64,000 nt of DNA from a virus (taxonomy: Duplodnaviria > Heunggongvirae > Uroviricota > Caudoviricetes). A program made the translations under genes and the position numbers. The stretch is from the IMG/VR virus record IMGVR_UViG_2698536484_000026; one strand, given 5' to 3'. Position 1 is the stretch's first letter. The number at the start of each line of letters is the position of its first letter. The notes under the pieces were generated by a model. It was not told where the DNA came from. It saw nothing but the letters and a program-made list of their open reading frames with translations, and did no database searches. Shown here one piece after another: positions 1-64,000 of this stretch.

Positions 1-34
1 TCTCTCAATAAATGCAAACTCACACAATGAATAA

Positions 35-1165
35 GTGGTTACTTATCTTTGTGAGGTTTTTGTGTCACTCCTTTTGAATCGTGAGCATACGAACGGTCAG
101 GTAACAAACGCATCGTATGCAAAAGTTATTGAGACGGTGCTTAAAAGCGGCGTGCAGGCTGATGATCGCACAGGCACTGGTACTTTAAGCACCTGCTACG
201 TTCCCTCTTACTACATGCTTACTGGTGGGACTGTGCCGCTTATTTCTGGAAAGGCGGTAAATCTTAAGCCACTACTTGTCGAACTTGAGTGGTATCTGAA
301 AGGCACGGGTAACATTCAATTTCTCAAGGATAACGGCGTTAAGATTTGGGATGCATGGGCCGATGAGAATGGCGATTTGGGGCCAGTTTACGGTAAGCAG
401 TGGCGTCGATGGGAAGATACCCGCATCGTGAGCCATAGTGAATATCTGAGCAAGATCGCTACTTTCCGTGAACGCGGGTACAAAGTCGAGGGATACCTAG
501 GTATCAGTGAAGATCGCGTAGTGCTGTCCCGTGAAATCGATCAGCTACAGCGTATTGTCGATACACTGCGCACGAACCCTACCGATCGTCGCATCATGCT
601 TAACGCATGGAACGTAGGCGAGCTTGAGGATATGAAACTGCCACCTTGCCACTTTGTCTTCTCTTTGTGGAGTCGTGAGCTTGATTTTGAAACCCGTTTA
701 ACGATGGCAACTGACATTGGTCTTCAACACAGTCGCCTCGGTTACGAGTCTATCTACACCAAGATGCTATACGATCTGGAGATGGACGGCAGTGTTACTG
801 AAGCTGAACTGGATGAACTTGGAATCCCCAAACGCATCCTCAACTCCTGCCTCGTACAGCGTAGCGTAGACACTTTTGTTGGTATGCCATTCAATATTGC
901 TGGTTATGGCATTCTCACTCATTTTCTCGCGAAGATTACGGGTCACATGGCCGGTGCCTTTGTGCATTTTGGCTTTGACGTGCATTTGTACAATAACCAC
1001 ATGGAAAGTGTGTGTGAGCTAATGAAACGACAGGCTCCAGAGCATTCAGATCCGGTCGTTATTTTCCCTCATGAATGGTCTGAGCTGGATGATTTCAAAT
1101 GGGACGATATTCTGATTCTTGGCTATGACCCTCTACCGTGGATCAAGGTTCCAGTGGCGGTGTGA
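35..1165 (+). CDS. thyA: Thymidylate synthase family protein (ThyA-like, two insertions; GTG start uncertain)
   Basis: Motifs DRTGTGT, GPVYGKQWR, NAWNVGELEDMKLPPCH, QRSVDTFVGMPFNIAGY, HLYNNH align to ThyA; 376 aa vs about 264 aa for E. coli ThyA. Confidence 0.7.
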   Translation: MVTYLCEVFVSLLLNREHTNGQVTNASYAKVIETVLKSGVQADDRTGTGTLSTCYVPSYYMLTGGTVPLISGKAVNLKPLLVELEWYLKGTGNIQFLKDNGVKIWDAWADENGDLGPVYGKQWRRWEDTRIVSHSEYLSKIATFRERGYKVEGYLGISEDRVVLSREIDQLQRIVDTLRTNPTDRRIMLNAWNVGELEDMKLPPCHFVFSLWSRELDFETRLTMATDIGLQHSRLGYESIYTKMLYDLEMDGSVTEAELDELGIPKRILNSCLVQRSVDTFVGMPFNIAGYGILTHFLAKITGHMAGAFVHFGFDVHLYNNHMESVCELMKRQAPEHSDPVVIFPHEWSELDDFKWDDILILGYDPLPWIKVPVAV

Positions 1166-1166
1166 T

Positions 1167-1580
1167 ATGGCAAGAGGTATGTATGTCTTATGCGAAATTG
1201 AAGGTGTGCTGGCAAATACCAGCCATCGTAAATCTGTATTTGACGCGGATGCAGGCCAGCTCATTGCCGGTGATGACCTCATTTTCCCCACCAGCCGTAT
1301 GTTGCGTGGTTTTGCTCGCTCAGGGGCTGAAGTGGTGCTTATCAGTAGCCGCTCTGAAACTCTTGAAGCGCCCACTAAACGATGGCTGAAAGATTTTGGT
1401 GTTGATTACGACTGGCTTCATCTCGTACCGAATGGCATCAGTTATGAGAAGCATATTAAGCGCACATTAGCGGAGCATAAAGGCGATCTGCTTATCGCTG
1501 CGCTGGTGCACGATCCTCGACTCCGTGCCGCTTTAGCTGACTCTCATCATAGACCGGTCATCTATGAGGTGGGCAAATGA
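1167..1580 (+). CDS. Hypothetical protein, coupled between ThyA-like and DHFR genes
   Basis: ATG at 1167 right after thyA-like stop; 3' end overlaps DHFR start (ATGA); no recognisable motif. Confidence 0.4.
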   Translation: MARGMYVLCEIEGVLANTSHRKSVFDADAGQLIAGDDLIFPTSRMLRGFARSGAEVVLISSRSETLEAPTKRWLKDFGVDYDWLHLVPNGISYEKHIKRTLAEHKGDLLIAALVHDPRLRAALADSHHRPVIYEVGK

Positions 1581-2053
1581 AGATGATAGCTGCTGTTGGC
1601 CGTAATTATGAGATCGGTATAGCGAACGAACTGCCCTGGCGTTGCTCTACCGATCTGAAGCTATTTAAGAGACTCACCAAAAACGCCACTGTCGTTATGG
1701 GACGTAAAACGATGGAAAGTCTCAAACGCCCTCTTCCAGAGCGTCATAATCTCGTTTTGACGCGCTCTCATGGCTTTGTACCAAATGGATTCTACCCTGC
1801 TGGTGTGGATGATGTGTTGCGATTACCAGAGCCTGTGTGGGTGATTGGCGGGGAACAAATTTACTCGCTATTCATGCCGCATGTTGAAGAGATTTGGCTC
1901 TCCCACATCGGCGTTGATGTACCAAACGCTGATGCATTCTTCCCGGCAAGCATGATGCGTAACTTAGGCTTTGTGTCTGTTGAAACAGCTTATACCCAAC
2001 GAGCCAGCGAGGAAGAGCCTGGCTTTTCGCAGATCGTATACAGAAGGTCGTAA
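1577..2053 (+). CDS. folA: Dihydrofolate reductase
   Basis: MIAAVGRNYEIG...LPW, VVMGRKTMESL, PLPERHNLVLTRS, VIGGEQIY match DHFR signature regions. Confidence 0.75.
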   Translation: MKMIAAVGRNYEIGIANELPWRCSTDLKLFKRLTKNATVVMGRKTMESLKRPLPERHNLVLTRSHGFVPNGFYPAGVDDVLRLPEPVWVIGGEQIYSLFMPHVEEIWLSHIGVDVPNADAFFPASMMRNLGFVSVETAYTQRASEEEPGFSQIVYRRS

Positions 2054-2697
2054 TGGATTACCGGATTGGGATCACTGGTGCTCAGGGCAGTGGGAAAACA
2101 ACCCTGGCTAAATATATCGACAAACATTACGGAATCCCTTACGTGGATGCTGGTGTCGGAAGTTTGATGAGCCGCCTCGGTGTTCGAGTAGGTGAGTCTA
2201 TGCCTCTATATGAGCGGCTTCAGATTCAAATGGAAATAGCAAAGCACATAGAGCTACTTACGCGTGGTGTTGAAGGCTTTGTTATCGATCGCACACCTGC
2301 TGATGTTATGGCCTACACGTTGGATTTGGTCGGCCATACAAATGAAGAGCGGTGTATTGAGTTAGCCCTCGATATCGAAAAGTTTTGCCACAAAACTGCC
2401 ATTTCAAACTTTAACGCCATTGCTGGCTTACGCCCGGGAGTCGCTCTCTCAGAGCGAGATTACTTGCGATCACAACGAGCATCATTAGACCGTCTGTATG
2501 TTGCTCGTATTGATGCGTTGATGTGCGGGGAACTGACAAAAATTCACCTGCATCCGCAAAGGGGAGATCTGCAAACCTTCGTCGTTTCCAACCGATATCG
2601 CACGGTTGAAGCAAGAGCCAGATCAGTGATGAGAATGCTAGATAACGCTGTAGAAAAGATAGAAAACCGGTTCTGTGGCCGAGTGACCGTTCATTAG
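2053..2697 (+). CDS. P-loop nucleotide kinase (putative dNMP kinase)
   Basis: Walker A GITGAQGSGKTT at N-terminus; sits in nucleotide-metabolism cluster. Confidence 0.5.
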   Translation: MDYRIGITGAQGSGKTTLAKYIDKHYGIPYVDAGVGSLMSRLGVRVGESMPLYERLQIQMEIAKHIELLTRGVEGFVIDRTPADVMAYTLDLVGHTNEERCIELALDIEKFCHKTAISNFNAIAGLRPGVALSERDYLRSQRASLDRLYVARIDALMCGELTKIHLHPQRGDLQTFVVSNRYRTVEARARSVMRMLDNAVEKIENRFCGRVTVH

Positions 2698-2758
2698 AAA
2701 TTGTTCGCCTCTTCTACATTGCGACAATAAAACTCTCAAAATGGGTTAAGGATAAAAA

Positions 2759-3178
2759 ATGTTTAGTGAAATGTTGCTTGAAGATGAACTGGATCGGAAA
2801 ACAACAGAGGCTTTGATTCGTGTAGCGGACGAACATTCCCGGTCGCTTATGAGCGATCGAGAGGCTCGTCTGGCTATTCGTGCCATATTCGAAACTGCGC
2901 AGGGGCTTGTTGGTACACAAGTGGGTGAAGCCATTAACATCGCCATGTCTCAGTTCAGTGAAGGCAGTAAAAAGCCTCTGTTTCCTATGCATTTGATGCT
3001 GGCTGGTGGCACGGTGCTTTATATCTCTGTTTGTCTGGATAGCAACCAAATCAATATTCTCAACACTGTGTCAGGTAAGTGGAAAGATCCGATTGTCTGT
3101 GAAACCAGTGAAGAAACTTTGAAAAAAGCGGCTCAATTTGTACGTAGCGCACTACTTAAGGGCGCTAAGAAGTTGTAA
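2759..3178 (+). CDS. Hypothetical protein
   Basis: ORF with AGGA-type RBS context, same strand as operon. Confidence 0.4.
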   Translation: MFSEMLLEDELDRKTTEALIRVADEHSRSLMSDREARLAIRAIFETAQGLVGTQVGEAINIAMSQFSEGSKKPLFPMHLMLAGGTVLYISVCLDSNQINILNTVSGKWKDPIVCETSEETLKKAAQFVRSALLKGAKKL

Positions 3179-3187
3179 GGAGTAGTA

Positions 3188-3982
3188 ATGGGACAACCGG
3201 TAGACATAACAGGTAAACGTTTTGGAAAGTTGGTTGCACTTAAATATTCCGGTATTTCAAACAAACAAGGGCGACTTTGGGATTGCATCTGCGATTGCGG
3301 CAACACCTGCCTGGTTAGTTACGGGAAGCTAAATCACGGGGCGACAATATCGTGTGGCTGTGTCTACAACGCACATCGCCGTAGCGTAAAGCCTCATGGT
3401 ATGAGTAAAACGCCAATTTATCGTATATGGCTGGGTATGCGGGAACGATGTGAAAAACCAACCCATCACGCCTATAAGTGGTATGGCGGCCGAGGTATCA
3501 AAGTCTGCGAGCGGTGGCAAATATTTGAAAACTTTTATGCTGACATGGGAGAGCGACCAGAGGGGATGTCTCTTGATCGCAAAGATGTGAATGGTGACTA
3601 CGAACCTGAAAATTGCAGATGGGCGACTTTTGAAGAACAGGCCAATAACACGCGTTCAAACTTAATTTTGGAGCATAAGGGGGAAAAGCTGACTCTCTCA
3701 CAATGGGCTAAAAGAGCCGGGATTCAGACATCAACTCTTCACTATCGAATCAAGAAAGGGTGGCCATTAGATCGCGCGCTTAACGCCAGCGTCGACACGT
3801 ATGCCAACCGAGATAGTAAGCGTCTGATCGAGTGTCGCGGCAGAACTCAGCGAATTACCGAATGGGCTAGAGAGGTTGGCTTGACTGCGACCATTATCTC
3901 GCAGCGAATTTTGAGGGGGTGGGATGTTGAAGCTGCCATCTTCACACCGTCCAAACGACCAGTAAAAGGAGATAAAAAGTGA
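3188..3982 (+). CDS. HNH endonuclease (phage homing-endonuclease type)
   Basis: YRIWLGMRERC and NGDYEPENCRWATFEEQANNTR motifs typical of phage HNH endonucleases. Confidence 0.65.
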   Translation: MGQPVDITGKRFGKLVALKYSGISNKQGRLWDCICDCGNTCLVSYGKLNHGATISCGCVYNAHRRSVKPHGMSKTPIYRIWLGMRERCEKPTHHAYKWYGGRGIKVCERWQIFENFYADMGERPEGMSLDRKDVNGDYEPENCRWATFEEQANNTRSNLILEHKGEKLTLSQWAKRAGIQTSTLHYRIKKGWPLDRALNASVDTYANRDSKRLIECRGRTQRITEWAREVGLTATIISQRILRGWDVEAAIFTPSKRPVKGDKK

Positions 3983-4527
3983 TTGCTACAGGGGTGGACA
4001 TCGAATCAACAGGTCTTGATTTCCTCTCAGGCCATAAAATCATTGAAATCGCAATGGTGAAGTACGAAATTGAGACACAGACAATGGTTGATAGTTTTGT
4101 AATGCGGTTCAACCCGCGTCGCAGTATCGATCCGAAAGCGCAAGCGGTACACGGCATCAGTCTTGAAGATTTAGCCGCCGAGCCGTTACTAGCCGATCAC
4201 GCTTCATCTGTCGCTTCGTATCTCTCTTCTTCCGATATTTGGATAGCCCACAACGGCGAAGCGTTCGATATTCCGTTTATTAGGCATGAGCTGAAAAGTT
4301 ACGGTTTTTCGCTTCCAGACATCCCATTGATTGACACTCTATTTTCCCTGTGGGCCACAGAAGACGGTAAACGTCCCCGCCTTGAAGAGTTGGCCTTCTC
4401 TCTTGGCTTTATATACGATCATGCCAAAGCACATAGTGCCTTATATGACACAAACTTAATGATGCAATGCTTCTTTAAGGCACGTAATAAGTACGGATTT
4501 TTTAAATTACCCTCTGAAATTGTGTAA
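3979..4527 (+). CDS. DnaQ-like 3'-5' exonuclease (DEDDh)
   Basis: Exo I DIESTGLD, Exo II IAHNGEAFDIPFI, Exo III HSALYDT. Confidence 0.7.
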   Translation: MIATGVDIESTGLDFLSGHKIIEIAMVKYEIETQTMVDSFVMRFNPRRSIDPKAQAVHGISLEDLAAEPLLADHASSVASYLSSSDIWIAHNGEAFDIPFIRHELKSYGFSLPDIPLIDTLFSLWATEDGKRPRLEELAFSLGFIYDHAKAHSALYDTNLMMQCFFKARNKYGFFKLPSEIV

Positions 4528-4533
4528 AACAAA

Positions 4534-4570
4534 AGCCTACTTTAAAAAGTTTAAAGTAGGCTTTCTTTTA
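4534..4570 (+). terminator. Rho-independent terminator-like hairpin
   Basis: agcctacttta/taaagtaggct stem followed by T-rich run. Confidence 0.5.
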
Positions 4571-4685
4571 AAGAACAGTCGCCTTTCAATCATTTCCTGC
4601 CTGTATTTAATACTTTTCCGCCTGATAGGTTTAGTCAAAATGTAGCCATCGAAACGCAAATGCAACTAAACAGAAGGAGACTTAC

Positions 4686-5495
4686 ATGAGTTCGGTTGAA
4701 AATGTAATGACAAATGATGATCTGGATGAGCTGACAGCCATGTTGCAATCACTTGATGAACCAGTAAAAAAAGCTGCACAGGTTGAAAATACTGATGATA
4801 TTGACGATCTGCTTCTCGGCCTCGATGCTGGCGTAGCCATGAGTTCTGATGATGTTGCCGAAGAACTGTTCAATGAAGAAAAAGCAGGTGATTTCAGCTC
4901 CGCTTTAAATGAGTTGGAGTTAGCTCATGAGCCTATAAACGTAATTAAGGCTGAAAGTGTTGAATCTGCCGAAAACGAGCCAGAACAATTGGGATTTATT
5001 GAGGTTGAAGAGTGTGTTGAGGTTAATGATGAATTAAAAGTTCAACAGTCAAATGATAGCAATACAAATAAAAAAGCTCGTACTGCAAGAGGTCCTCGTT
5101 TTACTTTAAGTGATAAAGATTATTTGTTTTTCAATAAAGCAGGCTTAGAAAAAGATATTTTCTTAGACGCTTACGAAAACGCGCCTGTCAAAGCAAAGGA
5201 TAAGATATTAAACCTTCTTAATTGGTTTAGCGGAGGTCCAGATATTAGTGTTTACACGGTAATTTCCATGAGACACCTTCTCACAGAAAAGAAGGCTACA
5301 AGTAATAGTATTAAGATTGCTTTAATGAGCAATCCAGAAAAACCGTATCCGCTTAACACTGCGTCAACTCAGGCTGGGCAAATGATGGCTGTATTTCCAG
5401 CTACAGGAATTGCTGTTAGAGACGGTGGAAATCTAACATTGAACGAAGAATCACCGATCGTTAAGAAGTTTGTCGCGGAGTACACTATTGGATGA
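4686..5495 (+). CDS. Hypothetical protein with highly acidic N-terminal half
   Basis: About 120 aa D/E-rich N-terminus, basic C-terminus; RBS GGAGA upstream. Confidence 0.45.
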   Translation: MSSVENVMTNDDLDELTAMLQSLDEPVKKAAQVENTDDIDDLLLGLDAGVAMSSDDVAEELFNEEKAGDFSSALNELELAHEPINVIKAESVESAENEPEQLGFIEVEECVEVNDELKVQQSNDSNTNKKARTARGPRFTLSDKDYLFFNKAGLEKDIFLDAYENAPVKAKDKILNLLNWFSGGPDISVYTVISMRHLLTEKKATSNSIKIALMSNPEKPYPLNTASTQAGQMMAVFPATGIAVRDGGNLTLNEESPIVKKFVAEYTIG

Positions 5496-5570
5496 CGTTC
5501 CCCTACTGAAAATAAAGCCCATAGAGAGCTTTATAGTGCTGGGTAAGCTAACCCATACCCAGCACCACAA

Positions 5571-5616
5571 AAACGCGCCAGAGAGCTTCTTGTTCGCATT
5601 TCTGGCGCGTTTTATT
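5571..5616 (+). terminator. Rho-independent terminator
   Basis: cgcgccaga...tctggcgcg stem followed by tttta. Confidence 0.5.
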
Positions 5617-5677
5617 TGATTGCCATACATAAAATCAAATGCAAAAATAGGTAATCACTTACCTATCGAGAAAGAAG

Positions 5678-6271
5678 ATGATTGCAGCCGAAAAAATCAA
5701 ACAGCGAAAGCGCGACAACTCTCTTCGTGACCTCTGGAGAACACCTGATTGGCTGTTTTCTGCCATTCAACGTTATCTTGGAGTGACATTTGATGTTGAC
5801 GTTGCCTGCAACAAGGACAACGCAAAGCTGCCTAATTTCATAGGCATTGAGCGTGATGCTTTGAAATCTGAATGGGGACAGCCAGGTACAATTGCCTTCC
5901 TCAATCCACCCTACTCCAAAATCTCCCCCTGGATTGATGCTGCTATACGTGAGCAGGCTCGCGGAGTTACAACAGTGATTCTAATTCCTCAATCCCTCGA
6001 TACAAAGTGGTATGAGCGTGCAACAGAGTATGCGAATGAGACGATTATTCTGTCTGGTGGCCGCGTAGCGTTTGTCGAGCCTGACGTCAATTTGGGTCAG
6101 GTAGAAGTAAACATCAACCCCGGTGGCAGTATGCTCGTTGTTTTTCGAGGATTCTGTCAGGACGCTGGGCACTCTATAAGCAAGATCCCTTTGGACGTCA
6201 TGAAAAGTCTGGGAGGGTATGATCCTGCGAATGTGGTCAGGAAAAAAAGACCATCAAAGAAGGCTGCTTAG
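5678..6271 (+). CDS. Phage Dam-like DNA N6-adenine methyltransferase
   Basis: DLWRTPDWLF and LNPPYS motifs. Confidence 0.7.
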   Translation: MIAAEKIKQRKRDNSLRDLWRTPDWLFSAIQRYLGVTFDVDVACNKDNAKLPNFIGIERDALKSEWGQPGTIAFLNPPYSKISPWIDAAIREQARGVTTVILIPQSLDTKWYERATEYANETIILSGGRVAFVEPDVNLGQVEVNINPGGSMLVVFRGFCQDAGHSISKIPLDVMKSLGGYDPANVVRKKRPSKKAA

Positions 6272-6292
6272 TTTGTTCTGGCGTCTGTAATT

Positions 6293-6351
6293 AGCCTGCT
6301 TCTGTATATATAAATAACTACATATTAATTATTAATATACGGAAGCAGGCT
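6293..6351. repeat. Large inverted-repeat element (copy 1 of a conserved element)
   Basis: Perfect 10-bp arms AGCCTGCTTC / GAAGCAGGCT around a 39-nt AT-rich loop containing CTGTATATATAAATAA; repeated at 37413-37461. Confidence 0.5.
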
Positions 6352-6456
6352 GTTTTGTATCAGAGACTCCAGACCTGAACATCACTACAGAATCCACTAG
6401 AACCCTTCCCAGACGCTTTAAAATCGATTTTATGAACCACTTTAAGGAAAACTAAC

Positions 6457-6687
6457 ATGCCATACCCGACCAATGTTGTTGCGCTCGTAGAGAGCGATTT
6501 TCTGGCTAAGGCTCGTGAAATGATGAAAGATCGCGAGCAGGCTTTCAACTTGTACGAATGGGCAATTAAGTGCTTGCATCTTGGGGAGCATCGCGAACTT
6601 GTTGAACAGCTTTTAGGTGAGTTGATCAACGAGGTGTTTGCCTTGAATGTTCAACTACATGGTCGAGAAAATAATCAATCGAAATGA
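6457..6687 (+). CDS. Hypothetical small protein
   Basis: ORF with RBS-like AAGGAAAA upstream. Confidence 0.35.
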   Translation: MPYPTNVVALVESDFLAKAREMMKDREQAFNLYEWAIKCLHLGEHRELVEQLLGELINEVFALNVQLHGRENNQSK

Positions 6688-7271
6688 TAGATAAGTACAA
6701 ACTATTCATAAGATGAATTGTAAGTGCTAAGATCTGATAGTTTCCAGTCGTAGACTGGAGACTCGACCTGATGGGTGGGGGTAAGCGTCACTGGCGTCAG
6801 GTTTAAAAAAGTTCACTACCAGCGTAGAACCGGTGCCGTTTAGGTGTCGGGGAAGGGGGAACCAAAGTGAGCGGAGACAAGGGTCACTTTATGATTGTCG
6901 AGTCTGGGGTGTTTCGAGAGGTTGAATCCAGTACTCCCCTTCATAAAGTGTGGGAAGATCTCGGTTCTGGGGTGCTGTCATCCATAACTTCCCAAGTCTA
7001 AGCTGGCAGTAGACTTAGACCATAACTTTTCAGGTTATGAAACGACCAGGTTGGTGAGGGATTTTTATACTCACCTCCCTGGGAGAGTATTACCTGAAAA
7101 GACAACCTCTCACTTCGTTCGAGGTGAACTTCACTCACTTCGTTCGTTCAGTTCAGGTTTATAAAAACCTGTTCTGGGAAGTAATTTGTTTATTTTAATA
7201 ATTATTAACACGCACGCGTGTGCGCACGCGCGAGGAAAAAAATCGGCGCGGCGCTTGATTCAGGAGTTTAT

Positions 7272-7865
7272 ATGACGACGAAGACACCAGCCCGATCGCA
7301 AGCAAAAACTCGCAAAAAAGCCAAAAACAAAAATTCTCCCCGCACCAATCCCACAACGCCTGTCGTAGAGTTCAATCCCCAGCTTAAAACCGTGAAAATC
7401 TTCAGTGATGGCTCTTGCCTTAAAAATCCGGGTGGCCCGGGCGGTTACGGTATCGTTCTTCAGTATCGTGGAGAGGAACGCGAGTTCTCAGATGGTTTTC
7501 ATAGCACCACCAATAACCGCATGGAGATGATGGGGGCACTTATCGGGCTGGAGCGTTTGAAATATCCATGCAACGTTATTTTACACTCTGATAGCCAGTA
7601 TCTGAAAAACGGCATGACACAGTGGATGAAATGGTGGAAACGCAATGGATGGATGACTTCTGACAAAAAACCGGTAAAGAATGTTGATCTGTGGAAGCGT
7701 CTGGATGAGGCCGCAAGTCGACATAATGTTCGCTGGAAGTGGGTTAAAGGTCACGCCGGGCATCGTGAAAATGAAATATGTGATCGACTCGCGAAGATCG
7801 CAGCTTTTTCAGCAGCAGATATGCCTCACAAGAAAGATATTGGTTTTGTTTATAACAAGCGGTAA
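7272..7865 (+). CDS. rnhA: Ribonuclease H (RNase HI-like) with basic N-terminal extension
   Basis: [52 protein letters not shown] match RNase HI. Confidence 0.75.
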
Positions 7866-8010
7866 GTAAGTGTTTACCTATCATTTTAAATCATGTATCT
7901 TATCGGCGTCAGGATGACAATGTGTCGGTAAGACACAGTTCCAGGATGGAACGAGAAAGGCGGCTGGCAATCGCCAGCCGCAACTCTTTCTGACACTGGA
8001 TGGAGTCCAC

Positions 8011-8505
8011 ATGGCACGTCAAACCTATTTCACTTCTGCAACTAAACGTCCTCGTTCTTTACGTCAAATTTTGGCCGAATTATTTAGCGGTCGTGTTATG
8101 TCACGTCTTGATGAACTAGAGACTACCGTTCGGTTGCTGAATGAACGTTTAGATAATCAAGCGTCAGTTGTTGCGAACGTGGGGGCGATTGTTGCCTCTG
8201 GTTCTTCACGCGAAGCGAAAAGTACACGGCCTTTAGTGAAGGAGAAAAACAACAAGGACAGTTCGAATGGAAAATTTTCAAAGAAAGAGGCTGAAACCAA
8301 TGGCCTACGTTCTCATTATAGTTTCACTGGCGACGGTAGCCGTTCCAGCCGGCCAGAGCCTTTTGATGCCGGATTCATCCATCACCACACCTTCGTCGAC
8401 GACAATTACCACCACTCCAGTGGAGCGTCCTGTCACTCTGGATGGGATGGCGGTGGATGCGATACCTCAAGTTCATCCAGTTACTCAGGATCATGCTGTG
8501 ACTAA
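8011..8505 (+). CDS. Hypothetical protein (C-terminal part questionable; overlaps next ORF in another frame)
   Basis: Good RBS and coiled-coil-like N-terminus; C-terminal 60 aa looks like out-of-frame low-complexity translation. Confidence 0.25.
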   Translation: MARQTYFTSATKRPRSLRQILAELFSGRVMSRLDELETTVRLLNERLDNQASVVANVGAIVASGSSREAKSTRPLVKEKNNKDSSNGKFSKKEAETNGLRSHYSFTGDGSRSSRPEPFDAGFIHHHTFVDDNYHHSSGASCHSGWDGGGCDTSSSSSYSGSCCD

Positions 8506-8518
8506 GGCGGTTGTATGA
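8267..8518 (+). CDS. Small membrane/secreted protein
   Basis: Hydrophobic segment MAYVLIIVSLATVAVPA; stop overlaps next start (ATGA). Confidence 0.35.
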   Translation: MENFQRKRLKPMAYVLIIVSLATVAVPAGQSLLMPDSSITTPSSTTITTTPVERPVTLDGMAVDAIPQVHPVTQDHAVTKAVV

Positions 8519-8703
8519 ACTGGTTTTCAAATCACTTTGGAAAAATTTGGCTGGCAATTCTTGCCCTCATGGCCGCCGGTTGGGTATCGAACATTATAAA
8601 ACTTGTTTGCTCTGGCGATCTCCAGTTTCAGGCTGGCATGACCTTGGCTCGTGTAGTTGGGATTTTTGTTTTTCCAGTTGGTTCGGTACTTGGTTATTTC
8701 TGA
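8515..8703 (+). CDS. Small membrane protein (two hydrophobic segments)
   Basis: IWLAILALMAAGWV and VVGIFVFPVGSVLGYF hydrophobic stretches. Confidence 0.4.
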   Translation: MNWFSNHFGKIWLAILALMAAGWVSNIIKLVCSGDLQFQAGMTLARVVGIFVFPVGSVLGYF

Positions 8704-8796
8704 CGGCTGTTAGTGCATATGCATTGACCATCTCTGCGTAAGCAATTTATGTAATTAGAAAACAACTTGTTTTGACAAATAATAAAAGGAAAACAC

Positions 8797-9222
8797 ATGT
8801 TAGGTTTCTTCAAAAAGAAAACTCGTAAAGCTGTTATCGAAGTCAAAAAAATGGAGAACCGTGATGCGGTTGAGGCCACCGTGTGGGGCGCGTACATGAT
8901 CTCCTATGCCGACGGCACATGTGACGCAAAAGAAATTGCCATTCTTGAGAAGACAATTGCAGCTCTGCCTGCGTTTTCTCCGTTTGCTGGTGAAATTGCC
9001 CAAATGAGCGCCAATATCCGTGCTCGTTACGAAGCGTCCCCTCGTTCTGCTAATGCACAGGCTATTCGTGAGCTGTCTGATATTGCGGGTACTCCAGAGG
9101 CGGTCGATGTTCTGTGTCTGTGCCTTGATATTGCCGATCAGGACGGCATTGGTGAACAAGAAGAGCAGGCACTGAAAAAGATCGCCCAGGCGCTTCAGTT
9201 GTCACTGGATGCTTATCTCTAA
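8797..9222 (+). CDS. TerB-like domain protein (tentative)
   Basis: YADGTCDAKEIAILE...DIADQDGIGEQEEQALKKIA resembles TerB-fold pattern; preceded by AAAACAA-N-TTGTTT motif. Confidence 0.45.
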   Translation: MLGFFKKKTRKAVIEVKKMENRDAVEATVWGAYMISYADGTCDAKEIAILEKTIAALPAFSPFAGEIAQMSANIRARYEASPRSANAQAIRELSDIAGTPEAVDVLCLCLDIADQDGIGEQEEQALKKIAQALQLSLDAYL

Positions 9223-9381
9223 TGCTTGAGAGATTCCGGCTTGTGATCGTCATTGCTCTTCTGGTGATGGCGGTGTTGGTGGATTTTACGGGAAAGATGA
9301 TGTCTGTCATTTCTGATGGCGTCCTCATTGGTTTGGCGATCTACTTCGCTTATCCGTTAGTTCGTAAAGCAAAGTGCTAAT
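9223..9381 (+). CDS. Small hydrophobic protein (52 aa)
   Basis: Mostly hydrophobic; ATG abuts previous stop; followed by terminator hairpin at 9383-9403. Confidence 0.3.
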
Positions 9382-9519
9382 GACAAGGGCCAAATGGCCC
9401 TTGTGTTTCGTTGACCGAAATAGAGAGTTTGCACCTTTACGTTTAGCTTGCTCCCCTTTTATGCCACATCACAATAAAGCCAATAAGAAAACAACTTGTT
9501 TAAGCATTAGGAAAAACAC

Positions 9520-10086
9520 ATGTGCAAGAAATGCAAAGCGATAGCTGATGAACAAAACGCCTTATTCGAAGAAATGGATGCTAATGAACTGGTCAAAATG
9601 TTAGCCATTCTTCGAGGAATAGAAGACGTTTCCATATTTGAGAGAGTGGTTACAGCACTTAATTATGAGTCCGCCTTTGAAGAGCCAACTCAGATTGTAG
9701 CTTTAGCACATCATTTCGGTGTTCATTATCTTGCTGAAAAAGAGAGAGCTGATAAGTTGCAAGCGACTTTGGATATGGTGAGCGAGACTCAAGGATCTCA
9801 TGACGGTAATAAAAGTGAGACGATTATTGCCAGCAAAGATCGTGAAATTGCCGGGCTTAAATCCTCTCTAACGATGTTGATGTCTGCAATTAACCTTATG
9901 TCTTCTAAAGCAGGTTATAAAATGCCATCACTAAACAGCGACGATCCGATGGCCGTTCGCCAGCTTTTAGGTGCAATGGCCGACCAGCTCGACGACACAA
10001 AGAGTCGCCTTGAAGACATGATGCGGGAGCTCACGCATCGCCATGACTTGAATAAGCAGCCGCACAAAACGCAATACGCACTCTAA
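9520..10086 (+). CDS. Hypothetical protein
   Basis: ORF preceded by conserved AAGAAAACAACTTGTTT motif and RBS; terminator hairpin 10104-10119 after it. Confidence 0.45.
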   Translation: MCKKCKAIADEQNALFEEMDANELVKMLAILRGIEDVSIFERVVTALNYESAFEEPTQIVALAHHFGVHYLAEKERADKLQATLDMVSETQGSHDGNKSETIIASKDREIAGLKSSLTMLMSAINLMSSKAGYKMPSLNSDDPMAVRQLLGAMADQLDDTKSRLEDMMRELTHRHDLNKQPHKTQYAL

Positions 10087-10227
10087 TACTGCACCAGTCG
10101 ACAGGGGGCGAAAGCCCCCATTTTTACGCCTTAAATCTGCTGTAACGCCTATGAATGCAGCTTTTATGCCTTTTCAAGTTTGCGATAATTACACCAATCA
10201 GAAAACAAATTATTTAATGGTGTAATT

Positions 10228-11913
10228 ATGAATACAGCCCTTTCTATCATCGACGATGCCAGCTCAAACACGGCTATCGACTATCGTCAGGAAATGAATG
10301 TCATCCACGAAATCGTGGCCGAGTGCGAGAAAGAGATCGCCTTCATGTATCAGGTACACGACTTCGTTTATGGCGACGAACGCCACAACATGATTAATCG
10401 CCTGCTGAGACTAAACCATCGACCAGATGAAGATCGCTCGCGTTTAAATCGAGGTTGGTTGGATAAAGTCGATCTGGAATGGGTGAAACAGAATATTTGG
10501 GCCGAGTACTGGAGGAAGGTCACGGACATGACTAACGTTTTGCTGATCATGCCAGCTTCCCGTCGAGATGAGTGGCGCGAGCAGTTTATAGAGGGCAAAC
10601 AGGAAGTCATCAAAACTGACAGAACCGGCTACCAGATGAAGGTTAAAGAGTTCGTTGGTGTACCGGAGTTCAAAGCAGAAACGGTCATACCCACGATGCT
10701 TAATTTGCTGAATGACAGGCACAAATATCTCTCTGAGCGCGTGTATGGCTTGTTTAAGGCGCTGAGTCCTGCGCACAAGACAAATAAGACAAACGGTTTC
10801 AGCGAGCGTCTGATAATCGCTGACTGCATTTCTGATTTCTGGCGGGACAGCGTTAGCGTGAACTATCGCAAAGAGGACTACATCGACGATCTGCGTGTCT
10901 TGCTTCATTTCTTCGCGCACAAAGAATTTATTACCATCAACCGCACTGCTGAGGTGCTATCAGCTGCGTATAGGGCAAACGACTGCCAGACCGGTGACTG
11001 GATGAACGTCGATGGAAATCTGATGCGCGTGAAGATGTTCAAGAACGGCAACGTTCACTTTGAAATACATCCTGACGTGGCCTGGAAGTTGAATGAGGTG
11101 CTGGCTTACAGTATGCCTGCTGCAATCCCCGCGCCATGCCGAACTGCGCCAAAAACACGGGCACCAAAGCAGTTCGGTTTAATCCAGAAGACGATCTCCG
11201 TGCCGGTTCGCACTGCGCTTCGTGACGGGCGATTGAGCAAAGACAAAGGCGTATGGTACTTCTCTGATTCAGCTCTCCAGAAGTCGCAGGTGGAAGAGCT
11301 TGAGCGCACACTTAGCTTCATTGGCGGCGTGCAGGAGAAAAAGCACTGGCAGTTCCCGTATGAGATCGGCCATACGCTAAATACGATTGTGGCTACCGGA
11401 TTAATACCGGATACAAAATCACACCAGTTCTACCCTACCCCACGCTTGATTGCTGAGTACGTTGCCAGAGCCACTGAATTGAAGCCTGGTGAGAAGCTGC
11501 TGGAGCCTCAAGCCGGACGTGGGGAGCTTCTGGCCTATATTAACGCCGATCTGGAAGATGTTACCTGCATAGAAATCGCACCTCTCTTCGCTGATATCCT
11601 GCGTGGAAAAGGGTATACGAACACGATTTGCTGCGACTTCATAAAGTGGTCTGAGGACAACGCAGGTTATCAGTTCGACAAAATCGTTATGAACCCGCCG
11701 TACTCGCTTGGTCGTCATAGAGAGCACACGATGGCTGCGCTGGGGCATCTGAAAGTCGGCGGGCGTCTTGTAGCAGTATTGCCGGGCACTGCGCCAATAC
11801 TGGACTGGATGACGATGGATAATTACGTTTATGCCAGAGGGAAGTCGTTTACCAACGAGTTTGAAGATACCGGGATCACAGTCAGCGTATACGTTTTCAA
11901 ACGCGTTAAATGA
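10228..11913 (+). CDS. Putative N6-adenine methyltransferase fused to a large N-terminal domain of unknown function
   Basis: C-terminal FYPTP, EPQAGRGELL and NPPYS motifs; N-terminal 380 aa unassigned. Confidence 0.6.
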   Translation: MNTALSIIDDASSNTAIDYRQEMNVIHEIVAECEKEIAFMYQVHDFVYGDERHNMINRLLRLNHRPDEDRSRLNRGWLDKVDLEWVKQNIWAEYWRKVTDMTNVLLIMPASRRDEWREQFIEGKQEVIKTDRTGYQMKVKEFVGVPEFKAETVIPTMLNLLNDRHKYLSERVYGLFKALSPAHKTNKTNGFSERLIIADCISDFWRDSVSVNYRKEDYIDDLRVLLHFFAHKEFITINRTAEVLSAAYRANDCQTGDWMNVDGNLMRVKMFKNGNVHFEIHPDVAWKLNEVLAYSMPAAIPAPCRTAPKTRAPKQFGLIQKTISVPVRTALRDGRLSKDKGVWYFSDSALQKSQVEELERTLSFIGGVQEKKHWQFPYEIGHTLNTIVATGLIPDTKSHQFYPTPRLIAEYVARATELKPGEKLLEPQAGRGELLAYINADLEDVTCIEIAPLFADILRGKGYTNTICCDFIKWSEDNAGYQFDKIVMNPPYSLGRHREHTMAALGHLKVGGRLVAVLPGTAPILDWMTMDNYVYARGKSFTNEFEDTGITVSVYVFKRVK

Positions 11914-11974
11914 TAGGTAAATACTTACTTAATTTGTGTAAGAATGTAGTAACTAAACGAGAAGAGAAAAACAC

Positions 11975-12679
11975 ATGAGCAACCTCCAGTTAGAGCATTT
12001 TAACGTCACAGGCCGTTCTGATTTTTCTTTCAAGTTTACATTGAAAGGTTATGCAGAGGATGCGGTAGGCCAGATCATTATTGATAAAGGCATCGTTAAG
12101 TTTGAGGGGGATTTTGATGAATCCGCGAAAACATTCATAGACTTCGTTGCCAAACGTTGGAGCGAGCAATGGAAAGACCTGGAAAAGCGCGCTAATGAGT
12201 TTGATCGGTTCATGGATGCAATGGATACAGCAAAAGAGGCTCTTGCTGCCGGGACTCCGTTAGATCTGGAGTCACTTTTCAACGGCGAAGTGGCCTCTGC
12301 GATGTTCGCCACCATGTTCGCGGGTGAGTTCGTCCGCAGCGGTGCCAAAAACTACCTTGAGCTGGATTACAACGTCCCTGCAATTGGCGATTTCGTCGTT
12401 ACCATCCAACGCAAAGAAGGTAAGACGCCAGGTGAACGCGTCGCAGAGCTTGAGGCTGTTGTGGATCAGCGTAACGGAGAGTGTGACCGTTTGATCAACG
12501 AGCTTCATGCACTTCGGGAAGAAAGAATATGCGCGGGTAGCAATACACGTAATGCTGCGGATATCTACTTCCAGTTAGTTGAGGAATGCCAGATTCCACC
12601 AGGTGGCTCTCTTGTCGATTACGTCAGACATTTAATGGCGGAAGTTAACTCCAGCCATAAAGATGGTGAGGTGCGCTGA
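11975..12679 (+). CDS. Hypothetical protein
   Basis: ORF with RBS; stop overlaps next start. Confidence 0.45.
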   Translation: MSNLQLEHFNVTGRSDFSFKFTLKGYAEDAVGQIIIDKGIVKFEGDFDESAKTFIDFVAKRWSEQWKDLEKRANEFDRFMDAMDTAKEALAAGTPLDLESLFNGEVASAMFATMFAGEFVRSGAKNYLELDYNVPAIGDFVVTIQRKEGKTPGERVAELEAVVDQRNGECDRLINELHALREERICAGSNTRNAADIYFQLVEECQIPPGGSLVDYVRHLMAEVNSSHKDGEVR

Positions 12680-13059
12680 TGTTTGGCATTGACGCACAGC
12701 GTATAGCCGCTTTTGCAAAAAGCCCTCTTGATAATCCCTTGTCTCGTAGTGAGCAAATGGAGCTGGCAAGGCTTTTTCTTCATATTCAAAAACAGGCAGA
12801 CGTTTTCAATAACATGCCTGATCAACCTATTCTGGATGGTCACATCCAGATGGTCATTAACAGTCATGAGAAAGGCTGGGCTGCAATCGTCCCCTGCACA
12901 ATTACATACAAGTTGGCGAAAGAGGTTCAAGAGTTTCGAAAAGCCAGTGTCGAATCGGAGTCTACCAAAGCCGCAATAAACACTCTTATTCGCATGGGGT
13001 TCACATGGGACGGTGGAGCTTACTGGCAAGCACCTCAACCCATTTTATCCGGCAATTAG
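12679..13059 (+). CDS. Hypothetical protein
   Basis: Coupled to preceding ORF; terminator-like hairpin 13090-13110 follows. Confidence 0.4.
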   Translation: MFGIDAQRIAAFAKSPLDNPLSRSEQMELARLFLHIQKQADVFNNMPDQPILDGHIQMVINSHEKGWAAIVPCTITYKLAKEVQEFRKASVESESTKAAINTLIRMGFTWDGGAYWQAPQPILSGN

Positions 13060-13178
13060 GCGCTACAAATCCTTCTGCATGAATAAATAAAGGCCATAAC
13101 TTATGGCCTTAAATAAATTGTTTTCTGCCTTTTCTTATTTGTGAAAATAACCACAACTAGAAAACAACGGAGTTAAGA

Positions 13179-13820
13179 ATGTCTAGTATTTCCGAAGCAC
13201 ATATGTTCGCCGCTGGCGCTCATGGTGGCGTTGGTCAGAAAAGAAAATATACAGGTGAAGATTATATAAATCATCCGGTTGCTGTCCGAGAGATCGTTGC
13301 ATTGCATGACGGAACCGTGGAGATGCAGATCGCGGCGCTTCTGCATGATGTGGTCGAAGACACAAATGTAACCATAGAGATGGTTCGTGATCACTTCGGT
13401 GAGCGCGTAGCTGAAATGGTTCTGGCTCTGACCAACATTGCAAGGCCAGAAGACGGCAATCGAATACAGCGTTTCATCATCAATGTCCGGGAGCTGGAGC
13501 AAAATCTCAACATGCAGACGCGCATGATCAAGCTGGCTGACCTGCTGGACAATACCTCTTCTATCGTGAGTCGCGATCCTGAGTTTTCAGCTATCTACCT
13601 TGCAGAGAAAGAACTGATGCTGGACGTACTCTTTAACGGCAAAGAGATTGGTGCCAATGCTGATGTTGTCGAGTACATGGAGAGGGTAGGTATAGAACAC
13701 CCGTTGCTATTAAGCGCAATGGCGAAAGTGACAGAAGGTATTGCGCTTCTGAAACCGGTACACATCAAACGTTATGAAAAACACAAATCGCTGATCTGGA
13801 GCGCGTGGGAGGCTGCATGA
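13179..13820 (+). CDS. RelA/SpoT-type HD-domain hydrolase (putative (p)ppGpp hydrolase)
   Basis: AHGGVGQKRKYTGEDYINHPVAV...AALLHDVVEDT matches RelA/SpoT HD hydrolase domain. Confidence 0.65.
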   Translation: MSSISEAHMFAAGAHGGVGQKRKYTGEDYINHPVAVREIVALHDGTVEMQIAALLHDVVEDTNVTIEMVRDHFGERVAEMVLALTNIARPEDGNRIQRFIINVRELEQNLNMQTRMIKLADLLDNTSSIVSRDPEFSAIYLAEKELMLDVLFNGKEIGANADVVEYMERVGIEHPLLLSAMAKVTEGIALLKPVHIKRYEKHKSLIWSAWEAA

Positions 13821-14359
13821 AGGTCGAAAAAATAGATGTTCTTTCCTTTGTGCTGACGGATCTGGAACGCCTCGATCCGGTTCGAGTGATGATTGAAAAC
13901 TACGAACCTGGTAAGGGAAGAATCACCATCACCTGCTACGGAAAAGCGTGGACTGCGGCTTGGTTTGCTATGGGCGGTGATGATGTGCAGACGTTCATCA
14001 AGCGAGTTAGCAACGACTATCTAATCGACAATTTCGACCCTCAACTGCTAAGCACGGTCGACGATGACAACGATGCAAATCTGCTTTTCGTGAAGTCAGA
14101 AATCATAAAGTTACGAAGAGAGAGAGAAATCGATGCTGTACAGGCTCGCGAAATGTGGGTCGAGGCGGAAAACGCAGATGATGTCAAAGAAAGCTGCTGT
14201 TGTCTCGGCATCGGTAACAAACTGCTGAATCTATTTGGTGATGATCCGTGGTATGCCGACTGGCCAACGATACCAAACCCGAAATACCAGTATCTGGAAC
14301 GCATTGTGAACGCGGTACGTGAAGGGCTGAAAGAGTTAGACAAGTTAGAGGCATCGTAA
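13817..14359 (+). CDS. Hypothetical protein
   Basis: ATG overlaps previous stop; part of coupled gene string. Confidence 0.4.
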   Translation: MKVEKIDVLSFVLTDLERLDPVRVMIENYEPGKGRITITCYGKAWTAAWFAMGGDDVQTFIKRVSNDYLIDNFDPQLLSTVDDDNDANLLFVKSEIIKLRREREIDAVQAREMWVEAENADDVKESCCCLGIGNKLLNLFGDDPWYADWPTIPNPKYQYLERIVNAVREGLKELDKLEAS

Positions 14360-14814
14360 TGAGAGAGAAAATCAAGAACCCGGTCGTCGTATTGTATAAA
14401 CGGGAAACCAGCGATTCTTATGCGGTATCCATCACTGATGGAAGCCAGAACATGCACGATGGTCTGCTAATGGCCTCCGTATCTCCTGATGATTCGGACT
14501 ACCCTTTCGCCACTTTCGCTATGGTTGGTTACTACATGGCTGCCGAAATTGAGAAGTTGCGGGCGCAGAGAGACGCATTAGCGGCGGAGAATGCAGCCCT
14601 GAAAGAATCTGAGCGAGCATTCGATGCGATGTGTGCCGAGGAACACGGAGATAATTGGGTTAGCGAATTAACGGAGACTCCAGCAACCGATGCTTTTCTG
14701 GCTGAAGTACGTGCGCAGGGCGTGGAGATGTTTGCTGAGTGCGCATACACACTTGAACATCATGATCACGCAGTAGCTTTTGCCGCTGAGCTTCGTACAG
14801 GAGCTAAACAGTGA
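14359..14814 (+). CDS. Hypothetical protein
   Basis: Coupled ORF. Confidence 0.4.
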   Translation: MREKIKNPVVVLYKRETSDSYAVSITDGSQNMHDGLLMASVSPDDSDYPFATFAMVGYYMAAEIEKLRAQRDALAAENAALKESERAFDAMCAEEHGDNWVSELTETPATDAFLAEVRAQGVEMFAECAYTLEHHDHAVAFAAELRTGAKQ

Positions 14815-15377
14815 ATGAGATTTACTACCTGACGTTACGTGAACGTTATTCACCAAAACCAGCGCCTAAATGCTCTGTTTGTGGCGAGGAAATGTCAATA
14901 CAGCGCATATCTGGAGCACATGTTGTTTATGCCTGTTCCGGTGAGGGTGATGACGGATATTTTAAGATAGGGCGTACTTTTGCAGACGAACATTATGAAA
15001 AATCACGCGTAACAGTAGTTGATGATAGTGATCCCGATGTGATTGCACTGCTGGACGAACTGGATAAAAGACAGCAACACATCCGACGTCTTGAGCAGGA
15101 GAACGTAGAGATGGCCCTAACGCTTGAGAAACTGCGTGTTGAGCTGGAGACCGTTAAACAGCGGGAAAAGGATCTGTTTATGGAAAATGTTCGACTTAAG
15201 TCAGGTATAGCAGGTCTGATACACCTCGGTATTCGATATGCGGATGTCGAAGTCATGAAAATAGCTGGAGATGCCCAGCTTTCTACTCCCTGTACTGACA
15301 GCATCATAAACAGTATTGCATCAGGCGTTTTCACCAAAGAGGGTCAGCATGATGAGAACAGTAGAAGTTCGCGCTGA
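14811..15377 (+). CDS. Hypothetical protein with CxxC...C zinc-ribbon-like N-terminus
   Basis: CSVCGEEMS...YACSG; coupled ORF. Confidence 0.4.
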   Translation: MNEIYYLTLRERYSPKPAPKCSVCGEEMSIQRISGAHVVYACSGEGDDGYFKIGRTFADEHYEKSRVTVVDDSDPDVIALLDELDKRQQHIRRLEQENVEMALTLEKLRVELETVKQREKDLFMENVRLKSGIAGLIHLGIRYADVEVMKIAGDAQLSTPCTDSIINSIASGVFTKEGQHDENSRSSR

Positions 15378-15537
15378 AGATGTAACCCCAGGTGATGTGG
15401 TCATAACATCTAAAGGCAAACGATGTGCGGTTAAATCTTTCTGGATGAACGGTGAAAAAGTGACTCTGTTCGGTACGGATGGTTCCGAAACTGATTATGA
15501 CTACGACGAATTGCTTGTTGTTGAGAGAGCTACCTAA
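15349..15537 (+). CDS. Hypothetical small protein
   Basis: Short ORF overlapping neighbours in operon. Confidence 0.3.
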   Translation: MMRTVEVRAEDVTPGDVVITSKGKRCAVKSFWMNGEKVTLFGTDGSETDYDYDELLVVERAT

Positions 15538-16073
15538 TGACCACCTTTACCAAAGAACAGTTAATCTCCCATGCACGCGAAAGCGTTAGTTATCTGGAAG
15601 ACTTGAAAGGACGTGTTAGTAAAGAAGGAGCGGACTGCAAAGTTGTTCATGAGATGGTTGAACGAGATCTAAAACTGGCTCGAATTGCACTGACCTCACT
15701 GGAGGCAGAGCCAGTGGCGTGGCTGGTAACACTCACAAAAAACGATCAGGAATCAGTCTCTATTATTTACCGTGACTGTGCAGAGAAAGATACATGGGTT
15801 CGGATACATGAGTCACTCGGTTCTGTCGCACATGTTGCCCCGCTTTACATGGCGCAGCCAGAACCGTCGAAGGAGGAGAAAGGACGTTCAGTCATCCAGG
15901 GTAAAGCCGATAATTCACCATTGCCGCGCTACCAGGTTATCGAATTAACAATGCTGGTTAAACAATTGGTCAGCCAACTGAAAAAAGCAAAACCTGATTG
16001 CAAATTACCGGATAGGGCAATGGATTATCTTTTGCGGAACGGACTGCTAAGTGTGGAGGATGCCTTACGATGA
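15537..16073 (+). CDS. Hypothetical protein
   Basis: Coupled ORF. Confidence 0.4.
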   Translation: MTTFTKEQLISHARESVSYLEDLKGRVSKEGADCKVVHEMVERDLKLARIALTSLEAEPVAWLVTLTKNDQESVSIIYRDCAEKDTWVRIHESLGSVAHVAPLYMAQPEPSKEEKGRSVIQGKADNSPLPRYQVIELTMLVKQLVSQLKKAKPDCKLPDRAMDYLLRNGLLSVEDALR

Positions 16074-16657
16074 TTGAAATGACAAAAGAAGAACTAACAC
16101 AGGCAACAAAGGATTACGGAAAAAAGCACATCGCACATCGTATGGCGAATGTGTTACTGGCCTTGTCTGAACAAAAGCCATCTGCGTTTGTAATGAAAGA
16201 TGATTTGGCCGATCCGGCAATTGTTTCGACTCCGGCATATTTAGATATTGAGGATGCGGAACAAAAAACGATTGGGGATATTGTCGCGCTTTATGCCGAT
16301 CCCTTTCCTGTCATCGGCGACACTACTGCTCTTGTGGACGATATTTTAAACATTCTCGCGCTTCTTGAGGCTGGCGATTGGTCAGAACATTGCACTAAAA
16401 CGGAGTTAGGCGGTCGGCTTGAAAGAGAGATTACACAACTTATTGGTGATGCCCAAAATGATTTGTCACCTGAGCATCTCCCCTGCGATGTAGTCCTTGT
16501 GCCAGGGATGAGGATACACGAAGGCGTCAGAACGAAAACATTATTAACCGCATTACAGAGAAGAGCCGAACTAAGCTCGCGGATAAAGTTGATGCCATCC
16601 AAAATATTTGATGTCGTCAAATTTACGCCATCGCAACATACTGAGAGAGATAAATGA
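16070..16657 (+). CDS. Hypothetical protein
   Basis: Coupled ORF. Confidence 0.4.
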   Translation: MIEMTKEELTQATKDYGKKHIAHRMANVLLALSEQKPSAFVMKDDLADPAIVSTPAYLDIEDAEQKTIGDIVALYADPFPVIGDTTALVDDILNILALLEAGDWSEHCTKTELGGRLEREITQLIGDAQNDLSPEHLPCDVVLVPGMRIHEGVRTKTLLTALQRRAELSSRIKLMPSKIFDVVKFTPSQHTERDK

Positions 16658-17286
16658 GCACGGTAGCGAAAGATCTCACAGAAGATATTCTCAATGAAAT
16701 TATTGCTGGTGCAAATACCTCGCTTGAGCAACTTCTTGCGTTAGCACTGAGAGCCGAACGTCGAGACAGAAATCGTTTTTATGAACGATTACCAGGGAAA
16801 CGACCAGATAGATCAGATGAAGAAGGTTGCGATATAGACTACATGGAGCCTTCAGAGATTTATCAACTTGGTAAAGATGACGGCTGGAACGCTTATCACG
16901 ATGCTGTGATGAAGTTGGATGAAAAAGTTAAACCTCTTTCTCGACCGGTAGATCACGGTTTCCGCGATAACTGCGAATGCTCTAGTTGCCAGACCACGGC
17001 CCGTATTTGTTCCGAATTGACAGATAAGTCCAGCCTAATCTACGAAGTTAATGTAGGCGGTAATACATGGGTCGAATGCACAAGAGCTGCATACGTAAGA
17101 GCAAAAGACAAGGGTGAATTAACCAGAGTTGTTGCCCATCACCCAAATAATGAGCTTAAAGATCACCAGATTAGAGAACTGGTGAATGAGTTGCGGGATA
17201 TTGCGGTTCAGTACCACGGAACGCAGCAATTGCGGGAGAAAATTGCCAGAGCAGTGAACAACTCAATTAGATCAGAAAGTATGTAG
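16654..17286 (+). CDS. Hypothetical protein (Cys-containing)
   Basis: Last gene of left + strand operon; hairpin 17302-17321 downstream. Confidence 0.4.
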   Translation: MSTVAKDLTEDILNEIIAGANTSLEQLLALALRAERRDRNRFYERLPGKRPDRSDEEGCDIDYMEPSEIYQLGKDDGWNAYHDAVMKLDEKVKPLSRPVDHGFRDNCECSSCQTTARICSELTDKSSLIYEVNVGGNTWVECTRAAYVRAKDKGELTRVVAHHPNNELKDHQIRELVNELRDIAVQYHGTQQLREKIARAVNNSIRSESM

Positions 17287-17720
17287 TCAATACAATAAAA
17301 TGGCCCCATTTGGATGGGGCCGGTAACAACTAGCATTATGGGCGCTGGTTGACGTACTCAATGATCGCTTCGATGATTGCGAACATAGGCGGCACGATTT
17401 TGAAAAGTAAGTTAAGCACTATAGGCCTCACTTAGTTTTATCGCACCTAGCTGCAAATACCTTTGAGCTTGCCTTTGCAGTTGCAATATCTGTAGTCGCC
17501 AGATACTTACGGCACGATTTCGAGTTAAGGTAAGGTTTTAGAGTCACCAAAAACCTGGACTTAAATCTTCTTTGAGAACAACGATGTTTGGTAAATGGTC
17601 ATTATTACCTAGCATGACGGCTCAACGTTTCTTGATGAATCCAGTACATTCGGTTAATCTTAGCTCAGTCGCCAGATACTTATGGCTCAGGAACAGAGGC
17701 GCAAACTCTGTTTCCTTTTA

Positions 17721-17753
17721 AAAAGCCCAGCCTAGTCAACTGGGCTTTTTTAA
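17721..17753. terminator. Bidirectional rho-independent terminator
   Basis: agcccag...ctgggct stem flanked by A-run upstream and TTTTTTA downstream. Confidence 0.5.
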
Positions 17754-18046
17754 TGTCCGTTTTTAACCAAATGTACCCACAATACCGCAACATCAGTGTC
17801 TTGCGAATTAAGATAGGATTTATAGAGACTATGTGCAAGTGCATAACTTTGTGGATAACTCGTAAAGGAAAAAGTGGTTTCCGCGGACATTAGTTCAGAC
17901 AAGGAGTCTGGGAAAGTCAATGGGAAGTAAAAATTTGTTAAAAATAACGTTTGTTGGAATTGTATATATTTATGCCTTTCAATAGTTAGCATCTTATTAA
18001 CATCTTTTTTAAGAGATAGAGTTCAAAAATATATAGCTTCAACATA

Positions 18047-18066
18047 TACTGTATGCATATACAGCA
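18047..18066 (+). promoter_or_regulatory. LexA (SOS) box
   Basis: TACTGTATGCATATACAGCA fits CTGT-N8-ACAG, 17 bp upstream of UmuD'-like start. Confidence 0.6.
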
Positions 18067-18082
18067 TTAAGAGGCGAGTATT

Positions 18083-18472
18083 ATGGGCTTCCCTTCTCCT
18101 GCGGCGGATTATGCTGAGAGCCGTATTTCTCTTGATCAGCAGATAATTAGACATCCTTCAGCGACCTACTTCATGAGGGCGGCTGATAGTCATCATCGTG
18201 AGGGAATATTGCAGGGTGCATTGCTGGTGGTCGATTCCTCACTGACTCCTGTTGATGGATCTCTTCTTGTATGTGCTCTGGATGGGGAATATCGCGTAAA
18301 AAGATACCGGAAGTATCCACGTCAGCATCTGGAGGATTTAAGAACTGGTAAGAAGGAAGCATTGCCAAAGGATGATGATGGATGCACGGGCAGCAATGCC
18401 GTGTTTGGTGTGATCACTCACATTATCAACGACGCAAGAAGTGGCGAGTTTGATGATTGTCCTGTGATGTAG
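18083..18472 (+). CDS. umuD: UmuD'-like S24 peptidase-fold protein, N-terminally truncated (P1 HumD-like); no umuC partner
   Basis: GFPSPAADY...HPSATYF...DS...VK aligns to UmuD from about residue 25 onward; in-frame stop 15 nt upstream fixes the start. Confidence 0.7.
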   Translation: MGFPSPAADYAESRISLDQQIIRHPSATYFMRAADSHHREGILQGALLVVDSSLTPVDGSLLVCALDGEYRVKRYRKYPRQHLEDLRTGKKEALPKDDDGCTGSNAVFGVITHIINDARSGEFDDCPVM

Positions 18473-18483
18473 GAGAACTGTTT

Positions 18484-18510
18484 AGGTGGTGCATTGCACC
18501 ACCTTTTTAT
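18484..18510 (+). terminator. Rho-independent terminator
   Basis: Perfect 9-bp stem aggtggtgc/gcaccacct followed by TTTTAT. Confidence 0.55.
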
Positions 18511-19610
18511 CACACTGCGCGGAATGCGATTTCGCCAGGTATTACTTCACCTTGCCAATACATTTGGGCAGCAACGCGATCTGCGAGGTCACGATAAATA
18601 GCCGTAAATTCGCTATCTGGACGACTAATAACGGTTGGTGTTCCGTTATCCAGATCTTCACGAAGAGAGATATGAAGTGGCATTTGGCCTAACAACTGCG
18701 TGTTGTATTTCTCGGCCAGTTTCTGTGCGCCACCGGTGCCAAAAATTGGCTCGTGATGACCGCAGTTACTGCAAATATGCACACTCATGTTTTCGACGAT
18801 ACCTAGTACCGGCACTTCGACTTTTTCGAACATCACAATGCCTTTCTTCGCATCGATCAGCGCGATGTCTTGCGGCGTAGTTACCACAACCGCACCAGTT
18901 ACAGGAATGTTCTGCGCCAGCGTCAATTGAATATCACCAGTGCCCGGCGGCATATCGAGAACGAGATAGTCCAGATCAGGCCACAGTGTTTCCTGCAACA
19001 TCTGCATCAACGCCTTGCTGGCCATCGGTCCACGCCACACCATTGCATTGTCGTCGGTGACCAGATAACCAATAGAGTTGGTTGCCAGGCCATGAGACAT
19101 GATAGGTGCCATGTGAGTACCGTCCGGTGAGGTTGGACGTTGGTTTTCCGCGCCCAGCATGGTTGGAATTGATGGACCATAGATATCGGCATCCAAAATA
19201 CCAACTTTCGCACCTTCAGCAGCCAAAGCCAGTGCCAAGTTTACTGCTGTGGACGATTTGCCTACACCGCCCTTGCCTGAGCTTACGGCGATAATATTCT
19301 TAACACCATTAATGCCTGGTTGGTTTTTGACGCGCTTAAGCGTGGCAATGTTGTACGACAGCTTCCAGTCAATAGCCTTTGCGCCAGTGATACGGAGCAG
19401 ATCACCACTACATTGCTCTTTCAGGTCTTCAAAAGGCTTATTCCACACGAAAGGCATGATTAGTTCGACATGCAGTGTGTCATCCATCAACGCAACATGG
19501 TGTAACGCTTTAAGCGTAGTCAGGTTGTGTTTCAGGGTTGGGTGCTGAAAATTAGCCAGCGTACCGGCTACCATTGCTCTCAGGGCATCCGGCGATTTGG
19601 ACTCGCTCAT
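18510..19610 (-). CDS. apbC: Iron-sulfur cluster carrier ATPase ApbC/Mrp
   Basis: Near full-length match to enterobacterial Mrp: AVSSGKGGVGKSSTAVNLALALA, MPPGTGD, C-terminal CSNCGH. Confidence 0.9.
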   Translation of the reverse strand: MSESKSPDALRAMVAGTLANFQHPTLKHNLTTLKALHHVALMDDTLHVELIMPFVWNKPFEDLKEQCSGDLLRITGAKAIDWKLSYNIATLKRVKNQPGINGVKNIIAVSSGKGGVGKSSTAVNLALALAAEGAKVGILDADIYGPSIPTMLGAENQRPTSPDGTHMAPIMSHGLATNSIGYLVTDDNAMVWRGPMASKALMQMLQETLWPDLDYLVLDMPPGTGDIQLTLAQNIPVTGAVVVTTPQDIALIDAKKGIVMFEKVEVPVLGIVENMSVHICSNCGHHEPIFGTGGAQKLAEKYNTQLLGQMPLHISLREDLDNGTPTVISRPDSEFTAIYRDLADRVAAQMYWQGEVIPGEIAFRAV

Positions 19611-19767
19611 CCCGTCTCCTTTATTTTAATTTGCGCAATTGTCGCCTTGTAGTGTACTCCAGCTGCGACATTTAATCATTTATGAGAAATGCTGTTATCA
19701 CATGGCAGACATAAGGCCATTTTGTTACTATCAAGCCCCTTTTCACTACAAAGAAGTAATGCCTACT

Positions 19768-21801
19768 ATGACCCAAGTCGCGAAGAAAATTCTGGTGACG
19801 TGCGCGCTGCCGTACGCTAACGGCTCAATCCACCTCGGCCATATGCTGGAGCACATCCAGGCTGATGTCTGGGTTCGTTACCAGCGAATGCGCGGCCACG
19901 AGGTTAATTTCATCTGTGCCGACGATGCCCACGGTACGCCGATCATGCTGAAAGCACAGCAACTTGGTATCACACCGGAGCAGATGATTGGCGAAATGAG
20001 TCAGGAACACCAGACTGATTTCGCAGGCTTTAACATCAGCTATGACAACTATCACTCGACGCACAGCGAAGAGAACCGTCAGTTGTCTGAGCTTATCTAT
20101 ACTCGCCTGAAAGAGAACGGTTTTATTAAAAATCGCACTATCTCTCAGTTGTACGACCCGGAAAAAGGCATGTTCCTGCCGGATCGTTTTGTGAAAGGCA
20201 CCTGCCCGAAATGTAAAGCGCCAGATCAATACGGCGATAACTGTGAAGTTTGCGGCGCGACCTACAGCCCGACTGAACTGATCGAGCCGAAATCGGTGGT
20301 TTCTGGTGCTACCCCGGTAATGCGTGATTCTGAACACTTCTTCTTTGATCTGCCCTCTTTCAGCGAAATGTTGCAGGCATGGACCCGCAGCGGTGCGTTG
20401 CAGGAGCAGGTGGCAAACAAAATGCAGGAGTGGTTTGAATCTGGTCTGCAACAGTGGGATATCTCCCGCGACGCACCTTACTTCGGTTTTGAAATTCCGA
20501 ACGCGCCGGGTAAATATTTCTACGTCTGGCTGGACGCACCGATTGGCTACATGGGTTCCTTCAAGAATCTGTGCGACAAGCGCGGCGACACTACCAGCTT
20601 CGATGAATACTGGAAGAAAGACTCCACCGCCGAGCTGTACCACTTCATCGGTAAAGATATCGTTTACTTCCACAGCCTGTTCTGGCCTGCCATGCTGGAA
20701 GGCAGCAACTTCCGCAAGCCGACCAACCTGTTTGTTCACGGCTATGTGACGGTGAACGGCGCGAAGATGTCCAAGTCTCGCGGCACCTTTATTAAAGCCA
20801 GCACCTGGTTGAATCATTTTGACGCTGACAGCCTGCGTTACTACTACACTGCGAAACTCTCTTCGCGCATTGATGATATCGATCTCAACCTGGAGGATTT
20901 CGTTCAGCGTGTGAATGCCGATATCGTGAACAAAGTGGTTAACCTGGCGTCCCGTAACGCTGGCTTTATCAATAAGCGTTTTGACGGTGTGCTGGCAAGC
21001 GAGCTGGCTGACCCGCAGTTGTACAAAACCTTCACTGATGCCGCTGAAGTGATTGGTGAAGCGTGGGAAAGCCGCGAATTTGGTAAAGCTATCCGTGAAA
21101 TCATGGCACTGGCTGACCTGGCTAACCGCTATGTCGACGAGCAGGCTCCTTGGGTAGTCGCAAAACAGGAAGGTCGCGATGCTGACCTGCAGGCGATTTG
21201 CTCAATGGGCATCAACCTGTTCCGCGTGCTGATGACTTACCTGAAACCGGTACTGCCGAAACTGACAGAACGTGCGGAAGCATTCCTGAATACGGAACTG
21301 ACCTGGGATGGCATCCAGCAACCGCTGCTGGGCCATAAAGTGAATCCGTTCAAAGCACTGTATAACCGTATCGACATGAAACAGGTGGAAGCACTGGTGG
21401 AAGCGTCTAAAGAAGAAGTGAAAGCTACTGCCGCGCCAGTTACTGGCCCGCTGGCAGACGACCCGATTCAGGAAACCATCACCTTTGACGACTTTGCCAA
21501 AGTTGACCTGCGCGTGGCACTGATCGAAAACGCAGAGTTTGTTGAAGGTTCTGACAAACTGCTGCGCCTGACGCTGGATCTCGGCGGTGAAAAACGCAAT
21601 GTCTTCTCAGGCATCCGTTCTGCTTATCCAGACCCACAGGCACTGATTGGTCGTCACACCATTATGGTGGCTAACCTGGCTCCGCGTAAGATGCGCTTCG
21701 GCATCTCCGAAGGTATGGTGATGGCTGCTGGCCCCGGCGGGAAAGATATCTTCCTGTTAAGCCCGGATGCTGGTGCTAAACCTGGCCACCAGGTTAAGTA
21801 A
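19768..21801 (+). CDS. metG: Methionine--tRNA ligase
   Basis: [26 protein letters not shown] (HIGH), KMSKS, CPKC...C zinc knuckles, C-terminal tRNA-binding domain; 677 aa from ATG 19768. Confidence 0.95.
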
Positions 21802-21820
21802 TTAAGCAACCTCTGTTCGC

Positions 21821-21850
21821 AATGCCCGGCAACACGCTGGGCATTTTCAT
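21821..21850 (+). terminator. Terminator-like hairpin after metG
   Basis: atgccc...gggcat stem followed by TTTT. Confidence 0.5.
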
Positions 21851-21962
21851 ATAGACACAATCCCTCCTGATTTACACAAGCCCTAAAACAATTTGTTTTC
21901 TACCTTTTGTTGATTGAGATAATAAGCCGCATAAGAAAACAAATTGTTTCGGAGTGGTTGAA

Positions 21963-22262
21963 ATGTTGAACATTACCCAAGCCTACCAGGTGGCATTGAT
22001 CAGTTCATCTCATACATCAGAGGAAGATGCTCGCCGATTCATGATCGCAAGCAATGAGCTGGATTGGGTTTCACAAATTGATGGCGGTTGTATTGTCCAC
22101 GCCGGGTTACAGGATGATGTCTGGAAAGACGACTTGCGTCGATATGGTATATCCGAAGGCGCGATTGCTAACATTCAGAAAGTACTTGATGTAGGCTTTG
22201 ACTCTGTACATTTTGATTGTGGTGCGCCGATCGTTGAAGGGCTTGAGTGCTGGTGTTGGTAG
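21963..22262 (+). CDS. Hypothetical protein
   Basis: Preceded by conserved promoter-like element and AAGAAAACAAATTGTTT motif. Confidence 0.4.
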   Translation: MLNITQAYQVALISSSHTSEEDARRFMIASNELDWVSQIDGGCIVHAGLQDDVWKDDLRRYGISEGAIANIQKVLDVGFDSVHFDCGAPIVEGLECWCW

Positions 22263-22393
22263 AGTGTATAAGCGGATCAATGAGTTACGGAAACAGTTAA
22301 TAATGAGGAGCTTGTAATAAGCTGTATACCCTAGAAAAGCTAGACTAGGGAATAAAATGACGTGAAACTGGGCGAGACAGTAAATAATTCCGA

Positions 22394-23623
22394 ATGATAA
22401 TTGAACAAATAACCCCTTGCTCGGAGCTTGGAATGACTGATACCGCTTTTTCAAAATCGTTACAAAAAGAAGTCGATCCTGAGCAGTACTTGGCGCTAAA
22501 GAATTTAGATGACAGCTCGGTTCATGCTATTGCCCGTGACGATATCATCTGCCCCATTTGCAAAGTTGGAGGTGGTTCGTTCGTTAGAGCCACAAGGAAT
22601 GGTGGCTATCACAAGAAGGCGCATTTCAGATTTACCGGTGAAGATGGTCAAGGCCATCATCCATCATGTGATTTCTATGGAGATAGACTAACATCTGAGG
22701 TGAAGCAGCACCTTGTCTCATTCACAAAAGATCGAACAAAGTATTCGCAGGTAATACGAAAGCTGGTCTGTGCCGGCATACAGGAAGGGATATTTACTCA
22801 AGAAAAAATGTGGCAGATGAGGGAATGGTTCTTCAATAAGCGAAAGGATTCCACATTTGAAATATGGTTAGAAAGCGAGCATTTAGACTGGCTTTATTAT
22901 ATTAGTGGGTTACGTGATGCATATCTAGCATGGACAACTCCTGATATTCTACCTTTCGCGCCCATTCAGGTTACTGTGCCTGGTTTTTCTTGGAAGCGTG
23001 CGATTGACAAAGAGGTGCTAAGAGTTCACATCAAGACTCTCCAGCAATTGCGTGAAATTTCAGTCTCACATAGAGACATTGCTGTAATCTTAGAACACAT
23101 AAACAATAATCGTGACCGCACAATTCTCGATCCATCGCATTTGGAGGACGAGATAAGTAAGACCTATAAGCTTACTAGTTTTGTGATGGGCAATTACATT
23201 GAGTTTCAGACAAAAACGGTTAGCGACAGAGCATACGGGGAAGCTAAGTTTCTGGCATTTGCAGCACTTTTGTTGTTCGTGTCAGATTGGGACCTCAACA
23301 TTGCTATTGGTAAGTTTTCTAAGATTGCCAGAGTGAAGGAGGTTGATGACATGCTGGCTGGTAATTTCATTGGTCTTAATCCTTACTTCCGATACGACCT
23401 GGCTAATGCAGTGAAGAGATTGCAGGATAACTGGCCGATTGAATACCAAGAGTTGGAGCATTGGAATGTTGAGAAATCCATGCGTGACGCATATGAAAAG
23501 TGGCGTGCGACAGAGCCTGAATTCGCTCCACCCCTATTGCCAGACTTGTATATTGCCAAACATGAGAAAGAAGTCGCACAAGACGAGCAAGTCAGGCAGT
23601 GGATTAAGAACGGGGATGTTTGA
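22394..23623 (+). CDS. Hypothetical 409-aa protein with CPICK...HHPSC zinc-ribbon-like motif
   Basis: Long ORF with AT-rich upstream region; no recognised family. Confidence 0.45.
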   Translation: MIIEQITPCSELGMTDTAFSKSLQKEVDPEQYLALKNLDDSSVHAIARDDIICPICKVGGGSFVRATRNGGYHKKAHFRFTGEDGQGHHPSCDFYGDRLTSEVKQHLVSFTKDRTKYSQVIRKLVCAGIQEGIFTQEKMWQMREWFFNKRKDSTFEIWLESEHLDWLYYISGLRDAYLAWTTPDILPFAPIQVTVPGFSWKRAIDKEVLRVHIKTLQQLREISVSHRDIAVILEHINNNRDRTILDPSHLEDEISKTYKLTSFVMGNYIEFQTKTVSDRAYGEAKFLAFAALLLFVSDWDLNIAIGKFSKIARVKEVDDMLAGNFIGLNPYFRYDLANAVKRLQDNWPIEYQELEHWNVEKSMRDAYEKWRATEPEFAPPLLPDLYIAKHEKEVAQDEQVRQWIKNGDV

Positions 23624-24689
23624 GTGTAATTAGCTTAATCAATCAGTTGATAATGGCGGTCACAATTTGATTCTTTTCTATAAGAATCCGTTGATCGCCA
23701 CTACTCTTCTTCCATACCTGCAATCACACCTTTAAATATCAATAGGTTAGCGTTGTTTATACCAATAAGAAAACAACTAAATAACAGATCAACGAAACGT
23801 CAACGCTTTCACCCGATTTGGTCTAAAAAATTGACGTTTTCACACATCACTGCTTATACCCGTAACTCTACGCAGCAGACAGCGCCACAGAGTCCAATTT
23901 TCACCACAGACGACTCAACACACTACCAACAAAAACACACGCTCAAAATCGCTCCCGCTGCGTTACACAACCATATAAACAACATATTTTCAGGTATAAC
24001 AAAACAACTAAATAACACATATGCCATTCCCCAAAACAACCAACCTCTTTATGGCAGGCTACCGAAAAGACCCACCTCTTCTCCCCAGGCTACTGGACAA
24101 CCAACCTAACTTTCACAGGCAATCCGAAAACATTCATACGCGCGATACCCACGACACGCCATTCCCCAAACAGCGAAGAAACACCAGAATCACTGAAACC
24201 CCAACGAAGCCTGTAACCGCAAGGATTCTCTCAATCCCAAAAGACTCGAAGCATAACAATCACGGGAAACGCCATTACCCAATACACGAATAACTACAAA
24301 AGCCTTTCACACACTCCAGACAAACAACTCAAACACAATAACGAAAGGAATCGCCCACCTGCCATTACTCCATACACGGAGAAGAACAATCACCAAAACG
24401 ACGAGAACACCCCATAGAAGAACCACCGCAAAACGAACGAAACCACATACACCGACAGAGAAAACAACACACCCAATTCACCAACAGAAATAGTCGCCGT
24501 ATAGAACATTCTGGAAGGAGTGAGCATTAACGCCTATAGAGAGGTTGAGACAGATAAAACACAACATGTATAGCGAAGAAGCCAGGTATGTATAAGTGGG
24601 GAGGGAAGGAGGGGTGTCGCCTCCTTTTTCGTATTTATTCAACTCCTGATTTTATCCCCCCGTAACACCCCTACGGTCAGCCTTCGGTC

Positions 24690-24835
24690 CATACAGGGAA
24701 AAGGCTGCATCCCGCTACAGAAACGGCTGGGTTGCCTTCGGGGAACGGCTGGAGGTTTTCAGGGAAACGGTCGAGTTGCCTGTGTGGATTTCGGGAAAAG
24801 GCTCGATGCCGGTTCAGGAACGGTGGCGTACCGGT
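24690..24835. repeat. Iteron-like direct repeat array A (GGGAAACGGCTG-type units)
   Basis: Six degenerate copies of GG(G)AA(A)(A/C)GG(C/T)NG at about 24696, 24720, 24741, 24761, 24792, 24816. Confidence 0.45.
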
Positions 24836-25185
24836 ATAGCGAGAGGGAGAGTTGCGGCTACCCACCTGTAATGTGCGGGAAGAAGAGAGGCGCTCACGTA
24901 GGCGGACTTGCTTACCGCTGGATTCCCTCTGAATGCCCAGCTACAGCGTAATTGTGCCAGACAGCCAACGGGTCACAATCGATTTCAGTAGGTTTTCGGG
25001 GAGAGGATTATTCTGCCCACCAGCCACCTTCGGCCACTAAATCAGAATAATGTAAAAAGTATACTCGGTACTGAACCTGAAAACTCACTGCCAAAACCAT
25101 ATTCACCGGAATAAAATCCTTTTTCGCCTGTGCGTTATTGCGATAATAACACCATCAAGAAAACATGTTGTTTAAGGATTGCTTT

Positions 25186-25515
25186 ATGTTTGCAAATATC
25201 GACATCAACCAAATCAAGAAATTAACTCAAAAAGAGTTTGATCAGTTTTATGAGTTAGAAGGTTGGTCTTCCACTCTGATCAATTCAAGATGGGTGCTGG
25301 AACTGATGACTCGTGATGACGCACCTGCTTTGATAATTTGCGACATGGGTGAAGATGCTGACTTTATGGATATGAGCGAATTTTGTGTGGACACATACAA
25401 CCGCAGCCAGAAGTACTACTTCACATGCGATAGCGAAAATGACGTGATTTCTAAGGTCTATCTTCACCTCGTCCAGCATTGGGACGTTCAGGAGTTTCTT
25501 GAAGTATTCGAGTAA
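25186..25515 (+). CDS. Hypothetical protein
   Basis: Preceded by CAAGAAAACATGTTGTTTAAGG motif; terminator hairpin follows. Confidence 0.4.
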   Translation: MFANIDINQIKKLTQKEFDQFYELEGWSSTLINSRWVLELMTRDDAPALIICDMGEDADFMDMSEFCVDTYNRSQKYYFTCDSENDVISKVYLHLVQHWDVQEFLEVFE

Positions 25516-25668
25516 CCCCAACCAAAGCCAGCAATGCTGGCTTAATTTCTCTATAGCCGCAGGGAAGAACCTGCATATCGCTCATGCACCTGATCAATAT
25601 GCTTTGTAGCCGTTTTCTTACTGGTATTATTTACGCCATTGAGAAAACAAGTTGTTTACGGAGTTGTA

Positions 25669-25980
25669 ATGAAAAAATCATTGGTTCTTGGTCTGGACAA
25701 AGACCAGAAGAGAAAAGAGAAGCCTGCGCTGGTTGCTCAATTAACTTTGCTGGACATCGTTGCCAATGGAACCTCTATTCGTCTGTTCCGTGAAACAGCG
25801 GTGTCTTTCGATAAAAACACCTTTACTCGTTATGTAATGAATGTTCGTCGCCAGCGTGGAAAAGGCTGGGTGGCATTTCAAAGAATGTGGCCGGAACATC
25901 AGCTCGAACTGGCTTTGATGGAAGTTAACCGCGTGGCCCAGCAAGAGATTCAGAGAGCATCAGTGATGGCAATAGCCTGA
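25669..25980 (+). CDS. Hypothetical protein
   Basis: Preceded by GAGAAAACAAGTTGTTTACGG motif; terminator 26015-26044 follows. Confidence 0.4.
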   Translation: MKKSLVLGLDKDQKRKEKPALVAQLTLLDIVANGTSIRLFRETAVSFDKNTFTRYVMNVRRQRGKGWVAFQRMWPEHQLELALMEVNRVAQQEIQRASVMAIA

Positions 25981-26106
25981 TAATGTGCAAGTGGCAATTA
26001 GTCGACAGTACGACAGCCCCGCCATCCTTACGGGGCTTTTTTGTATTGTAAGTACATACTTACGATCATAGAATATAAAAATAACCAATACACTACGGAG
26101 AGTGAA

Positions 26107-26502
26107 ATGACCGTTAAACGCGAAAAACTGACAGTTGATGTTTACTATGCCTCTGAAACCGCCGAAGGTAAGAATGTGGCAAAAATCACCGTTGTTACGT
26201 ACAACACCGAAACTGGTGCCGAAGTCCAGGCCAGTACGATCGTGCGTAAAGGTGATGCCTCCGGCGGCGAGTACGCGACTCAATACCAGTCCATTCTCGA
26301 TGCAACTGACCCGCTGCTGCTGAAAATCGAGAACTACTTCCGCCAGGTTGATGAAGAGGTGTTTGAAACCATGATGAATATGGTTAACACCGTATTCGCC
26401 TCCAGCCTGAATACCAACACTACCTGGATTGGTCAGTACGGCCTGCGCATTACCTCTGGCATTCCTGCCGACACCTTAATCCCTGAAAGCGTATTCGCTT
26501 AA
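26107..26502 (+). CDS. Hypothetical protein
   Basis: ORF with GGAG RBS; terminator 26511-26538 follows. Confidence 0.4.
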   Translation: MTVKREKLTVDVYYASETAEGKNVAKITVVTYNTETGAEVQASTIVRKGDASGGEYATQYQSILDATDPLLLKIENYFRQVDEEVFETMMNMVNTVFASSLNTNTTWIGQYGLRITSGIPADTLIPESVFA

Positions 26503-26577
26503 TCCTCTTTAAATGGCGCGTAAACCGCGCCATTTTATTAAGCCCGATAACAATTTGTTTTCTGCCTTATCTGATTT

Positions 26578-26994
26578 GTGAAAATGATTTCACTGAAGCA
26601 ACTTAATAAGGAAACCATCATGGGACTTGATATCTATATCGAGACACAGCCTAAAAACGATCTGAATAACGAGGCATCCAGAAAGCAGGTTGCTTACTTC
26701 CGTAAGTTCAATGCGCTCGTTGGGTGGATGGAGCGCAACGTAGGTGAAGTCGAAAATTGTGAGCTTTTAGAATTAACGATGAATGACATTTGTTTTCTGA
26801 AGGCTCATTTGATGCACATAAACGAAAGTAATTGCGAAGAGTACTTGCCTACCCGGGAAGGTTTTTTCTTCGGCAGTCAGGAGTACGATGAAGGTTACTG
26901 GCATGATGTGGGGCAGTTGAAAGAGCTTGTGGAAGATCTGATTAAGAACCACGACTTTCACAATAACAGACTGACCTTCTGCGCCTGGTGGTAA
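26578..26994 (+). CDS. Hypothetical protein
   Basis: Preceded by conserved AACAATTTGTTTTCTGCC...TGTGAAAAT element. Confidence 0.4.
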   Translation: MKMISLKQLNKETIMGLDIYIETQPKNDLNNEASRKQVAYFRKFNALVGWMERNVGEVENCELLELTMNDICFLKAHLMHINESNCEEYLPTREGFFFGSQEYDEGYWHDVGQLKELVEDLIKNHDFHNNRLTFCAWW

Positions 26995-27344
26995 ATATGG
27001 GCGATTTCAAGAAACGCCTGAAGGAAAGAGCCGAGATGGTCAGAAAGCAAAACGCCTCTTCTGTCATCAGATACGCAAGGCAGTTTAGTCGCAACAACAA
27101 ATCAGTTGAGGAAAAGATCCTTAGCGTAATCGTGCGATAATTATTAAGGCCATCAGCATTGGTGGCCTTAAATGACCATCTTGTTTCCCGCAGGCTAAAA
27201 ACACCAACCTCTTACCTCCAGGCAACCGACAAACCCACCTGTTCCCGTCCGGCTACCGCAACTTTCCACTTTGACGCCTTATTCGTACAACGATAATTAA
27301 CACCAACAAGAAAACAATTTGTTATTTACGATAAGGAATTAATC

Positions 27345-27827
27345 ATGAATTTTATCGCTACTGTAAACGCACCCGCACATGGCAATATCGCTGTAACGTT
27401 CTCTGACATTGAAAAACGAGTACTTGGTGCATGGCGCGACAATGAGACGGTAGAACTGTCAGCACAAGAAAAATGCATTATTGCACGCGACATCATTGGC
27501 AATCGTCGTTACTCGCGGGTATTTGAGAAAGCGTATGTGGTAAATTCTGGATTCGGAACGTTCGTCTTTCCGGTGCGCTCCGGGCGATTCTGCCAGTCCA
27601 AGCTGATTGAGTTCGCTACGCAGATTTCTGTCTGGATTAAAACTCAATCGTCGTTCAAATTTTCCGACGATGAAGCAGTATCGCAGGGGATGCGGATCGC
27701 CAACAATGCAATTAAATGCAAAAACATTACGTATACCGCTGGCGTTGATACATGGAAACTGTTTTGCGCTAACTTTATGCTGAATGTATACGCAAGCAAC
27801 CGCATCCACATCCTTGATGGCGTGTAA
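27345..27827 (+). CDS. Hypothetical protein
   Basis: Preceded by CAAGAAAACAATTTGTT motif; hairpin 27830-27858 follows. Confidence 0.4.
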   Translation: MNFIATVNAPAHGNIAVTFSDIEKRVLGAWRDNETVELSAQEKCIIARDIIGNRRYSRVFEKAYVVNSGFGTFVFPVRSGRFCQSKLIEFATQISVWIKTQSSFKFSDDEAVSQGMRIANNAIKCKNITYTAGVDTWKLFCANFMLNVYASNRIHILDGV

Positions 27828-27869
27828 CTGAGAAGAGGGCCAGAAACGGCCCTTTCTCTATAGCCACCA

Positions 27870-28040
27870 GCTGCCGCAGGGAAATTTTCAGAAGCGGCGA
27901 GGAACGTATTCATGAGCCGACGGGGAACGGCCAGGATTTTTTCGGGAAACGGCTGCATTTGCCTTTGTGTAGAAAAAAACATCGGGAAGCTGGTGGAATC
28001 CAACCAGCGGTTGTCGGACAGGTGAGCGGGGAAAATTATG
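27870..28040. repeat. Iteron-like direct repeat array B (GGGAAACGGC-type units)
   Basis: Six degenerate copies (cagggaaatttt, gaggaacg, cggggaacggccagg, cgggaaacggctgcat, cgggaagctgg, cggggaaaatt). Confidence 0.4.
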
Positions 28041-28434
28041 ATGACTTTCGTCACCTGAGACATCCAGATTTCTTTCGTAGCATAATCACATACGTGATTA
28101 AGTGGTGTGATTATGTGAAAAATCACGCGCACATAATACGCGAGCGGATACGGAACAAAACAAAATGCCGATCCGCGCCGACAAATAAACGCGGATCATA
28201 AAGCAAGACTAAAAGCCAATGATTAACTATGCGCTATAACGCGTTTTAAGCGCGTTAATGTGTTAAGTAATGGGTATGTACTGGCAAGGATATAAAAGCG
28301 CGTCTATGGCGTTATTTTGGCGCTTATTTTTATGTTGTTGGAGTGAGTTAAAGACAATAAAAAACGCGCCATCAATGGCGCGTTATTGTGGAAGTATTGG
28401 AAACGAAAAAAGCGCCCATAGTGGGCGCTCGATT

Positions 28435-28665
28435 TTATTTGTGTAAACTGATTTTAAATCCCATTTCTACGAACGCTTTTAACATTAAAAATATATCAGC
28501 GTCGTTCACGTCTGCTTTTTTTCGCTCCTGGTCGCTCAATAAGTCAATTTTGCGCGTCGTTTCATCTATAAGCTCGACTACGCGCCCAGCGTAACCAGCG
28601 ATCCCAGCGATGCGATTAACATAATATTCATTATGGACGTTAACGCCAGCGATAAGAACAAACAT
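28435..28665 (-). CDS. Hypothetical small protein (AT-rich cassette)
   Basis: Minus-strand ORF bounded by GCGCCCATAGTGGGCGC hairpins. Confidence 0.35.
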   Translation of the reverse strand: MFVLIAGVNVHNEYYVNRIAGIAGYAGRVVELIDETTRKIDLLSDQERKKADVNDADIFLMLKAFVEMGFKISLHK

Positions 28666-28685
28666 GATTAAGCTCCTTAAAAAAA

Positions 28686-28889
28686 TTAAATAGAATTTTG
28701 AAGTTTTCCGATTAATGCGCTTAAACGTAAGTATTCACGTTTGCGCTTGCAATCTCGCTTGCTGTTAAGCAAATCAGAAAACGTAAAATTTAATTGGTCG
28801 CGTTGCGCGATTAAATCATCGATTAATTCTAGTTTATAAGCGCGATACTTTGCGCGATATTCCGCGCGGATCTTGTCATAGCTGACCAT
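28686..28889 (-). CDS. Hypothetical small basic protein
   Basis: Minus-strand ORF in same cassette. Confidence 0.35.
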   Translation of the reverse strand: MVSYDKIRAEYRAKYRAYKLELIDDLIAQRDQLNFTFSDLLNSKRDCKRKREYLRLSALIGKLQNSI

Positions 28890-28938
28890 TTTTCAAAGCT
28901 CCTTTAAAGCGCCCATAGTGGGCGCTTGATTCCATTAA

Positions 28939-29589
28939 TTACGCTTTGAAAGCATCAGCTAAATAATTGTAGAAATCATTTTTAATGAAGCGATATTGCT
29001 GAGTACCAGCTTTTGCACTCCCAGCTCCTTTGACTTTTTCAACAAGTCCAAGACGTTCGCAAAGATTGATCAACTGGTTGGCTTGAGTATAGCCAGCGTC
29101 CAATTTAATTTCACACGCTTTTTTAGCTTCATTCATTAAATCGAAAACAGCGCCATTGGTGAACGTGTCGATCTCGTCGTTAATCATATCGATTAAAGCG
29201 AATACACGAGATCCTGACATATCAGCGACGGAATAAACACATTTACCAGCTTTAATGGATTTAACCAGATAAACCAGTTTTTCCAGTGAATAACTATTAG
29301 TCATTGCATCACGGAAAAATACTTCTGGCGCTTGTTTGCTTGCTTTAATCGCATAGTAGAAAACAGAGCATAATTTTTCGTCTTCTACTGCGTTTACGAC
29401 GTTGTTGATGAAGTAAGCAAGTTTAGTGGTCGCAGCTTGCATATTTGCTTTGTCTGCTTTAGTGTGCGTACCATTTTTATAATGTTCGTTATATGTTTGA
29501 GTTGCCAGATCTGCTTTTTCGCGCAGCTCGTCGGATACAATAGATGCAGCTTCAATGATGGACTTTTTAGAAATGATAATGTTAGCCAT
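28939..29589 (-). CDS. Hypothetical protein
   Basis: ATG at 29589 with AAGGA RBS 9 nt upstream. Confidence 0.45.
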   Translation of the reverse strand: MANIIISKKSIIEAASIVSDELREKADLATQTYNEHYKNGTHTKADKANMQAATTKLAYFINNVVNAVEDEKLCSVFYYAIKASKQAPEVFFRDAMTNSYSLEKLVYLVKSIKAGKCVYSVADMSGSRVFALIDMINDEIDTFTNGAVFDLMNEAKKACEIKLDAGYTQANQLINLCERLGLVEKVKGAGSAKAGTQQYRFIKNDFYNYLADAFKA

Positions 29590-29882
29590 GATAATATCCT
29601 TACGAAAAATTAAAATGAATTTATTTTTTACTGTCGTTAGCCAGCTCGCTTTCGACGAGTTCAATTATCGATACGTGAAAAAAGATTGCAAGTGTTTTTT
29701 TAAATTTTTTGCAGGGGTGAAAGCCCTAGAAATAAAAGAGAGAGCGTCGAAGGTGTTCCCTAAATAAATAATCAATTCGGGCCTTTAACCTTATATATTT
29801 ATACGGGGTGGCATTGAAAGAGTTTTAAATGAATGGCATGTAAAATAATAACCGGACTTAGCCGGTTATTACCCTTATAGAT

Positions 29883-30407
29883 TTAAAATGGAAGGATTCG
29901 TTCAACCCAATCGAAGAAAACAAGTATTTTTCTGCCGTCTTCTAACTTAAGAGTGACCTGGCAAGCATCAACGCCTCTTGACACCCCTTCAATTTCACGA
30001 CCGTCTGCCATGTAGACCCTTATAGATTGGTCGTTTTGATAAGCCTTGCGACATATCGCAAAAAAGTCACGGCGTGATGGCTGATTGTCAACATAGTCTG
30101 GATGTATTGTTAGCCTACCTTTGAACTCGCGAGCAATGCCATCGATTACACCTGATTCAATTGTGCTAATGCGCTCAAGTGGGAGTCTTATACGATTTTC
30201 TTTATCATATGGAAGCGGGCATAAATCTAGCTTATTGCGGGAAGGCATTGTCCCCTGAACGTACATGCAAAACACCTGACCGTCTTCAAGCGTGACTCTT
30301 ACAGGAATGTTGTTCTTCCGCCAGAACATAAGTATGTTTTCAGCATGTTCGTAGTCTCGCGGCCAGACTTCAGCCGGTATGCCGTAGGTGATGTCCGATG
30401 TTCTCAT
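29883..30407 (-). CDS. Hypothetical protein (last gene of three-gene AT-rich operon)
   Basis: Start overlaps stop of upstream gene by 4 nt. Confidence 0.45.
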   Translation of the reverse strand: MRTSDITYGIPAEVWPRDYEHAENILMFWRKNNIPVRVTLEDGQVFCMYVQGTMPSRNKLDLCPLPYDKENRIRLPLERISTIESGVIDGIAREFKGRLTIHPDYVDNQPSRRDFFAICRKAYQNDQSIRVYMADGREIEGVSRGVDACQVTLKLEDGRKILVFFDWVERILPF

Positions 30408-31018
30408 TCTGATACTCTTAGAGGTGTTTTCAGCAACCCAAATTTAAATTCTTTGTTACCAACGACAAAGAAGGGAACCTCAACATAGATTTTTTTATCG
30501 ACGGATTTAGAGTTCGCTGTTTTCTGTATGTCACGAACGATACGTTTTGAGGTATTTTCATCGATAAACAATACCTTTCCACTTGTATTCCCTTCAGCCT
30601 TGGCGTAAGTAACGATAGGGTCTTCATTGCCAACCCTAATGTTTACTTGGCAACCTGTTGTAGCCATTTCATCACAGTAAAGTGTGCCGTCTTGAACTTC
30701 TAAAACAATTCCAGATGGCTTCATGGCTTCGTCAGAGCTTACATTAACGTTTTCTGGTACAGCGGTCCCGTTAATTTGCAACCGTAATCTTTCTTTTCCT
30801 CCATTAAGTATTGTTTCTTCTGCGTTGTCTGAGAATCTGAACCAAACTGGCTGATTCAGACCTCGTGATTTGTATTCTACTACATCTTCGGAGGTAAACA
30901 TGCTGTACGTTTTTTGCATGTCAGAGGCGAAATCTGATAATGCGTTGGCGGAAAACGCCGGGAGGCATATACAAGCAAGGAGTAACGAAAGTTTCATTTT
31001 CATATCATGATAATCCAA
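30404..31018 (-). CDS. Secreted or lipoprotein-like protein of unknown function
   Basis: N-terminal MKMKLSLLLACICLPAFSANA signal peptide with possible lipobox LLAC. Confidence 0.5.
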   Translation of the reverse strand: MDYHDMKMKLSLLLACICLPAFSANALSDFASDMQKTYSMFTSEDVVEYKSRGLNQPVWFRFSDNAEETILNGGKERLRLQINGTAVPENVNVSSDEAMKPSGIVLEVQDGTLYCDEMATTGCQVNIRVGNEDPIVTYAKAEGNTSGKVLFIDENTSKRIVRDIQKTANSKSVDKKIYVEVPFFVVGNKEFKFGLLKTPLRVSE

Positions 31019-31507
31019 TTATTTAACATCACACTTTCTAAGTTTTTCTATTTGTTCTAATTTTTCATGATCATCATTTAGATTTCCTTCGACTATCTCC
31101 GTTTCAAGTTTGCTGATTAGCATGTTAAGTGCGTTGTAGTTATTGCATTTTACTTTGTAGGCGTAGTATGACCTTGTCCCTGGTTTTTGTACACCCATAT
31201 CATTAAAGTTAGAGCTTAAAGTATAACCTTCAAGTTCAACCCCTTTTATTGTTGGAAGAATTATATTTAATGGTTCTAATTTAAATGGGTAGATATAAAT
31301 ATGTGATATGAAGTACTCTTCTGAAGAGATTTTCTTCATGTCTTTTGTGATTGAAACTGAATATTTACGGTTCCGAGTGATATAAAATTTTGTGCATCTG
31401 TACAGCTCTAAGTTGAATAGATAATATTTGTCTTTAAAAAGAACATCTTTTCCATGTGATATTTTATGTCGTAAAGAGTTAATTATTTTGTTTATGGAAA
31501 TACTCAT
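31019..31507 (-). CDS. Hypothetical protein (K/I/N/Y-rich)
   Basis: Directly abuts downstream gene; very AT-rich coding sequence. Confidence 0.4.
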   Translation of the reverse strand: MSISINKIINSLRHKISHGKDVLFKDKYYLFNLELYRCTKFYITRNRKYSVSITKDMKKISSEEYFISHIYIYPFKLEPLNIILPTIKGVELEGYTLSSNFNDMGVQKPGTRSYYAYKVKCNNYNALNMLISKLETEIVEGNLNDDHEKLEQIEKLRKCDVK

Positions 31508-31652
31508 CTACAGTATCCGACCTTAGTTATCAATTGAAAAGCCTACAAATATCGTTCTGCCAATCAAGAAATTTTTTCAGCCGGAGGTGTGTACTTCAAA
31601 AAATGTGATGGATGTCACATGCAGGTGCTCTCATACACCTGCATGTAGACTA

Positions 31653-32252
31653 TTAATCATTCAATAATCTATATTTTCTTTTGATTAAATCTTCACCTTT
31701 TTTGGTGAACACAAAACCAAATTGCGATTTTTTGTTCAGCCTCAGTACTCTGTTATCCAACGCATCGGTTGATGGAATCAATGTTTGATCATCTATCCAA
31801 TTAAGTAGCGTAAGAAAGTTCAGCAGCCTCAACGTTGTTGTGCGAAGCTCTTTCGATATATTTTCAATGCTGGCAATTCGTCTTTCTTTTTTCTCAGGTG
31901 GTACAGATAATTGTTCTTGAGGTTTCGTGGATAGATAATCAATTTCGTTTGCTGCATCGAATGATATGTGTGGCGTAATTTTGCTAAAAAAGCCTTTCGC
32001 TGACTCACTTGATAATAAACCAGACCTATTCATATCGTTTGTTATTCTGTACAGGAGTGGACTGTGTTTCATTTCAGGATAACGTTGATAAAAGTTAAGC
32101 AATTCAAAAGCAGCATTAGCACCAACAATAAAATCAGAAGGATCGCTGACTTTCCAGAAAGAATGATTTTTCTTAGCGCCAGTGGTGTCAACAAATGATA
32201 ATTCTTTTAACCAACTCATGATGTGCTCCTTTCTAACAAGTGAGCACATCAT
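31653..32252 (-). CDS. Hypothetical protein
   Basis: Followed on minus strand by a perfect 10-bp inverted repeat CATGCAGGTG/CACCTGCATG. Confidence 0.45.
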   Translation of the reverse strand: MMCSLVRKEHIMSWLKELSFVDTTGAKKNHSFWKVSDPSDFIVGANAAFELLNFYQRYPEMKHSPLLYRITNDMNRSGLLSSESAKGFFSKITPHISFDAANEIDYLSTKPQEQLSVPPEKKERRIASIENISKELRTTTLRLLNFLTLLNWIDDQTLIPSTDALDNRVLRLNKKSQFGFVFTKKGEDLIKRKYRLLND

Positions 32253-32284
32253 AGAATTAGTAGATAGGGGGTAAATATAAAATG

Positions 32285-32563
32285 TTACGGCAACCTGCTC
32301 AGTATTTCCTCTAAATCTTTTTTTGTCATATTGGAGTTTTCATAGATGCGCATGATTTTCTCACGCGTCTTAGCGGAAACCCCAACGGCAGATGTGACTT
32401 TGTCAAATTCAGCCATAGTCATCGTCTCCAGAATGGCATTGATAACTTCAGCCTTAGACATCTTGATTTTTTTCTCTTTGAGTTTTATTTGGAATTTTCC
32501 AAGTTTTTCATTGGCCTTATCAGACAATGCCACTTGGCAATAAGTTGTTTTCTTTTCGCTCAT
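32285..32563 (-). CDS. Hypothetical small protein
   Basis: Coupled to helicase gene stop. Confidence 0.4.
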   Translation of the reverse strand: MSEKKTTYCQVALSDKANEKLGKFQIKLKEKKIKMSKAEVINAILETMTMAEFDKVTSAVGVSAKTREKIMRIYENSNMTKKDLEEILSRLP

Positions 32564-32565
32564 AA

Positions 32566-34125
32566 CTAATCTCGTTTCAGAACTCCAAAATCGAATGCGC
32601 CATCAATAGGCAATACACCTTCCGCAAAGCCAGGTGTGGTGTCGATGATGTGTTTTCGCTCATAAGAGTGAGACAACAGGTATTTGTTGCTAATGTCAAT
32701 GAAATCAGTGATAAAACACACGTTTGCCTGATTCTTCTTGGCTCGTAAGCCACGACCGACACGTTGTCTCATTTCAACTTCTGCTTTCCCACCACCAGCA
32801 AGAATGACCGCACCAACGCTTGGCACATCAACACCGACATCCAGAATAGTCGAGCCTATTAAAACATCTATTTCGCCAGACGCTAAACTGTTCAGCTTTG
32901 CTTGTCTTGTCGCCTGGTTCGATTCCCCATAGATAAAGTCAACTCTAAGGCCTGACTCCTTCATCATCTCCATCAGGATTTGCCCGTGGCGTTTAAGACG
33001 AACTAGAGTCATACAATTGAGAGAATGTTGCTTATAGAGCAATGCCTCGCGCACTATGGCCTCGTTACGTCCCAAATTATACACGATCCCCAACTGATAA
33101 GCCTTTTGGTAGGCGGTGCTCATACCAACTCTAAAATTGAGGTGTTTGTTGGCAAGTTCGGCCTTGATTCTGGCCTCGTCTGGCTTGTAGGCAACTTTAT
33201 GATAAAGGAAGTACGGCTTTGCCAGAATGCCTCGATCAATCAGGTACTTTTCTGTGACTTTAATTTCAATTCGCCCGGCCACCGCCATCAGACGCATGTT
33301 GGCTTCCGTCGAATCCTTCATGAACGGCGTGGCCGTAAGCGCCAGACGATAGTCTGCGTTCACACATAATCTGGCAATGTCATAGAAATTAGAACCTGAA
33401 GACTCATGCGCCTCTTCCAGAATAAGCAGAGACACACTTGAAAGGAAGCGTTTCACCAAGTCCCGACGTTTGAGGTGGTAGCTCTTCTTATCTGGAGTTG
33501 CATCGCGTGGTGGTTCTTCAAGGAAACTTGCCAGAGTTTGAACTGTAGCGACGTTGATATGTCGTGATACCTGGAACTCACCCGAGCCAATGACTCCAAC
33601 CTTTTGGTCTTTTAACCACGGTTCGCCATTTTTGGCGCGGTAGTCGATGGATCTCTGGAAGTTTTCGGCCATTTGAAACATCAGAACAGAGCGGGTTGTT
33701 AAAAATAATGTCATTCGACCGATACGTGCAGCTGCTTTACAGGCAACGTTAGATTTCCCGCCACCAGTAGCGATTTGCGCAATCATCATTCCCTCTCGAA
33801 CTAGTGTTTCCACAGTCTGATCCTGATACGCATAATCAGGATTGTATGGGAATGGGTTAACCGCCGGATTTGGTTTACCAAGCGCCGGGGCTTTGTCTTT
33901 GCGGATATGAACACATCTGATGCCCGCCTTGTTCAAGTTCGCCGCTACAGGCTTGGCAAAGCCAGCAGGGAACGAGTTTTTACTCCAGTTGAACATCGTG
34001 CTTGTGCCCTTCCAGTCGCCAGTCTCGACTTCGTAGCTCAACATTTGCTGCACCAGTTGCTTTACCTTGTCATCTGCGCCAGAAATAAGCGCATTTACTG
34101 CGTTAGATACAATCCGAACAGTCAT
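32566..34125 (-). CDS. Superfamily 2 DEAD/DEAH-box type helicase
   Basis: Walker A ATGGGKS, LILEEAH, LALTATP, RVGRGLR helicase motifs. Confidence 0.7.
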   Translation of the reverse strand: MTVRIVSNAVNALISGADDKVKQLVQQMLSYEVETGDWKGTSTMFNWSKNSFPAGFAKPVAANLNKAGIRCVHIRKDKAPALGKPNPAVNPFPYNPDYAYQDQTVETLVREGMMIAQIATGGGKSNVACKAAARIGRMTLFLTTRSVLMFQMAENFQRSIDYRAKNGEPWLKDQKVGVIGSGEFQVSRHINVATVQTLASFLEEPPRDATPDKKSYHLKRRDLVKRFLSSVSLLILEEAHESSGSNFYDIARLCVNADYRLALTATPFMKDSTEANMRLMAVAGRIEIKVTEKYLIDRGILAKPYFLYHKVAYKPDEARIKAELANKHLNFRVGMSTAYQKAYQLGIVYNLGRNEAIVREALLYKQHSLNCMTLVRLKRHGQILMEMMKESGLRVDFIYGESNQATRQAKLNSLASGEIDVLIGSTILDVGVDVPSVGAVILAGGGKAEVEMRQRVGRGLRAKKNQANVCFITDFIDISNKYLLSHSYERKHIIDTTPGFAEGVLPIDGAFDFGVLKRD

Positions 34126-34189
34126 AAACCTCTTTCCTTAGTGCCTTTTGTATGTTATTTGGCTATTATAATAAGTAAGTGATTACTTA

Positions 34190-34888
34190 GTGGATTGTAG
34201 CAATAAAATGGATGTAAAAATCACGATTTTGCAGGTTGATGTTGCCAACCTTCGCCCGAATACCTGGAACACCAATTCGGTTGGTGCGCAGAATTTTGAA
34301 AAACTGAAAGGTTCTATCGAAAAATTGGGCTTTTTTAAGCCAATTTTGGCTCGTGAACTTGAAGATGGATTTTTTGAAATCCTCGGCGGCGAACATCGCT
34401 GGCGTGCCGCTATTGAGCAAGGAATTTCAACGGTTCCGGTGCTTTCTGTGGGCAAAATTAGCGATGTCGTAGCTAAACAGATGTCACTGGTGGACAACGA
34501 GCGATACGGTGAAGACGACCAAATCGCATTGCAACGCTTCATTGAAGAAATTCAGTCAGAACTTGACTATCAACTGTCTGAAATCGCCCCGTATGACGAC
34601 GAAATCTCGATGGTTTTAGCAAAAGAGGCGGCAATCGACCTTGAAGCACTGGAGGCGTTGTCTCGTGGTAGTGATGAGCCTGTCGATACCGACAAACGAG
34701 AGAAAACCGAACGTGTGGGTGCGGAACATCAGACCATGCGCTTCAAAGTAACTTTCGATGCGTCAGATCGTGTTGCAGAAACCATAAAAAACATCATCAA
34801 AGAGCAGGCTATTAACACCGGTAATGAAATGGAGAACGCTGGTGAGGCTCTGGTGTGGCTGGTCGACTACTACAAGGAGCGTATGTAA
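34190..34888 (+). CDS. ParB N-terminal domain (ParB/Srx fold) protein
   Basis: FEILGGEHRWRAAIEQGISTVPVL. Confidence 0.6.
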   Translation: MDCSNKMDVKITILQVDVANLRPNTWNTNSVGAQNFEKLKGSIEKLGFFKPILARELEDGFFEILGGEHRWRAAIEQGISTVPVLSVGKISDVVAKQMSLVDNERYGEDDQIALQRFIEEIQSELDYQLSEIAPYDDEISMVLAKEAAIDLEALEALSRGSDEPVDTDKREKTERVGAEHQTMRFKVTFDASDRVAETIKNIIKEQAINTGNEMENAGEALVWLVDYYKERM

Positions 34889-35556
34889 TGACCAAAAAGT
34901 TTGAAATCGTATATCGCGACCCGGCAGATCTTATTCCCTATGAGATGAATGCCAAAAAGCATGATGAACAGCAGATCCGAGATCTGGCCGCAGCCATTAA
35001 AAAGCGCGGATTTGACCAGCCAATTACGGTCGATAAGAACGACGTAATTATTACTGGCCACGGCCGCCGTGAGGCTGCAATTTTTGCTGGACTTGAGCGC
35101 GTACCGGTTATTGTTCGCGATGATCTCAGTGATGACGAGGTTCGTGCGAAGCGCCTTGAAGATAACCGACTTGCCAGCATTGATTACGATGCAATTAAGC
35201 TACAGAAAGAGCTTGAGTCGCTTGTTCTGGACGATATCGAGGTTTTCGGCTTTGAAGAGCGTGAGTTGAATGTTCTCGTTGGCAGTATGACAGAAGAAAT
35301 GGACACCGACTCGCTAGTTATCGATCTTGGCGAAGAAACTAAACGACAGAAGGATGAACACACCGAGATCAGTCGTGAAGTTGCAGCGGAAGAAGTACGT
35401 GTTGTCGACGTATTGGGCTTTAAAACGCTCCCTGCTGGCTCTGCCATTGTTGTTGGTGATTTGCTTGCCCACATGGAAGAAATGACGGGAGAAAGCGGGG
35501 TAGACGCATTTGTGGCATATGCGGAGAAGATCTCTTCTGGGGAGATGGCTGCATGA
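34888..35556 (+). CDS. ParB N-terminal domain protein (second tandem copy)
   Basis: ITGHGRREAAIFAGLERVPVIV; ATG overlaps previous stop. Confidence 0.6.
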   Translation: MTKKFEIVYRDPADLIPYEMNAKKHDEQQIRDLAAAIKKRGFDQPITVDKNDVIITGHGRREAAIFAGLERVPVIVRDDLSDDEVRAKRLEDNRLASIDYDAIKLQKELESLVLDDIEVFGFEERELNVLVGSMTEEMDTDSLVIDLGEETKRQKDEHTEISREVAAEEVRVVDVLGFKTLPAGSAIVVGDLLAHMEEMTGESGVDAFVAYAEKISSGEMAA

Positions 35557-36218
35557 GCAAATACATCATCAACGTATCGTTTCAGACACGCGTAAATAAA
35601 ACCACGCGCACGTTGGAAATCGCTGAGTCGTTCGGGCTTGGCCTGGACGAAAAAGAGTGGACGCTTTACGACAATCTGGAGCTGGAAGTGAAGCAGGGCG
35701 ATGTGGTGTATATCACCGGCCAATCCGGTTCCGGCAAATCCGTTGTGCTGCGCGAGTTGCAACGACAGATGAAGGATGAAGGGCTGTCTGTAGCCTCCAT
35801 CGATGATTTTACCTTCGATAATGAGGTTAACGTCATCGATCAGTTGGGCAAAACGACCAGCGATGCGCTTGGGTTGTTATCTATGGCTGGTCTGAACGAT
35901 GCATATCTGTTTGTTCGCAAGCCTTCTGAAATGTCAGACGGTCAGAAATATCGTCTCAAGATTGCCAAACTGATTGAGTCAGGCGCTAAAGTGTGGGCTG
36001 CTGACGAGTTCGGTGCTGTTCTAGACCGTGTAACCGCTCAGGTTGTGGCATCTAACCTCCAGCGTGCCGCTCGAAAGGTTGGTGCGACGGTAATGGTGGC
36101 GACGACTCACGAAGACCTGAAGAACGCGCTGCGCCCGGATATGCAGATCACCAAGCACTACAAAGAACGCGTGAAGGTGGAATATCACAATGGTAGTCAT
36201 GATGAGGTCCATTCATGA
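35553..36218 (+). CDS. ABC-type ATPase domain protein
   Basis: Walker A GQSGSGKS, signature-like SDGQKYRLKIA, Walker B AADEF, H-loop TTHED. Confidence 0.55.
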   Translation: MSKYIINVSFQTRVNKTTRTLEIAESFGLGLDEKEWTLYDNLELEVKQGDVVYITGQSGSGKSVVLRELQRQMKDEGLSVASIDDFTFDNEVNVIDQLGKTTSDALGLLSMAGLNDAYLFVRKPSEMSDGQKYRLKIAKLIESGAKVWAADEFGAVLDRVTAQVVASNLQRAARKVGATVMVATTHEDLKNALRPDMQITKHYKERVKVEYHNGSHDEVHS

Positions 36219-37105
36219 CGGACATCATCATCAAACGCTACCGCCCTGAAGAGTTTCCGCGTCATCTGGACTTTCTGGAGCGAATGACTGTCACAAAGGG
36301 AACTGTAGAGGACTGGCACGCTCTTAAGTCGCTTCACTACAAAACAGACGGCAAACCTTTCGCGCCAACATACTATCGCTGCGAACTGGATGACCGTCTG
36401 GTGGGCGTCGTGGTTATGGCTTACCCGAAACTACTGTTGGCACCTCGCCACCGCATGTTTCCTAAGTTGAAACCAACCACTAATACCACCGTGGCTAACC
36501 AGTACTGGGGTCGGTACGTGAATAACAACTTTGCGGTGATCAGTCGCTCAGTTGTGGATACTCAGTATCGTGGCGTAGGCGTCTCTTATCGAATGATTAA
36601 CCTGGTTAGCAGGATGCATGACCGGCCAATCATTGAGATCCAGTCCTCGATGAGCAAATACAATCCCTTCGCCATGAAAGCAGGGTTTAAGTTCATCCGC
36701 CCTGAGCGACCGAAGAGCTATGAAAGTGCACTGCGTGTGTTCCAGCGCCATTTCCGCTCCGACCCGGGTGATAACGAGGCGATCGTCAAAGAGTTGTTCG
36801 CTATGAGCGAGTCTCGTCGTCGCCGTGCGCTGCGCGATTTGGTGGCGGACTACCATAAGAACAGTTCCCTGGCAAAAGCTGGGCGGAATCGTGGCACGAC
36901 GATTCAGGACATTGCCGACAGTCTGGTGGACGAGGCCAGCATTGTGAAGCTGCTCAAGGACATTCACAACCTGAGCTTTACGTCTCCGTTGTATGGTGTG
37001 TACCGAAACCCTGACTTTGGCCGTCGACTGCCTGACACGCTGCCACTGCTGGCATTCGACAAACAACCTTTGGATAAACCGTTAGAAATTGCTTTACCGG
37101 CATAA
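36215..37105 (+). CDS. Hypothetical protein, possible GNAT-like acetyltransferase fold
   Basis: QYRGVGVSYRMI weakly resembles GNAT motif A; coupled to ATPase gene. Confidence 0.4.
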   Translation: MTDIIIKRYRPEEFPRHLDFLERMTVTKGTVEDWHALKSLHYKTDGKPFAPTYYRCELDDRLVGVVVMAYPKLLLAPRHRMFPKLKPTTNTTVANQYWGRYVNNNFAVISRSVVDTQYRGVGVSYRMINLVSRMHDRPIIEIQSSMSKYNPFAMKAGFKFIRPERPKSYESALRVFQRHFRSDPGDNEAIVKELFAMSESRRRRALRDLVADYHKNSSLAKAGRNRGTTIQDIADSLVDEASIVKLLKDIHNLSFTSPLYGVYRNPDFGRRLPDTLPLLAFDKQPLDKPLEIALPA

Positions 37106-37114
37106 GGATTTGCC

Positions 37115-37381
37115 ATGACGTTAACCGATAAACAAAAGGACATCATCAAAACGCTCAATCTCGGTTATGAGCGAGGTCATCTACTTGACCTGGACGAATT
37201 GCTTGAAGTTTTGCCGTACAAGACAACCAAGCAAAGTATCCAGTTCTCAATTCGCGCTCTGATAAAAAAGGGGCTGGTGGAGAAAGGGCATACGCGCCAA
37301 CGCAGTGACAATCGCTATCACCGCCGAACTCTTGGGTTAACCACTTTAGGTCGAGCCAAAGCGAAGTTACTGGTGATGTAA
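37115..37381 (+). CDS. Small basic protein, possible winged-helix DNA-binding
   Basis: 88 aa, basic; follows GNAT-like gene. Confidence 0.35.
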   Translation: MTLTDKQKDIIKTLNLGYERGHLLDLDELLEVLPYKTTKQSIQFSIRALIKKGLVEKGHTRQRSDNRYHRRTLGLTTLGRAKAKLLVM

Positions 37382-37412
37382 TCGGTCTGGGAGCTTATTT
37401 AAAGACCTGCAT

Positions 37413-37461
37413 CTGTATATATAAATAATAAGTAACTTATTAAATATATACGGAAGCAGGC
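37413..37461. repeat. Conserved element, copy 2 (CTGTATATATAAATAA...TATACGGAAGCAGGCT)
   Basis: About 50-bp match to 6302-6351; both followed by CCAGACCT within 30 bp. Confidence 0.5.
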
Positions 37462-37576
37462 TTCGTAAGACATGCCAGACCTAATTAAACACCCCAGAAA
37501 ACAAGTTGGTTAGCAGATGCAGTAAACAAGTTGTTTTAGAGCGCATGGACGCGCTCTGTGTGTTTTAGAGGGATCT

Positions 37577-38209
37577 ATGACGGTCGAAAAAGACGAGGTA
37601 AAAACTCGCCTGACACCAGCGGAGTGGGCCGAAGCTGAAGCCAAATGGACGTCAGGCGAATATACACTCTCAAAGCTTGAGGAAGAGTACGGCATTCGTC
37701 GTGAAACACTCTCCAGACATTTCAAAAAGCGAGGATTAGAGAAAGGCGCGGACTCTGTTGGGAAGATGGTTCGTGAGTCTCTTAAATCTGACGCAGAGCT
37801 TCGCGCTAAAGCCCGTGCGGAAAAGATAGAAGAACGTCGTACACGTTATGACGGCTGGGCGTATGCGTTGGGGCAGATGGTGATGGTCGAAGTCACTACG
37901 GCCAAACGTGAGGGTAAGCCTTTAGGGGCGATTGAGGATTCTCTCAAGAGCTTACAGAGAGCCAGTAATACCCTTGCAAAATGCTTTGAAGTTTCGTCCA
38001 AAGCATTGGGCATGGATCATGCGGAAAATGACGAGGAAGAAATTCCGAACCTGGTATTTGGTGAGCTTACGCCTTCCCAGGTGGCGAAATTACGTCAGGA
38101 AGACGACGAGCCTGAAATCATCGATGACGAATTGCTTGAGACGTTGGAAGAAGAAGCTCTAAGCGAATTTGATGCGACAGATGATGGAAGTGAAGGGGAG
38201 GACGAATAA
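37577..38209 (+). CDS. Putative terminase small subunit
   Basis: HTH-like N-terminus, acidic C-terminal tail; stop overlaps TerL start. Confidence 0.5.
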   Translation: MTVEKDEVKTRLTPAEWAEAEAKWTSGEYTLSKLEEEYGIRRETLSRHFKKRGLEKGADSVGKMVRESLKSDAELRAKARAEKIEERRTRYDGWAYALGQMVMVEVTTAKREGKPLGAIEDSLKSLQRASNTLAKCFEVSSKALGMDHAENDEEEIPNLVFGELTPSQVAKLRQEDDEPEIIDDELLETLEEEALSEFDATDDGSEGEDE

Positions 38210-39465
38210 TGGCAATCCCGTCCTCGCTCAGTCTTGTGCAACTGCATTCTGGACAGATGAAAGTCTTCCAGTCTCCGCATCGATTTAAAGTTGTTTGTGC
38301 TGGTCGACGCTGGGGAAAATCCCGGTTGTCGATCTCCACTATTATTCGTGCGGCGGCAAAGGAAAAAAAGCAAAGGGTCTGGTATGTCGCTCCTACTTAC
38401 CAGATGGCTCGCCAGATTTTGTGGGACGATCTACAGGAAGTTCTGCCTCGTAAGTGGGTTAGGAAAAAGAACGACACCACGATGACAATCGTGTTGAAGA
38501 ACGGTTCGGAGATCGCCCTCAAAGGTGCTGATAAGCCTGACACTCTGCGCGGCGTAGCGTTGCATTTTGTAGTGCTTGATGAATTTCAGGATATGAAGGC
38601 TGACACCTGGTACAAGGTGTTACGACCTACTCTTTCATCGACACGCGGCGGTGCACTGATCATTGGTACGCCAAAAGGCTTCTCGGAATTTCACAAACTG
38701 TGGACTATAGGCCAGAACGTAGAGCTGCAAAGAAAGGGACAGTGGAAGAGCTGGCAGTTTGTAACTGCCGATTCTCCGTTTGTACCTACGGCGGAAATTG
38801 AAGCTGCTAAGAACGATATGGACCCCAAATCGTTCGCTCAGGAGTACCTGGCCAGCTTTGAGAACATGTCCGGGCGCGTTTACTACCCGTTCGATCGTAA
38901 CGTGCATGTAAAACCGCTTCAGTTCAACCCTCGGTTGCCTATATGGGTAGGGCAGGACTTCAACATTGACCCGATGTCTTCAGTAATTTTGCAACCTCAG
39001 CCAAATGGTGAGCTATGGGCAATTGATGAATTGGTGCTCTTTTCCTCTAACACGGCAGAAGTTTGTGATGAGCTTGAGAGACGCTTCTGGCGCTGGAAAT
39101 CACAGGTAACGGTATTTCCAGATCCGGCAGGTGCTTATCGCCAACATGCTCGTGGGGAGTCTGACGTAGACATATTCAAAGAGAAGGGATTCTTACGTGT
39201 CGATTATTCGAAAAAGCACCCGCCAATTGCGGATCGTGTTAATGCTGTTAACCGAATGCTGATGTCCGCATCTGGAGATATCCGGCTGTATATCGATCCG
39301 AAGTGCAAGCATTTGATTGATTCACTGGAAAAAGTCATCTACAAGCCTGGAACACGAGATATGGATAAGACGGGTGGCATTGAGCATAGTGCAGACGCAT
39401 TGGGCTATCCAGTACATCGTAGGTATCCAGTCAAAAACCGTGTTATTCTTGGTGGTTCTAGATAG
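38209..39465 (+). CDS. Terminase large subunit
   Basis: Walker A CAGRRWGKS and Walker B VVLDEFQDM; upstream of portal. Confidence 0.8.
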   Translation: MAIPSSLSLVQLHSGQMKVFQSPHRFKVVCAGRRWGKSRLSISTIIRAAAKEKKQRVWYVAPTYQMARQILWDDLQEVLPRKWVRKKNDTTMTIVLKNGSEIALKGADKPDTLRGVALHFVVLDEFQDMKADTWYKVLRPTLSSTRGGALIIGTPKGFSEFHKLWTIGQNVELQRKGQWKSWQFVTADSPFVPTAEIEAAKNDMDPKSFAQEYLASFENMSGRVYYPFDRNVHVKPLQFNPRLPIWVGQDFNIDPMSSVILQPQPNGELWAIDELVLFSSNTAEVCDELERRFWRWKSQVTVFPDPAGAYRQHARGESDVDIFKEKGFLRVDYSKKHPPIADRVNAVNRMLMSASGDIRLYIDPKCKHLIDSLEKVIYKPGTRDMDKTGGIEHSADALGYPVHRRYPVKNRVILGGSR

Positions 39466-39491
39466 GTAAGTAATTACCTAAGGTTATTCAA

Positions 39492-41066
39492 ATGGAATTG
39501 AACGACAAACAAATTAAGGATCTGGTGGCGCGACGCCACCCGGAATACGAAAAGAAAAAAGAACATTGGGACTTCCTCGCCAGCACTTACGCTGGCGGGC
39601 GTGGTTGGTTTACAGACAATATCTTTCGTTACTTTAAAGAGGGAGATCAGGAGTTTAAGGAGCGAGTTGAACGTGCTTATCGCTTCAACCACACTCGTGA
39701 GGTGGTAAACCTCATCAACAAATATCTCTTTAAAGAAGACATTCATAGAAATATCGAAGAGGCACCAGAGCAGATCCGCAATTTCTGGAAACGTGCGACT
39801 CGCCAGAATGCCTCTATTGACTCATTTATGGCCGCTATTGATTTGCAGTCGTCTATTTACGGTCGCATATGGGTTGTTGTCGATAGCACGATGAGTGGTG
39901 ATGTTGAGTCAGTAGCTGACGAGAAAAAGAAAGATGCTCGCGCCTACGCCTACTGGATTTCACCTCAGCAAATGCTGGATGTGGCATGGGACGACGACGG
40001 GAATATGTTGTGGGCGTTAATTGTGGAAGTCGCTCGTGATGACGCAGATCCTTTTACTTCTACAGGTCAGGAATACCAACGTTATCGTCTGTGGACACAA
40101 AACGAGTGGTATCTGTTCCGTGAGGAAGTGAAGAAGGGCGCTGGTGGAGCAGGTCGCCGTCAGGCAAAAGTTATTTTAGAGGATAGCGGTGAGCATAATC
40201 TCGGCGTAGTTCCTGTGTTTCCTGTTGATTGTATTGGAGAAAGTGAATCACCGTATTTCAGCCCATCGTTGATCGATGATATCGCTTATCTTGATCGTGC
40301 GGTTGCAAACTATCTGTCAAACCTTGATGCCATTATTCAGGATCAGACATTTAGCCAGTTGGCTATACCGGTACAGTCGCTTTTACCTGGTGATGAAAAC
40401 CACACTAAAGTGCTTGAAATGGGCACAAAGCGAGTCTTCACCTACGATTCTGAAGGTGGAAACCAGCCGTTTTATCTGTCACCAGACCCGAAACAAGCTC
40501 AGATGATCATCACTACGATTAAGACGGTGATTAACGAAATCTACCATTCAGTTGGTGTAGCTGGTGAGCGAACGAAGCAGGACAACGCACAGGGAATCGA
40601 TAATTCATCTGGTGCCGCAAAAATGTATGACTTCCAGCGTGTAAATAGCTTGCTTGTCACAAAAGCAGAGCGTCTGGAAAGGGCTGAACGCCAAATCATG
40701 CTACTGGTTGCGAAATGGATGGGGGTAGATCTGGACGAAGACCACTCTTTAATTGCGTATCCAGAAAGTTTCGATATTCGTGGCCTTACTGATGAATTTT
40801 CTGTTGCCGAGAAACTGTCATTACTTCAGGCACCGGACTCTGTACGTCGTCACCAGATGGAAATGCTTATTGAGAAGATTTTCCCGAACATTACTGAGGC
40901 GATGAAAAAGGAATTTGATAAAGATCTCTTGAATTTTCCTCCAAAAAATGATCTAAACACCCTTGAAAATAAGTCGGTGCTTACTTATGATCGTGGTGCA
41001 GCCCAAGAAAGCGGGCAAGATCAACCCCGAGGGAATGGGGACTCATCTACTCAAGAGAACGAGTGA
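39492..41066 (+). CDS. Portal protein
   Basis: 524-aa ORF immediately after TerL; acidic C-terminus; assignment by position and size. Confidence 0.65.
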   Translation: MELNDKQIKDLVARRHPEYEKKKEHWDFLASTYAGGRGWFTDNIFRYFKEGDQEFKERVERAYRFNHTREVVNLINKYLFKEDIHRNIEEAPEQIRNFWKRATRQNASIDSFMAAIDLQSSIYGRIWVVVDSTMSGDVESVADEKKKDARAYAYWISPQQMLDVAWDDDGNMLWALIVEVARDDADPFTSTGQEYQRYRLWTQNEWYLFREEVKKGAGGAGRRQAKVILEDSGEHNLGVVPVFPVDCIGESESPYFSPSLIDDIAYLDRAVANYLSNLDAIIQDQTFSQLAIPVQSLLPGDENHTKVLEMGTKRVFTYDSEGGNQPFYLSPDPKQAQMIITTIKTVINEIYHSVGVAGERTKQDNAQGIDNSSGAAKMYDFQRVNSLLVTKAERLERAERQIMLLVAKWMGVDLDEDHSLIAYPESFDIRGLTDEFSVAEKLSLLQAPDSVRRHQMEMLIEKIFPNITEAMKKEFDKDLLNFPPKNDLNTLENKSVLTYDRGAAQESGQDQPRGNGDSSTQENE

Positions 41067-41087
41067 TAAGTAACAAAAGGAATTTTT

Positions 41088-41975
41088 ATGAATCTGTGGC
41101 AAATGCTTTTGGCCCGTCGTGGTCTGATGGATGTCGCTGAAGCGCATGAGCGTGGAGGCGCTGGCGGTGTAGCTGCTGATAATGAGCAGAGTACACAAGA
41201 TCCTGACAAACAGGGTGAACAAAAAGAGCAGCCGAAGGGCGATGACGAATACGCTGGCATGACTCAGGAAGAGTTACTGGCCGAACTTCGTAAAACCAAG
41301 AAAGCTGGTGCTGAACTGCTGAAGGAGAACATGAAGCGCAAAGAGAAAGAGCGCACATTGGCCGATCAGCTTGCTCAGTACGGTGATATCGATCCGGCTC
41401 GTGCTCGCCAGCTTTTAGAAGCTGAACAGGCCGCAGAAAACGCACGTCGTGAGGCGGAGCAAGCTGAACTGGAGCGTCGTGGTGAGTTCGATGCTGTTAA
41501 AAAACAGATGATCGAAGCACACCAGGCAGAGCTGGCACAGCGTGACGAACGTTATGCAGCACTGGAAAGTGAAAACGCATCACTGAAATCTCAATTAGTC
41601 GAGATGACCGTGGGCGCTTCCTTCAGTAACTCTCTCTTCCTACGTGACAAAGTTCTGATGACCCCGGCAAAAGCCCGCGTGATCTACGGTTCTCATTTTG
41701 AAGTGGGTGAAGACGGTAGCGTAGTGGGTTATGACAAACCGGCAGGTCACAAAGAACGAGCTGTTCTGGTTGACGGTGAAGGTAAGCCGTTGCCGTTTGA
41801 ATCCGCGATTGAACGCATTGTGCGGGCAGATCCGGAAGCTGACGCATTGATGCGTAGCGAAGCCAAGCAGGGTGTAGGCTCACATTCCAAATCGACCTAC
41901 ACAATATCCCAACCGAAGAACAAGTCGACTATGGATAAGTTGGCCTCCGGTCTGGGGAAAATTGGACTTAAGTAA
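41088..41975 (+). CDS. Scaffolding protein
   Basis: Charged coiled-coil-rich protein between portal and capsid genes. Confidence 0.55.
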   Translation: MNLWQMLLARRGLMDVAEAHERGGAGGVAADNEQSTQDPDKQGEQKEQPKGDDEYAGMTQEELLAELRKTKKAGAELLKENMKRKEKERTLADQLAQYGDIDPARARQLLEAEQAAENARREAEQAELERRGEFDAVKKQMIEAHQAELAQRDERYAALESENASLKSQLVEMTVGASFSNSLFLRDKVLMTPAKARVIYGSHFEVGEDGSVVGYDKPAGHKERAVLVDGEGKPLPFESAIERIVRADPEADALMRSEAKQGVGSHSKSTYTISQPKNKSTMDKLASGLGKIGLK

Positions 41976-42000
41976 CATCTAAATCAAAGGGAATTGATAG

Positions 42001-42876
42001 ATGCCATTACTGCGTGAAGAAGCTGAAAAGCTGTCTAACAACGAACTTGAACAGGGTGTGATCGAAACTATCATCGATCGCGATGACCTGTTTGCCATCC
42101 TGCCTTTTATGAAAATTAATTCAAAGGCATATCTGTACAACCGTGAAAAAACGCTGAGTGAAGCTACCTTCATCGACGTTAACGACACCATCCCTGAAGG
42201 TGCAGCAACCTTCGAAGAATGCGTTGCGAAACTGCGTATTCTGGCTGGTGACGTAGACGTTGATAAATTCCTGGCGACCACTATGGCCGACACCAACAAC
42301 CAGTTGGCTATTCAGGTTCGTCAGAAAGTTAAAGGTCTGGCTCGTGCGTTCCGTCGCAACCTGATTTTGGGTGACTCCAGCTCCAACAACAAGGCGTTTG
42401 ACGGCATTCCACGCCTGATGCACGCAGATCAGAAGATCGATATCGCCGGTGCATCTATGACTTTCTCTATGTTCGACGAACTGGTCGATGCGGTGAAAGA
42501 TCTTGGTGCTGACTGCATCATGATGCGTTCAGAGCACCTGCGTGCTTACCGTGCGCTGCTGCGTACAGTAAATGTAGGTCCGTCTGAAATCATGATGGAG
42601 AACTTCGGTCGTCCGATGCTGTGTCATAACGGCGTTCCGTTCATCATCAACGACTTCATCCCGACCGATTCTGGCAAAGCAAGCATCTACTGCCTGCATC
42701 TGTCAGAAGAGAACGGCGTTACTGGTCTGTATGGCGGCGACAACGCAGGTATCGTTGTTGAAAACATTGGTACTGTACAGAACAAAGACGCAGTACGTAC
42801 CCGTGTGAAGTGGTACTGCTCTCTGGCGAATAAGCACGATAAGGCTATCGCTGCACTGACCAATGTAAAAATTTAA
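42001..42876 (+). CDS. Major capsid protein
   Basis: Position after scaffold; followed by strong terminator. Confidence 0.6.
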   Translation: MPLLREEAEKLSNNELEQGVIETIIDRDDLFAILPFMKINSKAYLYNREKTLSEATFIDVNDTIPEGAATFEECVAKLRILAGDVDVDKFLATTMADTNNQLAIQVRQKVKGLARAFRRNLILGDSSSNNKAFDGIPRLMHADQKIDIAGASMTFSMFDELVDAVKDLGADCIMMRSEHLRAYRALLRTVNVGPSEIMMENFGRPMLCHNGVPFIINDFIPTDSGKASIYCLHLSEENGVTGLYGGDNAGIVVENIGTVQNKDAVRTRVKWYCSLANKHDKAIAALTNVKI

Positions 42877-42908
42877 TCAGTGAAGTAGATAGGTAATTAT
42901 CTATGTTA

Positions 42909-42937
42909 AAGGGTGGGCTATACGCCCACCCTTTTTG
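42909..42937 (+). terminator. Rho-independent terminator after capsid gene
   Basis: gggtgggc...gcccaccc stem followed by TTTTT. Confidence 0.55.
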
Positions 42938-42949
42938 TAGGAGCGAGAA

Positions 42950-43870
42950 ATGCCAGAACAAAAGATGAAGATTACGGAAGAGGCATTTTCGGATTTTACG
43001 GGGCATATGTGCCGTGCCGGATTTACCAATTCTATCTCCGATGAACCTTTAACCGAGCGGCAACAAAGTCAGCTATCTGCTTGTTTGCAGGCGGTTCCCC
43101 TCTCCCAATCCGTAAACATAACCCCGGCTTCACCGTCAGTTTTGGTTGGGAAAACTGTTCAACTTAGTGCAGGTATTAGTATGGGTAAGAGTGCCAGTTC
43201 ATTCACCTGGAAGTCAGCAAATGACCAAATTGCAACCGTTAATGGCACTGGATTAGTAACTGGCGTAGCACCAGGCAAAGTAAAAATTACTGCAACTGAT
43301 CAGGAAACCCAGCTTTCCGCGTCAGTGGAAGTCACCGTAAATCCGGTAGCCGTTCAATCCGTAACGGTAACGCCAGACTCAACCTCTGTTGAGAAAGGGA
43401 AATCAGTCAGTCTGAAAGCGAATGTTCAGCCGTCAAATGCGACGAATAAGGCAGTTACTTGGTCTTCCAAAAATGAAGACAAGGCAACGGTAGACCAGAG
43501 CGGGAACGTTACTGGTGTAGAAGTTGGCACTGCGACGATTGAGATCGTTTCCCAAGATGGCAGCAAAAAGGGAACTGCAACGGTGGAAGTAACTGCGCCT
43601 GTTGTGGCTGTTACCGGCGTCGAAATCGACCCAAATAGCACAACCGTTGAGGCAAACAAAACTGTTCAGCTGACCGCAAATGTCGAGCCGGCAGGAGCAA
43701 CAAATAAAACCGTTACTTGGGAATCCAAAAATACCGAGTTTGCAACGGTGGATAGCGAAACCGGTGTTGTAACTGGCGTTGCGGCTGGTACTGCCACAAT
43801 CGAGGTTACTACCCAAGATGGTAGCCACAAAGCGACAGCGACCGTAGAAGTCACTGCTGCACAGGAATAA
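42950..43870 (+). CDS. Ig-like (Big_2-type) repeat protein, probable capsid decoration protein
   Basis: Three tandem Ig-like repeats of about 90 aa (VTVTPDSTSVEKGKSVSLKANV...ATV... pattern). Confidence 0.6.
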   Translation: MPEQKMKITEEAFSDFTGHMCRAGFTNSISDEPLTERQQSQLSACLQAVPLSQSVNITPASPSVLVGKTVQLSAGISMGKSASSFTWKSANDQIATVNGTGLVTGVAPGKVKITATDQETQLSASVEVTVNPVAVQSVTVTPDSTSVEKGKSVSLKANVQPSNATNKAVTWSSKNEDKATVDQSGNVTGVEVGTATIEIVSQDGSKKGTATVEVTAPVVAVTGVEIDPNSTTVEANKTVQLTANVEPAGATNKTVTWESKNTEFATVDSETGVVTGVAAGTATIEVTTQDGSHKATATVEVTAAQE

Positions 43871-43914
43871 TCAATATTGGGCGGCGAAAGCCGCCCATGT
43901 AGAGAGAATGCGTT

Positions 43915-44349
43915 ATGAAACCAGCAAAAATTGTTTTATTAGAACCGCAATTTTCCGGTTATTCGGGAATGTTGTGCGGCGTTCAGTTCGAGAACGGGGT
44001 GTCCGTAGCGGAGTTGCCTTTTATCGATCAGCAAAGGATTTGTGCCTCAATGCGAGCATCAACAGTCGAGGGCAAAAATGTTTCTCCGTCTGCCGCATAC
44101 AGTGATCGTGGCGAGTTGACCGCAGACCTGATTACCGAGCCAGCAGCACCTGACATTGTGCCAATGAAACGTGGGACACCAGATGAACCGGCCAAACAGA
44201 TTCAGACTTTCACACGAGAAGAGTTGGAGTCAATTGCAGACAATGAAGGCATTGCCGGTCTACGTGTGATTGGTAATCAGGTTGGTGTCAAAGCGAAAGG
44301 AATTGTCGAGATGATTGAAGGCATCCTGAAAGCACAAGGCGGTGAGTAA
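43915..44349 (+). CDS. Hypothetical structural-module protein
   Basis: ORF in head-tail joining region. Confidence 0.4.
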   Translation: MKPAKIVLLEPQFSGYSGMLCGVQFENGVSVAELPFIDQQRICASMRASTVEGKNVSPSAAYSDRGELTADLITEPAAPDIVPMKRGTPDEPAKQIQTFTREELESIADNEGIAGLRVIGNQVGVKAKGIVEMIEGILKAQGGE

Positions 44350-45182
44350 TGGCGCAGATCGACTCGTATCGTAGCGGTGAAGCTGTTTCCCTTTCATTTG
44401 CCTTCAACGTGCTGGATATCGAATCTGCTACCTACACAGTAAAGGACAGCACCGGGGCTATTCTCGTTGATGGCGAGCCGCTAGAAATTACCAGCGGTCA
44501 AATGTCGATTCCGGTTGTCGTGTCGGCTGAATATAACCAGCTCTCTGAGAAAGAACGCGATCTGCGGTACGTCATTGTGAAGGCTGTTGCATCGGGTCTG
44601 ACGCATGAAGAGCGGCAAATGTATGTTCTGCTGAATAGTTTTGAACTGTCGATACCAGAACAGTCGTTTGCAACTGTCGCTGATGCTCAAATGCAGGCGA
44701 TCGATATGCTGAATGGGGACACTTTGCTGTCGGATGGTGAAGGCTTAATGCGCAAGCGTCTCATTGAGGCTACCAGACGAATTAAAACTTTACCGTTCTC
44801 AATCCGCAAAATTCTACGTATCGACTTTGACCGATACGATCGCCCTCAAAATATGCTGAATGTGTATGACATTCCGTGGGGAGCAGATGGAGCGTACCGG
44901 CATGATTTAGTCGATTGGGAAAAGATGACGCAGGAGAAGTTTGAAGAGTTCCCTGACTACTTCAAAGAAGCGTTGATGCTTGCCGTTGTCAACGAAGCGT
45001 GTGAGATCGCAAATGGCAATGATGTTGCCGCAGCACGAGAGGATGGCATTTTGTCAGAGTCAATCGGTGAAACAACCAACATGTACCGTACCGGTAAAGC
45101 TGCAAACGTTCATGTGGCTCGCAGTACCTGGCGCTTGCTGGTCAGTTACATCAACAACCGTATGATTGTTCGCCGTGCGTAA
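44349..45182 (+). CDS. Hypothetical head-tail connector region protein
   Basis: Coupled ORF in structural module. Confidence 0.4.
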   Translation: MAQIDSYRSGEAVSLSFAFNVLDIESATYTVKDSTGAILVDGEPLEITSGQMSIPVVVSAEYNQLSEKERDLRYVIVKAVASGLTHEERQMYVLLNSFELSIPEQSFATVADAQMQAIDMLNGDTLLSDGEGLMRKRLIEATRRIKTLPFSIRKILRIDFDRYDRPQNMLNVYDIPWGADGAYRHDLVDWEKMTQEKFEEFPDYFKEALMLAVVNEACEIANGNDVAAAREDGILSESIGETTNMYRTGKAANVHVARSTWRLLVSYINNRMIVRRA

Positions 45183-45261
45183 CGCCAGTCGCATTATTTA
45201 CTTTTGGTCGAAAGGGTTTTTGGCCAGTAATGAGAGCGACCGACAACAACAGAGAGAGAGC

Positions 45262-45606
45262 ATGAATATTTCGTGGCAAACAGAAATTGCGATCTACCGC
45301 TTTGGCGCAAAGAACGTTTACGGCGAGGCACAATTACAATTCGTCAGGAAGACGAATGTCGGCGTGGTTAAGTTCGAACAGAGTAATGAGAAATCGTCAG
45401 TTCGTGCTGATAGCTCTGGTAGTCGTGGTAAGGCGAGTCTGGAGCTGTTTGATGCTGTGTTAGTTGTCCCTTTAGAAGCGGCTGTACAACTTGATGATGT
45501 GCTGATCCTTGAAGGTCAAAAATTAAAGGTGTCCAGTGTTCATCGCCGCTGGGGGCTACGAGGAAGACCTGGGCATCTTGAAGTGGGGGCGAATATATGG
45601 GTCTGA
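45262..45606 (+). CDS. Hypothetical head-tail joining protein
   Basis: ATG at 45262 within ORF 45166-45606. Confidence 0.35.
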   Translation: MNISWQTEIAIYRFGAKNVYGEAQLQFVRKTNVGVVKFEQSNEKSSVRADSSGSRGKASLELFDAVLVVPLEAAVQLDDVLILEGQKLKVSSVHRRWGLRGRPGHLEVGANIWV

Positions 45607-46070
45607 AATACGATGCGCATCAGTTCAAACGTGCGGGGAATAGACTCAATAACAGCCAGAAAGCATTTAAGCGATATCTTATTCGGGACATGGAAAAGCT
45701 GGCGCGTTTGGTTGAGCGTCTCAGCCGTGCAATGGCCCCGCTGGAAACCGGATCTCTGGAGACAGCCATCTTTGCCAGGGTGATTAAAGAAGGTTATTCA
45801 GGGCTGCGCATTGAGCTTTCTGTGTCTGGAGCAAAACCACGTCAGGGGCATCCGGGCGTAGAAGTCGGTGACTATGCTAAGTACATGGAGCTGGGTAAAT
45901 ACCGACTCGGTTATCTTTCTCGAATGAAGAACGTGACAAACCCACCAATTGCCGGTGTTAAACCTCGTGTTGGGCCACACTTTCTGGAAAGAGCGGTGGA
46001 AATTAGCGAGAAGCAGTTCTCAGAAGCGATTCTTGAGGCTGCCAGAAAAGCCGGTTTTACGAGAGGTTAA
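45597..46070 (+). CDS. Hypothetical head-tail joining protein
   Basis: Coupled ORF. Confidence 0.4.
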   Translation: MGLKYDAHQFKRAGNRLNNSQKAFKRYLIRDMEKLARLVERLSRAMAPLETGSLETAIFARVIKEGYSGLRIELSVSGAKPRQGHPGVEVGDYAKYMELGKYRLGYLSRMKNVTNPPIAGVKPRVGPHFLERAVEISEKQFSEAILEAARKAGFTRG

Positions 46071-46071
46071 T

Positions 46072-46455
46072 GTGTTTATTGAAGCGTTTGCAAGTTTGAT
46101 GCAGAAGGCAAAGATTGGCACGGTCGGGACTGACATTTTCTGTCACTACTTGCCTGCCAATGTGAAATCTGGCGTCCTGCTTATTAACCCAAATACCGGT
46201 ATCAGCATCGATCATGAGCTACAGGGCTTTTACCACGAATCATTCACAATAATTGTGCGTGGTTCGTCAATTACTACGACGGTTGAGAAAGCCAATAAAA
46301 TCATTGAGATGTTTCCAGTAGAGGAAACGGAATCTGGTGGTGTTTATTTTCGACTGGTACGACCGATTGCGATGCCAATCATTTATCCCAAAAATGATGG
46401 AGCATTAATAGAAGCAGGCATTCCTGTTGAATTTGCTGGCTATTTATTGAATTAA
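46072..46455 (+). CDS. Hypothetical tail completion/terminator-like protein (GTG start)
   Basis: ORF immediately upstream of major tail gene. Confidence 0.35.
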   Translation: MFIEAFASLMQKAKIGTVGTDIFCHYLPANVKSGVLLINPNTGISIDHELQGFYHESFTIIVRGSSITTTVEKANKIIEMFPVEETESGGVYFRLVRPIAMPIIYPKNDGALIEAGIPVEFAGYLLN

Positions 46456-46529
46456 GTTAATAGGTAAGCATATACTTACTATTAGCGCAATGAATGCGTA
46501 GAATTAACGGAAAAAGGAGTTTTCCATCA

Positions 46530-47276
46530 ATGTCTAATACCCATGTAAAAAACATCAAACTTGGTGCCTGTAAGGTGTCGTTTGGTGGTGTGGATTTGGG
46601 TTACACCAAAGGTGGTGTTCAGGTTGAAGTAGCCACTGAAACGCTGAAAGTCACTGTCGACCAGCACGGCCAGACAATTATGTCCGAGCTGGTGCAGGGT
46701 CGTAACATTACCATTACTGCGCCGCTGGCCGAGTCTGTGTTGAAAAATATGGTTGATCTGATGCCGGGGTCTACTCTGAACGAAGACGACAACGCTGTGA
46801 CCATCACTTCCGCACAGGGTGTCAACCTGATCGACGTAGCCAAAGAGCTGGTTCTGACTCCGCAGGACACTACCGACTACGTTCTGACCATCCCGAAAGC
46901 TGCGACCGCAGGTAACTTCACCATGACTTACCAGTCTGATGATGTTCGTGTGTTCTCTGTTCAGTTCAGTGCGTACCCTGATGACGAAGGCGTTCTGGGA
47001 AGAATGAGCGGCCCTAAACCGGTAAAAACCGTGTCGATCAAACCGGAATCTCCAACTGTAAAAGCAGGGGAGACTGTGCAACTGACAGCAGAAATCACTC
47101 CAGATGATGCCGCAGATAAAACCGGTGTTTGGGAATCCGAAGACCAGGAAAAGGCCACGGTAGATCAAACGGGTCTGGTACGTGGTGTGGCGCAGGGTAC
47201 TGCAAACATCTCCTTCACCAGCAATAGCGGCGCTAAGAAGACAACTAAGTCAGTAACGATTAACTCCGCAGATTAA
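46530..47276 (+). CDS. Major tail protein (lambda gpV-like) with C-terminal Ig-like domain
   Basis: Size and C-terminal Big_2-like domain as in lambda V; followed by terminator hairpin. Confidence 0.7.
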   Translation: MSNTHVKNIKLGACKVSFGGVDLGYTKGGVQVEVATETLKVTVDQHGQTIMSELVQGRNITITAPLAESVLKNMVDLMPGSTLNEDDNAVTITSAQGVNLIDVAKELVLTPQDTTDYVLTIPKAATAGNFTMTYQSDDVRVFSVQFSAYPDDEGVLGRMSGPKPVKTVSIKPESPTVKAGETVQLTAEITPDDAADKTGVWESEDQEKATVDQTGLVRGVAQGTANISFTSNSGAKKTTKSVTINSAD

Positions 47277-47331
47277 TCAGTAATTAAGCAGAGGCTCAGG
47301 ATGAGCCTCTCTTTTAAAAGGATTTAAACCA

Positions 47332-47649
47332 ATGACCAAATTACTCGATCTCGATTCCATTCTGCCTCCGAAGAAAAGCATCAAATTTGGCGGTCAGGAA
47401 TATCCCATCGTTGAAATGACGGTAGGTTTGTTCGTTTCCATCAAGCAGATGGAAGGCAAAGATCTCATGAACATGTCTCCTGTTGAGCAAGTGACAGCTT
47501 ATGCAGATCTGGTTCGTAAGGTTATCCCTTCAGTGCCTGATGAAGTTCTTGAAAAACTGACTGTTCCGCAACTCCAGCAGATCTTCACCTTCGCTATGGA
47601 AGTGATTGATGAAGAAAACGAAAAAGCGGCTGGCGAAGGGGCAAAGTAA
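47332..47649 (+). CDS. Tail assembly chaperone (gpG-like)
   Basis: Small acidic protein between major tail and tape measure genes. Confidence 0.5.
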   Translation: MTKLLDLDSILPPKKSIKFGGQEYPIVEMTVGLFVSIKQMEGKDLMNMSPVEQVTAYADLVRKVIPSVPDEVLEKLTVPQLQQIFTFAMEVIDEENEKAAGEGAK

Positions 47650-47729
47650 TTTCCCGCGATGAATCCGGGACAAGGACCGTCTCAATAGATCTCGGATTCT
47701 ATTTCAGTCGTGTAGTTGCTCACTACGCC

Positions 47730-47999
47730 GTGTCGCCATTAGAGCTACTGAACGTTCCTCTCACGATGTTCTGGATGCTCAGTCGCAATATAGACCGTCT
47801 GCGTGCGGAAGAGGATGTCCGCAACTTACAAGTCGCTCGTGCGTCCCAGGCGGATGGCGAGGCTGTGAAGGCGTTCATGGAGGGTTTGCAACTCAGGATT
47901 GGAAGACCAGTCGTAACAGATAAAGTCTACGATCCAAGCCAGGATAAGGCAGACCCTGACGCCAAAGAGCAACTGATGCAAATATTTGGCAGAGGATGA
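47730..47999 (+). CDS. Possible gpT-like segment of a G/GT frameshift product
   Basis: -1 frame relative to 47332-47649 is open from 47613; overlaps tape measure start. Confidence 0.35.
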   Translation: MSPLELLNVPLTMFWMLSRNIDRLRAEEDVRNLQVARASQADGEAVKAFMEGLQLRIGRPVVTDKVYDPSQDKADPDAKEQLMQIFGRG

Positions 48000-50900
48000 C
48001 AAGGGAATGTCACAAAACGTAGAGTTTATCCTGTCGCTGGAAGACAAACAGTTTACAGCGTCAATCGATCGTGCGGGGAAACTGCTTACTCGATTTGGTG
48101 AGCAGGTAACAAAGCCTGCTCAAAAAATCCAAACCTTTGAACGCTCTTTGGGTTCGGTCGCCCGTATCATTGGCGTTCTGGAAAGCAAGCTCGATTCTAC
48201 GGCAGATAAACTACAGGATGTAGCTGCCGGTTTTGAGCTTGCTTCAGATGCTACGCGTAAAATGCGTGGCAACATCACCAGCCTCAATTCTGGTCTTAAA
48301 GCCCTGATTGAGCGCGTCGATACGACAACTTCTTCAGTAGATAAACTCACCGCGTCATTACGTAAAGTGCAATCAGAGCTAAATGATTTCTCTGATTGGG
48401 CGACCTATGCAAGCAAAAGCGCAAGCCGCTTTGGTACGGAGGTCAAAGAAGCCTCTGCGTCCGTGAGTGGCATGAATACGCGCCTTAATACCACGACGAA
48501 GCGACTCAGTAATTGGGGTGTCACAACGAGTCAGGCTGCCGAGGGACTGAAAAAGGTTCGTGAGCAGATGGACGAAGTTATCGGACGTCAGCAACTGATT
48601 AGCAAGCCGGTACGCGTTCGTACATCTGGAAGTGGCGATGGTGGTAGCGGGCGGCGTAGCGGCGCTTCTGGCCATAGCGGTAAAAGTAACGAAGGAGGTA
48701 TGTTCTCTGGCCTTCGTGGCAACATTTTCCTGCTTGGCGAGATCGGAGATGCAGCCAGAACGGTTACTGACATCATGTTTGGGTGGCAGAAGCCTATTGT
48801 TGAAGCTGCGGCCGAAATGGAACGTATGCGGGTGATGCTTCGAGGGTTGAATAAGGAGAAGTCCAACCCGGGCCAGGCTGCCGCTGATGATATGAAGTAC
48901 ATCGTAGACATGGCTCAAAATGCGCCGTTCGCGATGCAGGCGTTAACAGACTCCTTCGTGAAGTTTCGTTCTGCTGGCTTAGATCCAACCGATGGTTCTC
49001 TGAAGGCGCTGGTGGACTCCGTTGCTCGTTTTGGTGGTGATAGTGAGCTGTTGAAACGTGCGGCTGTGGCCGTTCAGCAGATGTCCGGTAAGGGCGTTGT
49101 GTCAATGGAAGAGCTACGTCAGCAATTAGGTGAAGCCGTTCCTAACGCGATGCAGGCAATGGCAGACGCCGCAGGCATCACTATGGGGGAACTGACTAAA
49201 GCCGTTGCCAGCGGTACGGTTGAGGCAAAACAGGCGTTGTCTCTGATGTTTGTTGGTCTGCGTGCGGAGAATGAGAACGCAGCGAAAGACATGATGCAAA
49301 CCTACACAGGTGCGCTGGCGCAACTTCAGACGTCATTCACGTTATTTGCTGATCGGGTTGGTCAGGCCGGATATCTGGATTCTCTATCGAAGGGGATGAA
49401 AGAACTGGCTTCAATCATGAATAGCGCCGAAGGGATTTCGTTTGCCAATTCTTTAGGTTCGGGGTTAACAACGGCAATCGATGGGTTGCGTCAGCTTGCT
49501 CAATGGTTAGCAAAGAACCAAGAGCTGGTAATTAATCTCGGTAAGGTCGTGGCCGCGATGGTTGCGTTCAAACTGATGCGAGCAGGGATCATGGGGGTAG
49601 TTGGCGCAGGCAGCCAGATGGTTAGCACCTTTGCCACGATGGCGACAGCCATACAGACTCCATTTAACCTCGGCGCTACAGCAGTAACCCGATTCAATCG
49701 TGCGGCACGTATGGAGCTGGCTCCGATCCCCTCTCTTATTTTCGCCATCCGTGGGGCGATTACGGGGCTTAAAGGCGCTTTTGCTGGATTAACGGCGTTC
49801 ATTGCAGCAAACCCTATAGGGGCAGCATTTACAGTTGCCACTGTAGCTGTTGCTGGCCTAATCACGTACATGACCATGCTCCGCAGCGAAACTTCAAAGG
49901 TCGTTGACGAGATTAGGAAAATACCAGAAGCGATGACAGCGGCCAAACGTGCACAGATGGCGGAGTATAAAGCGCGTCTTGAGCAACAAATCACGCAAAA
50001 GGAACAAGAGTTAAAATCTGGCGAAAAGGTGGTTTATGGGCCGGGTATGGCCGGAACTACAGTAAAGATTAATCAGGATGAACGTAAGCGTATAGAAAAT
50101 GAGCTAAATGACCTTCGTAAGAAACGCGATAAAACTACTGGGGCAATTGAACGCGGAGACATTGCTGTAGCCAAACGTCTTGCAAAAGATGCGGCAGAAT
50201 CACAGATAGAGAAAATACGGGAAGAGAATAGAGACTTTGCGGCAACATTCGTGAAAGCCCGGCAGGAGGCTCTGGATAAGATCCAGAAAATCAATGATGA
50301 CGGTTCACTTTCAGATGACGAAAAGAACAAGCTATTGGCACCGTTACGTGAAACGGTAAACAAAAGCTATCTGGAGCCTGCGCAAAAACTGGTTGATTCA
50401 CTTTCTTCTCGTAAGAATGCGACCGAGAAGCAAATTGCGACTCTTAATGATCAGCTTGAAAAAGCCAAAAAGGATGGAAATACCGAGCAGATCCAGAAAC
50501 TGCAAGGCAGTATTCGTGGTTATCAGGAGCATTTGGAAGCCGTTGCTCAGGAGCTGACTCAGGCAGAGTTCGAGAGAGATAACGCGGCCAAAACTGGTAA
50601 GGGCGTAATGTCAAACCAGGGGACTGTTCTTGGGTTAGGTACAACTGATAAAGCTGCTCAGAAGGCGCTGGCGCAATATATGCGAAACCAGATGGATTCT
50701 GCGACTTATCAACGTACTTTGCCTGACGGCACTCCGATGATGGACTTCGAAGGTAAGCCGATTATTGGGCCTAAACAACTCAAGACGCAGCTTAATTTGC
50801 AGAAAGCATCCAGCGCCAGCTCTCTGGAGAAAATGAGCGATGAAGAGCGTGCCGCAGCTATTGCTGCACTGACTAAAGCTCGTGAACAGGATGCAGCAGC

Positions 50901-52584
50901 TGCCGAGAAAGCAGCCCAACGATCAGCTAACGCCTCGCAGCGTGCGGCCAAGAAGGAACAGGCAGCGCAACAGAAACTGGCAGCCGGATACCAGAAGGCT
51001 CTGGACAAAGCCGATCAGCTTATGGGGCAAATGGGTGAAAGCTCTAAGGCTACGGTATCGTTTGATCAGTCTCTTCGCGATACAACGAAATCGCTGACAG
51101 ATTTGGCTAATGCGGTTCCTAACGAGTTCATCACTCAAGAGATGATCGACAAGGCGAAAAAACGTCTTGAAGACCTCAAAAATGCGACACCTGAATATCG
51201 CGAGATGTTTAATCGCCGCAATGTTGAGCAGATGATCTCCACCTGGGCACCGGAGTCGGATTCCATTATTAGTGCTGGCTATACGCCGTCTCGCGAAGAT
51301 AAAGTTGCTGATTTCGAAGACACCTACAACCGCAATCTCAAAGCGTTGATAGAACTTCGTGATAAGGCGTCTGATCCTAAAGTTGTGGCGCTTTATACAA
51401 AGAAAATCAATCAACTGATTGCTGCTGGCAATACCGCGCTTATTAAAGAGACGGGGACTGCGACGCAGAAGTTGGCACTGGAATACGAAAACCTGGCAGA
51501 GCAGATCGAAAGCACCTGGACTGATTTGTTTAGTGGCTTAACTGATGTCCTGACTGATTTCGTTATTAACGGGAAGATGAGCTTCTCCAGCCTATCTCAG
51601 TCCATTTTGAAAGATATCACCAATATGGTCGTGAAGTCGCAGATCACGCTGCCTCTAATGAACATGTTGGGAATGGGAACCACCGCAGCTGGTAGTTCAC
51701 AGAGTGGTAATTTGCTCACCGGGGTTGCTTCCGCAGTTGCCAATCAAGGTGTGCGCATAAGCAACACTGTTAATGGCGACAAGTCGGTAGGAGAAGCCAC
51801 GAAGGAGACGTCCAGTTCGGTAACTGGATTGGGGCAAACGACACAGCAGACCACCAGCGCAATTGGCACAGCAACAAATGCGATTGGTAGCTGGGTATCA
51901 GGGCTATTTAATAGCACCGAAGCCAAAGATGCTGAGACAAAAGCAGTGAAGGACTCCATCTTCTCGATGCAGAACCTCAGCTCTGTTACCGGCGCTCTGT
52001 CTGCCGCGTTTGCAATGCTTGGAGCTAATGCTTCCGGCTCTGGTAATAAGTGGTTGAATTTCGGCGCGACAGTTGCATCTGGTTTGGTTTCAGTATGGGC
52101 TGGTGGTGGATTCGATGGATTGATGTCCGGTTCTTCTGGCTCAACTTCCGGGTTCAACAATCTGACCAGTTCTGCTGCCGATGGCACGAATGGTATTCCT
52201 GCAATTCCGAAGTTTGCAAATGGTGGCATATTCGGAAAAGACGGCGTGATCCCGCTCCGGGCATACCAGAAAGGCGGTATCGCCAACTCACCTCAATTGG
52301 CGTTGTTTGGGGAAGGCGATATGAATGAGGCGTATGTTCCATTGCCTGATGGTCGAACAATCCCTGTAACGCTCAGTACCGATGGTATGAGTGGAGGAGG
52401 AAATGTTCTTTCTCCTGTATCAATTGAGATCAACGTCCATAGTGACGGTAGCACAACTGAATCCGGCGATACAGAAAGCATATGGAACAATGCCGCTCAA
52501 CGGATGAAAGCAATCGCGCTTGAGACTATCGCTCAAGAGAAACGCCCTGGCGGATCACTCAACCCAAACACTCAACGTAACTAA
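47986..52584 (+). CDS. Tail tape measure protein
   Basis: 1532 aa, coiled-coil and Gly/Ala-rich hydrophobic segments, upstream of M/L/K/I/J. Confidence 0.85.
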   Translation: MAEDDKGMSQNVEFILSLEDKQFTASIDRAGKLLTRFGEQVTKPAQKIQTFERSLGSVARIIGVLESKLDSTADKLQDVAAGFELASDATRKMRGNITSLNSGLKALIERVDTTTSSVDKLTASLRKVQSELNDFSDWATYASKSASRFGTEVKEASASVSGMNTRLNTTTKRLSNWGVTTSQAAEGLKKVREQMDEVIGRQQLISKPVRVRTSGSGDGGSGRRSGASGHSGKSNEGGMFSGLRGNIFLLGEIGDAARTVTDIMFGWQKPIVEAAAEMERMRVMLRGLNKEKSNPGQAAADDMKYIVDMAQNAPFAMQALTDSFVKFRSAGLDPTDGSLKALVDSVARFGGDSELLKRAAVAVQQMSGKGVVSMEELRQQLGEAVPNAMQAMADAAGITMGELTKAVASGTVEAKQALSLMFVGLRAENENAAKDMMQTYTGALAQLQTSFTLFADRVGQAGYLDSLSKGMKELASIMNSAEGISFANSLGSGLTTAIDGLRQLAQWLAKNQELVINLGKVVAAMVAFKLMRAGIMGVVGAGSQMVSTFATMATAIQTPFNLGATAVTRFNRAARMELAPIPSLIFAIRGAITGLKGAFAGLTAFIAANPIGAAFTVATVAVAGLITYMTMLRSETSKVVDEIRKIPEAMTAAKRAQMAEYKARLEQQITQKEQELKSGEKVVYGPGMAGTTVKINQDERKRIENELNDLRKKRDKTTGAIERGDIAVAKRLAKDAAESQIEKIREENRDFAATFVKARQEALDKIQKINDDGSLSDDEKNKLLAPLRETVNKSYLEPAQKLVDSLSSRKNATEKQIATLNDQLEKAKKDGNTEQIQKLQGSIRGYQEHLEAVAQELTQAEFERDNAAKTGKGVMSNQGTVLGLGTTDKAAQKALAQYMRNQMDSATYQRTLPDGTPMMDFEGKPIIGPKQLKTQLNLQKASSASSLEKMSDEERAAAIAALTKAREQDAAAAEKAAQRSANASQRAAKKEQAAQQKLAAGYQKALDKADQLMGQMGESSKATVSFDQSLRDTTKSLTDLANAVPNEFITQEMIDKAKKRLEDLKNATPEYREMFNRRNVEQMISTWAPESDSIISAGYTPSREDKVADFEDTYNRNLKALIELRDKASDPKVVALYTKKINQLIAAGNTALIKETGTATQKLALEYENLAEQIESTWTDLFSGLTDVLTDFVINGKMSFSSLSQSILKDITNMVVKSQITLPLMNMLGMGTTAAGSSQSGNLLTGVASAVANQGVRISNTVNGDKSVGEATKETSSSVTGLGQTTQQTTSAIGTATNAIGSWVSGLFNSTEAKDAETKAVKDSIFSMQNLSSVTGALSAAFAMLGANASGSGNKWLNFGATVASGLVSVWAGGGFDGLMSGSSGSTSGFNNLTSSAADGTNGIPAIPKFANGGIFGKDGVIPLRAYQKGGIANSPQLALFGEGDMNEAYVPLPDGRTIPVTLSTDGMSGGGNVLSPVSIEINVHSDGSTTESGDTESIWNNAAQRMKAIALETIAQEKRPGGSLNPNTQRN

Positions 52585-52626
52585 CTATCGACTGCCCCGA
52601 CCGGGGCAGTCTCACAAGGATGTGAG

Positions 52627-52962
52627 ATGGAAAGACAAACGTTTAATTGGTATCCAGATTACGAATCTGAAAAAAGCGTAAAACCGAATGTAACGGTACT
52701 TAATTTTGGTGATGACTACGAGCAGCGACAGGCTCAAGGTCTTAATCGTATTAAAGAAGAATGGTCGTTAACCTTTACCAGATCATACAACGAAATTAAT
52801 GCAATCGATGACTTCCTGACTGAGCGAGCAGGCGTTGAGTCGTTCTATTGGGTTAATCCAAGAGGAAAACGGATTGTAGTTGTATGTGACAGTCATACGG
52901 TCAAGCGATATCAGGGGTACTGTGTCTTAACTGCTACATTCAGACAAGTATTTGAGGCTTAA
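52627..52962 (+). CDS. Minor tail protein (lambda gpM-like)
   Basis: FGDDYEQR and SFYW align with lambda M (FGDGYSQR, SFLW); 111 aa. Confidence 0.75.
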   Translation: MERQTFNWYPDYESEKSVKPNVTVLNFGDDYEQRQAQGLNRIKEEWSLTFTRSYNEINAIDDFLTERAGVESFYWVNPRGKRIVVVCDSHTVKRYQGYCVLTATFRQVFEA

Positions 52963-53011
52963 GTATCTGGATAAGTAAGTACTAATTTACTATCATTGTG
53001 GCGCTGACAGG

Positions 53012-53743
53012 ATGTTAGCGCCTACTTATTTCAAGGATGAAACAATGGGAATTAAAGCTGATATTCAGAGCTTATCTCCCTCTGCACTCATTGAGTTGTT
53101 CGTACTGGATATGTCGAACACAACTTCAGGGGGGAAGTTATTCTTCCACGCCGGAACAAACGAACTGATGCAACCGGTCGTCTGGCAAGGAGTGACATAC
53201 GAGCCGTGGCCAATCAAAGCATCAGGCTTTGACAAAACTGGCCAGGGAACGTTGCCACGTCCAAAAATTCAGGTATCGAACTTTGCCGGAACCGTCTCTG
53301 CGGAAGTTCAGGCGAACGACGATCTTGTTGGCTGCCGCATTATTCGCAAGATGACGCTGGCTCGCTTCCTCGATGCCGTTAATTTTAAAGACGGCAACCC
53401 AACAGCAGATCCAAACCAACATTTCCCGGATGAAATGTGGTTTATCGAACAGAAAACTCTCGAAACTCATCAGGTTGTCGAGTTTGAATTGTCCAGTGTG
53501 TTCGATTTGATGGGGGTGCAACTGCCGTATCGTCAGATCATTAAAAACACCTGCCCGTGGAAATACCGAGGGCCAGAATGCGGCTATACCGGTCCATATT
53601 TCGACAAAAATAACCAGCAGACGTCTATGTCTGGTGCTGATTACTGCACAAAACGTTATGACGCCTGTAATGCGCGTCGGAATTATTTTGCCAACGGAGT
53701 GATCCATTTTGGCGGGTTTATTGGAGCTACGCGATATGGGTAA
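53012..53743 (+). CDS. Minor tail protein (lambda gpL-like)
   Basis: WQG.TY.P.PI..SGF, ARFLDAVNF, NTCPWKYRGPECGY, FGGF align with lambda L. Confidence 0.8.
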   Translation: MLAPTYFKDETMGIKADIQSLSPSALIELFVLDMSNTTSGGKLFFHAGTNELMQPVVWQGVTYEPWPIKASGFDKTGQGTLPRPKIQVSNFAGTVSAEVQANDDLVGCRIIRKMTLARFLDAVNFKDGNPTADPNQHFPDEMWFIEQKTLETHQVVEFELSSVFDLMGVQLPYRQIIKNTCPWKYRGPECGYTGPYFDKNNQQTSMSGADYCTKRYDACNARRNYFANGVIHFGGFIGATRYG

Positions 53744-54533
53744 TAAAGCAATCCCTGAGCTTGGCTCTGATGTTATGCAGCAAATCTATCTCTGCGCCAT
53801 AAATCGCTACCCTAATGAAGCGTGTGGCTTTCTGGTGAGAACTAATGGCGACAAATATCGCTTTATGGAAGCGCGAAATGTTTCGGAGAACCCGCAGAAC
53901 ACTTTTGTAATGCACGTTGACGACATTATGGCGGCAGAGGATGCAGGTGACGTAATCGCAATCTGGCATTCACATACTGATGAATCAGCAGAAGCATCTG
54001 ATGCCGATCGTGCAGGCTGTGAAGCGACGGAAGTTCCGTGGATGATTCTGGCTATTCGCAAGAATGTTGAGGGAGATGCCCCTTTCCATTTTAGCGAGAT
54101 GAATGTGATCACACCTGATGGTTTCGAAATGCCATACCTGGGTAGACCGTATGTATTTGGCGTATTCGATTGCTGGATGTTGTGTCGGGACTATTTGAAG
54201 CGTGAGTTTAACGTCGAGCTTAACCCGAACGCACACCTGCATATTCCATCGTGGTACACCGGCGATAACGACATTCTCGACCAGAACTACCGAAACGAGG
54301 GATTGGTACGGCTTGCACCTGGAACAGAGCCTCAACGTGGGGACGTCTTCTTTATTCAATACGGGAAAATGCCAGATCACTGCGCGGTTTATATCGGCGA
54401 TGGAATGATTCTTCATCACCAGATCGACCGTCTTAGTTGTCGTGCTTATTACGGCGGAATGTATCAGAAACATACGACGCATCACTTGCGTCACAGAGAC
54501 TTGCTCAAGGGAGATGAGACGTGTCTGAGTTAG
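53709..54533 (+). CDS. Tail tip assembly protein (lambda gpK-like, MPN/JAB plus NlpC/P60)
   Basis: YPNEACGFLV and AIWHSHTDESAEASDAD (JAB/MPN); C-terminal Cys/His domain. Confidence 0.75.
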   Translation: MAGLLELRDMGNKAIPELGSDVMQQIYLCAINRYPNEACGFLVRTNGDKYRFMEARNVSENPQNTFVMHVDDIMAAEDAGDVIAIWHSHTDESAEASDADRAGCEATEVPWMILAIRKNVEGDAPFHFSEMNVITPDGFEMPYLGRPYVFGVFDCWMLCRDYLKREFNVELNPNAHLHIPSWYTGDNDILDQNYRNEGLVRLAPGTEPQRGDVFFIQYGKMPDHCAVYIGDGMILHHQIDRLSCRAYYGGMYQKHTTHHLRHRDLLKGDETCLS

Positions 54534-55114
54534 TTCATGTGCAGCTTGGCGGCCCTATGGCCAAACATTTTGGCCGCCACTGGCATCTAAAGGTGCGCAA
54601 TACAAAACAGGCTCTGGATTTAATTGAGGCCAACAAGCCTGGGTTTAAAGCATGGATGAAGCGCAATATCAAAACCTATGACCGTTACCACATCCAGATC
54701 ACCAATAAACAGGGCCACAAGTGGTCTGTTGACGAAAGTGAATATCAGATGATGGGGCAGTCTGACAACATTGCCAAAATCCGCATTACACCTGTTCCGC
54801 GAGGAAGCGGTGGATCTGCTTTTGGGTGGTTTCAGACGGTAGTAGGGGCCGCTTTGTTGGTTGTATCGGCGGTAGTGATGCCTGCTTTAGCACCTCTCGG
54901 TTTGTCACTGATGATGGGCGGCATATCACAAATCATATCGCCGCAAGCCACTAACGAAAGTGTGAGACAGGCAGATAACTCGAACTCTTATTATTTCGAC
55001 GGCCCTCAAAATACAGAAAACCAGGGCAACCCAGTACAACTTATCTATGGCGAGGAAATTCTGGTTGGCTCACAGGTTGTGAGTTCTTCAATCACGATTG
55101 ACCAGCTAATGTAA
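54521..55114 (+). CDS. Tail assembly protein (lambda gpI-like)
   Basis: Position between K and J; hydrophobic segment VVGAALLVVSAVVMPALAPLGL. Confidence 0.65.
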   Translation: MSELVHVQLGGPMAKHFGRHWHLKVRNTKQALDLIEANKPGFKAWMKRNIKTYDRYHIQITNKQGHKWSVDESEYQMMGQSDNIAKIRITPVPRGSGGSAFGWFQTVVGAALLVVSAVVMPALAPLGLSLMMGGISQIISPQATNESVRQADNSNSYYFDGPQNTENQGNPVQLIYGEEILVGSQVVSSSITIDQLM

Positions 55115-55125
55115 ACAAGGATTTT

Positions 55126-58100
55126 TTGAACATGGAACAGTTCAAGAAGAAAAAGCTACCGCTGTTTATTGCCGGTGCGGGTGGTAAAAAAAGCAGCAAA
55201 AGCTCCAGCCGTACACCGGTTGAAGCCGACGATACCGTAAATTCTCGTGCAATGGCCGCTATCCTCGATCTTCTTGGGGAAGGGGTAATTGGCGGCTTAG
55301 TAAATGGCGCAAGATCTATTTTTATCGACGATCTGCCGATTGTAAATGAAGACGGTTCCTCCAACTTCAGCGGAATCACATGGGATTTTCGCGACGGTTC
55401 ACAAGACCAGACTCCAATGTCTGGCTTTGATTTCGTTGAAACGCCTAAATCCGTCAATATCCAGTTAAAAAAAACACATTATGTAACGGTTTCAATCGAT
55501 AACGATGAAGCTGATCGGGTTCGTGTCATCATGAAGTTTCCTTCTTTGCGAAGCATAGATAAAAAAACTGGTGACACGAACGGTACGACTGTTGAGTACA
55601 AGTTCCAGATAGCAAATGGCGACTCAACATTTGTAGATGTGGTCGCGGAAGGTGAAAAAAGCGTTGGCATTAAGCTAACAGCAAAGAAGACCGGCGTTTA
55701 TTACCGTAGCTACGAGCTGAAGCTGCCTAAGCCTGGACGCGCATACAAGGTTCGTGTAGTCCGTATTACCGATGATAACAGTAGCCAGTATCTCTATAAC
55801 GATACATGGGTGGATTCAATCGGGGAAATTGTCGATACACCGATGAACTATCCAAACTCTGTTTTGGTTGGATTGAAGGTAAACTCTGAGCAATTCGGCA
55901 GCACCATGCCATCTCGCTCTTATCTGGTGCGTGGCCTAAAAATTCGAGTACCTTCAAACTATAACGAGTCAAGTAACACTTACGCTGGGGTATGGGATGG
56001 TACTTTTAAGCTGTTGTCTTCTTCGAACCCCGCGTGGATTCTCTTTGATTTGCTGACCAATGCTCGATATGGCCTTGGTCAGTATGTGTCGGAATCTATG
56101 ATTGACCTTGGCCAGTTGTACCAGATTGGTCGATATTGTGACGAAGAGGTCGATGATGGCTTTGGTGGCAAAGAGAAACGCTTTGCAATCAATACGCAGA
56201 TCACCAGTCGACAGGACGCATACCGGCTAATTCAGGATATTGCTGGAGCATTCCGCGGCATGGTGTTTTGGGCTGGTGGGATGGTTAACATCATGCAGGA
56301 TAGCCCATCAGATCCGGTAATGATGTTTACCAACTCTAACGTCAAAGATGGATTGTTTACCTATAAAGGTTCTGCGCGTAAAGATCGCCCATCCGTTGCG
56401 CTCGTAACCTACAACAACAAGGAGGACGGTTATAAGCAAAACATCGAGTACGTTGAAGATCAGGACGCAATGCGCCGTTATGGTGAGCGTAAGACAGAAG
56501 TCGTAGCATTTGGCTGTACAAGCCGAGGGCAGGCTCACCGAGTTGGTTTATGGCTTTTATATACCGCCAGAATGGAGTCGGATGTAATTACATTTACTGC
56601 CGGCTTAGACGCGTCATTTCTGATGCCTGGTGAAACCGTTCTGATTCAGAACAAATATCGCGCAGGCAAACGTAACTCAGGTCGAATTGTGGCGTTTACC
56701 AAAAACAGCGTCACACTCGATGCGCCTGTGTCGTTAGCCAAAGGCGGCTGCTTTATTCGAATACTGAATCAGGAAGGCAAAATCGTTGAACGCGATGTTC
56801 TTGAAACTGGCGAAAATATAACAAAAGTTACGTTTTCAAAAGCCCTGTCTTCGGCTGAAACGCCTGTTTTGAACGGCGTCTGGACTATTACAGAACCAGA
56901 CCTCGAACCTATGCGCGTTCGCATCGTTAACATCGCGCAGGGGGAAACGCCGGGTAGCTTTGACATCACCGCTGTTGAGAACAATCCGTCTAAATATGAG
57001 GCGATCGACAATGGTGCAACGCTTATCCCGCAAAATACGACGGTATTGGACCCGACTTACTCCAAGCCGTCTAATTTGCAAATCACCGAAGGGACTTATC
57101 TCTCAAGCCCTGGCAACCTGTCAGTAAAACTGACTGCAACATGGGAAGGGAAATCTCCAGAGTATTGGATCAGTTGGCGACGTTCTGATGAAAACAATGT
57201 ATCGAACTGGCAATCGGCGCGTGTAACCGAAGAGCAATACGAAATCGTTAATGTTGCGGAGAATGGACGCTACGACTTCCAGCTGTATGCGGTTTCATTC
57301 AACGGTAAAAAAACAGAGATTATCAGTACCGTTTATCAGGTGCTGGGCACAATGACACCGCCAGATGCCCCAACGTCATTAACGGCCGTTGGAGACTATC
57401 GTAATGTGATACTGAATTGGGTTAATCCAGATTCGGTAGACCTTGATCACATTAATGTTTACGCGTCCCAGACCAATAATCTGGATACGGCGAAACTGAT
57501 CGCAGAGTCTGCAAGCACCACCTTTACACATGCTGGTCTTGGGGATAGCGAAACGTGGTATTACTGGGTTCGAGCATCGAACAAGCGAGGTATGTTAAGT
57601 CCTCCGAACTCAAACTTGGGTACAGAGGCGACAACTCGCGATGTACTGTCGTTCCTGACTGGCAAAATTACATCTTCCGAGCTTGGTCAGGCTCTGCTTG
57701 AGGACATCAACAGCAAAGCCTCTCAAGAAGCCGTTGACGAGTTAAATGAGCATATCAACCAGAGCGTCGAATCTTTGGAGGGGGCGGTAAACGACGTTAA
57801 GGAAGATATAGCTGAATTAGATAAGCAGTTCAGCGATAACCTCGCGGATTTTGAAATAAAATTCAACGAGCGTAGCGATGCTTTGGAGAACGCACAAACC
57901 GAGCTTAAAGGTGAGGTTTCGGCAACGATCGACAAGGTCAATGAAGCGTTTGAAAAAATTGATGCTACTGATGCTGCAATTGTTGAAATCGAAAATACCG
58001 TATCTGAACACGATAAAGCTCTCGCTAATACAGTCGAGGCAATAAAGGCTGCAAGAGATGAAGCGGCGGCTCTTATTGCTAAGGAAAGCGAGGCTCGTGT

Positions 58101-59859
58101 TGAAGGTGATGCTGCAAACGCTAAACAACTGGAAGTGTTGCAGTCAACGGTAGAGGAAAGCTCCGCTGCCGTTGAAGAAATGAAAAAGACGGTTGCAGAG
58201 GTCGATCGTGCCAGTGCAGAACTGACTACGAACATTGAGGCTTTGGCCAAAACAAATATTGACCTGGCTCTTCGTCAAGATGAAGACCAGCACAAGCAGA
58301 TGGTCAATAACGCGAAGATCGCAACAACACAGAAAACCTTTGCTGATGATATGTCTGCAATGGCCACGAAGGTTGAGGAAATTCGCGTAGAAATTGGCGA
58401 AGACATTAAGGCCAGTATTCTGGAAGAGTCCACCGCTCGTGCCGATGGCGATGAAGCGTTGGCAAAGCGTGTCACTCAGCTGCAATCTAAGTTTGAAGGA
58501 GATATCAGCGCGGCGATTAGTACAGAGCAGGAGGCTCGTACATCTGCCGATGAAGCTCTGACGACACAGATCACTCAGCTTGAGTCGAAAGTAAGCAACG
58601 ATATCGTCGCAGCTATTAAGGAAGAGCAAGAAGCCCGAGCAACGGAAGATTCGGCTCTGGCAAGCCAGATCACCCAACTTCAGGCAAAGGTTGATGATGA
58701 TATTTCTGCTGCAATACGTAGTGAGCAGGAGGCCCGAGCAAGCGGGGACTCTGCGTTAGCCAAACAAATAAACCAGCTTCAGTCAAAGGTTGACGGTGAT
58801 ATATCCGCTGCCATCACTCAGGAGCAGGAGGCCAGAGCAAGTGCTGACCAGGCGCTCTCACGAGAAATTAACAGCCTGCGAGCACAAACCGGAACTGATA
58901 TTGCCGCAGCGGTTGCTGTAGAGACAAAGGCAAGGACTGATGCCGATAGTGCATTGTCCACTCAGATTTCGTCTCTTACAGCAAAAGCTAATGATCTCGA
59001 GGCATCTCTTGCCAGAGAAACAACGGCTCGTGCTGATGGTGATACCGCTTTAACAAAAGAGGTTTCAAGTTTAAAAGCACAGACAGCGAAAGATATTAGT
59101 GCGGCCGTTGCAGTTGAAACGCAGGCTCGAACTGATGCTGACTCGGCGTTGTCGTCTCAGATCACCAAGCTGACCTCTCAATACAAAGAGGATATTAAAG
59201 CGGCTGTAGCAACCGAAACGAAAACGCGTACAGAGCAAGATGCTGCATTGGCGACTCAAATCACAAACTTAGAGTCTCAAACGGCAGCCAACATTTCCGC
59301 GGCGGTAACAACTGAAACGACAGCGAGAACGCAGGCAGATAATGCTCTGAGTGGGCGAATCGATACTCTGAAAGCAGAGGTGGATGGAAATACCGCGACA
59401 ATTCAACAGCAGGCAACAGCTATTGCTGATACCAACAAAAAAGTGTCAACCGCGTGGACGTTGAAAATGGAGACTTCAACGAGCGGAGGGCAGAAGTATG
59501 TTGCCGGTATTGCGCTTGGTATTGACACCACTGGGCTATCTCAGTTTTTGGTTCAGGCGGACAGGTTTGGTTTGGTCAACTCTGTTAACGGGAAGATCAC
59601 AACGCCATTTGTTATCGAAAACAGTATCGCCTATATGAATGGAGCGTATATCAAGGATGGCACAATCACCAATGCAAAAGTAGGCGATCTGCAATCTACC
59701 AATTTTGTTAGCGGTAGATCTGGATGGCGATTCGGCAAAAATGGAACGCTTGAGATCAACGGTAATAGCGGCGGCAATGGGCGACTGGTCATAAATGGTC
59801 AGCGGATTGACGTTTATGACGATAACAACGTCCTACGAGTAAGAATTGGCCTTCTGTAA
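55126..59859 (+). CDS. Tail tip/host specificity protein (lambda gpJ-like) with C-terminal tandem coiled-coil repeats
   Basis: YPNSVLVGLKVNSEQFGS, GVWDGTFK, FGCTSRGQAHRVGLWLL, GQKYVAGIALGIDTTGLSQFLV align with lambda J. Confidence 0.85.
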   Translation: MNMEQFKKKKLPLFIAGAGGKKSSKSSSRTPVEADDTVNSRAMAAILDLLGEGVIGGLVNGARSIFIDDLPIVNEDGSSNFSGITWDFRDGSQDQTPMSGFDFVETPKSVNIQLKKTHYVTVSIDNDEADRVRVIMKFPSLRSIDKKTGDTNGTTVEYKFQIANGDSTFVDVVAEGEKSVGIKLTAKKTGVYYRSYELKLPKPGRAYKVRVVRITDDNSSQYLYNDTWVDSIGEIVDTPMNYPNSVLVGLKVNSEQFGSTMPSRSYLVRGLKIRVPSNYNESSNTYAGVWDGTFKLLSSSNPAWILFDLLTNARYGLGQYVSESMIDLGQLYQIGRYCDEEVDDGFGGKEKRFAINTQITSRQDAYRLIQDIAGAFRGMVFWAGGMVNIMQDSPSDPVMMFTNSNVKDGLFTYKGSARKDRPSVALVTYNNKEDGYKQNIEYVEDQDAMRRYGERKTEVVAFGCTSRGQAHRVGLWLLYTARMESDVITFTAGLDASFLMPGETVLIQNKYRAGKRNSGRIVAFTKNSVTLDAPVSLAKGGCFIRILNQEGKIVERDVLETGENITKVTFSKALSSAETPVLNGVWTITEPDLEPMRVRIVNIAQGETPGSFDITAVENNPSKYEAIDNGATLIPQNTTVLDPTYSKPSNLQITEGTYLSSPGNLSVKLTATWEGKSPEYWISWRRSDENNVSNWQSARVTEEQYEIVNVAENGRYDFQLYAVSFNGKKTEIISTVYQVLGTMTPPDAPTSLTAVGDYRNVILNWVNPDSVDLDHINVYASQTNNLDTAKLIAESASTTFTHAGLGDSETWYYWVRASNKRGMLSPPNSNLGTEATTRDVLSFLTGKITSSELGQALLEDINSKASQEAVDELNEHINQSVESLEGAVNDVKEDIAELDKQFSDNLADFEIKFNERSDALENAQTELKGEVSATIDKVNEAFEKIDATDAAIVEIENTVSEHDKALANTVEAIKAARDEAAALIAKESEARVEGDAANAKQLEVLQSTVEESSAAVEEMKKTVAEVDRASAELTTNIEALAKTNIDLALRQDEDQHKQMVNNAKIATTQKTFADDMSAMATKVEEIRVEIGEDIKASILEESTARADGDEALAKRVTQLQSKFEGDISAAISTEQEARTSADEALTTQITQLESKVSNDIVAAIKEEQEARATEDSALASQITQLQAKVDDDISAAIRSEQEARASGDSALAKQINQLQSKVDGDISAAITQEQEARASADQALSREINSLRAQTGTDIAAAVAVETKARTDADSALSTQISSLTAKANDLEASLARETTARADGDTALTKEVSSLKAQTAKDISAAVAVETQARTDADSALSSQITKLTSQYKEDIKAAVATETKTRTEQDAALATQITNLESQTAANISAAVTTETTARTQADNALSGRIDTLKAEVDGNTATIQQQATAIADTNKKVSTAWTLKMETSTSGGQKYVAGIALGIDTTGLSQFLVQADRFGLVNSVNGKITTPFVIENSIAYMNGAYIKDGTITNAKVGDLQSTNFVSGRSGWRFGKNGTLEINGNSGGNGRLVINGQRIDVYDDNNVLRVRIGLL

Positions 59860-59951
59860 TGTAGAAAAAAATATTTATATCGGTAAAAATAAGTAGGTAC
59901 ATACTTAATGGTGGGCAAGGATAGCCCACCAAATCAAGGAGCATATTCAAC

Positions 59952-62900
59952 ATGTGGTACAGGGAAGGTACTATCACATTTACACAGGGCAGCAATACTC
60001 TGGTTGGGGCAGGGACAGCCTGGAACGTAACAGCTAATGGTGTGTTGCCGGGGATGATCGTCATTGGCCCCGACAATAAGCTGTATGAGATCAAGCGCGT
60101 AACCAGTGATACGAACATTGTTCTCTCAGAACCTTATACCGGCGAAACTCAGTCTGAAGTTCCGTGCCGAATCATTACGACCTATGAAGGCGACTTAACA
60201 CAGTTTAGCGCGCGCTTTACTGCACTAATGTCGCGTATGTCGGCTGATTCCAAGTCCATGCGCAGTTGGTTGACTGCTCTGGATGAGGTGACAATCGAGC
60301 GTGAAGACGGTACAGAAGTGACCGTTAAGCCGCTAATGCAGATCGTCAACGAGCACAACGAAAACGTTGAGTGGTATAAAAATAACACTGACGCGATTGA
60401 TGCTGCTGGCGACAAAGCTCGTGAGGCGGCGGCCAGTGCTGCCGCAGCAGCAGAAAGCGCCAATACCGCTGGAGAAAAAGCCTCTCAAGCGTCTCAAAGT
60501 GCATCCGCTGCGGCATCCTCACAAAGTGCTGCAAGTGCGAGCGCAACTGCTGCGAAAAAATCTGAAACGAACGCACAAGCCGCAAAAGAAGCGGCAGCAG
60601 AATCAGCATCTGTAGCGTCGGCCAAAGCATCGGAGGCAGCAACATCTGCGTCCAGTGCCTCTGCATCTAAGGATGCAGCCAAAGCATCAGAGACTAACGC
60701 TTCATCGAGCGCAAACGCGGCAGCATCATCGGCAACAGAAGCTGCAAATTCGTCTAAGGCAGCAAAAACGTCAGAGGCAAACGCAAAAGCATCTGAAACG
60801 GCAGCCGAACAGAGTGCATCGTCTGCAAACAGTTCGAAATCTGCGGCAGAAGCGTCAGCAAGCGCAGCCTCAGCAAGTGCGGATAGTGCTTCATCAAGTG
60901 CAACAGCGGCAGGAAAATCTGCGGATAGCGCATTGTCATCAGCGACAACAGCTACCACAAAAGCGACAGAGGCGACGAGTCAGGCTACAGCTGCTAAAAA
61001 TTCAGCATCGGCAGCAAAAACCTCTGAAACAAATGCAAAGACTTCAGAAGACAATGCTGCTTCCTCTAAGGCGGCAGCTGCTGAATCTGCAAGTTCTGCG
61101 TCTGCATCAGCCTCCTCAGCATCCGCTTCAAAAGATGAGGCGACCAAGCAGGCATCAGAAGCGAAGGGCAGTGCTTCAACGGCATCCACGAAAGCAACAG
61201 AGGCGGCAGGCAGTGCGACGGCTGCATCTCAGAGCAAAACTGCTGCTGAATCCGCTGCGACCCGTGCGGAAGCTGCTGCTGATCGTGCTGAAGAGATTGC
61301 CGGTGCAGTTGCGATGGAAGACGCAAGCCTTACAACTAAAGGTGTTGTGAAACTTAGCAGTGCTGTCGATAGCACCAGTGAATCGCTGGCCGCAACGCCA
61401 AAAGCAGTTAAAGCAGCCAATGACAATGCGAATAGCAGGGTGCCATCTAACCGAAAAATTAACGGAAAAGCACTGACTGCGGATATAACATTAACGCCGA
61501 AAGATATTGGTACTTTAAATTCAGTAACGATGTCTTTCTCTGGCGGGGCTGGGTGGTTCAAACTGGCTACGGTTACCATGCCACAAGCGAGTTCCATCGT
61601 TTACATCACATTGATTGGTGGTGCTGGATATAATGTTAACTCCCCTATGCAGGCTGGTATATCTGAACTTGTTCTTCGTGCGGGAAATGGAAATCCAAAA
61701 GGTCTTACTGGTGCGTTATGGCGAAGGACATCGGTTGGATTTACTAATTTTGCATGGGTGAATACATCCGGCGATACATATGATATTTATGTTGAGATTG
61801 GCAATTATGCGACGAGTGTAAATGTCCACTGGGATTGTACTGCAAATGCGTCAGTTTCTATTTATACATCGCCAACATATTCAGCGAGTAAGCCTGCCAG
61901 CGTTACCGATGGTGTTGTTTATACGATGTATAGCTCACATCAGAAACCTACGCCATCAGATATTGGAGCACTGCCAACAACCGGAGGAACAGTTTCTGGT
62001 CCGTTGTCTGTTACAGGCGGATTAACTGGTTCATTGAATGGTAATGCAAGTACAGCAACGAAATTACAGACGACAAGAACTATCGGTGGAGTTGGTTTCG
62101 ACGGTTCTGCCAATATTAATCTTCCAGGTGTAAACACTACGGGTAATCAGAACACCACTGGTAATGCCGCAACTGCTACAAAACTACAGACGGCAAGAAC
62201 TATCGGCGGCGTGAGCTTTGATGGTACTGCAAATATTAATTTGCCAGGTGTTAATACGACTGGTAATCAGAATACAACAGGTAATGCGGCTACTGCTACG
62301 AAGTTGCAGACTGCGCGTACTATCAATGGGGTGTCGTTTGACGGCTCGGCAAATATTTCCTTGTCGCCAGCAAATATAGGTTGCCCGGCATCTCCTACTG
62401 GTTGGTTAACTACAGGAAGTAATGGCGGAGCAATAACAACAGCCCAGTTAGTGACGTTATTGCAAAATAATGGAGCCTTTAACACAAAGGCATGGATTGC
62501 TCGATGTGCGTGGGCCTATGCCAATAGCGCAACCATACCAAATAGTGAAACTGGTTGTGGCGTTATTCCATTGGCAGGAGCTGTTATAGAAGTATTTAAT
62601 AACGGTAGTAGTTCAAATAATTATACGATCCGCATAACAACGGCCACAACGACAAGTGTTTCCGGTGCTCTCACTAATGCGGAGTTTATCTATGTATTTA
62701 ATGGCACAGATTATTCTCCAGGATGGCGAAGAGTATATAACACGAAAAACAAACCAACTGCATCTGACGTTGGTGCATTACCTCTTACCGGTGGTACATT
62801 ATCTGGAGGTTTGACATCTTCTGGTGAGATCGTTTCAAAATATGCAAATGGTTTCCGCATTGCTTACGGTAGCTTTGGGTTCTTTATCCGTAATGACGGC

Positions 62901-64000
62901 GGCAGCACATATTTCATGCTAACAGCATCAGGAGATACGTTAGGTTCATGGAACGGCTTGCGACCGATTACAATTAATAATACTAGCGGTGTTGTGTCTA
63001 TTGGTAATGGACTAAATGTTACTGGTGGCATAAATGGTAGTTTGAACGGTAATGCTTCAACAGCTACGAAGTTGCAAACAGCGAGAAACATCAATGGTGT
63101 TAAGTTTGATGGCTCAGGCGATATCAACATTAATACATTGGTATCTCGTGGCCGAGTTACGGCGTTAAGCGGCTCTACTCAAGGCACTGCTGGCATTCAA
63201 ATGTACGAGGCGTACAACAATAGCTATCCGACCACGTATGGCAACGTATTGCACATGAAAGGTGCGAGTGCTGCTGGCGAGGGTGAGTTGCTTATTGGCT
63301 GGAGTGGTACGAGCGGTGCACATGCGCCGGTTTTCATTCGCTCCCGAAGAGATACCACTGATGCAGCATGGTCAGCGTGGGCACAGGTATATACCGCTAA
63401 GGATTCAATCCCTGGTGTGAATACAACTGGTAATCAGAACACTACTGGTAATGCCGCAACCGCCACAAAATTGCAGACAGCAAGGAAAATTGCTGGTGTG
63501 GCGTTTGATGGCTCTGCCGATATCAACCTGCCGGGTGTAAACATTGCTGGTAACCAGAACACAACCGGTAATGCAGCGACAGCGACCAAGTTGCAGACAG
63601 CATGTACTATCAACGGCGTCTCGTTTGATGGTTCTAAAAATATTGAGCTAACGGCGGAAGATTTAAATCTTGAGCAAACCGTAGAATTAGCCGCTGGATC
63701 ATTGCAAAAAAACCAGAACGGCGCGGATATTCCTGATAAAGATCGCTTCCTGAGTAACATTAATGTTTACAGCAAAGGCGAAGTGGATAAGAAAAAAGGA
63801 ATGCGGCAGTACGCATTTAATGCGCCGTCTAATGCAGTTGGTGGAAAGTGGTATCCAGTTATTTTCCGGCGTTCCACAGGCAGCACTGGCGAGCTGGCTT
63901 CCAGAGTGATTATAACGACCACATCTGCCGGTGGTAATTACGAAATGAATAACTGCGAATTCAATGGAATGGTAATGCCTGGTGGCTGGACTGATCGTGG
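59952..64000 (+). CDS. Side tail fiber protein (partial, 3' end beyond window)
   Basis: No stop through window end; Ala/Ser-rich region, KGVVKLSSAVDSTSESLAATPKAVK motif, repeated GNAATATKLQTARTINGVSFDGSANI units. Confidence 0.75.
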   Translation, partial: MWYREGTITFTQGSNTLVGAGTAWNVTANGVLPGMIVIGPDNKLYEIKRVTSDTNIVLSEPYTGETQSEVPCRIITTYEGDLTQFSARFTALMSRMSADSKSMRSWLTALDEVTIEREDGTEVTVKPLMQIVNEHNENVEWYKNNTDAIDAAGDKAREAAASAAAAAESANTAGEKASQASQSASAAASSQSAASASATAAKKSETNAQAAKEAAAESASVASAKASEAATSASSASASKDAAKASETNASSSANAAASSATEAANSSKAAKTSEANAKASETAAEQSASSANSSKSAAEASASAASASADSASSSATAAGKSADSALSSATTATTKATEATSQATAAKNSASAAKTSETNAKTSEDNAASSKAAAAESASSASASASSASASKDEATKQASEAKGSASTASTKATEAAGSATAASQSKTAAESAATRAEAAADRAEEIAGAVAMEDASLTTKGVVKLSSAVDSTSESLAATPKAVKAANDNANSRVPSNRKINGKALTADITLTPKDIGTLNSVTMSFSGGAGWFKLATVTMPQASSIVYITLIGGAGYNVNSPMQAGISELVLRAGNGNPKGLTGALWRRTSVGFTNFAWVNTSGDTYDIYVEIGNYATSVNVHWDCTANASVSIYTSPTYSASKPASVTDGVVYTMYSSHQKPTPSDIGALPTTGGTVSGPLSVTGGLTGSLNGNASTATKLQTTRTIGGVGFDGSANINLPGVNTTGNQNTTGNAATATKLQTARTIGGVSFDGTANINLPGVNTTGNQNTTGNAATATKLQTARTINGVSFDGSANISLSPANIGCPASPTGWLTTGSNGGAITTAQLVTLLQNNGAFNTKAWIARCAWAYANSATIPNSETGCGVIPLAGAVIEVFNNGSSSNNYTIRITTATTTSVSGALTNAEFIYVFNGTDYSPGWRRVYNTKNKPTASDVGALPLTGGTLSGGLTSSGEIVSKYANGFRIAYGSFGFFIRNDGGSTYFMLTASGDTLGSWNGLRPITINNTSGVVSIGNGLNVTGGINGSLNGNASTATKLQTARNINGVKFDGSGDININTLVSRGRVTALSGSTQGTAGIQMYEAYNNSYPTTYGNVLHMKGASAAGEGELLIGWSGTSGAHAPVFIRSRRDTTDAAWSAWAQVYTAKDSIPGVNTTGNQNTTGNAATATKLQTARKIAGVAFDGSADINLPGVNIAGNQNTTGNAATATKLQTACTINGVSFDGSKNIELTAEDLNLEQTVELAAGSLQKNQNGADIPDKDRFLSNINVYSKGEVDKKKGMRQYAFNAPSNAVGGKWYPVIFRRSTGSTGELASRVIITTTSAGGNYEMNNCEFNGMVMPGGWTDR

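Follow-up and report, generated by a model that had tools for sequence, protein, structure and literature searches.

The gene at 22433-23623 of the window, by which we mean the whole 64,000-nucleotide stretch of viral DNA analysed here, is a good candidate for a new immunity gene. The reading we prefer, at a probability of about 0.45, is that it is a stand-alone immunity or exclusion gene borne by a mobile element and that it may cooperate with Gabija. That the gene is real, that it forms a cassette, which of its residues are invariant, that its family is closed and what surrounds it are shown here; we infer the defence role, the division of the protein into sensor and effector, and the cooperation with Gabija; the role in phage resistance or toxicity for which the initial annotation of this region had proposed assays gains circumstantial support from the genomic context. 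The gene and its surroundings comprise the following features.

21954-22262 (+): backbone gene of 102 aa, DUF5983 C-terminal-like, phrog_5003, outside the cassette; present in relatives without the gene at 22433-23623
22262-23646 (+): exchangeable accessory cassette of ~1.38 kb, consisting of its own upstream region and a single gene; delimited by breaks in homology to relatives
22263-22432 (+): cassette-specific 5' region, GC 0.39; putative regulatory role
22290 and 22374 (+): direct repeat GA(A/G)ACAGT(T/A)AATAAT in the 5' region, from the sequence
22325-22334/22345-22354 (+): 10-nt inverted repeat in the 5' region, also from the sequence
22374-22401 (+): sigma-70 promoter-like site GAGACA-16-GATAAT, a consensus match only (9 of 12)
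22423-22426 (+): Shine-Dalgarno GGAG, read from the sequence, six nt 5' of the ATG at 22433
22433-23623 (+): coding sequence, 396 aa, 46 kDa, pI 6.1; PHROG 12525; dN/dS 0.06-0.11

The initial annotation described a protein of 409 aa, and an open reading frame of 409 codons, ATG to stop, does exist at 22394-23623 (+); the CPICK and HHPSC strings reported for it are both present exactly. The size does not stand, however, as translation almost certainly begins at the second ATG, at 22433, for a product of 396 aa. We place the start there because of the GGAG at 22423-22426, the promoter-like site lying over the first ATG, the start of the PHROG profile and of all homologues at the Met of 22433, and the PGAP annotation of 396 aa in a 99%-identical plasmid. 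The 396-aa product is identical to the uncharacterised UniProt entry A0A0V9R6S9. Comparison with orthologs from Kluyvera (dN/dS 0.108) and Pectobacterium (dN/dS 0.057) indicates strong purifying selection. This is a real, strongly conserved gene. That it might be a chance reading frame or a decaying remnant, for which absent annotation is the sole argument, is already refuted by the conservation data: the dN/dS of 0.06-0.11, 216 homologue clusters of uniform length, a confident AlphaFold model (pLDDT 87.8) and invariant metal-ligand residues all speak against it.

The gene was said to stand alone between a host-type block and a region of small genes, and both descriptions hold. A gap of 170 bp divides it from its upstream neighbour, the next convincing gene is ~1.5 kb away, and the cassette boundaries enclose only this gene and its own upstream region. 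A host-derived apbC-metG block, ~90% identical to the E. coli chromosome, lies upstream and small genes lie downstream. Homology to Cyrano and PhiR41_1 ends at 22261 and restarts at 23636 (PhiR41_1) or 23647 (Cyrano). PhiR41_1 has an empty site, with 12 nt between the homologous flanks, and the slot in Cyrano holds a different cassette of 785 nt. No junction repeats were found at the cassette boundaries. The gene occupies the slot in only 34 of the 276 related plasmids that match the query region, with DUF1380 among the alternative occupants; it is present in 36 of 5,426 complete E. coli genomes, and the adjacent apbC-metG backbone block occurs at 705 plasmid places. The insertion slot is a swap hotspot, and the cassette is a 'moron' of an SSU5-like phage-plasmid. 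Searching the window with phmmer and four GajA/GajB seeds revealed no GajA or GajB. Just downstream of the cassette, the window also contains a repeat-rich, gene-free region rich in A and C. We considered this region as a source of a partner RNA and rejected the idea: it has no Rfam match and no significant folding, and it belongs to the backbone, not to the cassette.

The upstream region had been described as AT-rich. Its GC content of 0.38-0.39 is indeed below the window mean of 0.465, but the difference is modest (9th percentile of windows of the same size) and ordinary, being typical of promoter-bearing intergenic DNA. The promoter-like site at 22374-22401 overlaps the first in-frame ATG (22394), and sigma-70-like matches of this quality are not enriched over shuffled sequence. 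A link to the SOS response and umuDC was considered because umuD-umuC precede the P. viridiflava homologue and an S24 peptidase gene lies 4 kb upstream of the gene in the window. We dropped it: the S24 peptidase gene is part of the backbone of cassette-less relatives, and the upstream sequence contains no LexA-box consensus, as judged by eye.

Searches for relatives place the protein in PHROG 12525, a family with no assigned function, over its full length (E=6.8e-210; residues 14-408 of the 409-codon frame against 1-396 of 399 profile positions). The family includes SSU5 gp107 (AFL47034.1), the SSU5 ortholog being 57% identical; in contrast to a phage family, it reaches beyond phages into chromosomal islands and conjugative plasmids. 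The earlier statement that the protein has no recognisable family is therefore correct insofar as Pfam, NCBIfam and PADLOC give no functionally named family, and incorrect insofar as PHROG 12525 matches and homologues occur in many bacterial phyla. No Pfam-A model scored above its cut-off (the best, DUF4638, reached 13 bits against a cut-off of 27), NCBIfam gave no match, and no component model of PADLOC-DB v2.0.0 matched; a PADLOC SP_VI match (E=0.007 over 30 residues) was set aside as noise. Relatives in the PDB were found neither by sequence nor by profile. A Pfam scan of 82 diverse members returned only sub-threshold matches to zinc-ribbon models, and no helix-turn-helix or other DNA-binding domain was detected with Pfam in the protein or in these members. 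An exhaustive profile search uncovered no fusions and no remote relatives with extra domains, and a literature search on accessions of family members found nothing. The profile and structure searches that had been proposed as a check thus yield PHROG 12525 only, with no function from Pfam, NCBIfam, PADLOC, PDB or BFVD. Strong homology to a housekeeping phage protein, the objection foreseen in the initial annotation, is likewise absent: PHROGs, Pfam, PDB sequences, PDB folds and BFVD contain no structural, replication, lysis or packaging protein homologous to it.

Within the protein, two modules can be distinguished.

22433-22732 (+): N-terminal beta-rich predicted metal-binding module, residues 1-100 (AlphaFold models, alignments)
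22469-22471 (+): codon of E13, the sole invariant residue that is not a candidate metal ligand (alignment)
22550-22561 (+): C40-P-I-C43, first candidate metal knuckle, both Cys invariant (alignment)
22655-22669 (+): H75-H-P-S-C79, second candidate metal knuckle, H75 and C79 invariant (alignment)
22733-23620 (+): C-terminal all-alpha domain, residues 101-396 (AlphaFold, alignments)
23219-23281 (+): conserved hydrophobic helix LLAFxALLLFxSxW in the C-terminal domain (alignment)
23360-23386 (+): conserved GNxIGLNPF in the C-terminal domain (alignment)

Among 82 diverse homologues, aligned down to 17% identity, only E13, C40, C43, H75 and C79 are invariant, a pattern that fits a Cys2-His-Cys metal site plus one glutamate. 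The zinc-ribbon assignment made earlier is borne out in that the two Cys/His knuckles are conserved across the 82 sequences and the weak Pfam matches of the family are solely to zinc-ribbon models (InsA, PaaD, NrdR and eIF-5, all sub-threshold). The protein carries a candidate zinc site. As in zinc ribbons and other small Cys/His zinc modules, the CPxC and HxxxC knuckles flank beta-strands; unlike them, the 31-residue spacing and the conserved hairpin-helix unit that precedes it match no specific ribbon family. The models predict a beta-hairpin with T4, S7 and E13, followed by a pair of helices and, between the CPxC and HxxxC knuckles, by a ribbon of four strands. Three other readings of the conserved residues were rejected: a Ser-His-Asp triad, because H64 is not conserved in the family; a cytidine-deaminase-like site, because the motif order is reversed relative to deaminases; and a UBZ4-like module, because spacing and secondary structure differ.

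The C-terminal domain also contains the conserved motifs LVCxGI and MRxWFF, and apart from R130 it has no conserved residues of catalytic type. The protein is soluble, and no convincing transmembrane segment was found with 19-residue Kyte-Doolittle windows, the best of which scores 1.73 and holds two Asp. Two AlphaFold models were obtained (pLDDT 88 and 77). Foldseek comparison of the full model with PDB and BFVD gave best E values of 0.35 and 0.11, with TM ~0.1, and the N-terminal domain alone retrieved assorted zinc modules from the PDB (best E=3.5). As modelled, the all-alpha domain of ~300 aa resembles no known fold in the libraries searched. Low-probability helical matches (colicin A, BAR domains, alpha-pore-forming toxins) were not accepted as evidence.

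The family comprises 216 clusters, all ~360-400 aa long and free of domain fusions, and spans Proteobacteria, Cyanobacteria and Bacteroidota. Its members, accessory genes in every case, are found singly in phage-plasmids, prophages, IncX plasmids and integrase-bearing islands. Only 4 of 50,697 phage records carry it, all of them temperate phage-plasmids and none of them virulent phages, and 34 loci were found among 2.9 million viral contigs. This rarity in phages fits defence cargo better than a typical phage counter-defence gene. Elements of the pHCM2 type carry an 88% homologue, and a 2025 survey scored them as having no known defence or anti-defence system; from this we conclude that the gene has not been classified; we do not conclude that it defends. 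In Klebsiella, an SSU5-like plasmid reduces both plasmid uptake and phage burst, an effect of the whole plasmid that has not been ascribed to this gene (PMC8969562).

Examination of gene neighbourhoods, with genes called in the fetched loci by a crude longest-ORF method, revealed Gabija (GajA and/or GajB) within five genes in 20 of 55 loci, a raw count over loci that are not phylogenetically independent. In the family tree, the Gabija-linked loci are spread over at least six lineages, and they involve two Gabija subtypes, long in Alphaproteobacteria and short in Pseudomonas and Shewanella. The gene occurs in three orientations relative to Gabija, the convergent one included, and when it directly adjoins Gabija, 23-214 bp lie between them; gajA and gajB themselves overlap. 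Gabija is absent from the other 35 loci, so that co-occurrence and operon coupling with gajAB are not obligatory, and it is absent at all 34 viral-contig loci. No neighbour family other than Gabija recurs across lineages. Gabija aside, just one neighbour recurs, and only within a single alphaproteobacterial clade; the genes directly upstream in Xanthomonas, Patiriisocius, Sphingobium, Bradyrhizobium and the window are mutually unrelated. For these reasons we rejected the idea of a two-gene system.

Other neighbours are varied. The Klebsiella copy lies in the replication-to-Q region of a lambdoid prophage, adjoining a Panacea-domain gene and a pyocin S/immunity pair, and the slot beside the IncX copies is occupied on one plasmid by AbiD (PADLOC 5e-35), on another by a NACHT gene. 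In integrase-bearing islands the neighbours include Shedu SduA_C, RT+SLATT, DUF4145, SIR2/SMC-like and HD-CE/HATPase genes. Housekeeping genes adjoin at some loci (MetH, AcrB, and ychF in Pectobacterium). Overall, in genomes unrelated to one another as well as on mobile elements, members recurrently lie next to known defence genes. The adjacency to Gabija could result from shared insertion hotspots instead of function.

Under the immunity reading, the element would express the protein from its own promoter, so that the lysogen, and hence the element, is protected against other phages or incoming DNA. The zinc module, with its conserved polar patch (T4, S7, E13, D15, Q18, D37), may recognise either some feature of nucleic acid or a trigger made by the phage. 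The helical domain, having no conserved catalytic residues, would then act non-catalytically: it might oligomerise, bind a target or a partner protein, or insert its conserved hydrophobic helix. This mechanism is a guess, because neither a catalytic motif nor a structural neighbour was found. In chromosomal islands, the repeated placement beside Gabija as a separate transcription unit suggests that the two cooperate, as tmn does with Gabija. A wider claim is possible, although we hold it more tentatively: that the protein founds an unrecognised single-gene antiviral family with a new fold, made of a Cys2-His-Cys sensor and a non-enzymatic helical effector, which would act solo in phage-plasmids, prophages and plasmids and cooperate with Gabija in chromosomal islands across classes.

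The specificity of the Gabija link, given that no other defence system recurs beside the gene across lineages, would also suit a protein that disables some immune system of the host, most obviously Gabija. The chromosomal copies would then be a brake on, or regulator of, gajAB, and mobile elements would have picked up solo copies as a means of disarming the Gabija of new hosts. Solo copies do sit on mobile elements that must establish in new hosts, the cassette lies among small early-type accessory genes in a slot that can instead hold DUF1380, and Gabija itself has been reported from the leading regions of plasmids, where anti-defence genes abound. We nevertheless consider counter-defence, although a live rival, unlikely, because the family is nearly absent from phages and entirely absent from virulent ones, two-thirds of chromosomal copies have no Gabija nearby, and the anti-defence screens of the SSU5 survey did not flag it. 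Most known anti-defence proteins are small, fast-evolving and restricted to phages, unlike a protein of ~400 aa conserved across phyla in chromosomal islands. Same-strand direct adjacency with gaps of 71-214 bp, seen in several lineages and with both Gabija subtypes, could alternatively mark a sensor or adaptor that works only with GajAB, in which case solo copies would need a host Gabija or be functionless passengers. Such an obligate accessory is quite improbable: most copies are solo yet under strong purifying selection, the architecture is uniform with no fusion to Gabija domains, orientation varies and can be convergent, and translational coupling to gajAB is never seen, in contrast to the overlapping gajA and gajB. 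Moreover, Gabija works, and has been published, as a two-gene system.

Distinctly unlikely, too, is a role in housekeeping or regulation of the mobile element outside immunity: the protein might, for example, be a DNA-binding regulator of the zinc-ribbon kind, or help the element to establish, recombine or be maintained. Many regulators that bind DNA or RNA contain zinc ribbons, weak matches to the InsA and NrdR ribbons were seen, copies are often near integrases, and in the window the repeat-rich, gene-free region lies directly downstream. Against this, that region is backbone outside the cassette, and no helix-turn-helix or other DNA-binding domain was detected. The gene is also dispensable: among close relatives of this phage-plasmid are some without it and some whose site is empty. 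The elements carrying it are of unrelated types that differ in their replication and integration modules.

Clinical E. coli, Shigella, Salmonella Typhi, Klebsiella and Enterobacter commonly carry phage-plasmids of the SSU5/pHCM2 type, whose accessory genes are largely unannotated. If the gene confers immunity, it would add a family missed by current detection tools and account in part for the exclusion phenotype that has been reported in plasmids of this kind. After tmn, it would be the second single-gene module to team with Gabija, and would bear on how defence systems are combined. As the fold matches nothing solved, its structure and mechanism would then be new information. If the protein instead brakes or inhibits Gabija, it would represent a chromosomally rooted anti-defence family, which is unusual.

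The gene can be compared with several known systems. With Gabija itself (GajA, an ATPase-TOPRIM nuclease, and GajB, a UvrD-like helicase) it shares a neighbourhood in 20 of the 55 loci, but it is homologous to neither component, having no PADLOC or Pfam match. The anti-Gabija proteins Gad1 and Gad2, reportedly described by Yirmiya et al. and by Antine et al., both in 2024, are phage-borne, as the present protein is, and have a biology tied to Gabija, as it may have. Gad2 is described as a nucleotidyltransferase-like enzyme of a size similar to the 396-aa protein. As judged from these descriptions, the two differ from our family, in which no nucleotidyltransferase-like domain was detected and which is mostly chromosomal, whereas the Gad proteins are phage genes. 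The PDB fold library presumably includes any deposited Gad1-GajAB complex structures, and the full-model Foldseek search of the PDB returned nothing at E<0.35. In type II Gabija, GajA is replaced by 'GajC', a split nuclease of the MazF type (PMC13069673). It too is a non-canonical gene tied to a Gabija component; we rejected an identification with it, as fold and genomic arrangement are unrelated. A parallel in organisation is offered by tmn, a KAP-NTPase defence protein encoded by one gene, which co-localises with Gabija and acts in synergy with it (Wu et al., bioRxiv 10.1101/2022.08.21.504612). The 396-aa protein has neither the KAP P-loop NTPase nor clear transmembrane helices, has no Pfam match of any kind and bears no sequence relationship to tmn. 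Like tmn, however, it is encoded by a single gene on mobile elements, also occurs without Gabija, and repeatedly adjoins gajAB as a separate unit.

The protein whose CPICK and HHPSC motifs drew attention in the initial annotation belongs to a family that is still unclassified and for which the libraries searched hold no detectable structural neighbour. Both motifs (...IICPICKVGG... and ...GQGHHPSCDF...) are read in a 409-aa ATG-to-stop ORF of the window's ORF listing (22394..23623, +). Of the limits first given, the stop at 23623 holds, but translation very probably starts at the second in-frame ATG (22433), which yields a 396-aa product. Several lines argue for this start: GGAG lies six nucleotides 5' of that ATG, a promoter-like site (22374-22401) overlaps the first one, the match to PHROG 12525 begins at residue 14 of the 409-aa ORF, residue 1 is profile position 1 in nearly all homologs, and a 99%-identical plasmid has 396 aa in its PGAP annotation. 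UniProt lists exactly this 396-aa sequence as A0A0V9R6S9 ('uncharacterized'), and it occurs on 558 contigs. The upstream region had been called AT-rich; its GC content (0.38-0.39 over 131-170 nt) is below the window mean of 0.465, but at the 9th percentile it is unremarkable. Apart from the start codon and this point, the initial description stands.

In line with the initial annotation, the protein fits no functionally named family: Pfam, NCBIfam and PADLOC gave no significant match, and PDB sequences returned nothing by phmmer or by profile. The AlphaFold2 model, a confident one (41-sequence alignment; pLDDT 87.8, pTM 0.80), places an N-terminal beta-rich module of ~100 residues before an all-alpha domain. 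Foldseek found no neighbour for the full-length model in PDB (best E=0.35, TM about 0.1) or BFVD (best E=0.11), nor for an N-domain model (pLDDT 76.7) in PDB (E>=3.5, assorted zinc modules). Across 82 representatives, down to 17% identity, the sole invariant residues are E13, C40, C43, H75 and C79; conservation reaches at least 90% at T4, S7, Q18, D37, F65, F67, R130, W132, W286, N311, G314 and P317. We read C40, C43, H75 and C79 as a predicted structural Cys2-His-Cys metal site, and scattered sub-threshold matches to zinc-ribbon Pfam models agree with this. Conserved positions in the C-terminal domain are mainly hydrophobic or structural (LLAFxALLLFxSxW, GNxIGLNPF), which would speak against a conventional enzymatic active site in that domain.

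The element in the window is an SSU5-like phage-plasmid, closest among phage records to Escherichia phages Cyrano, PhiR41_1 and CMS-2020a; near-identical plasmids of ~110 kb exist. Two backbone features lie 5' of the gene, the second being the 'host-type block' of the initial annotation:

18083-18472 (+): S24-family (UmuD/LexA-like) peptidase gene standing alone, no umuC adjoining it, kept in Cyrano and PhiR41_1
18510-21801: divergent apbC (mrp)-metG pair, in the gene order of the E. coli chromosome and with ~90% identity to that locus

The apbC-metG block is found at 705 plasmid places in complete E. coli genomes, and a second methionyl-tRNA synthetase is therefore a stable backbone trait of the lineage. 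Homology to Cyrano and PhiR41_1 ends at 22261, the stop codon of an upstream DUF5983-like gene, and restarts at 23636 or 23647, 13-24 nt past the gene's stop; no repeats are visible at these junctions. In PhiR41_1 merely 12 nt separate the homologous flanks, and in Cyrano the slot holds another cassette of 785 nt that codes for a 244-aa coiled-coil protein (CYRAN_102, 4509-5243 of the Cyrano locus). Among related PLSDB plasmids, 276 match the query region, and in 34 of these the gene fills the slot; in the others the inserts come in at least five other lengths, among them a DUF1380 gene and an IS2. It is carried by 36 of 5,426 complete E. coli genomes, every copy being on a ~107-114 kb plasmid at >=99% identity. 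The feature is thus a single-gene cassette of 1.38 kb that includes its own 5' region and sits in an exchange hotspot. Alternative occupants include the coiled-coil and DUF1380 proteins, and the hotspot also has inserts of about five further lengths. The Cyrano proteins and PhiR41_1 ORF that were scanned had no PADLOC match, and the whole hotspot may repay mining.

Downstream, outside the cassette, the backbone is A/C-rich and repeat-bearing:

23750-24500 (+): ~750 nt, strongly A/C-rich and G-poor, without a convincing ORF (Cyrano and PhiR41_1 annotators call low-complexity ORFs here), with several degenerate direct-repeat families
24603-24629: terminator-like hairpin GGGAAGGAGGGGTGTCGCCTCCTTTTT, 3' of the A/C-rich region
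24696-24823: three copies of GGGAAAAGGCT...GAAACGG, spaced 44-53 bp, after the hairpin

The A/C-rich region has no Rfam match, and its RNA folding is not significant (z=+1.4). The repeats may form a protein-binding array (an origin, partition or incompatibility region). Farther on, at 32566-37105, a DEAD/DEAH-box helicase gene (-) adjoins (+) genes for two ParB-N-terminal-domain proteins, an ABC-ATPase-domain protein and a 296-aa unknown, going by how a 99%-identical plasmid is annotated; the group could be a partition module or something else.

A word-indexed search found 86 relatives, and an exhaustive profile search of 1.84 billion representatives found 216 clusters. Full-length members are all about 360-400 aa with a single architecture, and none of the 216 clusters shows fusion to another domain. 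Enterobacterales members are on phage-plasmids of E. coli, Salmonella Typhi (pHCM2, 88% identical), Klebsiella, Enterobacter and Cronobacter (267 PLSDB plasmids); others occur in Alpha-, Beta- and Gammaproteobacteria, Cyanobacteria and one flavobacterium. In viruses the family is rare: 4 of the 50,697 phage records have it, each of them a temperate phage-plasmid, and 2.9 million viral contigs yield 34 loci. The gene is not a housekeeping gene, and it is always accessory in the settings examined, which besides Gabija include the following (L numbers denote loci fetched around homologs):

Klebsiella lambdoid prophage: in the stretch from the replication genes to the Q antiterminator, near a Panacea-domain gene and a pyocin S/immunity pair
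Pectobacterium chromosome: solo insertion after ychF
IncX-type plasmids: slot beside the homolog with an AbiD or NACHT gene
L071 8287-8772 (-), Salmonella Dublin: AbiD-like gene in the IncX slot
L072 8460-10363 (-), E. coli plasmid: NACHT-domain gene and 213-aa unknown in the IncX slot
Integrase-bearing islands of distant bacteria: near Shedu (SduA_C), RT+SLATT_5, DUF4145, RadC, SIR2/SMC-like and HD-CE/HATPase genes
L010 6189-6959, L024 9167-9940, L028 9164-9937 (also L029, L032, L038, L042): ~257-aa unannotated gene directly upstream of the homolog

The IncX-type plasmids are otherwise syntenic (dqlB, homolog, slot, H-NS, Hha, TopB), and the slot is a small plasmid defence hotspot. In the Klebsiella prophage, whose homolog is a 49% one, a pyocin S/cytotoxic-domain bacteriocin gene, a cloacin-type immunity gene and a tailspike-like gene (L077 12823-16082) sit within the early-to-late accessory region. 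The ~257-aa gene is limited to one alphaproteobacterial clade, where it always takes this position, often preceded by integrase and YhcG/DUF1016 nuclease genes; it might act as a clade-specific partner, or the arrangement may simply be inherited synteny.

Gabija is the outstanding recurrent neighbour. When 139 flanking ORFs were tallied over 26 non-redundant loci, GajA and UvrD-type GajB came out on top, and no other neighbour family recurs across lineages. Mapped locus by locus, Gabija lies within five genes of the homolog at 20 of 55 loci. Where both share a strand, Gabija is either downstream of the homolog at 74-142 bp or upstream of it at 71-214 bp; where they converge, the gap is 23-36 bp or holds one to four genes. 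Two subtypes are involved: long GajA/GajB in Alphaproteobacteria, and short in Pseudomonas antarctica and Shewanella (PADLOC E: GajA 2e-209, GajB 9e-132). A neighbour-joining tree spreads the Gabija loci over six or more separate lineages, mixed with Gabija-free loci. Six loci have the homolog directly beside a complete Gabija (L031 10001-13946, from P. antarctica; L053 10001-13869; L027 10001-15240; L034 10001-15055; L041 5726-11137; L010 7001-12449), covering both subtypes and three orientations. Somewhere between a tenth and a sixth of genomes carry Gabija, and on a rough estimate a gene confined to defence islands would by chance have it a few genes away in only ~1% of cases. Against that rough figure the observed third is a large excess, read from loci that are not fully independent and from crude gene calls. 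The genomic association is specific and previously unreported.

The reading we favour, at a probability of about 0.45, is a stand-alone, element-borne immunity or exclusion gene. The zinc module would serve for recognition and the helical domain, itself not an enzyme, as effector or for interaction, and cooperation with Gabija may occur in chromosomal islands. Alternatively, mobile elements could have picked up a counter-defence protein or a brake on Gabija. We regard this as unlikely, and less favoured than defence, given that the family is nearly absent from phages other than temperate phage-plasmids, that the protein is large and deeply conserved, and that chromosomal islands are the family's main home.

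An obligate Gabija accessory would also be found beside gajA and gajB. These two genes overlap each other but never run into the gene studied here, which is therefore a separate unit; Gabija was not found in the window or at any of the 34 viral-contig loci, and we give this explanation the least weight among those that assign the gene a specific role. Plain housekeeping genes are among the homologs' neighbours too. A non-immune function for the element, such as a regulator, is improbable, if slightly less so than an obligate accessory. Strong purifying selection acts on the gene (dN/dS 0.108 against the Kluyvera ortholog, 0.057 against the Pectobacterium ortholog), and the chance that it is not functional is negligible. 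Something else altogether takes up the remaining probability. Its place in an unclassified family with a specific Gabija association makes the gene a reasonable candidate for experimental testing.

A literature search by family-member accessions found no citing paper. A 2025 survey of SSU5-group phage-plasmids lists pHCM2-like elements as without a known defence or anti-defence system; these elements carry the 88% homolog, and the gene is thus unclassified by current tools. A Klebsiella SSU5-like plasmid lowers plasmid uptake and phage burst, with no gene implicated (PMC8969562). 'GajC' (PMC13069673), considered as a counterpart, was rejected as an unrelated MazF-like protein. A precedent for a solo gene partnering with Gabija is tmn, a single-gene system that co-localises with Gabija and synergises with it via the ATPase domain of GajA (Wu et al., bioRxiv 10.1101/2022.08.21.504612).

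Follow-up and report, generated by a model that had tools for sequence, protein, structure and literature searches.

The closest described counterparts of the locus analysed here are of several kinds. Transcript-primed origins are exemplified by ColE1 RNA II and T4 oriF/oriG, and iteron arrays by P1 incA/incC, lambda ori and P4 ori/crr, the last being a two-part origin; the rules of R-loop formation hold that a C-rich RNA disfavours stable R-loops. RNA-based immunity leaders of other phage-plasmids and satellites include the P4 PLE leader with its CI RNA and seqA/seqC, the CA RNA of N15 and c4 of P1/P7, while CsrB/CsrC and CrcZ are protein-sponge RNAs. Packaging (pac) sites are normally found within or beside terS. 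Finally, there are the Rho-dependent terminators with their rut sites, the “C>G bubbles” such as lambda tR1 rutA-rutB. The frequencies of CA, AAC, ACA and CAC are among the most differentiating descriptors of such terminators, and C>G skew, low structure and YC frequencies are also among those reported (PMC6144790). Rho keeps prophage genes silent, and the transcripts that it terminates undergo heavy processing at their 3' ends (PMC12360218).

Against this background we analysed a CA-rich, non-coding element of a phage-plasmid, for which we found no description in the literature on SSU5/pHCM2 origins, transcriptomes and non-coding RNA. We read it, with a probability of roughly 0.4, as a long Rho-loading insulator or attenuator at a cargo/backbone junction, decorated with putative regulator-binding sites.

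Genomic setting, composition and conservation

The window, i.e., the whole 64,000-nt stretch of DNA that was analysed (IMG/VR record IMGVR_UViG_2698536484_000026), is 95-96% identical to the Escherichia phages Cyrano and PhiR41_1, with Salmonella phage SSU5 as a more distant relative; at the sequence level, this similarity identifies it as an SSU5/pHCM2-type phage-plasmid. The layout of the ~109-kb replicon was taken from NZ_CP031136, a complete plasmid that is 98% identical. Here, nucleotide-metabolism genes and small early genes form a long run on the + strand; after it come a leftward regulator/helicase operon and then the genes for ParB-like, terminase and structural proteins. Both terminase subunit genes, small and large, lie at ~37.6-39.5 kb, 13 kb from the CA-rich stretch, and the RepB-family plasmid initiator gene lies ~29 kb from it around the circle (104.9-106.1 kb of the plasmid). 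The phage-plasmid gene set includes an RNase HI, a DnaB-like helicase, a primase, a ligase and a 5'-3' exonuclease; the lytic origin of the SSU5/pHCM2-type family lacks annotation. The + strand is the sense strand of all genes flanking the CA-rich stretch.

An earlier note on this DNA, made from the letters alone, had described a CA-rich, G-poor and strand-asymmetric stretch at 23750-24500. The asymmetry is real and is the strongest both in the window and in the ~109-kb phage-plasmid. The base composition of 23750-24500 is A 39.5%, C 31.7%, G 12.6% and T 16.1%; its A+C fraction is 0.71-0.72 versus 0.498 +/- 0.030 for all 750-nt windows (z ~7.3, the maximum of the window), and 400-nt windows of NZ_CP031136 with A+C >0.62 or <0.38 occur only at this locus. 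Measured along the stretch, as the note had advised, the GC skew runs from -0.36 to -0.54 and the AT skew from +0.13 to +0.65 over 23700-24500. To call the + strand almost entirely C and A was too strong, since G or T make up 28% of its bases. The iteron array that the note had placed just downstream does sit there, as a G-rich array (Table 1).

The stretch forms the core of a conserved element of ~1 kb, part of the SSU5/pHCM2-type phage-plasmid backbone, which is found on 839 PLSDB plasmids from at least 10 genera, including Klebsiella, Escherichia, Enterobacter, Salmonella, Citrobacter and Cronobacter, and in 243 of 5426 complete E. coli genomes (4.5%), every time on plasmids. It is placed exactly at the junction between a variable cargo region and a conserved block of small early genes: cross-lineage homology begins exactly at TTGAYAWTGGCGGTCAC (23647), the genes upstream of this point varying by lineage, and the left boundary block starts 4-28 nt past the stop codon of the upstream + strand cargo gene, whichever gene this is. 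In the Klebsiella lineage the gene upstream lies on the opposite strand, and the element is still kept.

The mean column variability of the element is 0.16, lower than in the neighbouring genes; in 12 diverse sequences with an overall identity of only 56-78%, 300 of 879 columns do not vary at all. The bias is also seen in the variable columns (A 0.31, C 0.35, G 0.17, T 0.17). Immediately downstream of the element, non-coding DNA is of balanced composition. In Cronobacter-type elements BLAST aligns only ~100 nt, with the following 700 nt still at 62-70% A+C; where this seed is matched by chance in unrelated phages, A+C is mostly 46-58%, three such matches reaching up to 0.62. Across the elements the most constant base fractions are those of C (0.29-0.33) and T (0.16-0.19), with A and G trading off. 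Skew and motif spacing are retained in lineages too diverged for alignment. Both sequence and composition are under purifying selection.

These observations bear on the possibility that the element is a functionless compositional relic, e.g., a decayed array of duplicated promoter/operator modules. Such a history would account for the resemblance of 23757-23778 to the early promoter regions 9480-9496, 10189-10208 and 27302-27317, and of 24039-24081 to 27203-27244. However, the element is better conserved than its flanking genes, is carried by hundreds of plasmids of the above genera and keeps its skew and motif spacing across non-alignable lineages, all of which makes a relic very improbable.

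Coding potential of the CA-rich stretch

The two ORFs listed in the earlier note exist (118 and 90 aa; Table 1), and its judgement that none in the stretch is credible was borne out by the lack of family matches, broken frames, absent periodicity and pN/pS near 1. Neither ORF has a Pfam or PHROG match at E <= 0.01; PHROG matches were obtained for all eight neighbouring proteins scanned. Each is interrupted by stops or frameshifts in 10 of 11 diverse relatives, and the open frames differ from lineage to lineage; the comparison of relatives found the skew conserved and the reading frames not. Column variability by codon phase is 0.150/0.161/0.167, i.e., without 3-nt periodicity, compared to 0.17/0.13/0.35 and 0.21/0.14/0.36 in two neighbouring control genes. 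Likewise, pN/pS lies at 0.81-1.02 in all six frames; the two controls, read in their true frames, give 0.31 and 0.45. The PGAP annotation of NZ_CP031136 is empty across 23623-25207, and no annotated feature lies under the element match among the 25 listed of the 243 matching complete E. coli genomes.

A protein-coding function would mean either a T/P/Q/N-rich protein from the + strand or a small hydrophobic V/L/F/W peptide from the - strand. In its favour, ORFs are annotated in some records (CYRAN_103, XSB42477, SSU5_108), and a minus-strand frame (...VVLVVLVIVLLRVWSNGR...) is open in nearly all relatives, the local indels being 12 nt. However, composition alone makes stop codons rare on either strand and, with the pN/pS values, the missing codon periodicity, the frames that shift among lineages and the want of a PGAP call, we regard a protein product as extremely improbable. 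That the two ORFs are artefacts and the region is non-coding is well supported. The minus-strand ORF was also considered as a type I toxin-like gene and rejected as a GT-rich artefact, with pN/pS of ~0.9-1.0 and inconsistent periodicity. A pseudogene origin was rejected as well: the 3' half has no tblastn similarity to the 160-aa gene downstream of the second box array, of which it might have been a decayed paralogue, and DNA similarity to the region of that gene is confined to boxes, iterons and operator. The false gene calls are recurrent in deposited genomes (CYRAN_103, SSU5_108 and the PhiR41_1 ORFs).

Anatomy of the element and candidate DNA-level functions

The left boundary hairpin (Table 1) has a predicted fold of -19.3 kcal/mol (z -4.9), and its inner stem changes in sequence with pairing kept in four lineages, including the SSU5, Klebsiella and Cronobacter types. 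A variable pyrimidine-rich spacer separates it from the block at 23765-23860, the most deeply conserved part of the element. This block opens with the first copy of the 25-nt motif, which is the left half of a dispersed palindromic operator, GAAAACAAnTTGTTTTC, that precedes many early genes. This motif copy is itself preceded by CCAATAAG, known from other early promoters, and agrees at 17/17 positions with the region of the gene 9520 promoter. In the promoter-like block that follows, the hexamers are conserved and the spacer is variable in sequence and fixed in length in five lineages (E. coli, SSU5, Klebsiella, Cronobacter and L104). This combination is a promoter signature, and the block is thus a putative internal promoter; the consensus promoter scan makes no call here because the -10 lacks its final T. 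By-eye comparison of the GGCGGTCAC block with two other known signals led to their rejection: ops positions 7-8 differ from those of an RfaH ops element, and the -24/-12 spacing of a sigma-54 promoter is off by 2.

Table 1. Coordinates of the element, its parts and the neighbouring iteron arrays in the window
Feature	Position	Strand	Remark
Conserved ~1-kb element containing the CA-rich stretch	23647 to ~24640	+	
CA-rich, G-/T-poor stretch	23680-24495	+	Extent of skew; non-coding on both strands
Left boundary block, TTGAYAWTGGCGGTCAC...TTTCTATAAGA...GTTGATCGCC	23647-23700	+	Nearly invariant across genera
Two-tier hairpin	Outer stem 23654-23662/23692-23700; inner stem 23669-23675/23682-23688	+	Loop with TATAAG (23679-23684)
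Spurious ORF, 118 aa	23753-24109	+	Annotated as CYRAN_103 in phage Cyrano; start codon not conserved
Spurious ORF, 90 aa	24021-24293	+	pN/pS 0.86-0.99 in the three + strand frames of 23900-24300
25-nt motif, copy 1, ATAAGAAAACAAMTAAATAACA	23765-23789	+	Direct repeat; invariant in 18 sequences
Inverted repeat, GAAACGTCAA / TTGACGTTT	23794-23803 / 23831-23839	+	Within promoter-like block 23794-23860
Promoter-like hexamers	-35-like TTGACG 23831-23836; -10-like (T)TATACC 23854-23860	+	Spacer 17/18 nt
Degenerate palindromic operator with 25-nt motif copy 2 (23996-24020)	23977-24020	+	Perfect AAACAAnTTGTTT in relatives
Three tandem 31-nt boxes, ACCMACCTCTT-N5-CAGGCTAC	24031-24122	+	
Four YRCCATTMC copies (GCCATTAC...ACACGGAGAAGAAC, ~29 nt)	Starts 24022, 24157, 24270, 24360 (to 24389)	+	One orientation
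Two 31-nt A/G/C repeats, AGAAGAAC...AAAACGA...GAAMCAC	24380-24446	+	Direct repeat; 36 nt apart
Right boundary: invariant GTATAAGTGGG, purine-rich block, hairpin 24603-24629, T-run	24589-24640	+	
G-rich iteron array A (GGGAAAMGGCTG; GGGAAAMGGCT)	24696-24830	+	~22-nt phase; context only, 3' of the element
Second G-iteron array (B)	27880-27965		

Several families of direct repeats follow. The CAGGCWA cores of the 31-nt boxes lie at 24055, 24086 and 24116, a spacing of 31 and 30 nt; a relative, L018, has four copies of the box, and a second box array is located at 27190-27256, directly upstream of the promoter of gene 27345. The offsets of the GCCATTAC motifs from the AAGAAAACAA anchor are 255/390/503/593 in E. 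coli, 268/412/548/641 in Klebsiella and 272/410/521/620 in Cronobacter. Indels in relatives at the 24380-24446 repeats are of 12 nt. At the right boundary, hairpin and T-run resemble a terminator in this window; most relatives keep the hairpin and have a weak T-run.

The earlier note had suggested an origin-associated unwinding region as one of three roles. This found no support: the core is of average duplex stability (100-bp nearest-neighbour dG -132 to -140 versus a mean of -136.7 +/- 7.0; 35th-77th percentile), weak duplex being present only at the edges (23600-23800 and 24500-24600), DnaA boxes are absent from 23600-25300 and the initiator gene is ~29 kb away. An unwinding element was accordingly rejected, as were RepB iterons, with the iteron motif and the local repeats absent near the RepB-family initiator gene.

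A broader proposal is that the element serves lytic replication or copy control at the DNA level, together with the G-iteron arrays A and B. The direct repeats and G-iterons would bind an initiator or handcuffing protein, and the tract would be a transcript-priming zone, its R-loop processed by the phage RNase HI; alternatively, a helicase would load on the hairpin-free displaced strand. This proposal draws on the three direct-repeat families, one of which is helically phased (31/30 nt) and varies in copy number, on the recurrence of both boxes and G-iterons ~3.2 kb downstream, which recalls two-part origins, on the replication enzymes that the phage-plasmid encodes and on the unannotated state of the family's lytic origin. 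As in transcript-primed origins, an untranslated transcript would lie beside repeat arrays in a replicon with an RNase HI and replisome parts of its own; unlike in them, the RNA would be C-rich rather than G-rich, and the core has no low-stability unwinding element. With iteron arrays the element shares phased direct repeats at two loci a few kb apart; however, phased arrays make up only a small part of it, the plasmid initiator gene is distant with the motifs absent nearby, and iterons leave an 800-nt strand skew unexplained. Double-stranded binding sites would also need no strand skew in the variable columns, and rightward transcription would give a C-rich RNA, which disfavours stable R-loops; no leftward promoter was convincing by eye. 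With the average duplex stability of the core and the missing DnaA boxes also against it, we consider this proposal quite unlikely.

The packaging-related role offered in the earlier note found no support, the terminase genes being ~13 kb away. A pac/cos recognition region would have the presence of direct repeats to speak for it; against it stand the distance from the terminase subunit genes, next to or within which pac sites are normally found, and the fact that known pac sites do not feature a strand skew. We give it scarcely any weight.

RNA properties, silence in lysogens and proposed Rho loading

The + strand RNA is predicted to be the least structured of the window or close to it, with an MFE of -11 to -22 kcal/mol per 200 nt versus -52 +/- 9.8 for the window. 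RNAalifold on 18 diverse copies yielded 81 pairs in ~1100 nt with a covariation term of -1.3; apart from the two terminal hairpins, the consensus structure comprises just a few short helices, and covariation is negligible. NTG triplets number 5 versus 43.9 +/- 8.3, a ~9-fold depletion of start codons, and no pair of Shine-Dalgarno sequence and start occurs before 24600. The C/G ratio is >1.5 in every 78-nt window over 23816-24522 (707 nt; the next longest run is 208 nt) and >2 in 568 of 773 such windows. The sequence is CA- and ACA-rich, and its 110 YC dimers (versus 76 +/- 12) are the highest count of the window.

Expression was read from a published transcriptome reanalysis of LF82 lysogens of phage Cyrano, 96% identical to the window (PMC9928086, S1 Table; ten samples, log2(FPKM+5)). 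CYRAN_102, which ends 4 nt before the element, stands at 6.0/5.64 in LB and reaches up to 9.21; CYRAN_103, inside the stretch, stands at 2.32/2.32 in LB, i.e., 0 FPKM, and at no more than 4.27 over the ten samples; the downstream gene CYRAN_105 reaches 7.8 (PMC9928086). Expressed in FPKM, the upstream gene is at 45-590 versus 0-14 for the stretch (0-5 in 9 of the 10 samples). No intrinsic terminator-like site was detected between CYRAN_102 and the 3' hairpin. Both neighbours being active and CYRAN_103 close to zero, the element forms a silent gap in the plasmid state, flanked by an active unit on either side; transcription, or RNA survival, ends at its left edge in the lysogen. These RNA-seq data are of low depth and unestablished strandedness, and the drop could also reflect rapid decay.

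The Rho-loading reading connects these properties as follows. The + strand RNA would offer ribosomes no starts, with almost no NTG and no Shine-Dalgarno sequence, and would not fold, its A and C remaining unpaired. Being naked, C-rich and G-poor over ~700 nt, it would present the preferred loading substrate of Rho, such that transcription arriving from the cargo gene, or from the operator-flanked promoter-like block of the element itself, would terminate inside the element, short of the iteron array and the lytic early genes. Exonucleases would then trim the unstructured tail, leaving the hairpin past the cargo stop codon as a stable 3' end of the cargo mRNA; the known heavy 3' processing of Rho-terminated RNAs fits a hairpin followed by a naked C-rich tail. 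The 31-nt boxes, the GCCATTAC motifs and the half-operators are candidate sites for phage regulators that would tune the element. The involvement of Rho, the activity of the internal promoter and what the repeats bind are what we infer here. This reading, our tentative preference, would cover the strand specificity, the bias retained in variable columns, the lack of start codons and of structure, the location at the junction and the RNA-seq drop.

Comparison with established rut sites reveals both likenesses and differences. On the non-template strand there is an uninterrupted C>G region of at least ~78 nt, and the nascent RNA is predicted to be largely unstructured and is untranslated (non-coding by six tests). 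Like Rho-dependent terminators, the element would thus have an untranslated, unstructured, C-rich and G-poor sense transcript with a high content of YC, CA, ACA and CAC; its upstream stem-loop could mark a processed 3' end; it shows a steep in vivo RNA drop without an intrinsic terminator; and it lies on horizontally mobile DNA, where Rho silencing is common. Unlike them, it is ~9x longer than the minimal 78-nt rut, is conserved in sequence and not in composition alone, and carries a promoter-like block along with three direct-repeat families. Nor is it enriched in regularly spaced YC chains of six or more, [(YC)N9-13]6 (2 starts, at the 79th percentile), which counts against the Rho reading. 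Since a rut needs only ~80 nt and no fixed sequence, Rho loading alone does not explain the 0.8-kb length, the sequence conservation and the fixed motif offsets. A conserved promoter-like block is also odd in an insulator if the RNA downstream of it serves no purpose. Length, conservation, motif offsets and promoter-like block keep alive the replication or copy-control proposal and that of a trans-acting RNA. A further point against the Rho reading is that the Klebsiella lineage retains the element downstream of a gene on the other strand.

The latter supposes a long non-coding RNA of the lytic phase. An induced promoter-like block (-35 at 23831-23836, -10 at 23855-23860) would produce a ~0.75-kb structure-free RNA with its 3' end at the 24603-24629 hairpin, and its repeats or C-rich naked body would titrate an RNA-binding factor, be it a phage or a host protein; if this factor were Rho itself, genome-wide antitermination would ensue. 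The preservation of the -35/-10-like hexamers at fixed spacing in five lineages argues for such a product, as does the organisation of the element as a discrete unit with a promoter-like block at its start and a conserved hairpin at its end. Moreover, there are four to six GCCATTAC motifs in the same orientation at conserved offsets, the conservation exceeds the needs of a rut site, the RNA is the least structured of the window, and silence in the lysogen is compatible with a product made only upon induction. However, no transcript has been observed, the -10 without its final T draws no promoter call, and the 31-nt boxes recur at 27190-27256 with a terminator on one side and a promoter on the other, a location that points to binding at the DNA level.

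Searches for known RNA types bear on the same proposal. No Rfam 15 covariance model matched either strand of 23400-25300 at E <= 10, and a tRNA/tmRNA scan found none. Relative to dinucleotide shuffles, the Hfq (ARN)n, AAN and GGA motifs have z-scores of -0.1, +0.2 and -0.4, respectively; CrcZ-type AANAANAA motifs are not enriched beyond composition and GGA motifs are rare. A sponge RNA for Hfq/Crc or CsrA was rejected on these grounds, and an antisense regulator on the absence of significant complementarity to the rest of the window. With CsrB/CsrC and CrcZ the element shares several copies of short motifs over a weakly structured RNA; however, these motifs are not GGA or AANAANAA, their copies lie 90-140 nt apart rather than tightly packed, and there is no expression in the lysogen. 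The P4, N15 and P1/P7 immunity leaders likewise are long untranslated leaders of phage-plasmids and satellites with direct repeats and, as proposed here, control by premature termination. In contrast to those, no small stable stem-loop RNA complementary to the repeats of the element was found, there is neither an Rfam match (E <= 10) nor significant internal or long-range antisense pairing, and the element is not beside an antirepressor gene. Thus, of the non-coding RNA suggested in the earlier note, only an untranslated transcript or leader survives, given the lack of an Rfam match, the near absence of conserved structure and the silence in lysogens. A trans-acting RNA is, in our estimate, unlikely but a serious contender.

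Its most specific form is decidedly improbable: the element would be a dedicated gene for a naked RNA, induced from its conserved, operator-flanked promoter as a ~0.75-kb structure-free, untranslatable, C-rich decoy that acts in trans on Rho or another ssRNA-binding host factor. It is just as doubtful that the phage-plasmid would by this decoy gain genome-wide antitermination without a protein antiterminator. The word “decoy” is absent from a 2025 review of Rho regulation.

If the Rho-loading insulator is the right reading, the element would be an unusually long, sequence-conserved and modular form of a known type of signal. SSU5/pHCM2-type phage-plasmids are common in Enterobacteriaceae, and their cargo, including defence systems and resistance genes, adjoins this exact junction. 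A fail-safe Rho insulator at this position would account for the expression of arbitrary cargo in the lysogen with the adjacent lytic genes kept off, and would also be usable as a compact insulator part. Should the element instead turn out to specify a decoy RNA acting in trans, or to be the lytic origin, it would supply a missing piece in the biology of a widespread and little-studied family of phage-plasmids.

Gene calls within the CA-rich element and its copies elsewhere

The conserved non-coding CA-rich element contains annotated hypothetical proteins in the related phages Cyrano (CYRAN_103), PhiR41_1 (XSB42477) and, on its GT-rich strand, SSU5 (SSU5_108). These annotations in the deposited phage genomes very likely arose as false calls from the scarcity of stop codons on both strands of the element. 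The 5' half of the element, along with its CA-rich continuation, is also found in large non-phage Klebsiella plasmids, in IS-rich surroundings adjoining a DUF262 protein and a type I restriction-modification system; this half-copy is probably a relic brought along with phage-plasmid cargo. Near-identical copies of the enterobacterial phage-plasmid element in a MAG labelled Bacillota (L014) and a 604-nt contig labelled Catenulispora (L017), that is, under labels of unrelated phyla, most likely reflect contamination or mis-binning.

Variable and repetitive segments outside the element

The segment immediately 5' of the element carries cargo genes that include those for an apbC/Mrp-like ATPase, a full methionyl-tRNA synthetase, a DUF5983 protein and a 409-aa protein (phrog_12525). 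Since it varies between lineages and the conserved backbone restarts exactly at 23647, it looks like a hotspot for cargo insertion. In the distal tail-gene region, a 120-nt tandem repeat (2.3–2.5 copies, 76–78% matches) probably lies within a tail-fibre gene, judging by comparison with the complete plasmid NZ_CP031136.

Repeats and regulators of the early region

The dispersed palindrome GAAAACAAnTTGTTTTC precedes many + strand early genes, 10–30 nt ahead of the start codon and in most cases directly behind a -10 element of the GATAAT type. With ≤3 mismatches allowed it has 36 matches, compared with 13.4 ± 3.9 for shuffled sequences. The motif resembles the operator of a genome-wide repressor, comparable to the C1 sites of P1, or else a 5'-UTR hairpin. 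Five small early genes are flanked by two arrays of the G-rich iteron, 3.2 kb apart, which may represent a lytic origin or control locus. The iteron motif was not found near the RepB-family initiator gene. The second array of 31-nt boxes is bounded on one side by a terminator hairpin and on the other by the TTGACG-17-TAATTA promoter of a gene whose 160-aa product has no family match, the layout of upstream activator sites.

A candidate divergent control region separates the rightward early genes from the leftward regulator operon; it is AT-rich and dense in hairpins, several of them GC-clamped (e.g., AAAAACGCGCCATCAATGGCGCGTT), and includes small leftward ORFs. The full-length FljA-type protein, annotated in relatives as a repressor or transcriptional regulator, also shows a weak Hfq/Sm-like match (residues 123–165). 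Because FljA represses flagellin mRNA post-transcriptionally, this protein may serve the phage-plasmid as a regulator that binds RNA.

Positions of the features discussed, in the window unless another sequence is named
Feature	Position	Strand	Remark
SSU5_108	L003 3489-3728	-	
CYRAN_103	L001 6107-6463	+	
XSB42477	L002 6079-6465	+	
Element 5' half	L081 15001-15453		NZ_CP050844, 223-kb Klebsiella plasmid (L080/L081)
Apparent cargo segment	18510-23623		
120-nt tandem repeat	62040-62357		
Palindromic motif	8758, 9487, 10201, 13109, 21884, 21935, 25159, 25643, 26546, 27310, 37497, 37522		
Iteron arrays	24696-24830, 27880-27965		GGGAAACGGCTG, about 22-nt phase
Second 31-nt box array	27190-27256		CCMACCTNTT-N5-CAGGCWAC
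Gene beside box array	27345-27827		
Candidate control region	28000-28900		
DnaA-box-like TTTTTCACA	28114-28122	-	inside candidate control region
FljA-type protein	29883-30407	-	Pfam Flag1_repress, E 5e-81

What the first reader, a model, noticed from the sequence alone, without database searches (positions are those of the whole stretch)
24690..28040. Two iteron-like arrays of GGGAAACGGC direct repeats
Six degenerate direct repeats at 24690-24835 and six more at 27870-28040 flank a block of small genes. Direct repeats of this kind are typical of plasmid or phage origins and partition sites, and two ParB-like genes are present downstream.
Basis: partly seen in the sequence, partly recalled or inferred. 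Interest (0 to 1): 0.6.

Follow-up and report, generated by a model that had tools for sequence, protein, structure and literature searches.

The report
Orphan iteron-like arrays in a phage-plasmid
Two conserved clusters of a short DNA motif spaced every 22 bases, found in a widespread family of phage-plasmids (including the plague plasmid pMT1), look like docking sites for an unidentified DNA-binding protein and are not the plasmid's known replication origin or partition site.

Summary
The repeats are real. Array 1 (24696-24823) has six units with core GGGAAAMGG spaced 22, 22, 22, 31 and 22 nt. Array 2 (27841-28036) has two strong units and several degenerate ones.

The window is an SSU5/pHCM2-like phage-plasmid of E. 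coli. Both arrays sit at the same positions, with the same core and the same 22-nt phase, in Salmonella, Klebsiella, Citrobacter, Enterobacter and Cronobacter relatives. More than 700 plasmid records carry them. Yersinia pestis pMT1 keeps array 2 only.

They are not the plasmid origin. RepA and its own CTCTCTATAGTGGAT iterons lie about 34 kb away, outside the window, and the arrays are unchanged between elements whose RepA proteins are only about 50% identical. They are not next to parA. The "ParB-like" genes show only the ParB N-terminal domain. They belong to a terminase-proximal module that is also found in phages with no detectable RepA homologue.

I found no RNA family match, no folding signal and no covariation. 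The period is not a multiple of three.

Best reading: helically phased double-stranded DNA binding sites for an unknown element-encoded protein. This general reading is fairly secure (about 0.75). The specific role is not. My first guess is a vegetative origin or replication-control element (about 0.3). A ParB-type loading site or a boundary of the accessory-gene block remain live alternatives.

The parts
24696..24823 (+). Array 1: six direct units with core GGGAAAMGG at 24696, 24718, 24740, 24762, 24793 and 24815; spacing 22/22/22/31/22 nt
   Evidence: conserved in relatives
27841..28036 (+). Array 2: strong units at 27922 and 27944 (22 nt apart); 27889 CAGAAGCGG (CAGAAACGG in relatives); degenerate units at 27841, 27879, 27899, 27984 and 28028
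   Evidence: (D7)
24603..24630 (+). Intrinsic-terminator-like hairpin plus T run, directly upstream of array 1
   Evidence: conserved
27833..27858 (+). Conserved GC hairpin with a U-rich tail after the 160-aa gene, directly upstream of array 2; its loop is itself a motif-like unit (CAGAAACGG). Not listed by the terminator scan; the terminator reading is mine.
   Evidence: 10 pairs kept in 10 sequences, with one-sided changes
28040..28430 (-). Run of terminator-like hairpins on the - strand (28055, 28142, 28198, 28384, 28430) that shields array 2 from the converging - strand genes
25186..27827 (+). Block of six small genes of unknown function between the arrays (25186-25515, 25669-25980, 26107-26502, 26620-26994, 26997-27140, 27345-27827). 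Four of them (25186, 25669, 26620, 27345) have a palindromic GAAAACAAnTTGTTTTC element upstream.
   Evidence: the 160-aa protein has no known fold
23700..24500 (+). A+C-rich, G/T-poor non-coding stretch upstream of array 1 (A 40, C 32, G 13, T 16 % over 23750-24500), conserved in the family; part of the same roughly 1.5-kb non-coding region
24033..24129 (+). Second repeat family, copy set 1: three 30-31-nt units ACCCACCTCTT-N6-CAGGCTACCGAA
   Evidence: (D1)
27169..27262 (+). Second repeat family, copy set 2: two to three units just upstream of the promoter of the 160-aa gene
   Evidence: (D1)
27864..27996 (.). Chi octamers bracketing the core of array 2 (CCACCAGC at 27864-27871; GCTGGTGG at 27989-27996); a third at 25017-25024 (- strand) lies after array 1
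   Evidence: present in relatives at shifting positions

Best explanation
The two arrays are cis-acting sites on double-stranded DNA. Each is a row of binding sites for one sequence-specific protein encoded by the element, whose identity is unknown. The sites lie on one face of the helix (about two turns apart) and all point the same way.

The arrays belong to the phage-plasmid's own backbone and are separate from the RepA origin and the ParA locus. Shown: the repeats, their phase, their conservation, and their independence from RepA. Inferred: that a protein binds them, and that the same protein can bridge the two arrays 3.2 kb apart.

My preferred function is a second replication element used in vegetative growth, either an origin or an origin enhancer/control site. 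It would work like P4 ori/crr, R6K gamma/alpha/beta or SPP1 oriL/oriR, where one initiator binds two separated repeat clusters.

Confidence is about 0.75 for 'phased protein-binding DNA arrays, not the RepA or ParA sites' and about 0.3 for the replication role. The figure given for this entry is for the combined statement.
For: - Non-random, one-stranded, phased repeats.
- The core positions G2, A3, A4, G7 and G8 are invariant in all 43 array-1 units and nearly so in the 35 array-2 units, taken from ten diverged elements. Spacing is 22 nt in most cases, otherwise mainly 31-34, 43-44 or 64-66, i.e. close to whole helical turns.
- PhiR41_1 lacks exactly one 22-nt unit. There are no gaps through the core of array 2.
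- Both arrays are present at syntenic places in Escherichia, Salmonella, Klebsiella, Citrobacter, Enterobacter and Cronobacter elements, and in 713 and 762 PLSDB records. 63 of 66 viral-contig hits are SSU5-like.
- They are the only two clusters in a complete genome.
- They are not RepA iterons.
- They are shielded from transcription: a terminator-type hairpin lies upstream of each array, and five - strand terminator-like hairpins lie downstream of array 2.
- They are not RNA: no Rfam match, fold z-scores of +0.4, -0.4 and +0.8, and a covariation term near 0.
- They are not coding: the period is 22, and the ORFs annotated over array 1 in Cyrano, SSU5 and PhiR41_1 differ in length and coordinates and are not intact in the window.
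- The element encodes its own replisome: helicase, primase, Pol III alpha, gp32-like SSB, and UvsW/UvsY-like proteins. No vegetative origin is annotated in these records, and I found none described in the papers I could search.
Against: - No initiator gene was identified. The six proteins between the arrays have no family or fold match.
- There is no AT-rich unwinding element or DnaA box next to the arrays; the arrays are GC-rich.
- Array 2 lies where genes converge, which is not a typical origin position.
- Whole-genome GC skew gives no origin signal.
- The related phage hairong shows no comparable arrays.
- No binding or replication data exist.
Confidence: 0.35

Rival explanations
1. The arrays are loading or assembly sites for a ParB-family protein. 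Each unit would be a ParB/Noc-type half-site, and the conserved ParB-like pair at 34190-35556 (or another HTH protein) would nucleate there. The result would be a centromere-like or silencing complex, as with KorB or P1 ParB spreading.
For: The core GGGAAAC fits G(G/T)GAAA(C/T), the half-site shared by parS (GTGAAACA) and NBS (GGGAAATA) (PMC7383237). The best-conserved unit of each array has a T-run on its left (GGTTTTCAGGGAAACG and TTTTTTCGGGAAAC), giving a weak parS-like dyad. ParB-like protein 1 keeps a GEHRWRAA box and aligns with Spo0J into the HTH region. The insulation from transcription suits a centromere. pMT1 keeps both array 2 and the ParB-like genes.
Against: The repeats are direct, not palindromic; the best 16-mer dyad has 3 mismatches, which 17 of 100 shuffles also give. 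Both proteins hit only the ParB_N domain. Their C-terminal halves are acidic, the parB_part score is below its cut-off, and no C-terminal dimerisation domain is seen. There is no adjacent ParA, and the genes lie 6.2 kb away in a terminase-proximal module. That module is also present in Stenotrophomonas, Xanthomonas, Rhizobium and Pseudomonas phages, which lack these arrays or have different ones.
Confidence: 0.18
2. The arrays are operator-like sites of a transcription regulator. The regulator would bracket the accessory-gene block and control or insulate it by looping, as lambda CI does between OL and OR 2.3 kb apart.
For: The arrays bound a block of small genes whose content varies between relatives, while the arrays themselves stay fixed. 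The region is dense in other conserved control-type elements: the palindrome GAAAACAAnTTGTTTTC occurs 14 times against 0.8 expected, and a 30-nt repeat family lies upstream of a promoter. A conserved regulator gene (FljA-like) and an 88-aa protein with a weak LexA-type winged-helix match are encoded nearby.
Against: Neither array overlaps a promoter. Array 1 is about 300 nt or more upstream of the nearest promoter-like site, and array 2 follows the last gene. Each array lies after a terminator rather than at a promoter. No regulator could be linked to the motif.
Confidence: 0.2
3. The arrays act as RNA: an unstructured transcript carrying repeated protein-binding motifs, for example a CsrB-like sponge for CsrA (several units read CAGGGA or CAGGA), or a target of the FljA-like RNA-binding repressor.
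For: Most units contain GGA, and the 22-nt spacing falls, from memory, within the range reported for CsrA dimers. All units are on one strand. The FljA-like gene is conserved even in non-motile Klebsiella hosts. In E. coli-lineage elements, 27914-27924 GAGCCGACGGG equals 11 nt upstream of fliC in K-12.
Against: Conserved units of type CAGAAACGG lack GGA, and the invariant positions are GAAA-N-GG rather than GGA. There is no Rfam hit even at E up to 10. There is no hairpin presentation, no fold signal and no covariation. A terminator lies directly upstream and no promoter was found between it and the arrays. The strict helical phase is not needed for RNA binding. The fliC 11-mer is absent from the Salmonella, Klebsiella and other lineages.
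Confidence: 0.07
4. The arrays have no function as binding sites. They would be a remnant of a local duplication, kept as a conserved 'linker' where related elements recombine to swap gene cassettes, with Chi sites helping.
For: The two arrays share a 37-nt stretch (D7). The 30-nt repeat family is also duplicated about 600 nt upstream of each array, which suggests a segmental duplication. Chi is enriched in the window (13 against 1.5 expected), with three copies at the arrays. Gene content between the arrays varies.
Against: The core and the 22-nt register are invariant over elements only 70-80% identical in this region, while the spacers between cores vary. That is the signature of selection on the motif itself. 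Unit loss occurs in whole units.
Confidence: 0.07

Closest known systems
Rep_3 iteron origins with a second control array (P1 incC/incA, RepFIB, F oriS)
   Same: Direct repeats in helical phase with a period of about 19-22 bp, arranged in two clusters that flank genes.
   Different: There is no rep gene between or next to the arrays. The element's own RepA iterons have a different sequence and lie elsewhere. The arrays do not change when the RepA type changes. There are no DnaA boxes.
Split origins bound by one initiator: P4 ori/crr, R6K gamma with alpha/beta, SPP1 oriL/oriR (from my own knowledge)
   Same: Two separated clusters of the same short repeat, kilobases apart on one replicon, acting in cis through protein-mediated pairing.
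   Different: No initiator was identified here. No AT-rich unwinding region was seen. Replication activity is untested.
ParB-parS and Noc-NBS (PMC7383237)
   Same: The core GGGAAAC equals the family half-site pattern G(G/T)GAAA(C/T). Proteins with the ParB N-terminal domain are encoded 6 kb away.
   Different: The units are direct repeats, not a 16-bp palindrome. The proteins lack a recognisable HTH and C-terminal domain. No ParA partner is adjacent, and the gene module belongs to the phage packaging region.
Centromeres made of two repeat clusters (R1 parC, pB171 parC1/parC2; from my own knowledge)
   Same: Two clusters of five or more direct repeats. A transcription-free setting suits a centromere.
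   Different: In those systems the units are 6-11 bp, contiguous, and lie at the par promoter. Here the units are 22 bp apart and far from parA.
CsrB/RsmZ-type sponge RNAs
   Same: Repeated GGA-containing units about 20 nt apart, all on one strand.
   Different: There is no Rfam match, no hairpins, and some conserved units lack GGA. A terminator lies upstream and no promoter was found.

Membership tests
Rep_3 (RepA) iteron origin / incA-type control array | Direct repeats of 17-22 bp in helical phase | tested here: met
   Six units at 22/22/22/31/22 nt in array 1. The 22-nt phase is kept in ten relatives.
Rep_3 (RepA) iteron origin / incA-type control array | Cognate rep gene adjacent to or flanked by the repeats | tested here: not met
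   No RepA homologue in the window. The genes between the arrays have no Rep domain. RepA lies about 34 kb away in Cyrano.
Rep_3 (RepA) iteron origin / incA-type control array | Repeat sequence equals the element's RepA iterons and changes with RepA type | tested here: not met
   RepA iterons are CTCTCTATAGTGGAT. The GGGAAAMGG arrays are identical in elements whose RepA is 49-51% identical.
Rep_3 (RepA) iteron origin / incA-type control array | DnaA boxes and an AT-rich unwinding region next to the iterons | tested here: not met
   The nearest DnaA-box-like sites are at 21624 and 36553. The arrays have 52-58% G+C.
Rep_3 (RepA) iteron origin / incA-type control array | Supports replication or exerts incompatibility | not testable with these tools
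   Needs cloning and in vivo assays.
ParABS centromere (parS) | Site next to a parA-parB operon | tested here: not met
   No ParA homologue in the window. parA lies at 29.3 kb in Cyrano, without the motif nearby. The ParB_N genes are 6.2 kb away, next to ATPases and terS.
ParABS centromere (parS) | Palindromic site of about 16 bp | tested here: not met
   The best dyad has 3 mismatches of 16, which 17 of 100 shuffles match. All units are direct repeats.
ParABS centromere (parS) | Half-site of ParB/Noc type | tested here: met
   GGGAAAC(G) compared with GTGAAACA (parS) and GGGAAATA (NBS), as quoted in PMC7383237. This is a resemblance, not proof of binding.
ParABS centromere (parS) | ParB with an N-terminal CTPase domain, an HTH and a C-terminal dimerisation domain | tested here: inconclusive
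   Only the ParB_N domain is called. TIGR00180 scores 43.3 bits against a cut-off of 58.45. The alignment to the Spo0J HTH region has low confidence, and the tail is acidic.
CsrB/RsmZ-type sponge RNA | Match to a curated RNA family | tested here: not met
   No gathering-score hit in the window. No Csr/Rsm hit at E up to 10 in 23500-28500.
CsrB/RsmZ-type sponge RNA | GGA motifs presented in hairpin loops, with own promoter and terminator | tested here: not met
   Fold z-scores are +0.4 and -0.4. Conserved CAGAAACGG units lack GGA. A terminator lies upstream and no promoter-like site lies before the arrays.
Split origin of P4 ori/crr or R6K type | Two clusters of the same repeat, kilobases apart, in cis | tested here: met
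   The arrays are 3.2 kb apart in the same orientation, and are the only clusters in 108 kb.
Split origin of P4 ori/crr or R6K type | An initiator that binds both clusters and starts replication there | not testable with these tools
   No candidate was identified by family or fold searches. Needs binding and replication assays.

The most novel reading that the evidence does not exclude
The arrays are the DNA targets of the conserved pair of ParB/Srx-like proteins of this phage backbone. That would make a ParA-independent ParB-type system that recognises rows of direct half-sites instead of a palindrome. Its role would be to organise, silence or mark a stretch of the genome (the accessory-gene block, or DNA destined for packaging), rather than to partition a plasmid.
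Probability: 0.12. Interest if true: 0.75.

Novelty: new member of a known kind. Interest (0 to 1): 0.42.

Why it matters
SSU5/pHCM2-like phage-plasmids are common in clinical Enterobacteriaceae; more than 700 plasmid records here carry these arrays. They can carry resistance genes, and one derivative is pMT1 of Yersinia pestis.

How they replicate in the lytic phase, and how they control their accessory-gene region, was not described in the papers I could search. No record I looked at annotates these arrays, and I found no paper describing them.

The arrays are a conserved, transcription-insulated pair of binding-site rows that is independent of the plasmid RepA. That makes them a concrete, testable candidate for a second cis-acting element, whether a vegetative origin, a centromere-like site or a domain boundary. 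They are also a handle for finding the protein that binds them.

Tried and rejected
- RepA iterons: the sequence and place differ, and the arrays are independent of RepA type.
- Par site of the element's ParA: no motif near parA.
- Structured RNA: rejected by Rfam at gathering score and at E up to 10, by single-sequence folds on both strands, and by RNAalifold.
- CsrA sponge: the invariant positions do not fit GGA.
- Coding repeat: the period is 22, and the annotated ORFs over array 1 are not conserved.
- Family searches of all neighbouring small proteins (Pfam, PHROGs, NCBIfam, PDB sequences) gave nothing.
- Homologue search for ParB-like protein 1 returned only close relatives in its listed top 120 hits (all at least 86% identical), so no diverse profile could be built from them.
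- Whole-genome GC skew of Cyrano rises monotonically with gene orientation and shows no origin signal.
- Scanning viral contigs for two units 22 nt apart found 63 SSU5-like loci plus 3 unrelated ones. One unrelated locus (L032) has a real cluster, including the palindrome CGTTTCCCGGGAAACG, next to a RepA-like ATPase (my reading of the ORF, no family search); the context is unrelated.
- The same scan of genome contigs gave almost only chance hits.
- Chi bracket: Chi is enriched across the whole window, and the unit flank GCTGGAGG is itself Chi-like, so I draw no conclusion.
- fliC similarity (the 11-mer GAGCCGACGGG): present in the E. coli lineage only, probably chance.
- Analogous arrays in distant phages: Stenotrophomonas BUCTxx99 and Xanthomonas JGB6 have two clusters of a different repeat (CTGAAC/GTTCAG) at a comparable place, but Pseudomonas phage hairong does not. 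This is an analogy only.
- A 2026 preprint on phage-plasmid copy number could not be read.
Full report
**What the window is.** The region 24000-28400 is 98% identical to Escherichia phage CMS-2020a and 97.5% identical to phage Cyrano of E. coli LF82. Parts of it match Klebsiella phage-plasmids and Salmonella phage SSU5. The window is therefore an SSU5/pHCM2-like phage-plasmid. Window position 24000 corresponds to about 94.6 kb in Cyrano. The window runs from the nucleotide-metabolism genes, through an accessory region, into the terminase, head and tail genes.

**The observation.** Array 1 has six units on the + strand: 24696 GGGAAAAGG, 24718 CAGAAACGG, 24740 GGGGAACGG, 24762 GGGAAACGG, 24793 GGGAAAAGG and 24815 CAGGAACGG. 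Start-to-start spacing is 22, 22, 22, 31 and 22 nt.
- The 12-mer GGGAAACGGCTG with up to two mismatches occurs five times within 110 nt, against 4.5 hits expected in the whole window on both strands.
- Array 2 has two strong units (27922 and 27944, 22 nt apart) and degenerate ones at 27841, 27879, 27889, 27899, 27984 and 28028.
- Judged within the window alone, array 2 is weak. However, 37 nt of it are 76% identical to part of array 1 (D7).
- In ten diverged relatives it is the best-conserved non-coding stretch: 79% mean column identity and no gaps through its core.

**Conservation.** Both arrays occur at the same relative positions in SSU5, Klebsiella, Citrobacter, Enterobacter, Salmonella Senftenberg and Cronobacter elements, and in a second E. 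coli lineage.
- Over 43 array-1 units, positions G2, A3, A4, G7 and G8 of the core are invariant; over 35 array-2 units they are nearly so. The spacers between cores vary.
- Spacing is 22 nt in most cases, otherwise mainly 31-34, 43-44 or 64-66.
- PhiR41_1 lacks exactly one 22-nt unit.
- Blastn finds array 1 in 713 PLSDB records and array 2 in 762. The latter include 55 Yersinia records. In the pMT1 record I fetched, array 2 and the 160-aa gene sit between IS1541 copies and array 1 is absent.
- In the complete Cyrano genome the two arrays are the only clusters of the motif.
- A scan of viral contigs for two units 22 nt apart returned 66 loci, 63 of them SSU5-like.

**Not the plasmid origin.**
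- The window has no RepA or ParA homologue.
- In Cyrano, the Rep_3-type RepA lies about 34 kb from the arrays. It is flanked on both sides by many 21-bp iterons of consensus CTCTCTATAGTGGAT, with DnaA boxes and GATC runs.
- RepA of CMS-2020a, PhiR41_1 and the Klebsiella elements is only 49-51% identical to that of Cyrano and SSU5, yet the GGGAAAMGG arrays are the same in all of them.
- No DnaA-box-like site lies within 2.9 kb of either array.

**Not the ParA locus.** parA (a small Walker-type ParA of 222 aa) and its 119-aa partner lie at 29.3 kb in Cyrano. Their surroundings lack the motif.

**The ParB-like genes.** The proteins at 34190-34888 and 34855-35556 match only the ParB N-terminal domain.
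- The first keeps a GEHRWRAA box and aligns with Spo0J, but the HTH region aligns with low confidence. Both have acidic tails.
- The partition-protein model TIGR00180 scores below its cut-off.
- Together with an ABC-type ATPase, a 296-aa protein, an 88-aa protein and the terminase genes, they form a block. That block is syntenic and 27-54% identical in roughly 110-kb phages of Stenotrophomonas, Xanthomonas and Rhizobium.
- Those phages give no hit to RepA. This points to a phage-backbone module rather than a plasmid partition operon.
- Against that, the repeat core GGGAAAC fits the half-site pattern of the ParB/Noc family: parS TGTTTCAC-GTGAAACA and NBS TATTTCCC-GGGAAATA (PMC7383237).
- The best-conserved unit of each array also has a T-run to its left, giving a weak dyad. 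I keep this as a rival explanation, not as the main reading.

**RNA or DNA?**
- There is no Rfam match at gathering score in the window, and none to any Csr/Rsm family at E up to 10.
- Folding of either array on either strand is no better than folding of shuffled sequence; z-scores are +0.4, -0.4 and +0.8.
- Alignment folding gives covariation terms of -0.4 and +2.6 kcal/mol.
- Units of type CAGAAACGG, which lack GGA, are conserved in register in many lineages. That does not fit a CsrA sponge.
- A terminator-type hairpin lies directly upstream of each array (24603-24630; 27833-27858). The first was called by the scan; the second rests on the conserved hairpin.
- Five - strand terminator-like hairpins (28040-28430) lie between array 2 and the converging - strand genes.
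- The arrays therefore appear to be kept free of transcription. Together with the strict helical phase, this points to sites on double-stranded DNA.
- The period of 22 and the non-conserved ORFs over array 1 exclude a coding repeat.

**Surroundings.** Array 1 closes a conserved non-coding region of roughly 1.5 kb.
- The first 800 nt of that region are A+C-rich and G/T-poor: A 40, C 32, G 13 and T 16 % over 23750-24500.
- A second repeat family has a 30-nt unit, ACCCACCTCTT-N6-CAGGCTACCGAA. It occurs about 600 nt upstream of each array, at 24033-24129 and 27169-27262, and is conserved in the family. This suggests an old duplication of a composite segment.
- The six genes between the arrays have no family or fold match.
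- Four of the six genes are preceded by the palindrome GAAAACAAnTTGTTTTC. It occurs 14 times in the window against 0.8 expected, including before terS, and it also occurs before parA in Cyrano.

**Distant analogy.** Stenotrophomonas phage BUCTxx99 and Xanthomonas phage JGB6 share the helicase/ParB-like/terminase module. At a comparable place they carry two clusters of a different short repeat (CTGAAC/GTTCAG), 1.2-2.4 kb apart, with the second cluster in the convergent intergenic region. Pseudomonas phage hairong shows nothing comparable. I treat this as suggestive only.

**Interpretation.** What is shown: the arrays are selected, phased, one-stranded direct repeats. They are independent of RepA and ParA, transcription-insulated, and specific to this family. 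What is inferred: they are docking rows for a sequence-specific DNA-binding protein of the element, and one protein probably binds both arrays.

On function I commit, with low confidence (about 0.3), to a second replication element used in vegetative growth.
- In favour: the element carries its own replisome, and no vegetative origin is annotated or described in what I could search. Split repeat clusters bound by one initiator are known from P4, R6K and SPP1 (my own knowledge).
- Against: there is no initiator candidate, no unwinding element and no skew signal.
- Rivals: a ParB-type loading site (0.18), regulator sites that bound or loop the accessory block (0.2), an RNA-level role (0.07), and a recombination linker without binding (0.07).

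**Literature.** Searches for SSU5, phage-plasmid, iterons, pHCM2, pMT1 and direct repeats found no description of these arrays. The LF82 paper that named Cyrano reports its copy number (5.5) and its induction by ciprofloxacin, but nothing on these repeats (PMC9928086). The records that carry annotation list no feature at the arrays other than hypothetical ORFs.

**Verdict.** This is a real and conserved feature of an important family of mobile elements. Its binder and its role remain open and can be tested directly. Interest is moderate.

Noticed in passing
window 8758, 9487, 10201, 13109, 21884, 21935, 25159, 25643, 26546, 27310, 37497, 37522 (17-nt sites): The palindrome GAAAACAAnTTGTTTTC occurs 14 times against 0.83 expected. 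Most copies lie a few tens of nt upstream of a gene start; where I read the promoter (25159, 27310), it sits just after a GATAAT -10-like hexamer. It occurs before terS, and before parA in Cyrano. It is likely the operator of a global repressor or a 5'-UTR hairpin for a translational regulator.
   Followed up: partly
window 23700-24500: An 800-nt non-coding stretch that is A+C-rich and nearly free of G and T on the + strand (GC skew about -0.45, AT skew about +0.5). Its composition is conserved in all relatives, and it is about 70% identical to SSU5 and Klebsiella elements. It carries its own repeats (GCCATTMCCCAA x4 and 30-nt units). It could be a long Rho-loading tract or a non-coding RNA; its function is unexplained.
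   Followed up: partly
window 24033-24129 and 27169-27262: A second conserved direct-repeat family (ACCCACCTCTT-N6-CAGGCTACCGAA, period 30-31 nt). It occurs about 600 nt upstream of each GGGAAAMGG array; the second set abuts the promoter of the 160-aa gene.
   Followed up: partly
window 1288, 3002, 18223, 25017, 27864, 27989, 32792, 37273, 40140, 49008, 51851, 52099, 56272: The Chi octamer GCTGGTGG occurs 13 times against 1.5 expected. Two copies in opposite orientation bracket the core of array 2. The repeat flank GCTGGAGG is one base away from Chi.
   Followed up: partly
window 19639-21801 (+) and 18510-19610 (-): A full-length methionyl-tRNA synthetase (catalytic, anticodon-binding and tRNA-binding domains) and an Mrp/NUBPL-type iron-sulfur ATPase are encoded on a phage-plasmid.
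   Followed up: no
window 29883-30407 (-): [quoted passage not shown] It is also conserved in elements of non-motile Klebsiella, so its target there cannot be fliC.
   Followed up: partly
window 27914-27924: GAGCCGACGGG is identical to 11 nt in the region just upstream of the E. coli K-12 fliC start codon (L081). It is present only in E. coli-lineage elements and is probably chance.
   Followed up: yes
window 34190-38209; L202 12992-18260; L203 12986-19432; L204 12891-18081: The block ParB_N, ParB_N, ABC-type ATPase, 296-aa protein, 88-aa protein (weak LexA-type winged-helix match), terS, terL is conserved (27-54% identity) in roughly 110-kb phages of Stenotrophomonas, Xanthomonas and Rhizobium. 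Those phages have no detectable RepA homologue. The block looks like a packaging-proximal phage module of unknown role.
   Followed up: partly
L202 3039-3336 and 4243-4436; L204 2588-2727 and 5027-5250: The distant phages BUCTxx99 and JGB6 carry two clusters of CTGAAC/GTTCAG repeats, plus two or three copies of TCCATACWGG, at a place comparable to the arrays studied here. The 12-mer TCCATACAGGGA also opens array 1 in the window (24687-24698).
   Followed up: partly
window 28120-28430: A dense run of GC-rich hairpins with T or A runs on both strands, with weak Rfam similarities to Hfq-binding sRNAs (all below gathering score). They may be bidirectional terminators or small RNA genes.
   Followed up: no
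L032 1530-1700 (IMGVR_UViG_3300046714_000194): An unrelated high-GC viral contig has four direct GGGAAACGG units plus the perfect palindrome CGTTTCCCGGGAAACG, just downstream of a 413-aa ORF that looks like a RepA-type ATPase (my reading, no family search). This is an independent example of the same core used in a repeat cluster.
   Followed up: partly
window 62040-62357: 2.3-2.5 tandem copies of a 120-nt unit (76-78% matches) inside the tail-fibre gene.
   Followed up: no
window 25546-25570 and 27851-27885: The sequence TTCTCTATAGCC...GCAGGGAA follows the terminators of two genes. TCTCTATAG resembles the RepA iteron core of Cyrano (CTCTCTATAGTGG), but it is absent from the Klebsiella and Salmonella relatives.
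   Followed up: partly

Follow-up and report, generated by a model that had tools for sequence, protein, structure and literature searches.

The region described here lies in a 64,000-nucleotide window, the whole stretch of DNA that was analysed, at a junction where two opposing transcription units converge across approximately 500 nt of conserved non-coding DNA. The minus-strand unit begins with geneC (28939-29589, minus strand), which encodes a protein of 216 amino acids whose predicted fold combines a helical N-terminal part with a C-terminal winged-helix domain. Downstream of geneC are two small minus-strand ORFs that behave as variable modules among relatives, geneB (28686-28889; 67 amino acids; PHROG 6145), whose product is a predicted coiled-coil basic protein, and geneA (28435-28665; 76 amino acids; PHROG 1585). 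The gaps between geneC and geneB and between geneB and geneA measure 49 nt and 20 nt, respectively. The ribosome-binding-site box of geneB (28896-28908, minus strand) reads AAGCTCCTTTAAA on the plus strand and UUUAAAGGAGCUU on the RNA, and it shares a direct repeat, D20, with the box of geneA (AAGCTCCTTAAAA; 28670-28682, minus strand). In relatives, geneA is either replaced or accompanied by a further gene, D, a paralogue or allele of geneA with approximately 45-50% amino acid identity, and A and D hit each other in tblastn searches.

A consensus scan detected a promoter-like site for the geneC operon at 29664-29691 on the minus strand (TTGCAA-16-GATAAT, with an A-tract before it), which is kept as CTTG..N..TCGATAAT in 14/14 aligned relatives from several genera. 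The FljA-like gene that lies upstream has its own terminator hairpin at 29846-29871. Searches of Pfam, NCBIfam and PADLOC returned nothing meaningful for geneA, geneB, geneC or D. For geneC, a sequence search of the PDB gave no match and a fold search of BFVD gave no significant match, and the AF2 model of geneA (pLDDT 60) was too poor for a fold search. An Rfam search over 27000-30500 at a permissive E-value found no family, with the sub-threshold matches to small RNAs mirroring the shape of a terminator.

A repeated palindrome after geneA and after geneC

Two copies of one palindrome, P (AGCGCCCATAGTGGGCGCT), are found in the minus-strand unit. The terminal copy, P(A), occupies 28411-28429 on the minus strand, 5 nt past the geneA stop codon, and the internal copy, P(B), occupies 28908-28926 (28907-28927 when its 9-bp stem is counted) on the same strand, 12 nt past the geneC stop codon. 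P is 19 nt long and can be drawn with an 8-bp stem and a 3-nt loop or with a 7-bp stem and a 5-nt loop; its stems are 7-9 bp in length and include six G-C pairs, and RNA folding gave an 8-bp stem for P(B). A further hairpin, T1 (AACGCGCCATCAATGGCGCGTT; 28363-28384, minus strand), lies 26 nt downstream of P(A), or 48 nt from start to start; it reads AACGCGCCAT-CA-ATGGCGCGTT and has a 9-bp stem. Folded in tandem as RNA, P(A) and T1 reach -32.3 kcal/mol, with a z-score of -6.25. The window contains 19 perfect GC-rich hairpins in 64 kb, and P is the sole one that is repeated: 0.01 copies are expected by chance, based on 100 dinucleotide-preserving shuffles, and two exact copies are observed.

An earlier note on this DNA had drawn attention to these palindromes at a convergent junction, and both the opposing units and all three palindromes were found. 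Its positions for the two P copies, 28408 and 28906, refer to real copies and are off by 2-3 nt, and the repeat that it measured at 17 bp is 19 nt long. The same note described the palindromes as bracketing three minus-strand genes; two of these, geneA and geneB, do lie between the P copies, and geneC falls outside.

Predicted transcription and termination

The conserved promoter would drive geneC, then geneB and then geneA on the minus strand. Applied to the geneC-geneB gap, the geneB-geneA gap and the sequence beside P(A), the consensus scan found no promoter-like site, so that the small genes appear to depend on read-through from geneC. Both P and T1 form stem-loops after a stop codon, as expected of intrinsic terminators. 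On the minus-strand RNA, six U's directly follow P(A) (UUUUUUCGUUUCC) as well as T1 (UUUUUUAUUG), and the terminal P copy is followed by six or seven U's in 75/75 relatives. By their sequence, P(A) and T1 are classed as canonical tandem intrinsic terminators, and these two hairpins with their U-tracts would halt transcription short of the convergent region.

The internal copy has a different 3' flank. P(B) lacks a full U-tract, and the RNA continues after the hairpin with UUUAAAGGAG; the longer stretch from the hairpin onwards, UUUAAAGGAGCUUUGAAAAAUG, has three U's that lead straight on to the geneB ribosome-binding site and start codon. In all internal P copies of relatives, three to five U's likewise lead into AAGGAG or AAGGAU. 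Because the three U's pass directly into the geneB ribosome-binding site, P(B) is probably a leaky terminator or an mRNA-end hairpin. It may end part of the transcripts or shield the 3' end of the geneC message, and read-through past it would yield geneB and geneA at a lower level than geneC; termination efficiency and the extent of read-through are in each case predictions made from the sequence.

Two further roles for the hairpins were considered and rejected. P(A) is not regarded as a bidirectional terminator, as its T-rich flank on the plus strand belongs to the adjoining gene and is unconserved, and the plus-strand gene has its own terminator-like hairpin between the convergent units at approximately 27836-27859. 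Nor is P regarded as an RNase III processing site, for which the stems are far too short.

The small genes vary in a single slot of SSU5-like phage-plasmids

The 1.7 kb of the window that contain the locus are 95% identical to Escherichia phages CMS-2020a and PhiR41_1, 94% identical to Cyrano and 82% identical to Salmonella phage SSU5, and the region is present in 787 PLSDB plasmids carried by Klebsiella, Escherichia, Enterobacter, Yersinia (pMT1), Salmonella (pHCM2), Citrobacter and Cronobacter. Given these matches to SSU5-type phages and to plasmids, the window is assigned on sequence similarity to an Escherichia coli SSU5-like phage-plasmid, of the family that includes pMT1 and pHCM2. We compared the locus in approximately 170 relatives, drawn from two samples: 94 viral contigs picked by an exact match to P, and 79 loci picked through geneC peptides and hence independently of P, of which 75 had both flanks.

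The variable genes lie in a slot between a conserved 160-amino-acid gene and geneC. In every relative locus geneC is present and a P copy directly follows it. Among the 75 geneC-selected loci, the slot most often holds geneB alone (26 loci), followed by A and B together (16), A alone (16), no small gene at all (8), D alone (4), D with B (3) and A with D (2); the P-selected sample gave the same picture. Cyrano is among the many relatives in which geneB is missing. The slot is filled by two gene families alone, A/D and B. The earlier note had listed synteny of the cassette in all relatives as something that would count against its reading, and such synteny is not seen: zero, one or two small genes are present, in seven combinations.

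The number of P copies tracks the number of gene units: an empty slot has one copy, a single gene is accompanied by two, and the A-P-D arrays (L005, L036, L084, L136 and L140) have three. The geneB-geneA junction is the sole junction without P, and none of the 19 loci that combine A or D with B has a P copy there. In the window, the geneA box has no adjoining P copy; in relatives that lack geneB, the same box directly abuts P.

Slot content also differs between closely related backbones. Within clusters of loci whose geneC differs by at most 5% of nucleotides, one cluster comprises 16 loci with A+B, three with D+B, three with A and one with A+D; a second comprises 13 with B and three with A; and a third comprises six with B, four with D and one that is empty. 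In clusters drawn at no more than 2%, loci with A+B are still mixed with loci with D+B. As read from these divergences, slot turnover is fast.

P is invariant in its core, and hairpin loops are recurrently inverted

Besides the gene content, P itself was compared across the relatives. The 7-bp core of P is invariant in 51 distinct copies from all contexts, and the core therefore provides no evidence of covariation. At the eighth pair, 42 copies have A-U, four have G-U and two have G-C, the last of these being a compensatory change (L146 and L147). The outer pairs covary weakly, with a score of 0.082 compared to 0.062 in shuffles, a value that was reached by 5/500 shuffles. T1 keeps its stems across relatives, with a loop that varies or is flipped; unpaired substitutions are tolerated in T1 and absent from P. 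The invariance of P fits either stronger selection or homogenisation through exchange between copies.

Approximately 12% of P copies carry the loop as its reverse complement, ACTAT in place of ATAGT, on unaltered stems. The T1 loop flips too (AACAAT/ATTGTT and ATCATT/AATGAT), as does the loop of a third hairpin upstream. Both loop orientations occur inside backbones that differ by no more than 2%, indicating that the flips are recurrent. Template switching at hairpins during replication has been documented to leave inverted loops (PMC8794818). The flips show that these palindromes fold as hairpins in vivo, in the DNA, a property that is not specific to P.

Breakpoints fall at the edge of P and in the ribosome-binding-site box

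Comparison of individual relatives with the window placed the breakpoints between slot types. SSU5 is collinear with the window as far as the final base of P(A), beyond which its sequence resumes in the 3' end of geneB, geneA being missing. In L118, whose flanks match the window at 94-97% identity, the slot contains an ORF of the D type at 62% nucleotide identity, and the divergent segment extends from the edge of P to the start codon and ribosome-binding-site box. In L136, a unit of P and D is found in the place of geneB. The breakpoints of geneB insertion, deletion or replacement lie outside P, in the 12-13-nt ribosome-binding-site box; in L128 and Cyrano, both of which are without geneB, they lie inside the shared box AAGCTCCTT(T)AAA. 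With breakpoints at the P edge and in the shared box, the joint is therefore composite and reads on the RNA as P followed by UUUAAAGGAGCUU.

Two further arrangements, which involve whole copies of P, are taken as direct signs of exchange from P to P. Exact 44-nt tandem units of spacer and P are present in two copies in L032 and in three copies in L063; both loci belong to a divergent Klebsiella lineage in which the T1 position is itself P-like. In addition, the A-P-D arrays join two alleles that are elsewhere found in one and the same slot, and unequal exchange at P would yield exactly such arrays.

The units are confined to one locus of the element

The earlier note had suggested that the reuse of P might mark a mobile mini-cassette and had proposed that related genomes be searched for the same cassette in other contexts. 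The first suggestion holds in part, as modules do shuffle with P at their joints and yet are never found outside the one slot; the search itself revealed no other context within the family. P, geneA and geneB are in the one slot in 75/75 geneC-selected loci and in all but one P-selected context. Scanning viral contigs for P gave one cluster per contig, including contigs of at least 100 kb. The sequence comparisons thus describe local shuffling of modules, not a mobile element.

Outside the family, an exact scan of 185,579 species genomes for P gave 10 loci, made up of SSU5-like contigs and a few matches in metagenome-assembled genomes (MAGs), and in this species-representative set no P was found in enterobacterial chromosomes. 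The MAG matches (L112-L115), which come from unrelated phyla, are about the number expected by chance, roughly four per 19-mer in 596 Gb, and were rejected as evidence of mobility. Two contigs related to each other but from an unrelated phage (L015 and L102) also have an exact P, placed after a gene of the tail module. We likewise did not take these as a sign of mobility, as a hairpin of this design, with its 7-bp stem and 5-nt loop, has 12 free positions and an estimated one chance match to a 19-mer is expected in a collection of this size; the match may be a coincidence, and P would act there as a plain terminator either way. One E. coli contig of 5.2 Mb (P0165) carries a geneA homologue, which proved to be in the same element context and not in a new one. 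Pseudomonas Pakpunavirus phages also have proteins of the geneA family, at 34-38% identity and without P, encoded in their sets of small early genes.

Discussion

With its sequence anatomy, the presence/absence modularity of its small genes, the rule that relates P copies to gene units and its rapid turnover all directly observed, the locus can be read in several ways. We lean towards the reading that P is a duplicated intrinsic-terminator hairpin at the 3' end of the operon which also serves as a homology joint for the exchange of modules. Each small gene would move as a unit of shared ribosome-binding-site box, ORF and P, and the identical copies of P, which with their flanks amount to 19-31 nt, would provide the homology. 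Small genes could then be deleted, duplicated or swapped when P copies of one element, or of relatives residing together, undergo homologous exchange, unequal or reciprocal, or replication slippage, with an emptied slot keeping a single P. This reading draws on the terminator anatomy, the modular slot contents, the breakpoints at the edge of P, the A-P-D arrays and 44-nt units, the fast turnover and the loop flips, together with the RecA-like and other recombination genes that are among the persistent genes of SSU5-group elements (PMC7969092). That crossovers fall within P itself, and not at other points of the conserved flanks, we infer from the sequences. Against it, breakpoints at the edge of P would also arise if A and D were old alleles and recombination took place at any point of the conserved flanks, and are thus no proof of exchange within P; the geneB breakpoints lie in the ribosome-binding-site box; the geneB-geneA junction has no P; two gene families alone fill the slot, and loss of different genes from a single ancestral array accounts for much of the pattern; a homology of 19-31 nt is short for recombination of the RecA type; and the invariant core of P gives no covariation.

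One alternative is that P is a terminator only, the ancestral geneC terminator having been duplicated along with the added genes and having no part in recombination, with exact P kept by purifying selection and gene content altered through differential loss and ordinary exchange in the flanks. The canonical terminator anatomy speaks for it, as does T1, which is unrepeated and almost as well conserved; the conserved non-coding region and geneC are flanks sufficient for a double crossover, the A/D and B families are alone involved, and the geneB breakpoints are outside P. We nevertheless consider this alternative rather unlikely, as it leaves unexplained why three independent joints carry an identical 19-nt core and loop where T1 tolerates unpaired substitutions, and equally the A-P-D arrays, the copy-number variants of the exact 44-nt unit and the strict excess of one P over the number of gene units. 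The earlier note had held that the palindromes are "not just terminators", and this too divides: P(A) and T1 are textbook terminators with six U's, and the reuse of one sequence is evolutionarily meaningful. More tentatively, and as a possibility that we would put well below an even chance, P and the shared ribosome-binding-site box may together be a dedicated portable joint that shuffles the accessory genes of the SSU5 family, a promoter-less analogue of the cassettes of T4-type phages discussed below. Recombination from P to P, possibly by way of excised circles of gene and P, would be promoted by extrusion of the hairpin during replication, of which the recurrent loop flips may be a trace.

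The earlier note had also proposed that P is an operator. P copies instead follow stop codons, at a distance of 5-12 nt, with no promoter-like site nearby, and a search of the geneC promoter for P-like sequence or half-sites found none. We therefore regard as improbable the alternative that P is a protein-binding operator or roadblock, bound by the winged-helix protein of geneC or by a small cassette protein and controlling read-through into the small genes. Its 7-bp inverted half-sites with a 5-nt spacer, the invariance of the core in the 51 distinct copies and the constant position of a P copy directly beside geneC would suit such a role. P, however, stays unchanged even where geneC is only approximately 53% identical, a constancy that can be counted in favour of an operator and that also counts against it, the candidate protein diverging as the site does not. 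The position after stop codons and the U-tracts fit a function at the level of RNA; the outermost pair shows a compensatory change from A-U to G-C, which also counts against an operator, and the geneA model is too poor for that protein to be judged as a binder. Least probable of all, and in our view very unlikely indeed, is that P is the site of a dedicated structure-specific system, of the integron attC or the IS200/REP type, with the units of gene and P being true mobile cassettes that an enzyme would move. In keeping with such a system, the promoterless small genes share one orientation and have a palindrome apiece, the empty site retains one P, arrays hold one to three units, and the loop flips show hairpin folding in the DNA. 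Against this, no integrase or transposase domain was detected in the five ORFs tested around the slot, the units are found at one locus per element with two copies of P in 64 kb, two gene families alone are involved, and the geneB breakpoints are in the ribosome-binding-site box and not in P. An attC site is moreover 57-141 nt long and imperfect, in contrast to the perfect palindrome of 19-25 nt seen here.

On the reading that we favour, in which P is both terminator and joint, the locus is a clean natural example of a terminator hairpin that doubles as a homology joint, through which small accessory genes can be lost, duplicated or swapped with the genes beside them left undisturbed. Such a joint role would extend an idea from virulent phages of the T4 type to temperate phage-plasmids, and with two gene families and one 19-nt repeat the locus offers a simple system in which the mechanism could be measured. 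It is neither a new kind of element nor a new regulatory principle. SSU5-like phage-plasmids, including pMT1 and pHCM2, are widespread among clinical Enterobacteriaceae, as reflected in the 787 PLSDB plasmids with the region; were the portable joint real, pMT1 of Yersinia pestis and pHCM2 of Salmonella Typhi would be among its users.

Comparison with known systems

The closest parallel is with the promoter-early stem-loop (PeSL) cassettes of T4-type phages (Arbiol et al. 2010, PMC2839356; Comeau et al. 2014, PMC4122927). PeSLs combine a strong sigma-70 early promoter with a stem-loop, are conserved over approximately 100 bp and are present in approximately 50 copies over hyperplastic regions, and the mechanism proposed for them is homologous exchange between copies of the motif (PMC2839356, PMC4122927). 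Like a PeSL, the motif at our locus is a repeated intergenic stem-loop of the terminator or attenuator type joined to the ribosome-binding site of the next gene, and the arrangement of P followed by UUUAAAGGAGCUU-N-AUG is common to geneA, geneB and D. It also flanks small genes that vary between close relatives, and one copy is left where a gene is missing. Unlike in a PeSL, no promoter was found in it, the sole conserved promoter being upstream of geneC; conservation extends over 19-31 nt as opposed to approximately 100 bp; and there are one to four copies at the end of one operon as opposed to approximately 50 dispersed ones. Furthermore, the host is a temperate phage-plasmid. A genome-wide network of the PeSL kind was considered and rejected, as no other hairpin is repeated in the window. 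By analogy, the locus would work like a PeSL but is not one.

Morons of lambdoid phages, as Juhala and colleagues (in 2000) and Hendrix and colleagues are said to have described them, are extra genes with their own promoter and terminator inserted between conserved genes. Our small genes resemble them in being accessory, present or absent between relatives, placed amid conserved genes and provided with a terminator hairpin. In contrast, the consensus scan revealed no promoter specific to geneA or geneB, and an identical terminator sequence is reused at the joints; the locus is not a classical moron because its small genes lack promoters of their own.

Integron cassettes are promoterless, co-oriented ORFs with attC palindromes, and the array of promoterless, co-oriented small ORFs seen here, each with a palindrome and in variable number, has the same general layout. 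It differs in that no integrase lies beside the array, P is short and perfect and two gene families alone are involved, and the locus is not an integron array.

At the level of RNA, the REP sequence in the malE-malF gap is reportedly an intercistronic stabilising hairpin, a description attributed to Newbury and colleagues in 1987. The internal P copy is similar in that a hairpin placed just behind the first cistron could shield the 3' end of its message and so give the genes of the operon different levels of expression; REP sequences, in contrast, are dispersed in hundreds of chromosomal copies, compared to the single plasmid locus at which P is found, and P is not a REP element. At the other end of the operon, P(A) followed by T1 resembles a classic double terminator.

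Loop inversion and duplication of the terminator hairpins

The two terminator-type hairpins of the small-gene slot vary among the relatives (L001-L196) in the orientation of their loops. In the 19-nt hairpin P, present in two copies (28411-28429 and 28908-28926), the loop is reverse-complemented in approximately 12% of copies while the stems are unchanged, and the second terminator hairpin, T1 (28363-28384), likewise shows recurrent loop flips between constant stems. A third hairpin (TTAAGGCCACC..GGTGGCCTTAA) is a further site at which the loop has repeatedly been flipped with the stems kept. The orientation of the P loop is strongly skewed, with 111 copies reading ATAGT versus 16 reading ACTAT, and both loop orientations are present within backbones that are no more than 2% apart in geneC, the first gene of the minus-strand operon.

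In a divergent Klebsiella lineage, a P-like hairpin was found in the T1 position. The same lineage carries exact 44-nt units, each consisting of spacer and P, which are repeated in tandem two or three times with no intervening gene, so that as many as four P-type terminators follow one another. These P-type hairpin loci lie at 2906-3031 in L013, ~8030-8142 in L032, ~1450-1603 in L063 and 11795-12107 in L038.

We also found the identical 19-nt P, followed by UUUUCUUAU, in an unrelated phage type (L015, 12915-12933; L102, 1472-1490), where it is the predicted terminator of a small tail-module gene whose product ends in ...GSSAGTYKVS. Either short GC-rich terminators are alike here by chance, or the hairpin was transferred horizontally long ago.

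Small genes of the slot and flanking regions

The geneA family (28435-28665, minus strand) has members at 34-38% identity in 29 records of virulent Pseudomonas phages of the Pakpunavirus type, for example phage PAK_P2 (L197, 63931-64164), where they are placed among small early genes. Since the family is found in these phages too, geneA is, on sequence comparison, a small phage gene that travels widely. The neighbouring geneB (28686-28889, minus strand) encodes 67 aa with a predicted coiled coil and no evident membrane segment. Its label "MIT family metal ion transporter CorA", in SSU5 (SSU5_119, L002) and PHROG 6145, is almost certainly a propagated annotation error, given a soluble-looking product of 67 residues.

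Upstream of the -35 element of the geneC promoter (~29700-29800, minus strand), three blocks are conserved across genera, namely TAAATATATAAGG, ATTTATTTAGG(G/C)AACACCTTCGA and TTTATTTCTA(A/G)G, which may be regulatory sites of the geneC operon. The product of the adjoining gene (29883-30407, minus strand) is an FljA-type protein of full length, which matches Pfam Flag1_repress at E 5e-81 and, weakly and in its C-terminal part, Hfq/LSM-like proteins; almost every relative keeps this gene beside geneC. Such a flagellin-repressor homologue, carried by a phage-plasmid, may influence host motility or target RNA.

Finally, the 160-aa gene on the plus strand is separated from T1 by a conserved non-coding stretch of ~500 nt (27828-28340). 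The stretch opens with a terminator-like hairpin at ~27836-27859, AGGGCC-AGAAAC-GGCCCT with T's after it; SSU5 and pMT1 carry compensatory variants of this hairpin. G(A/G)AACGGC motifs recur at ~27848, 27892, 27925 and 27945 and are kept across genera; they may represent protein-binding repeats or belong to an RNA gene.
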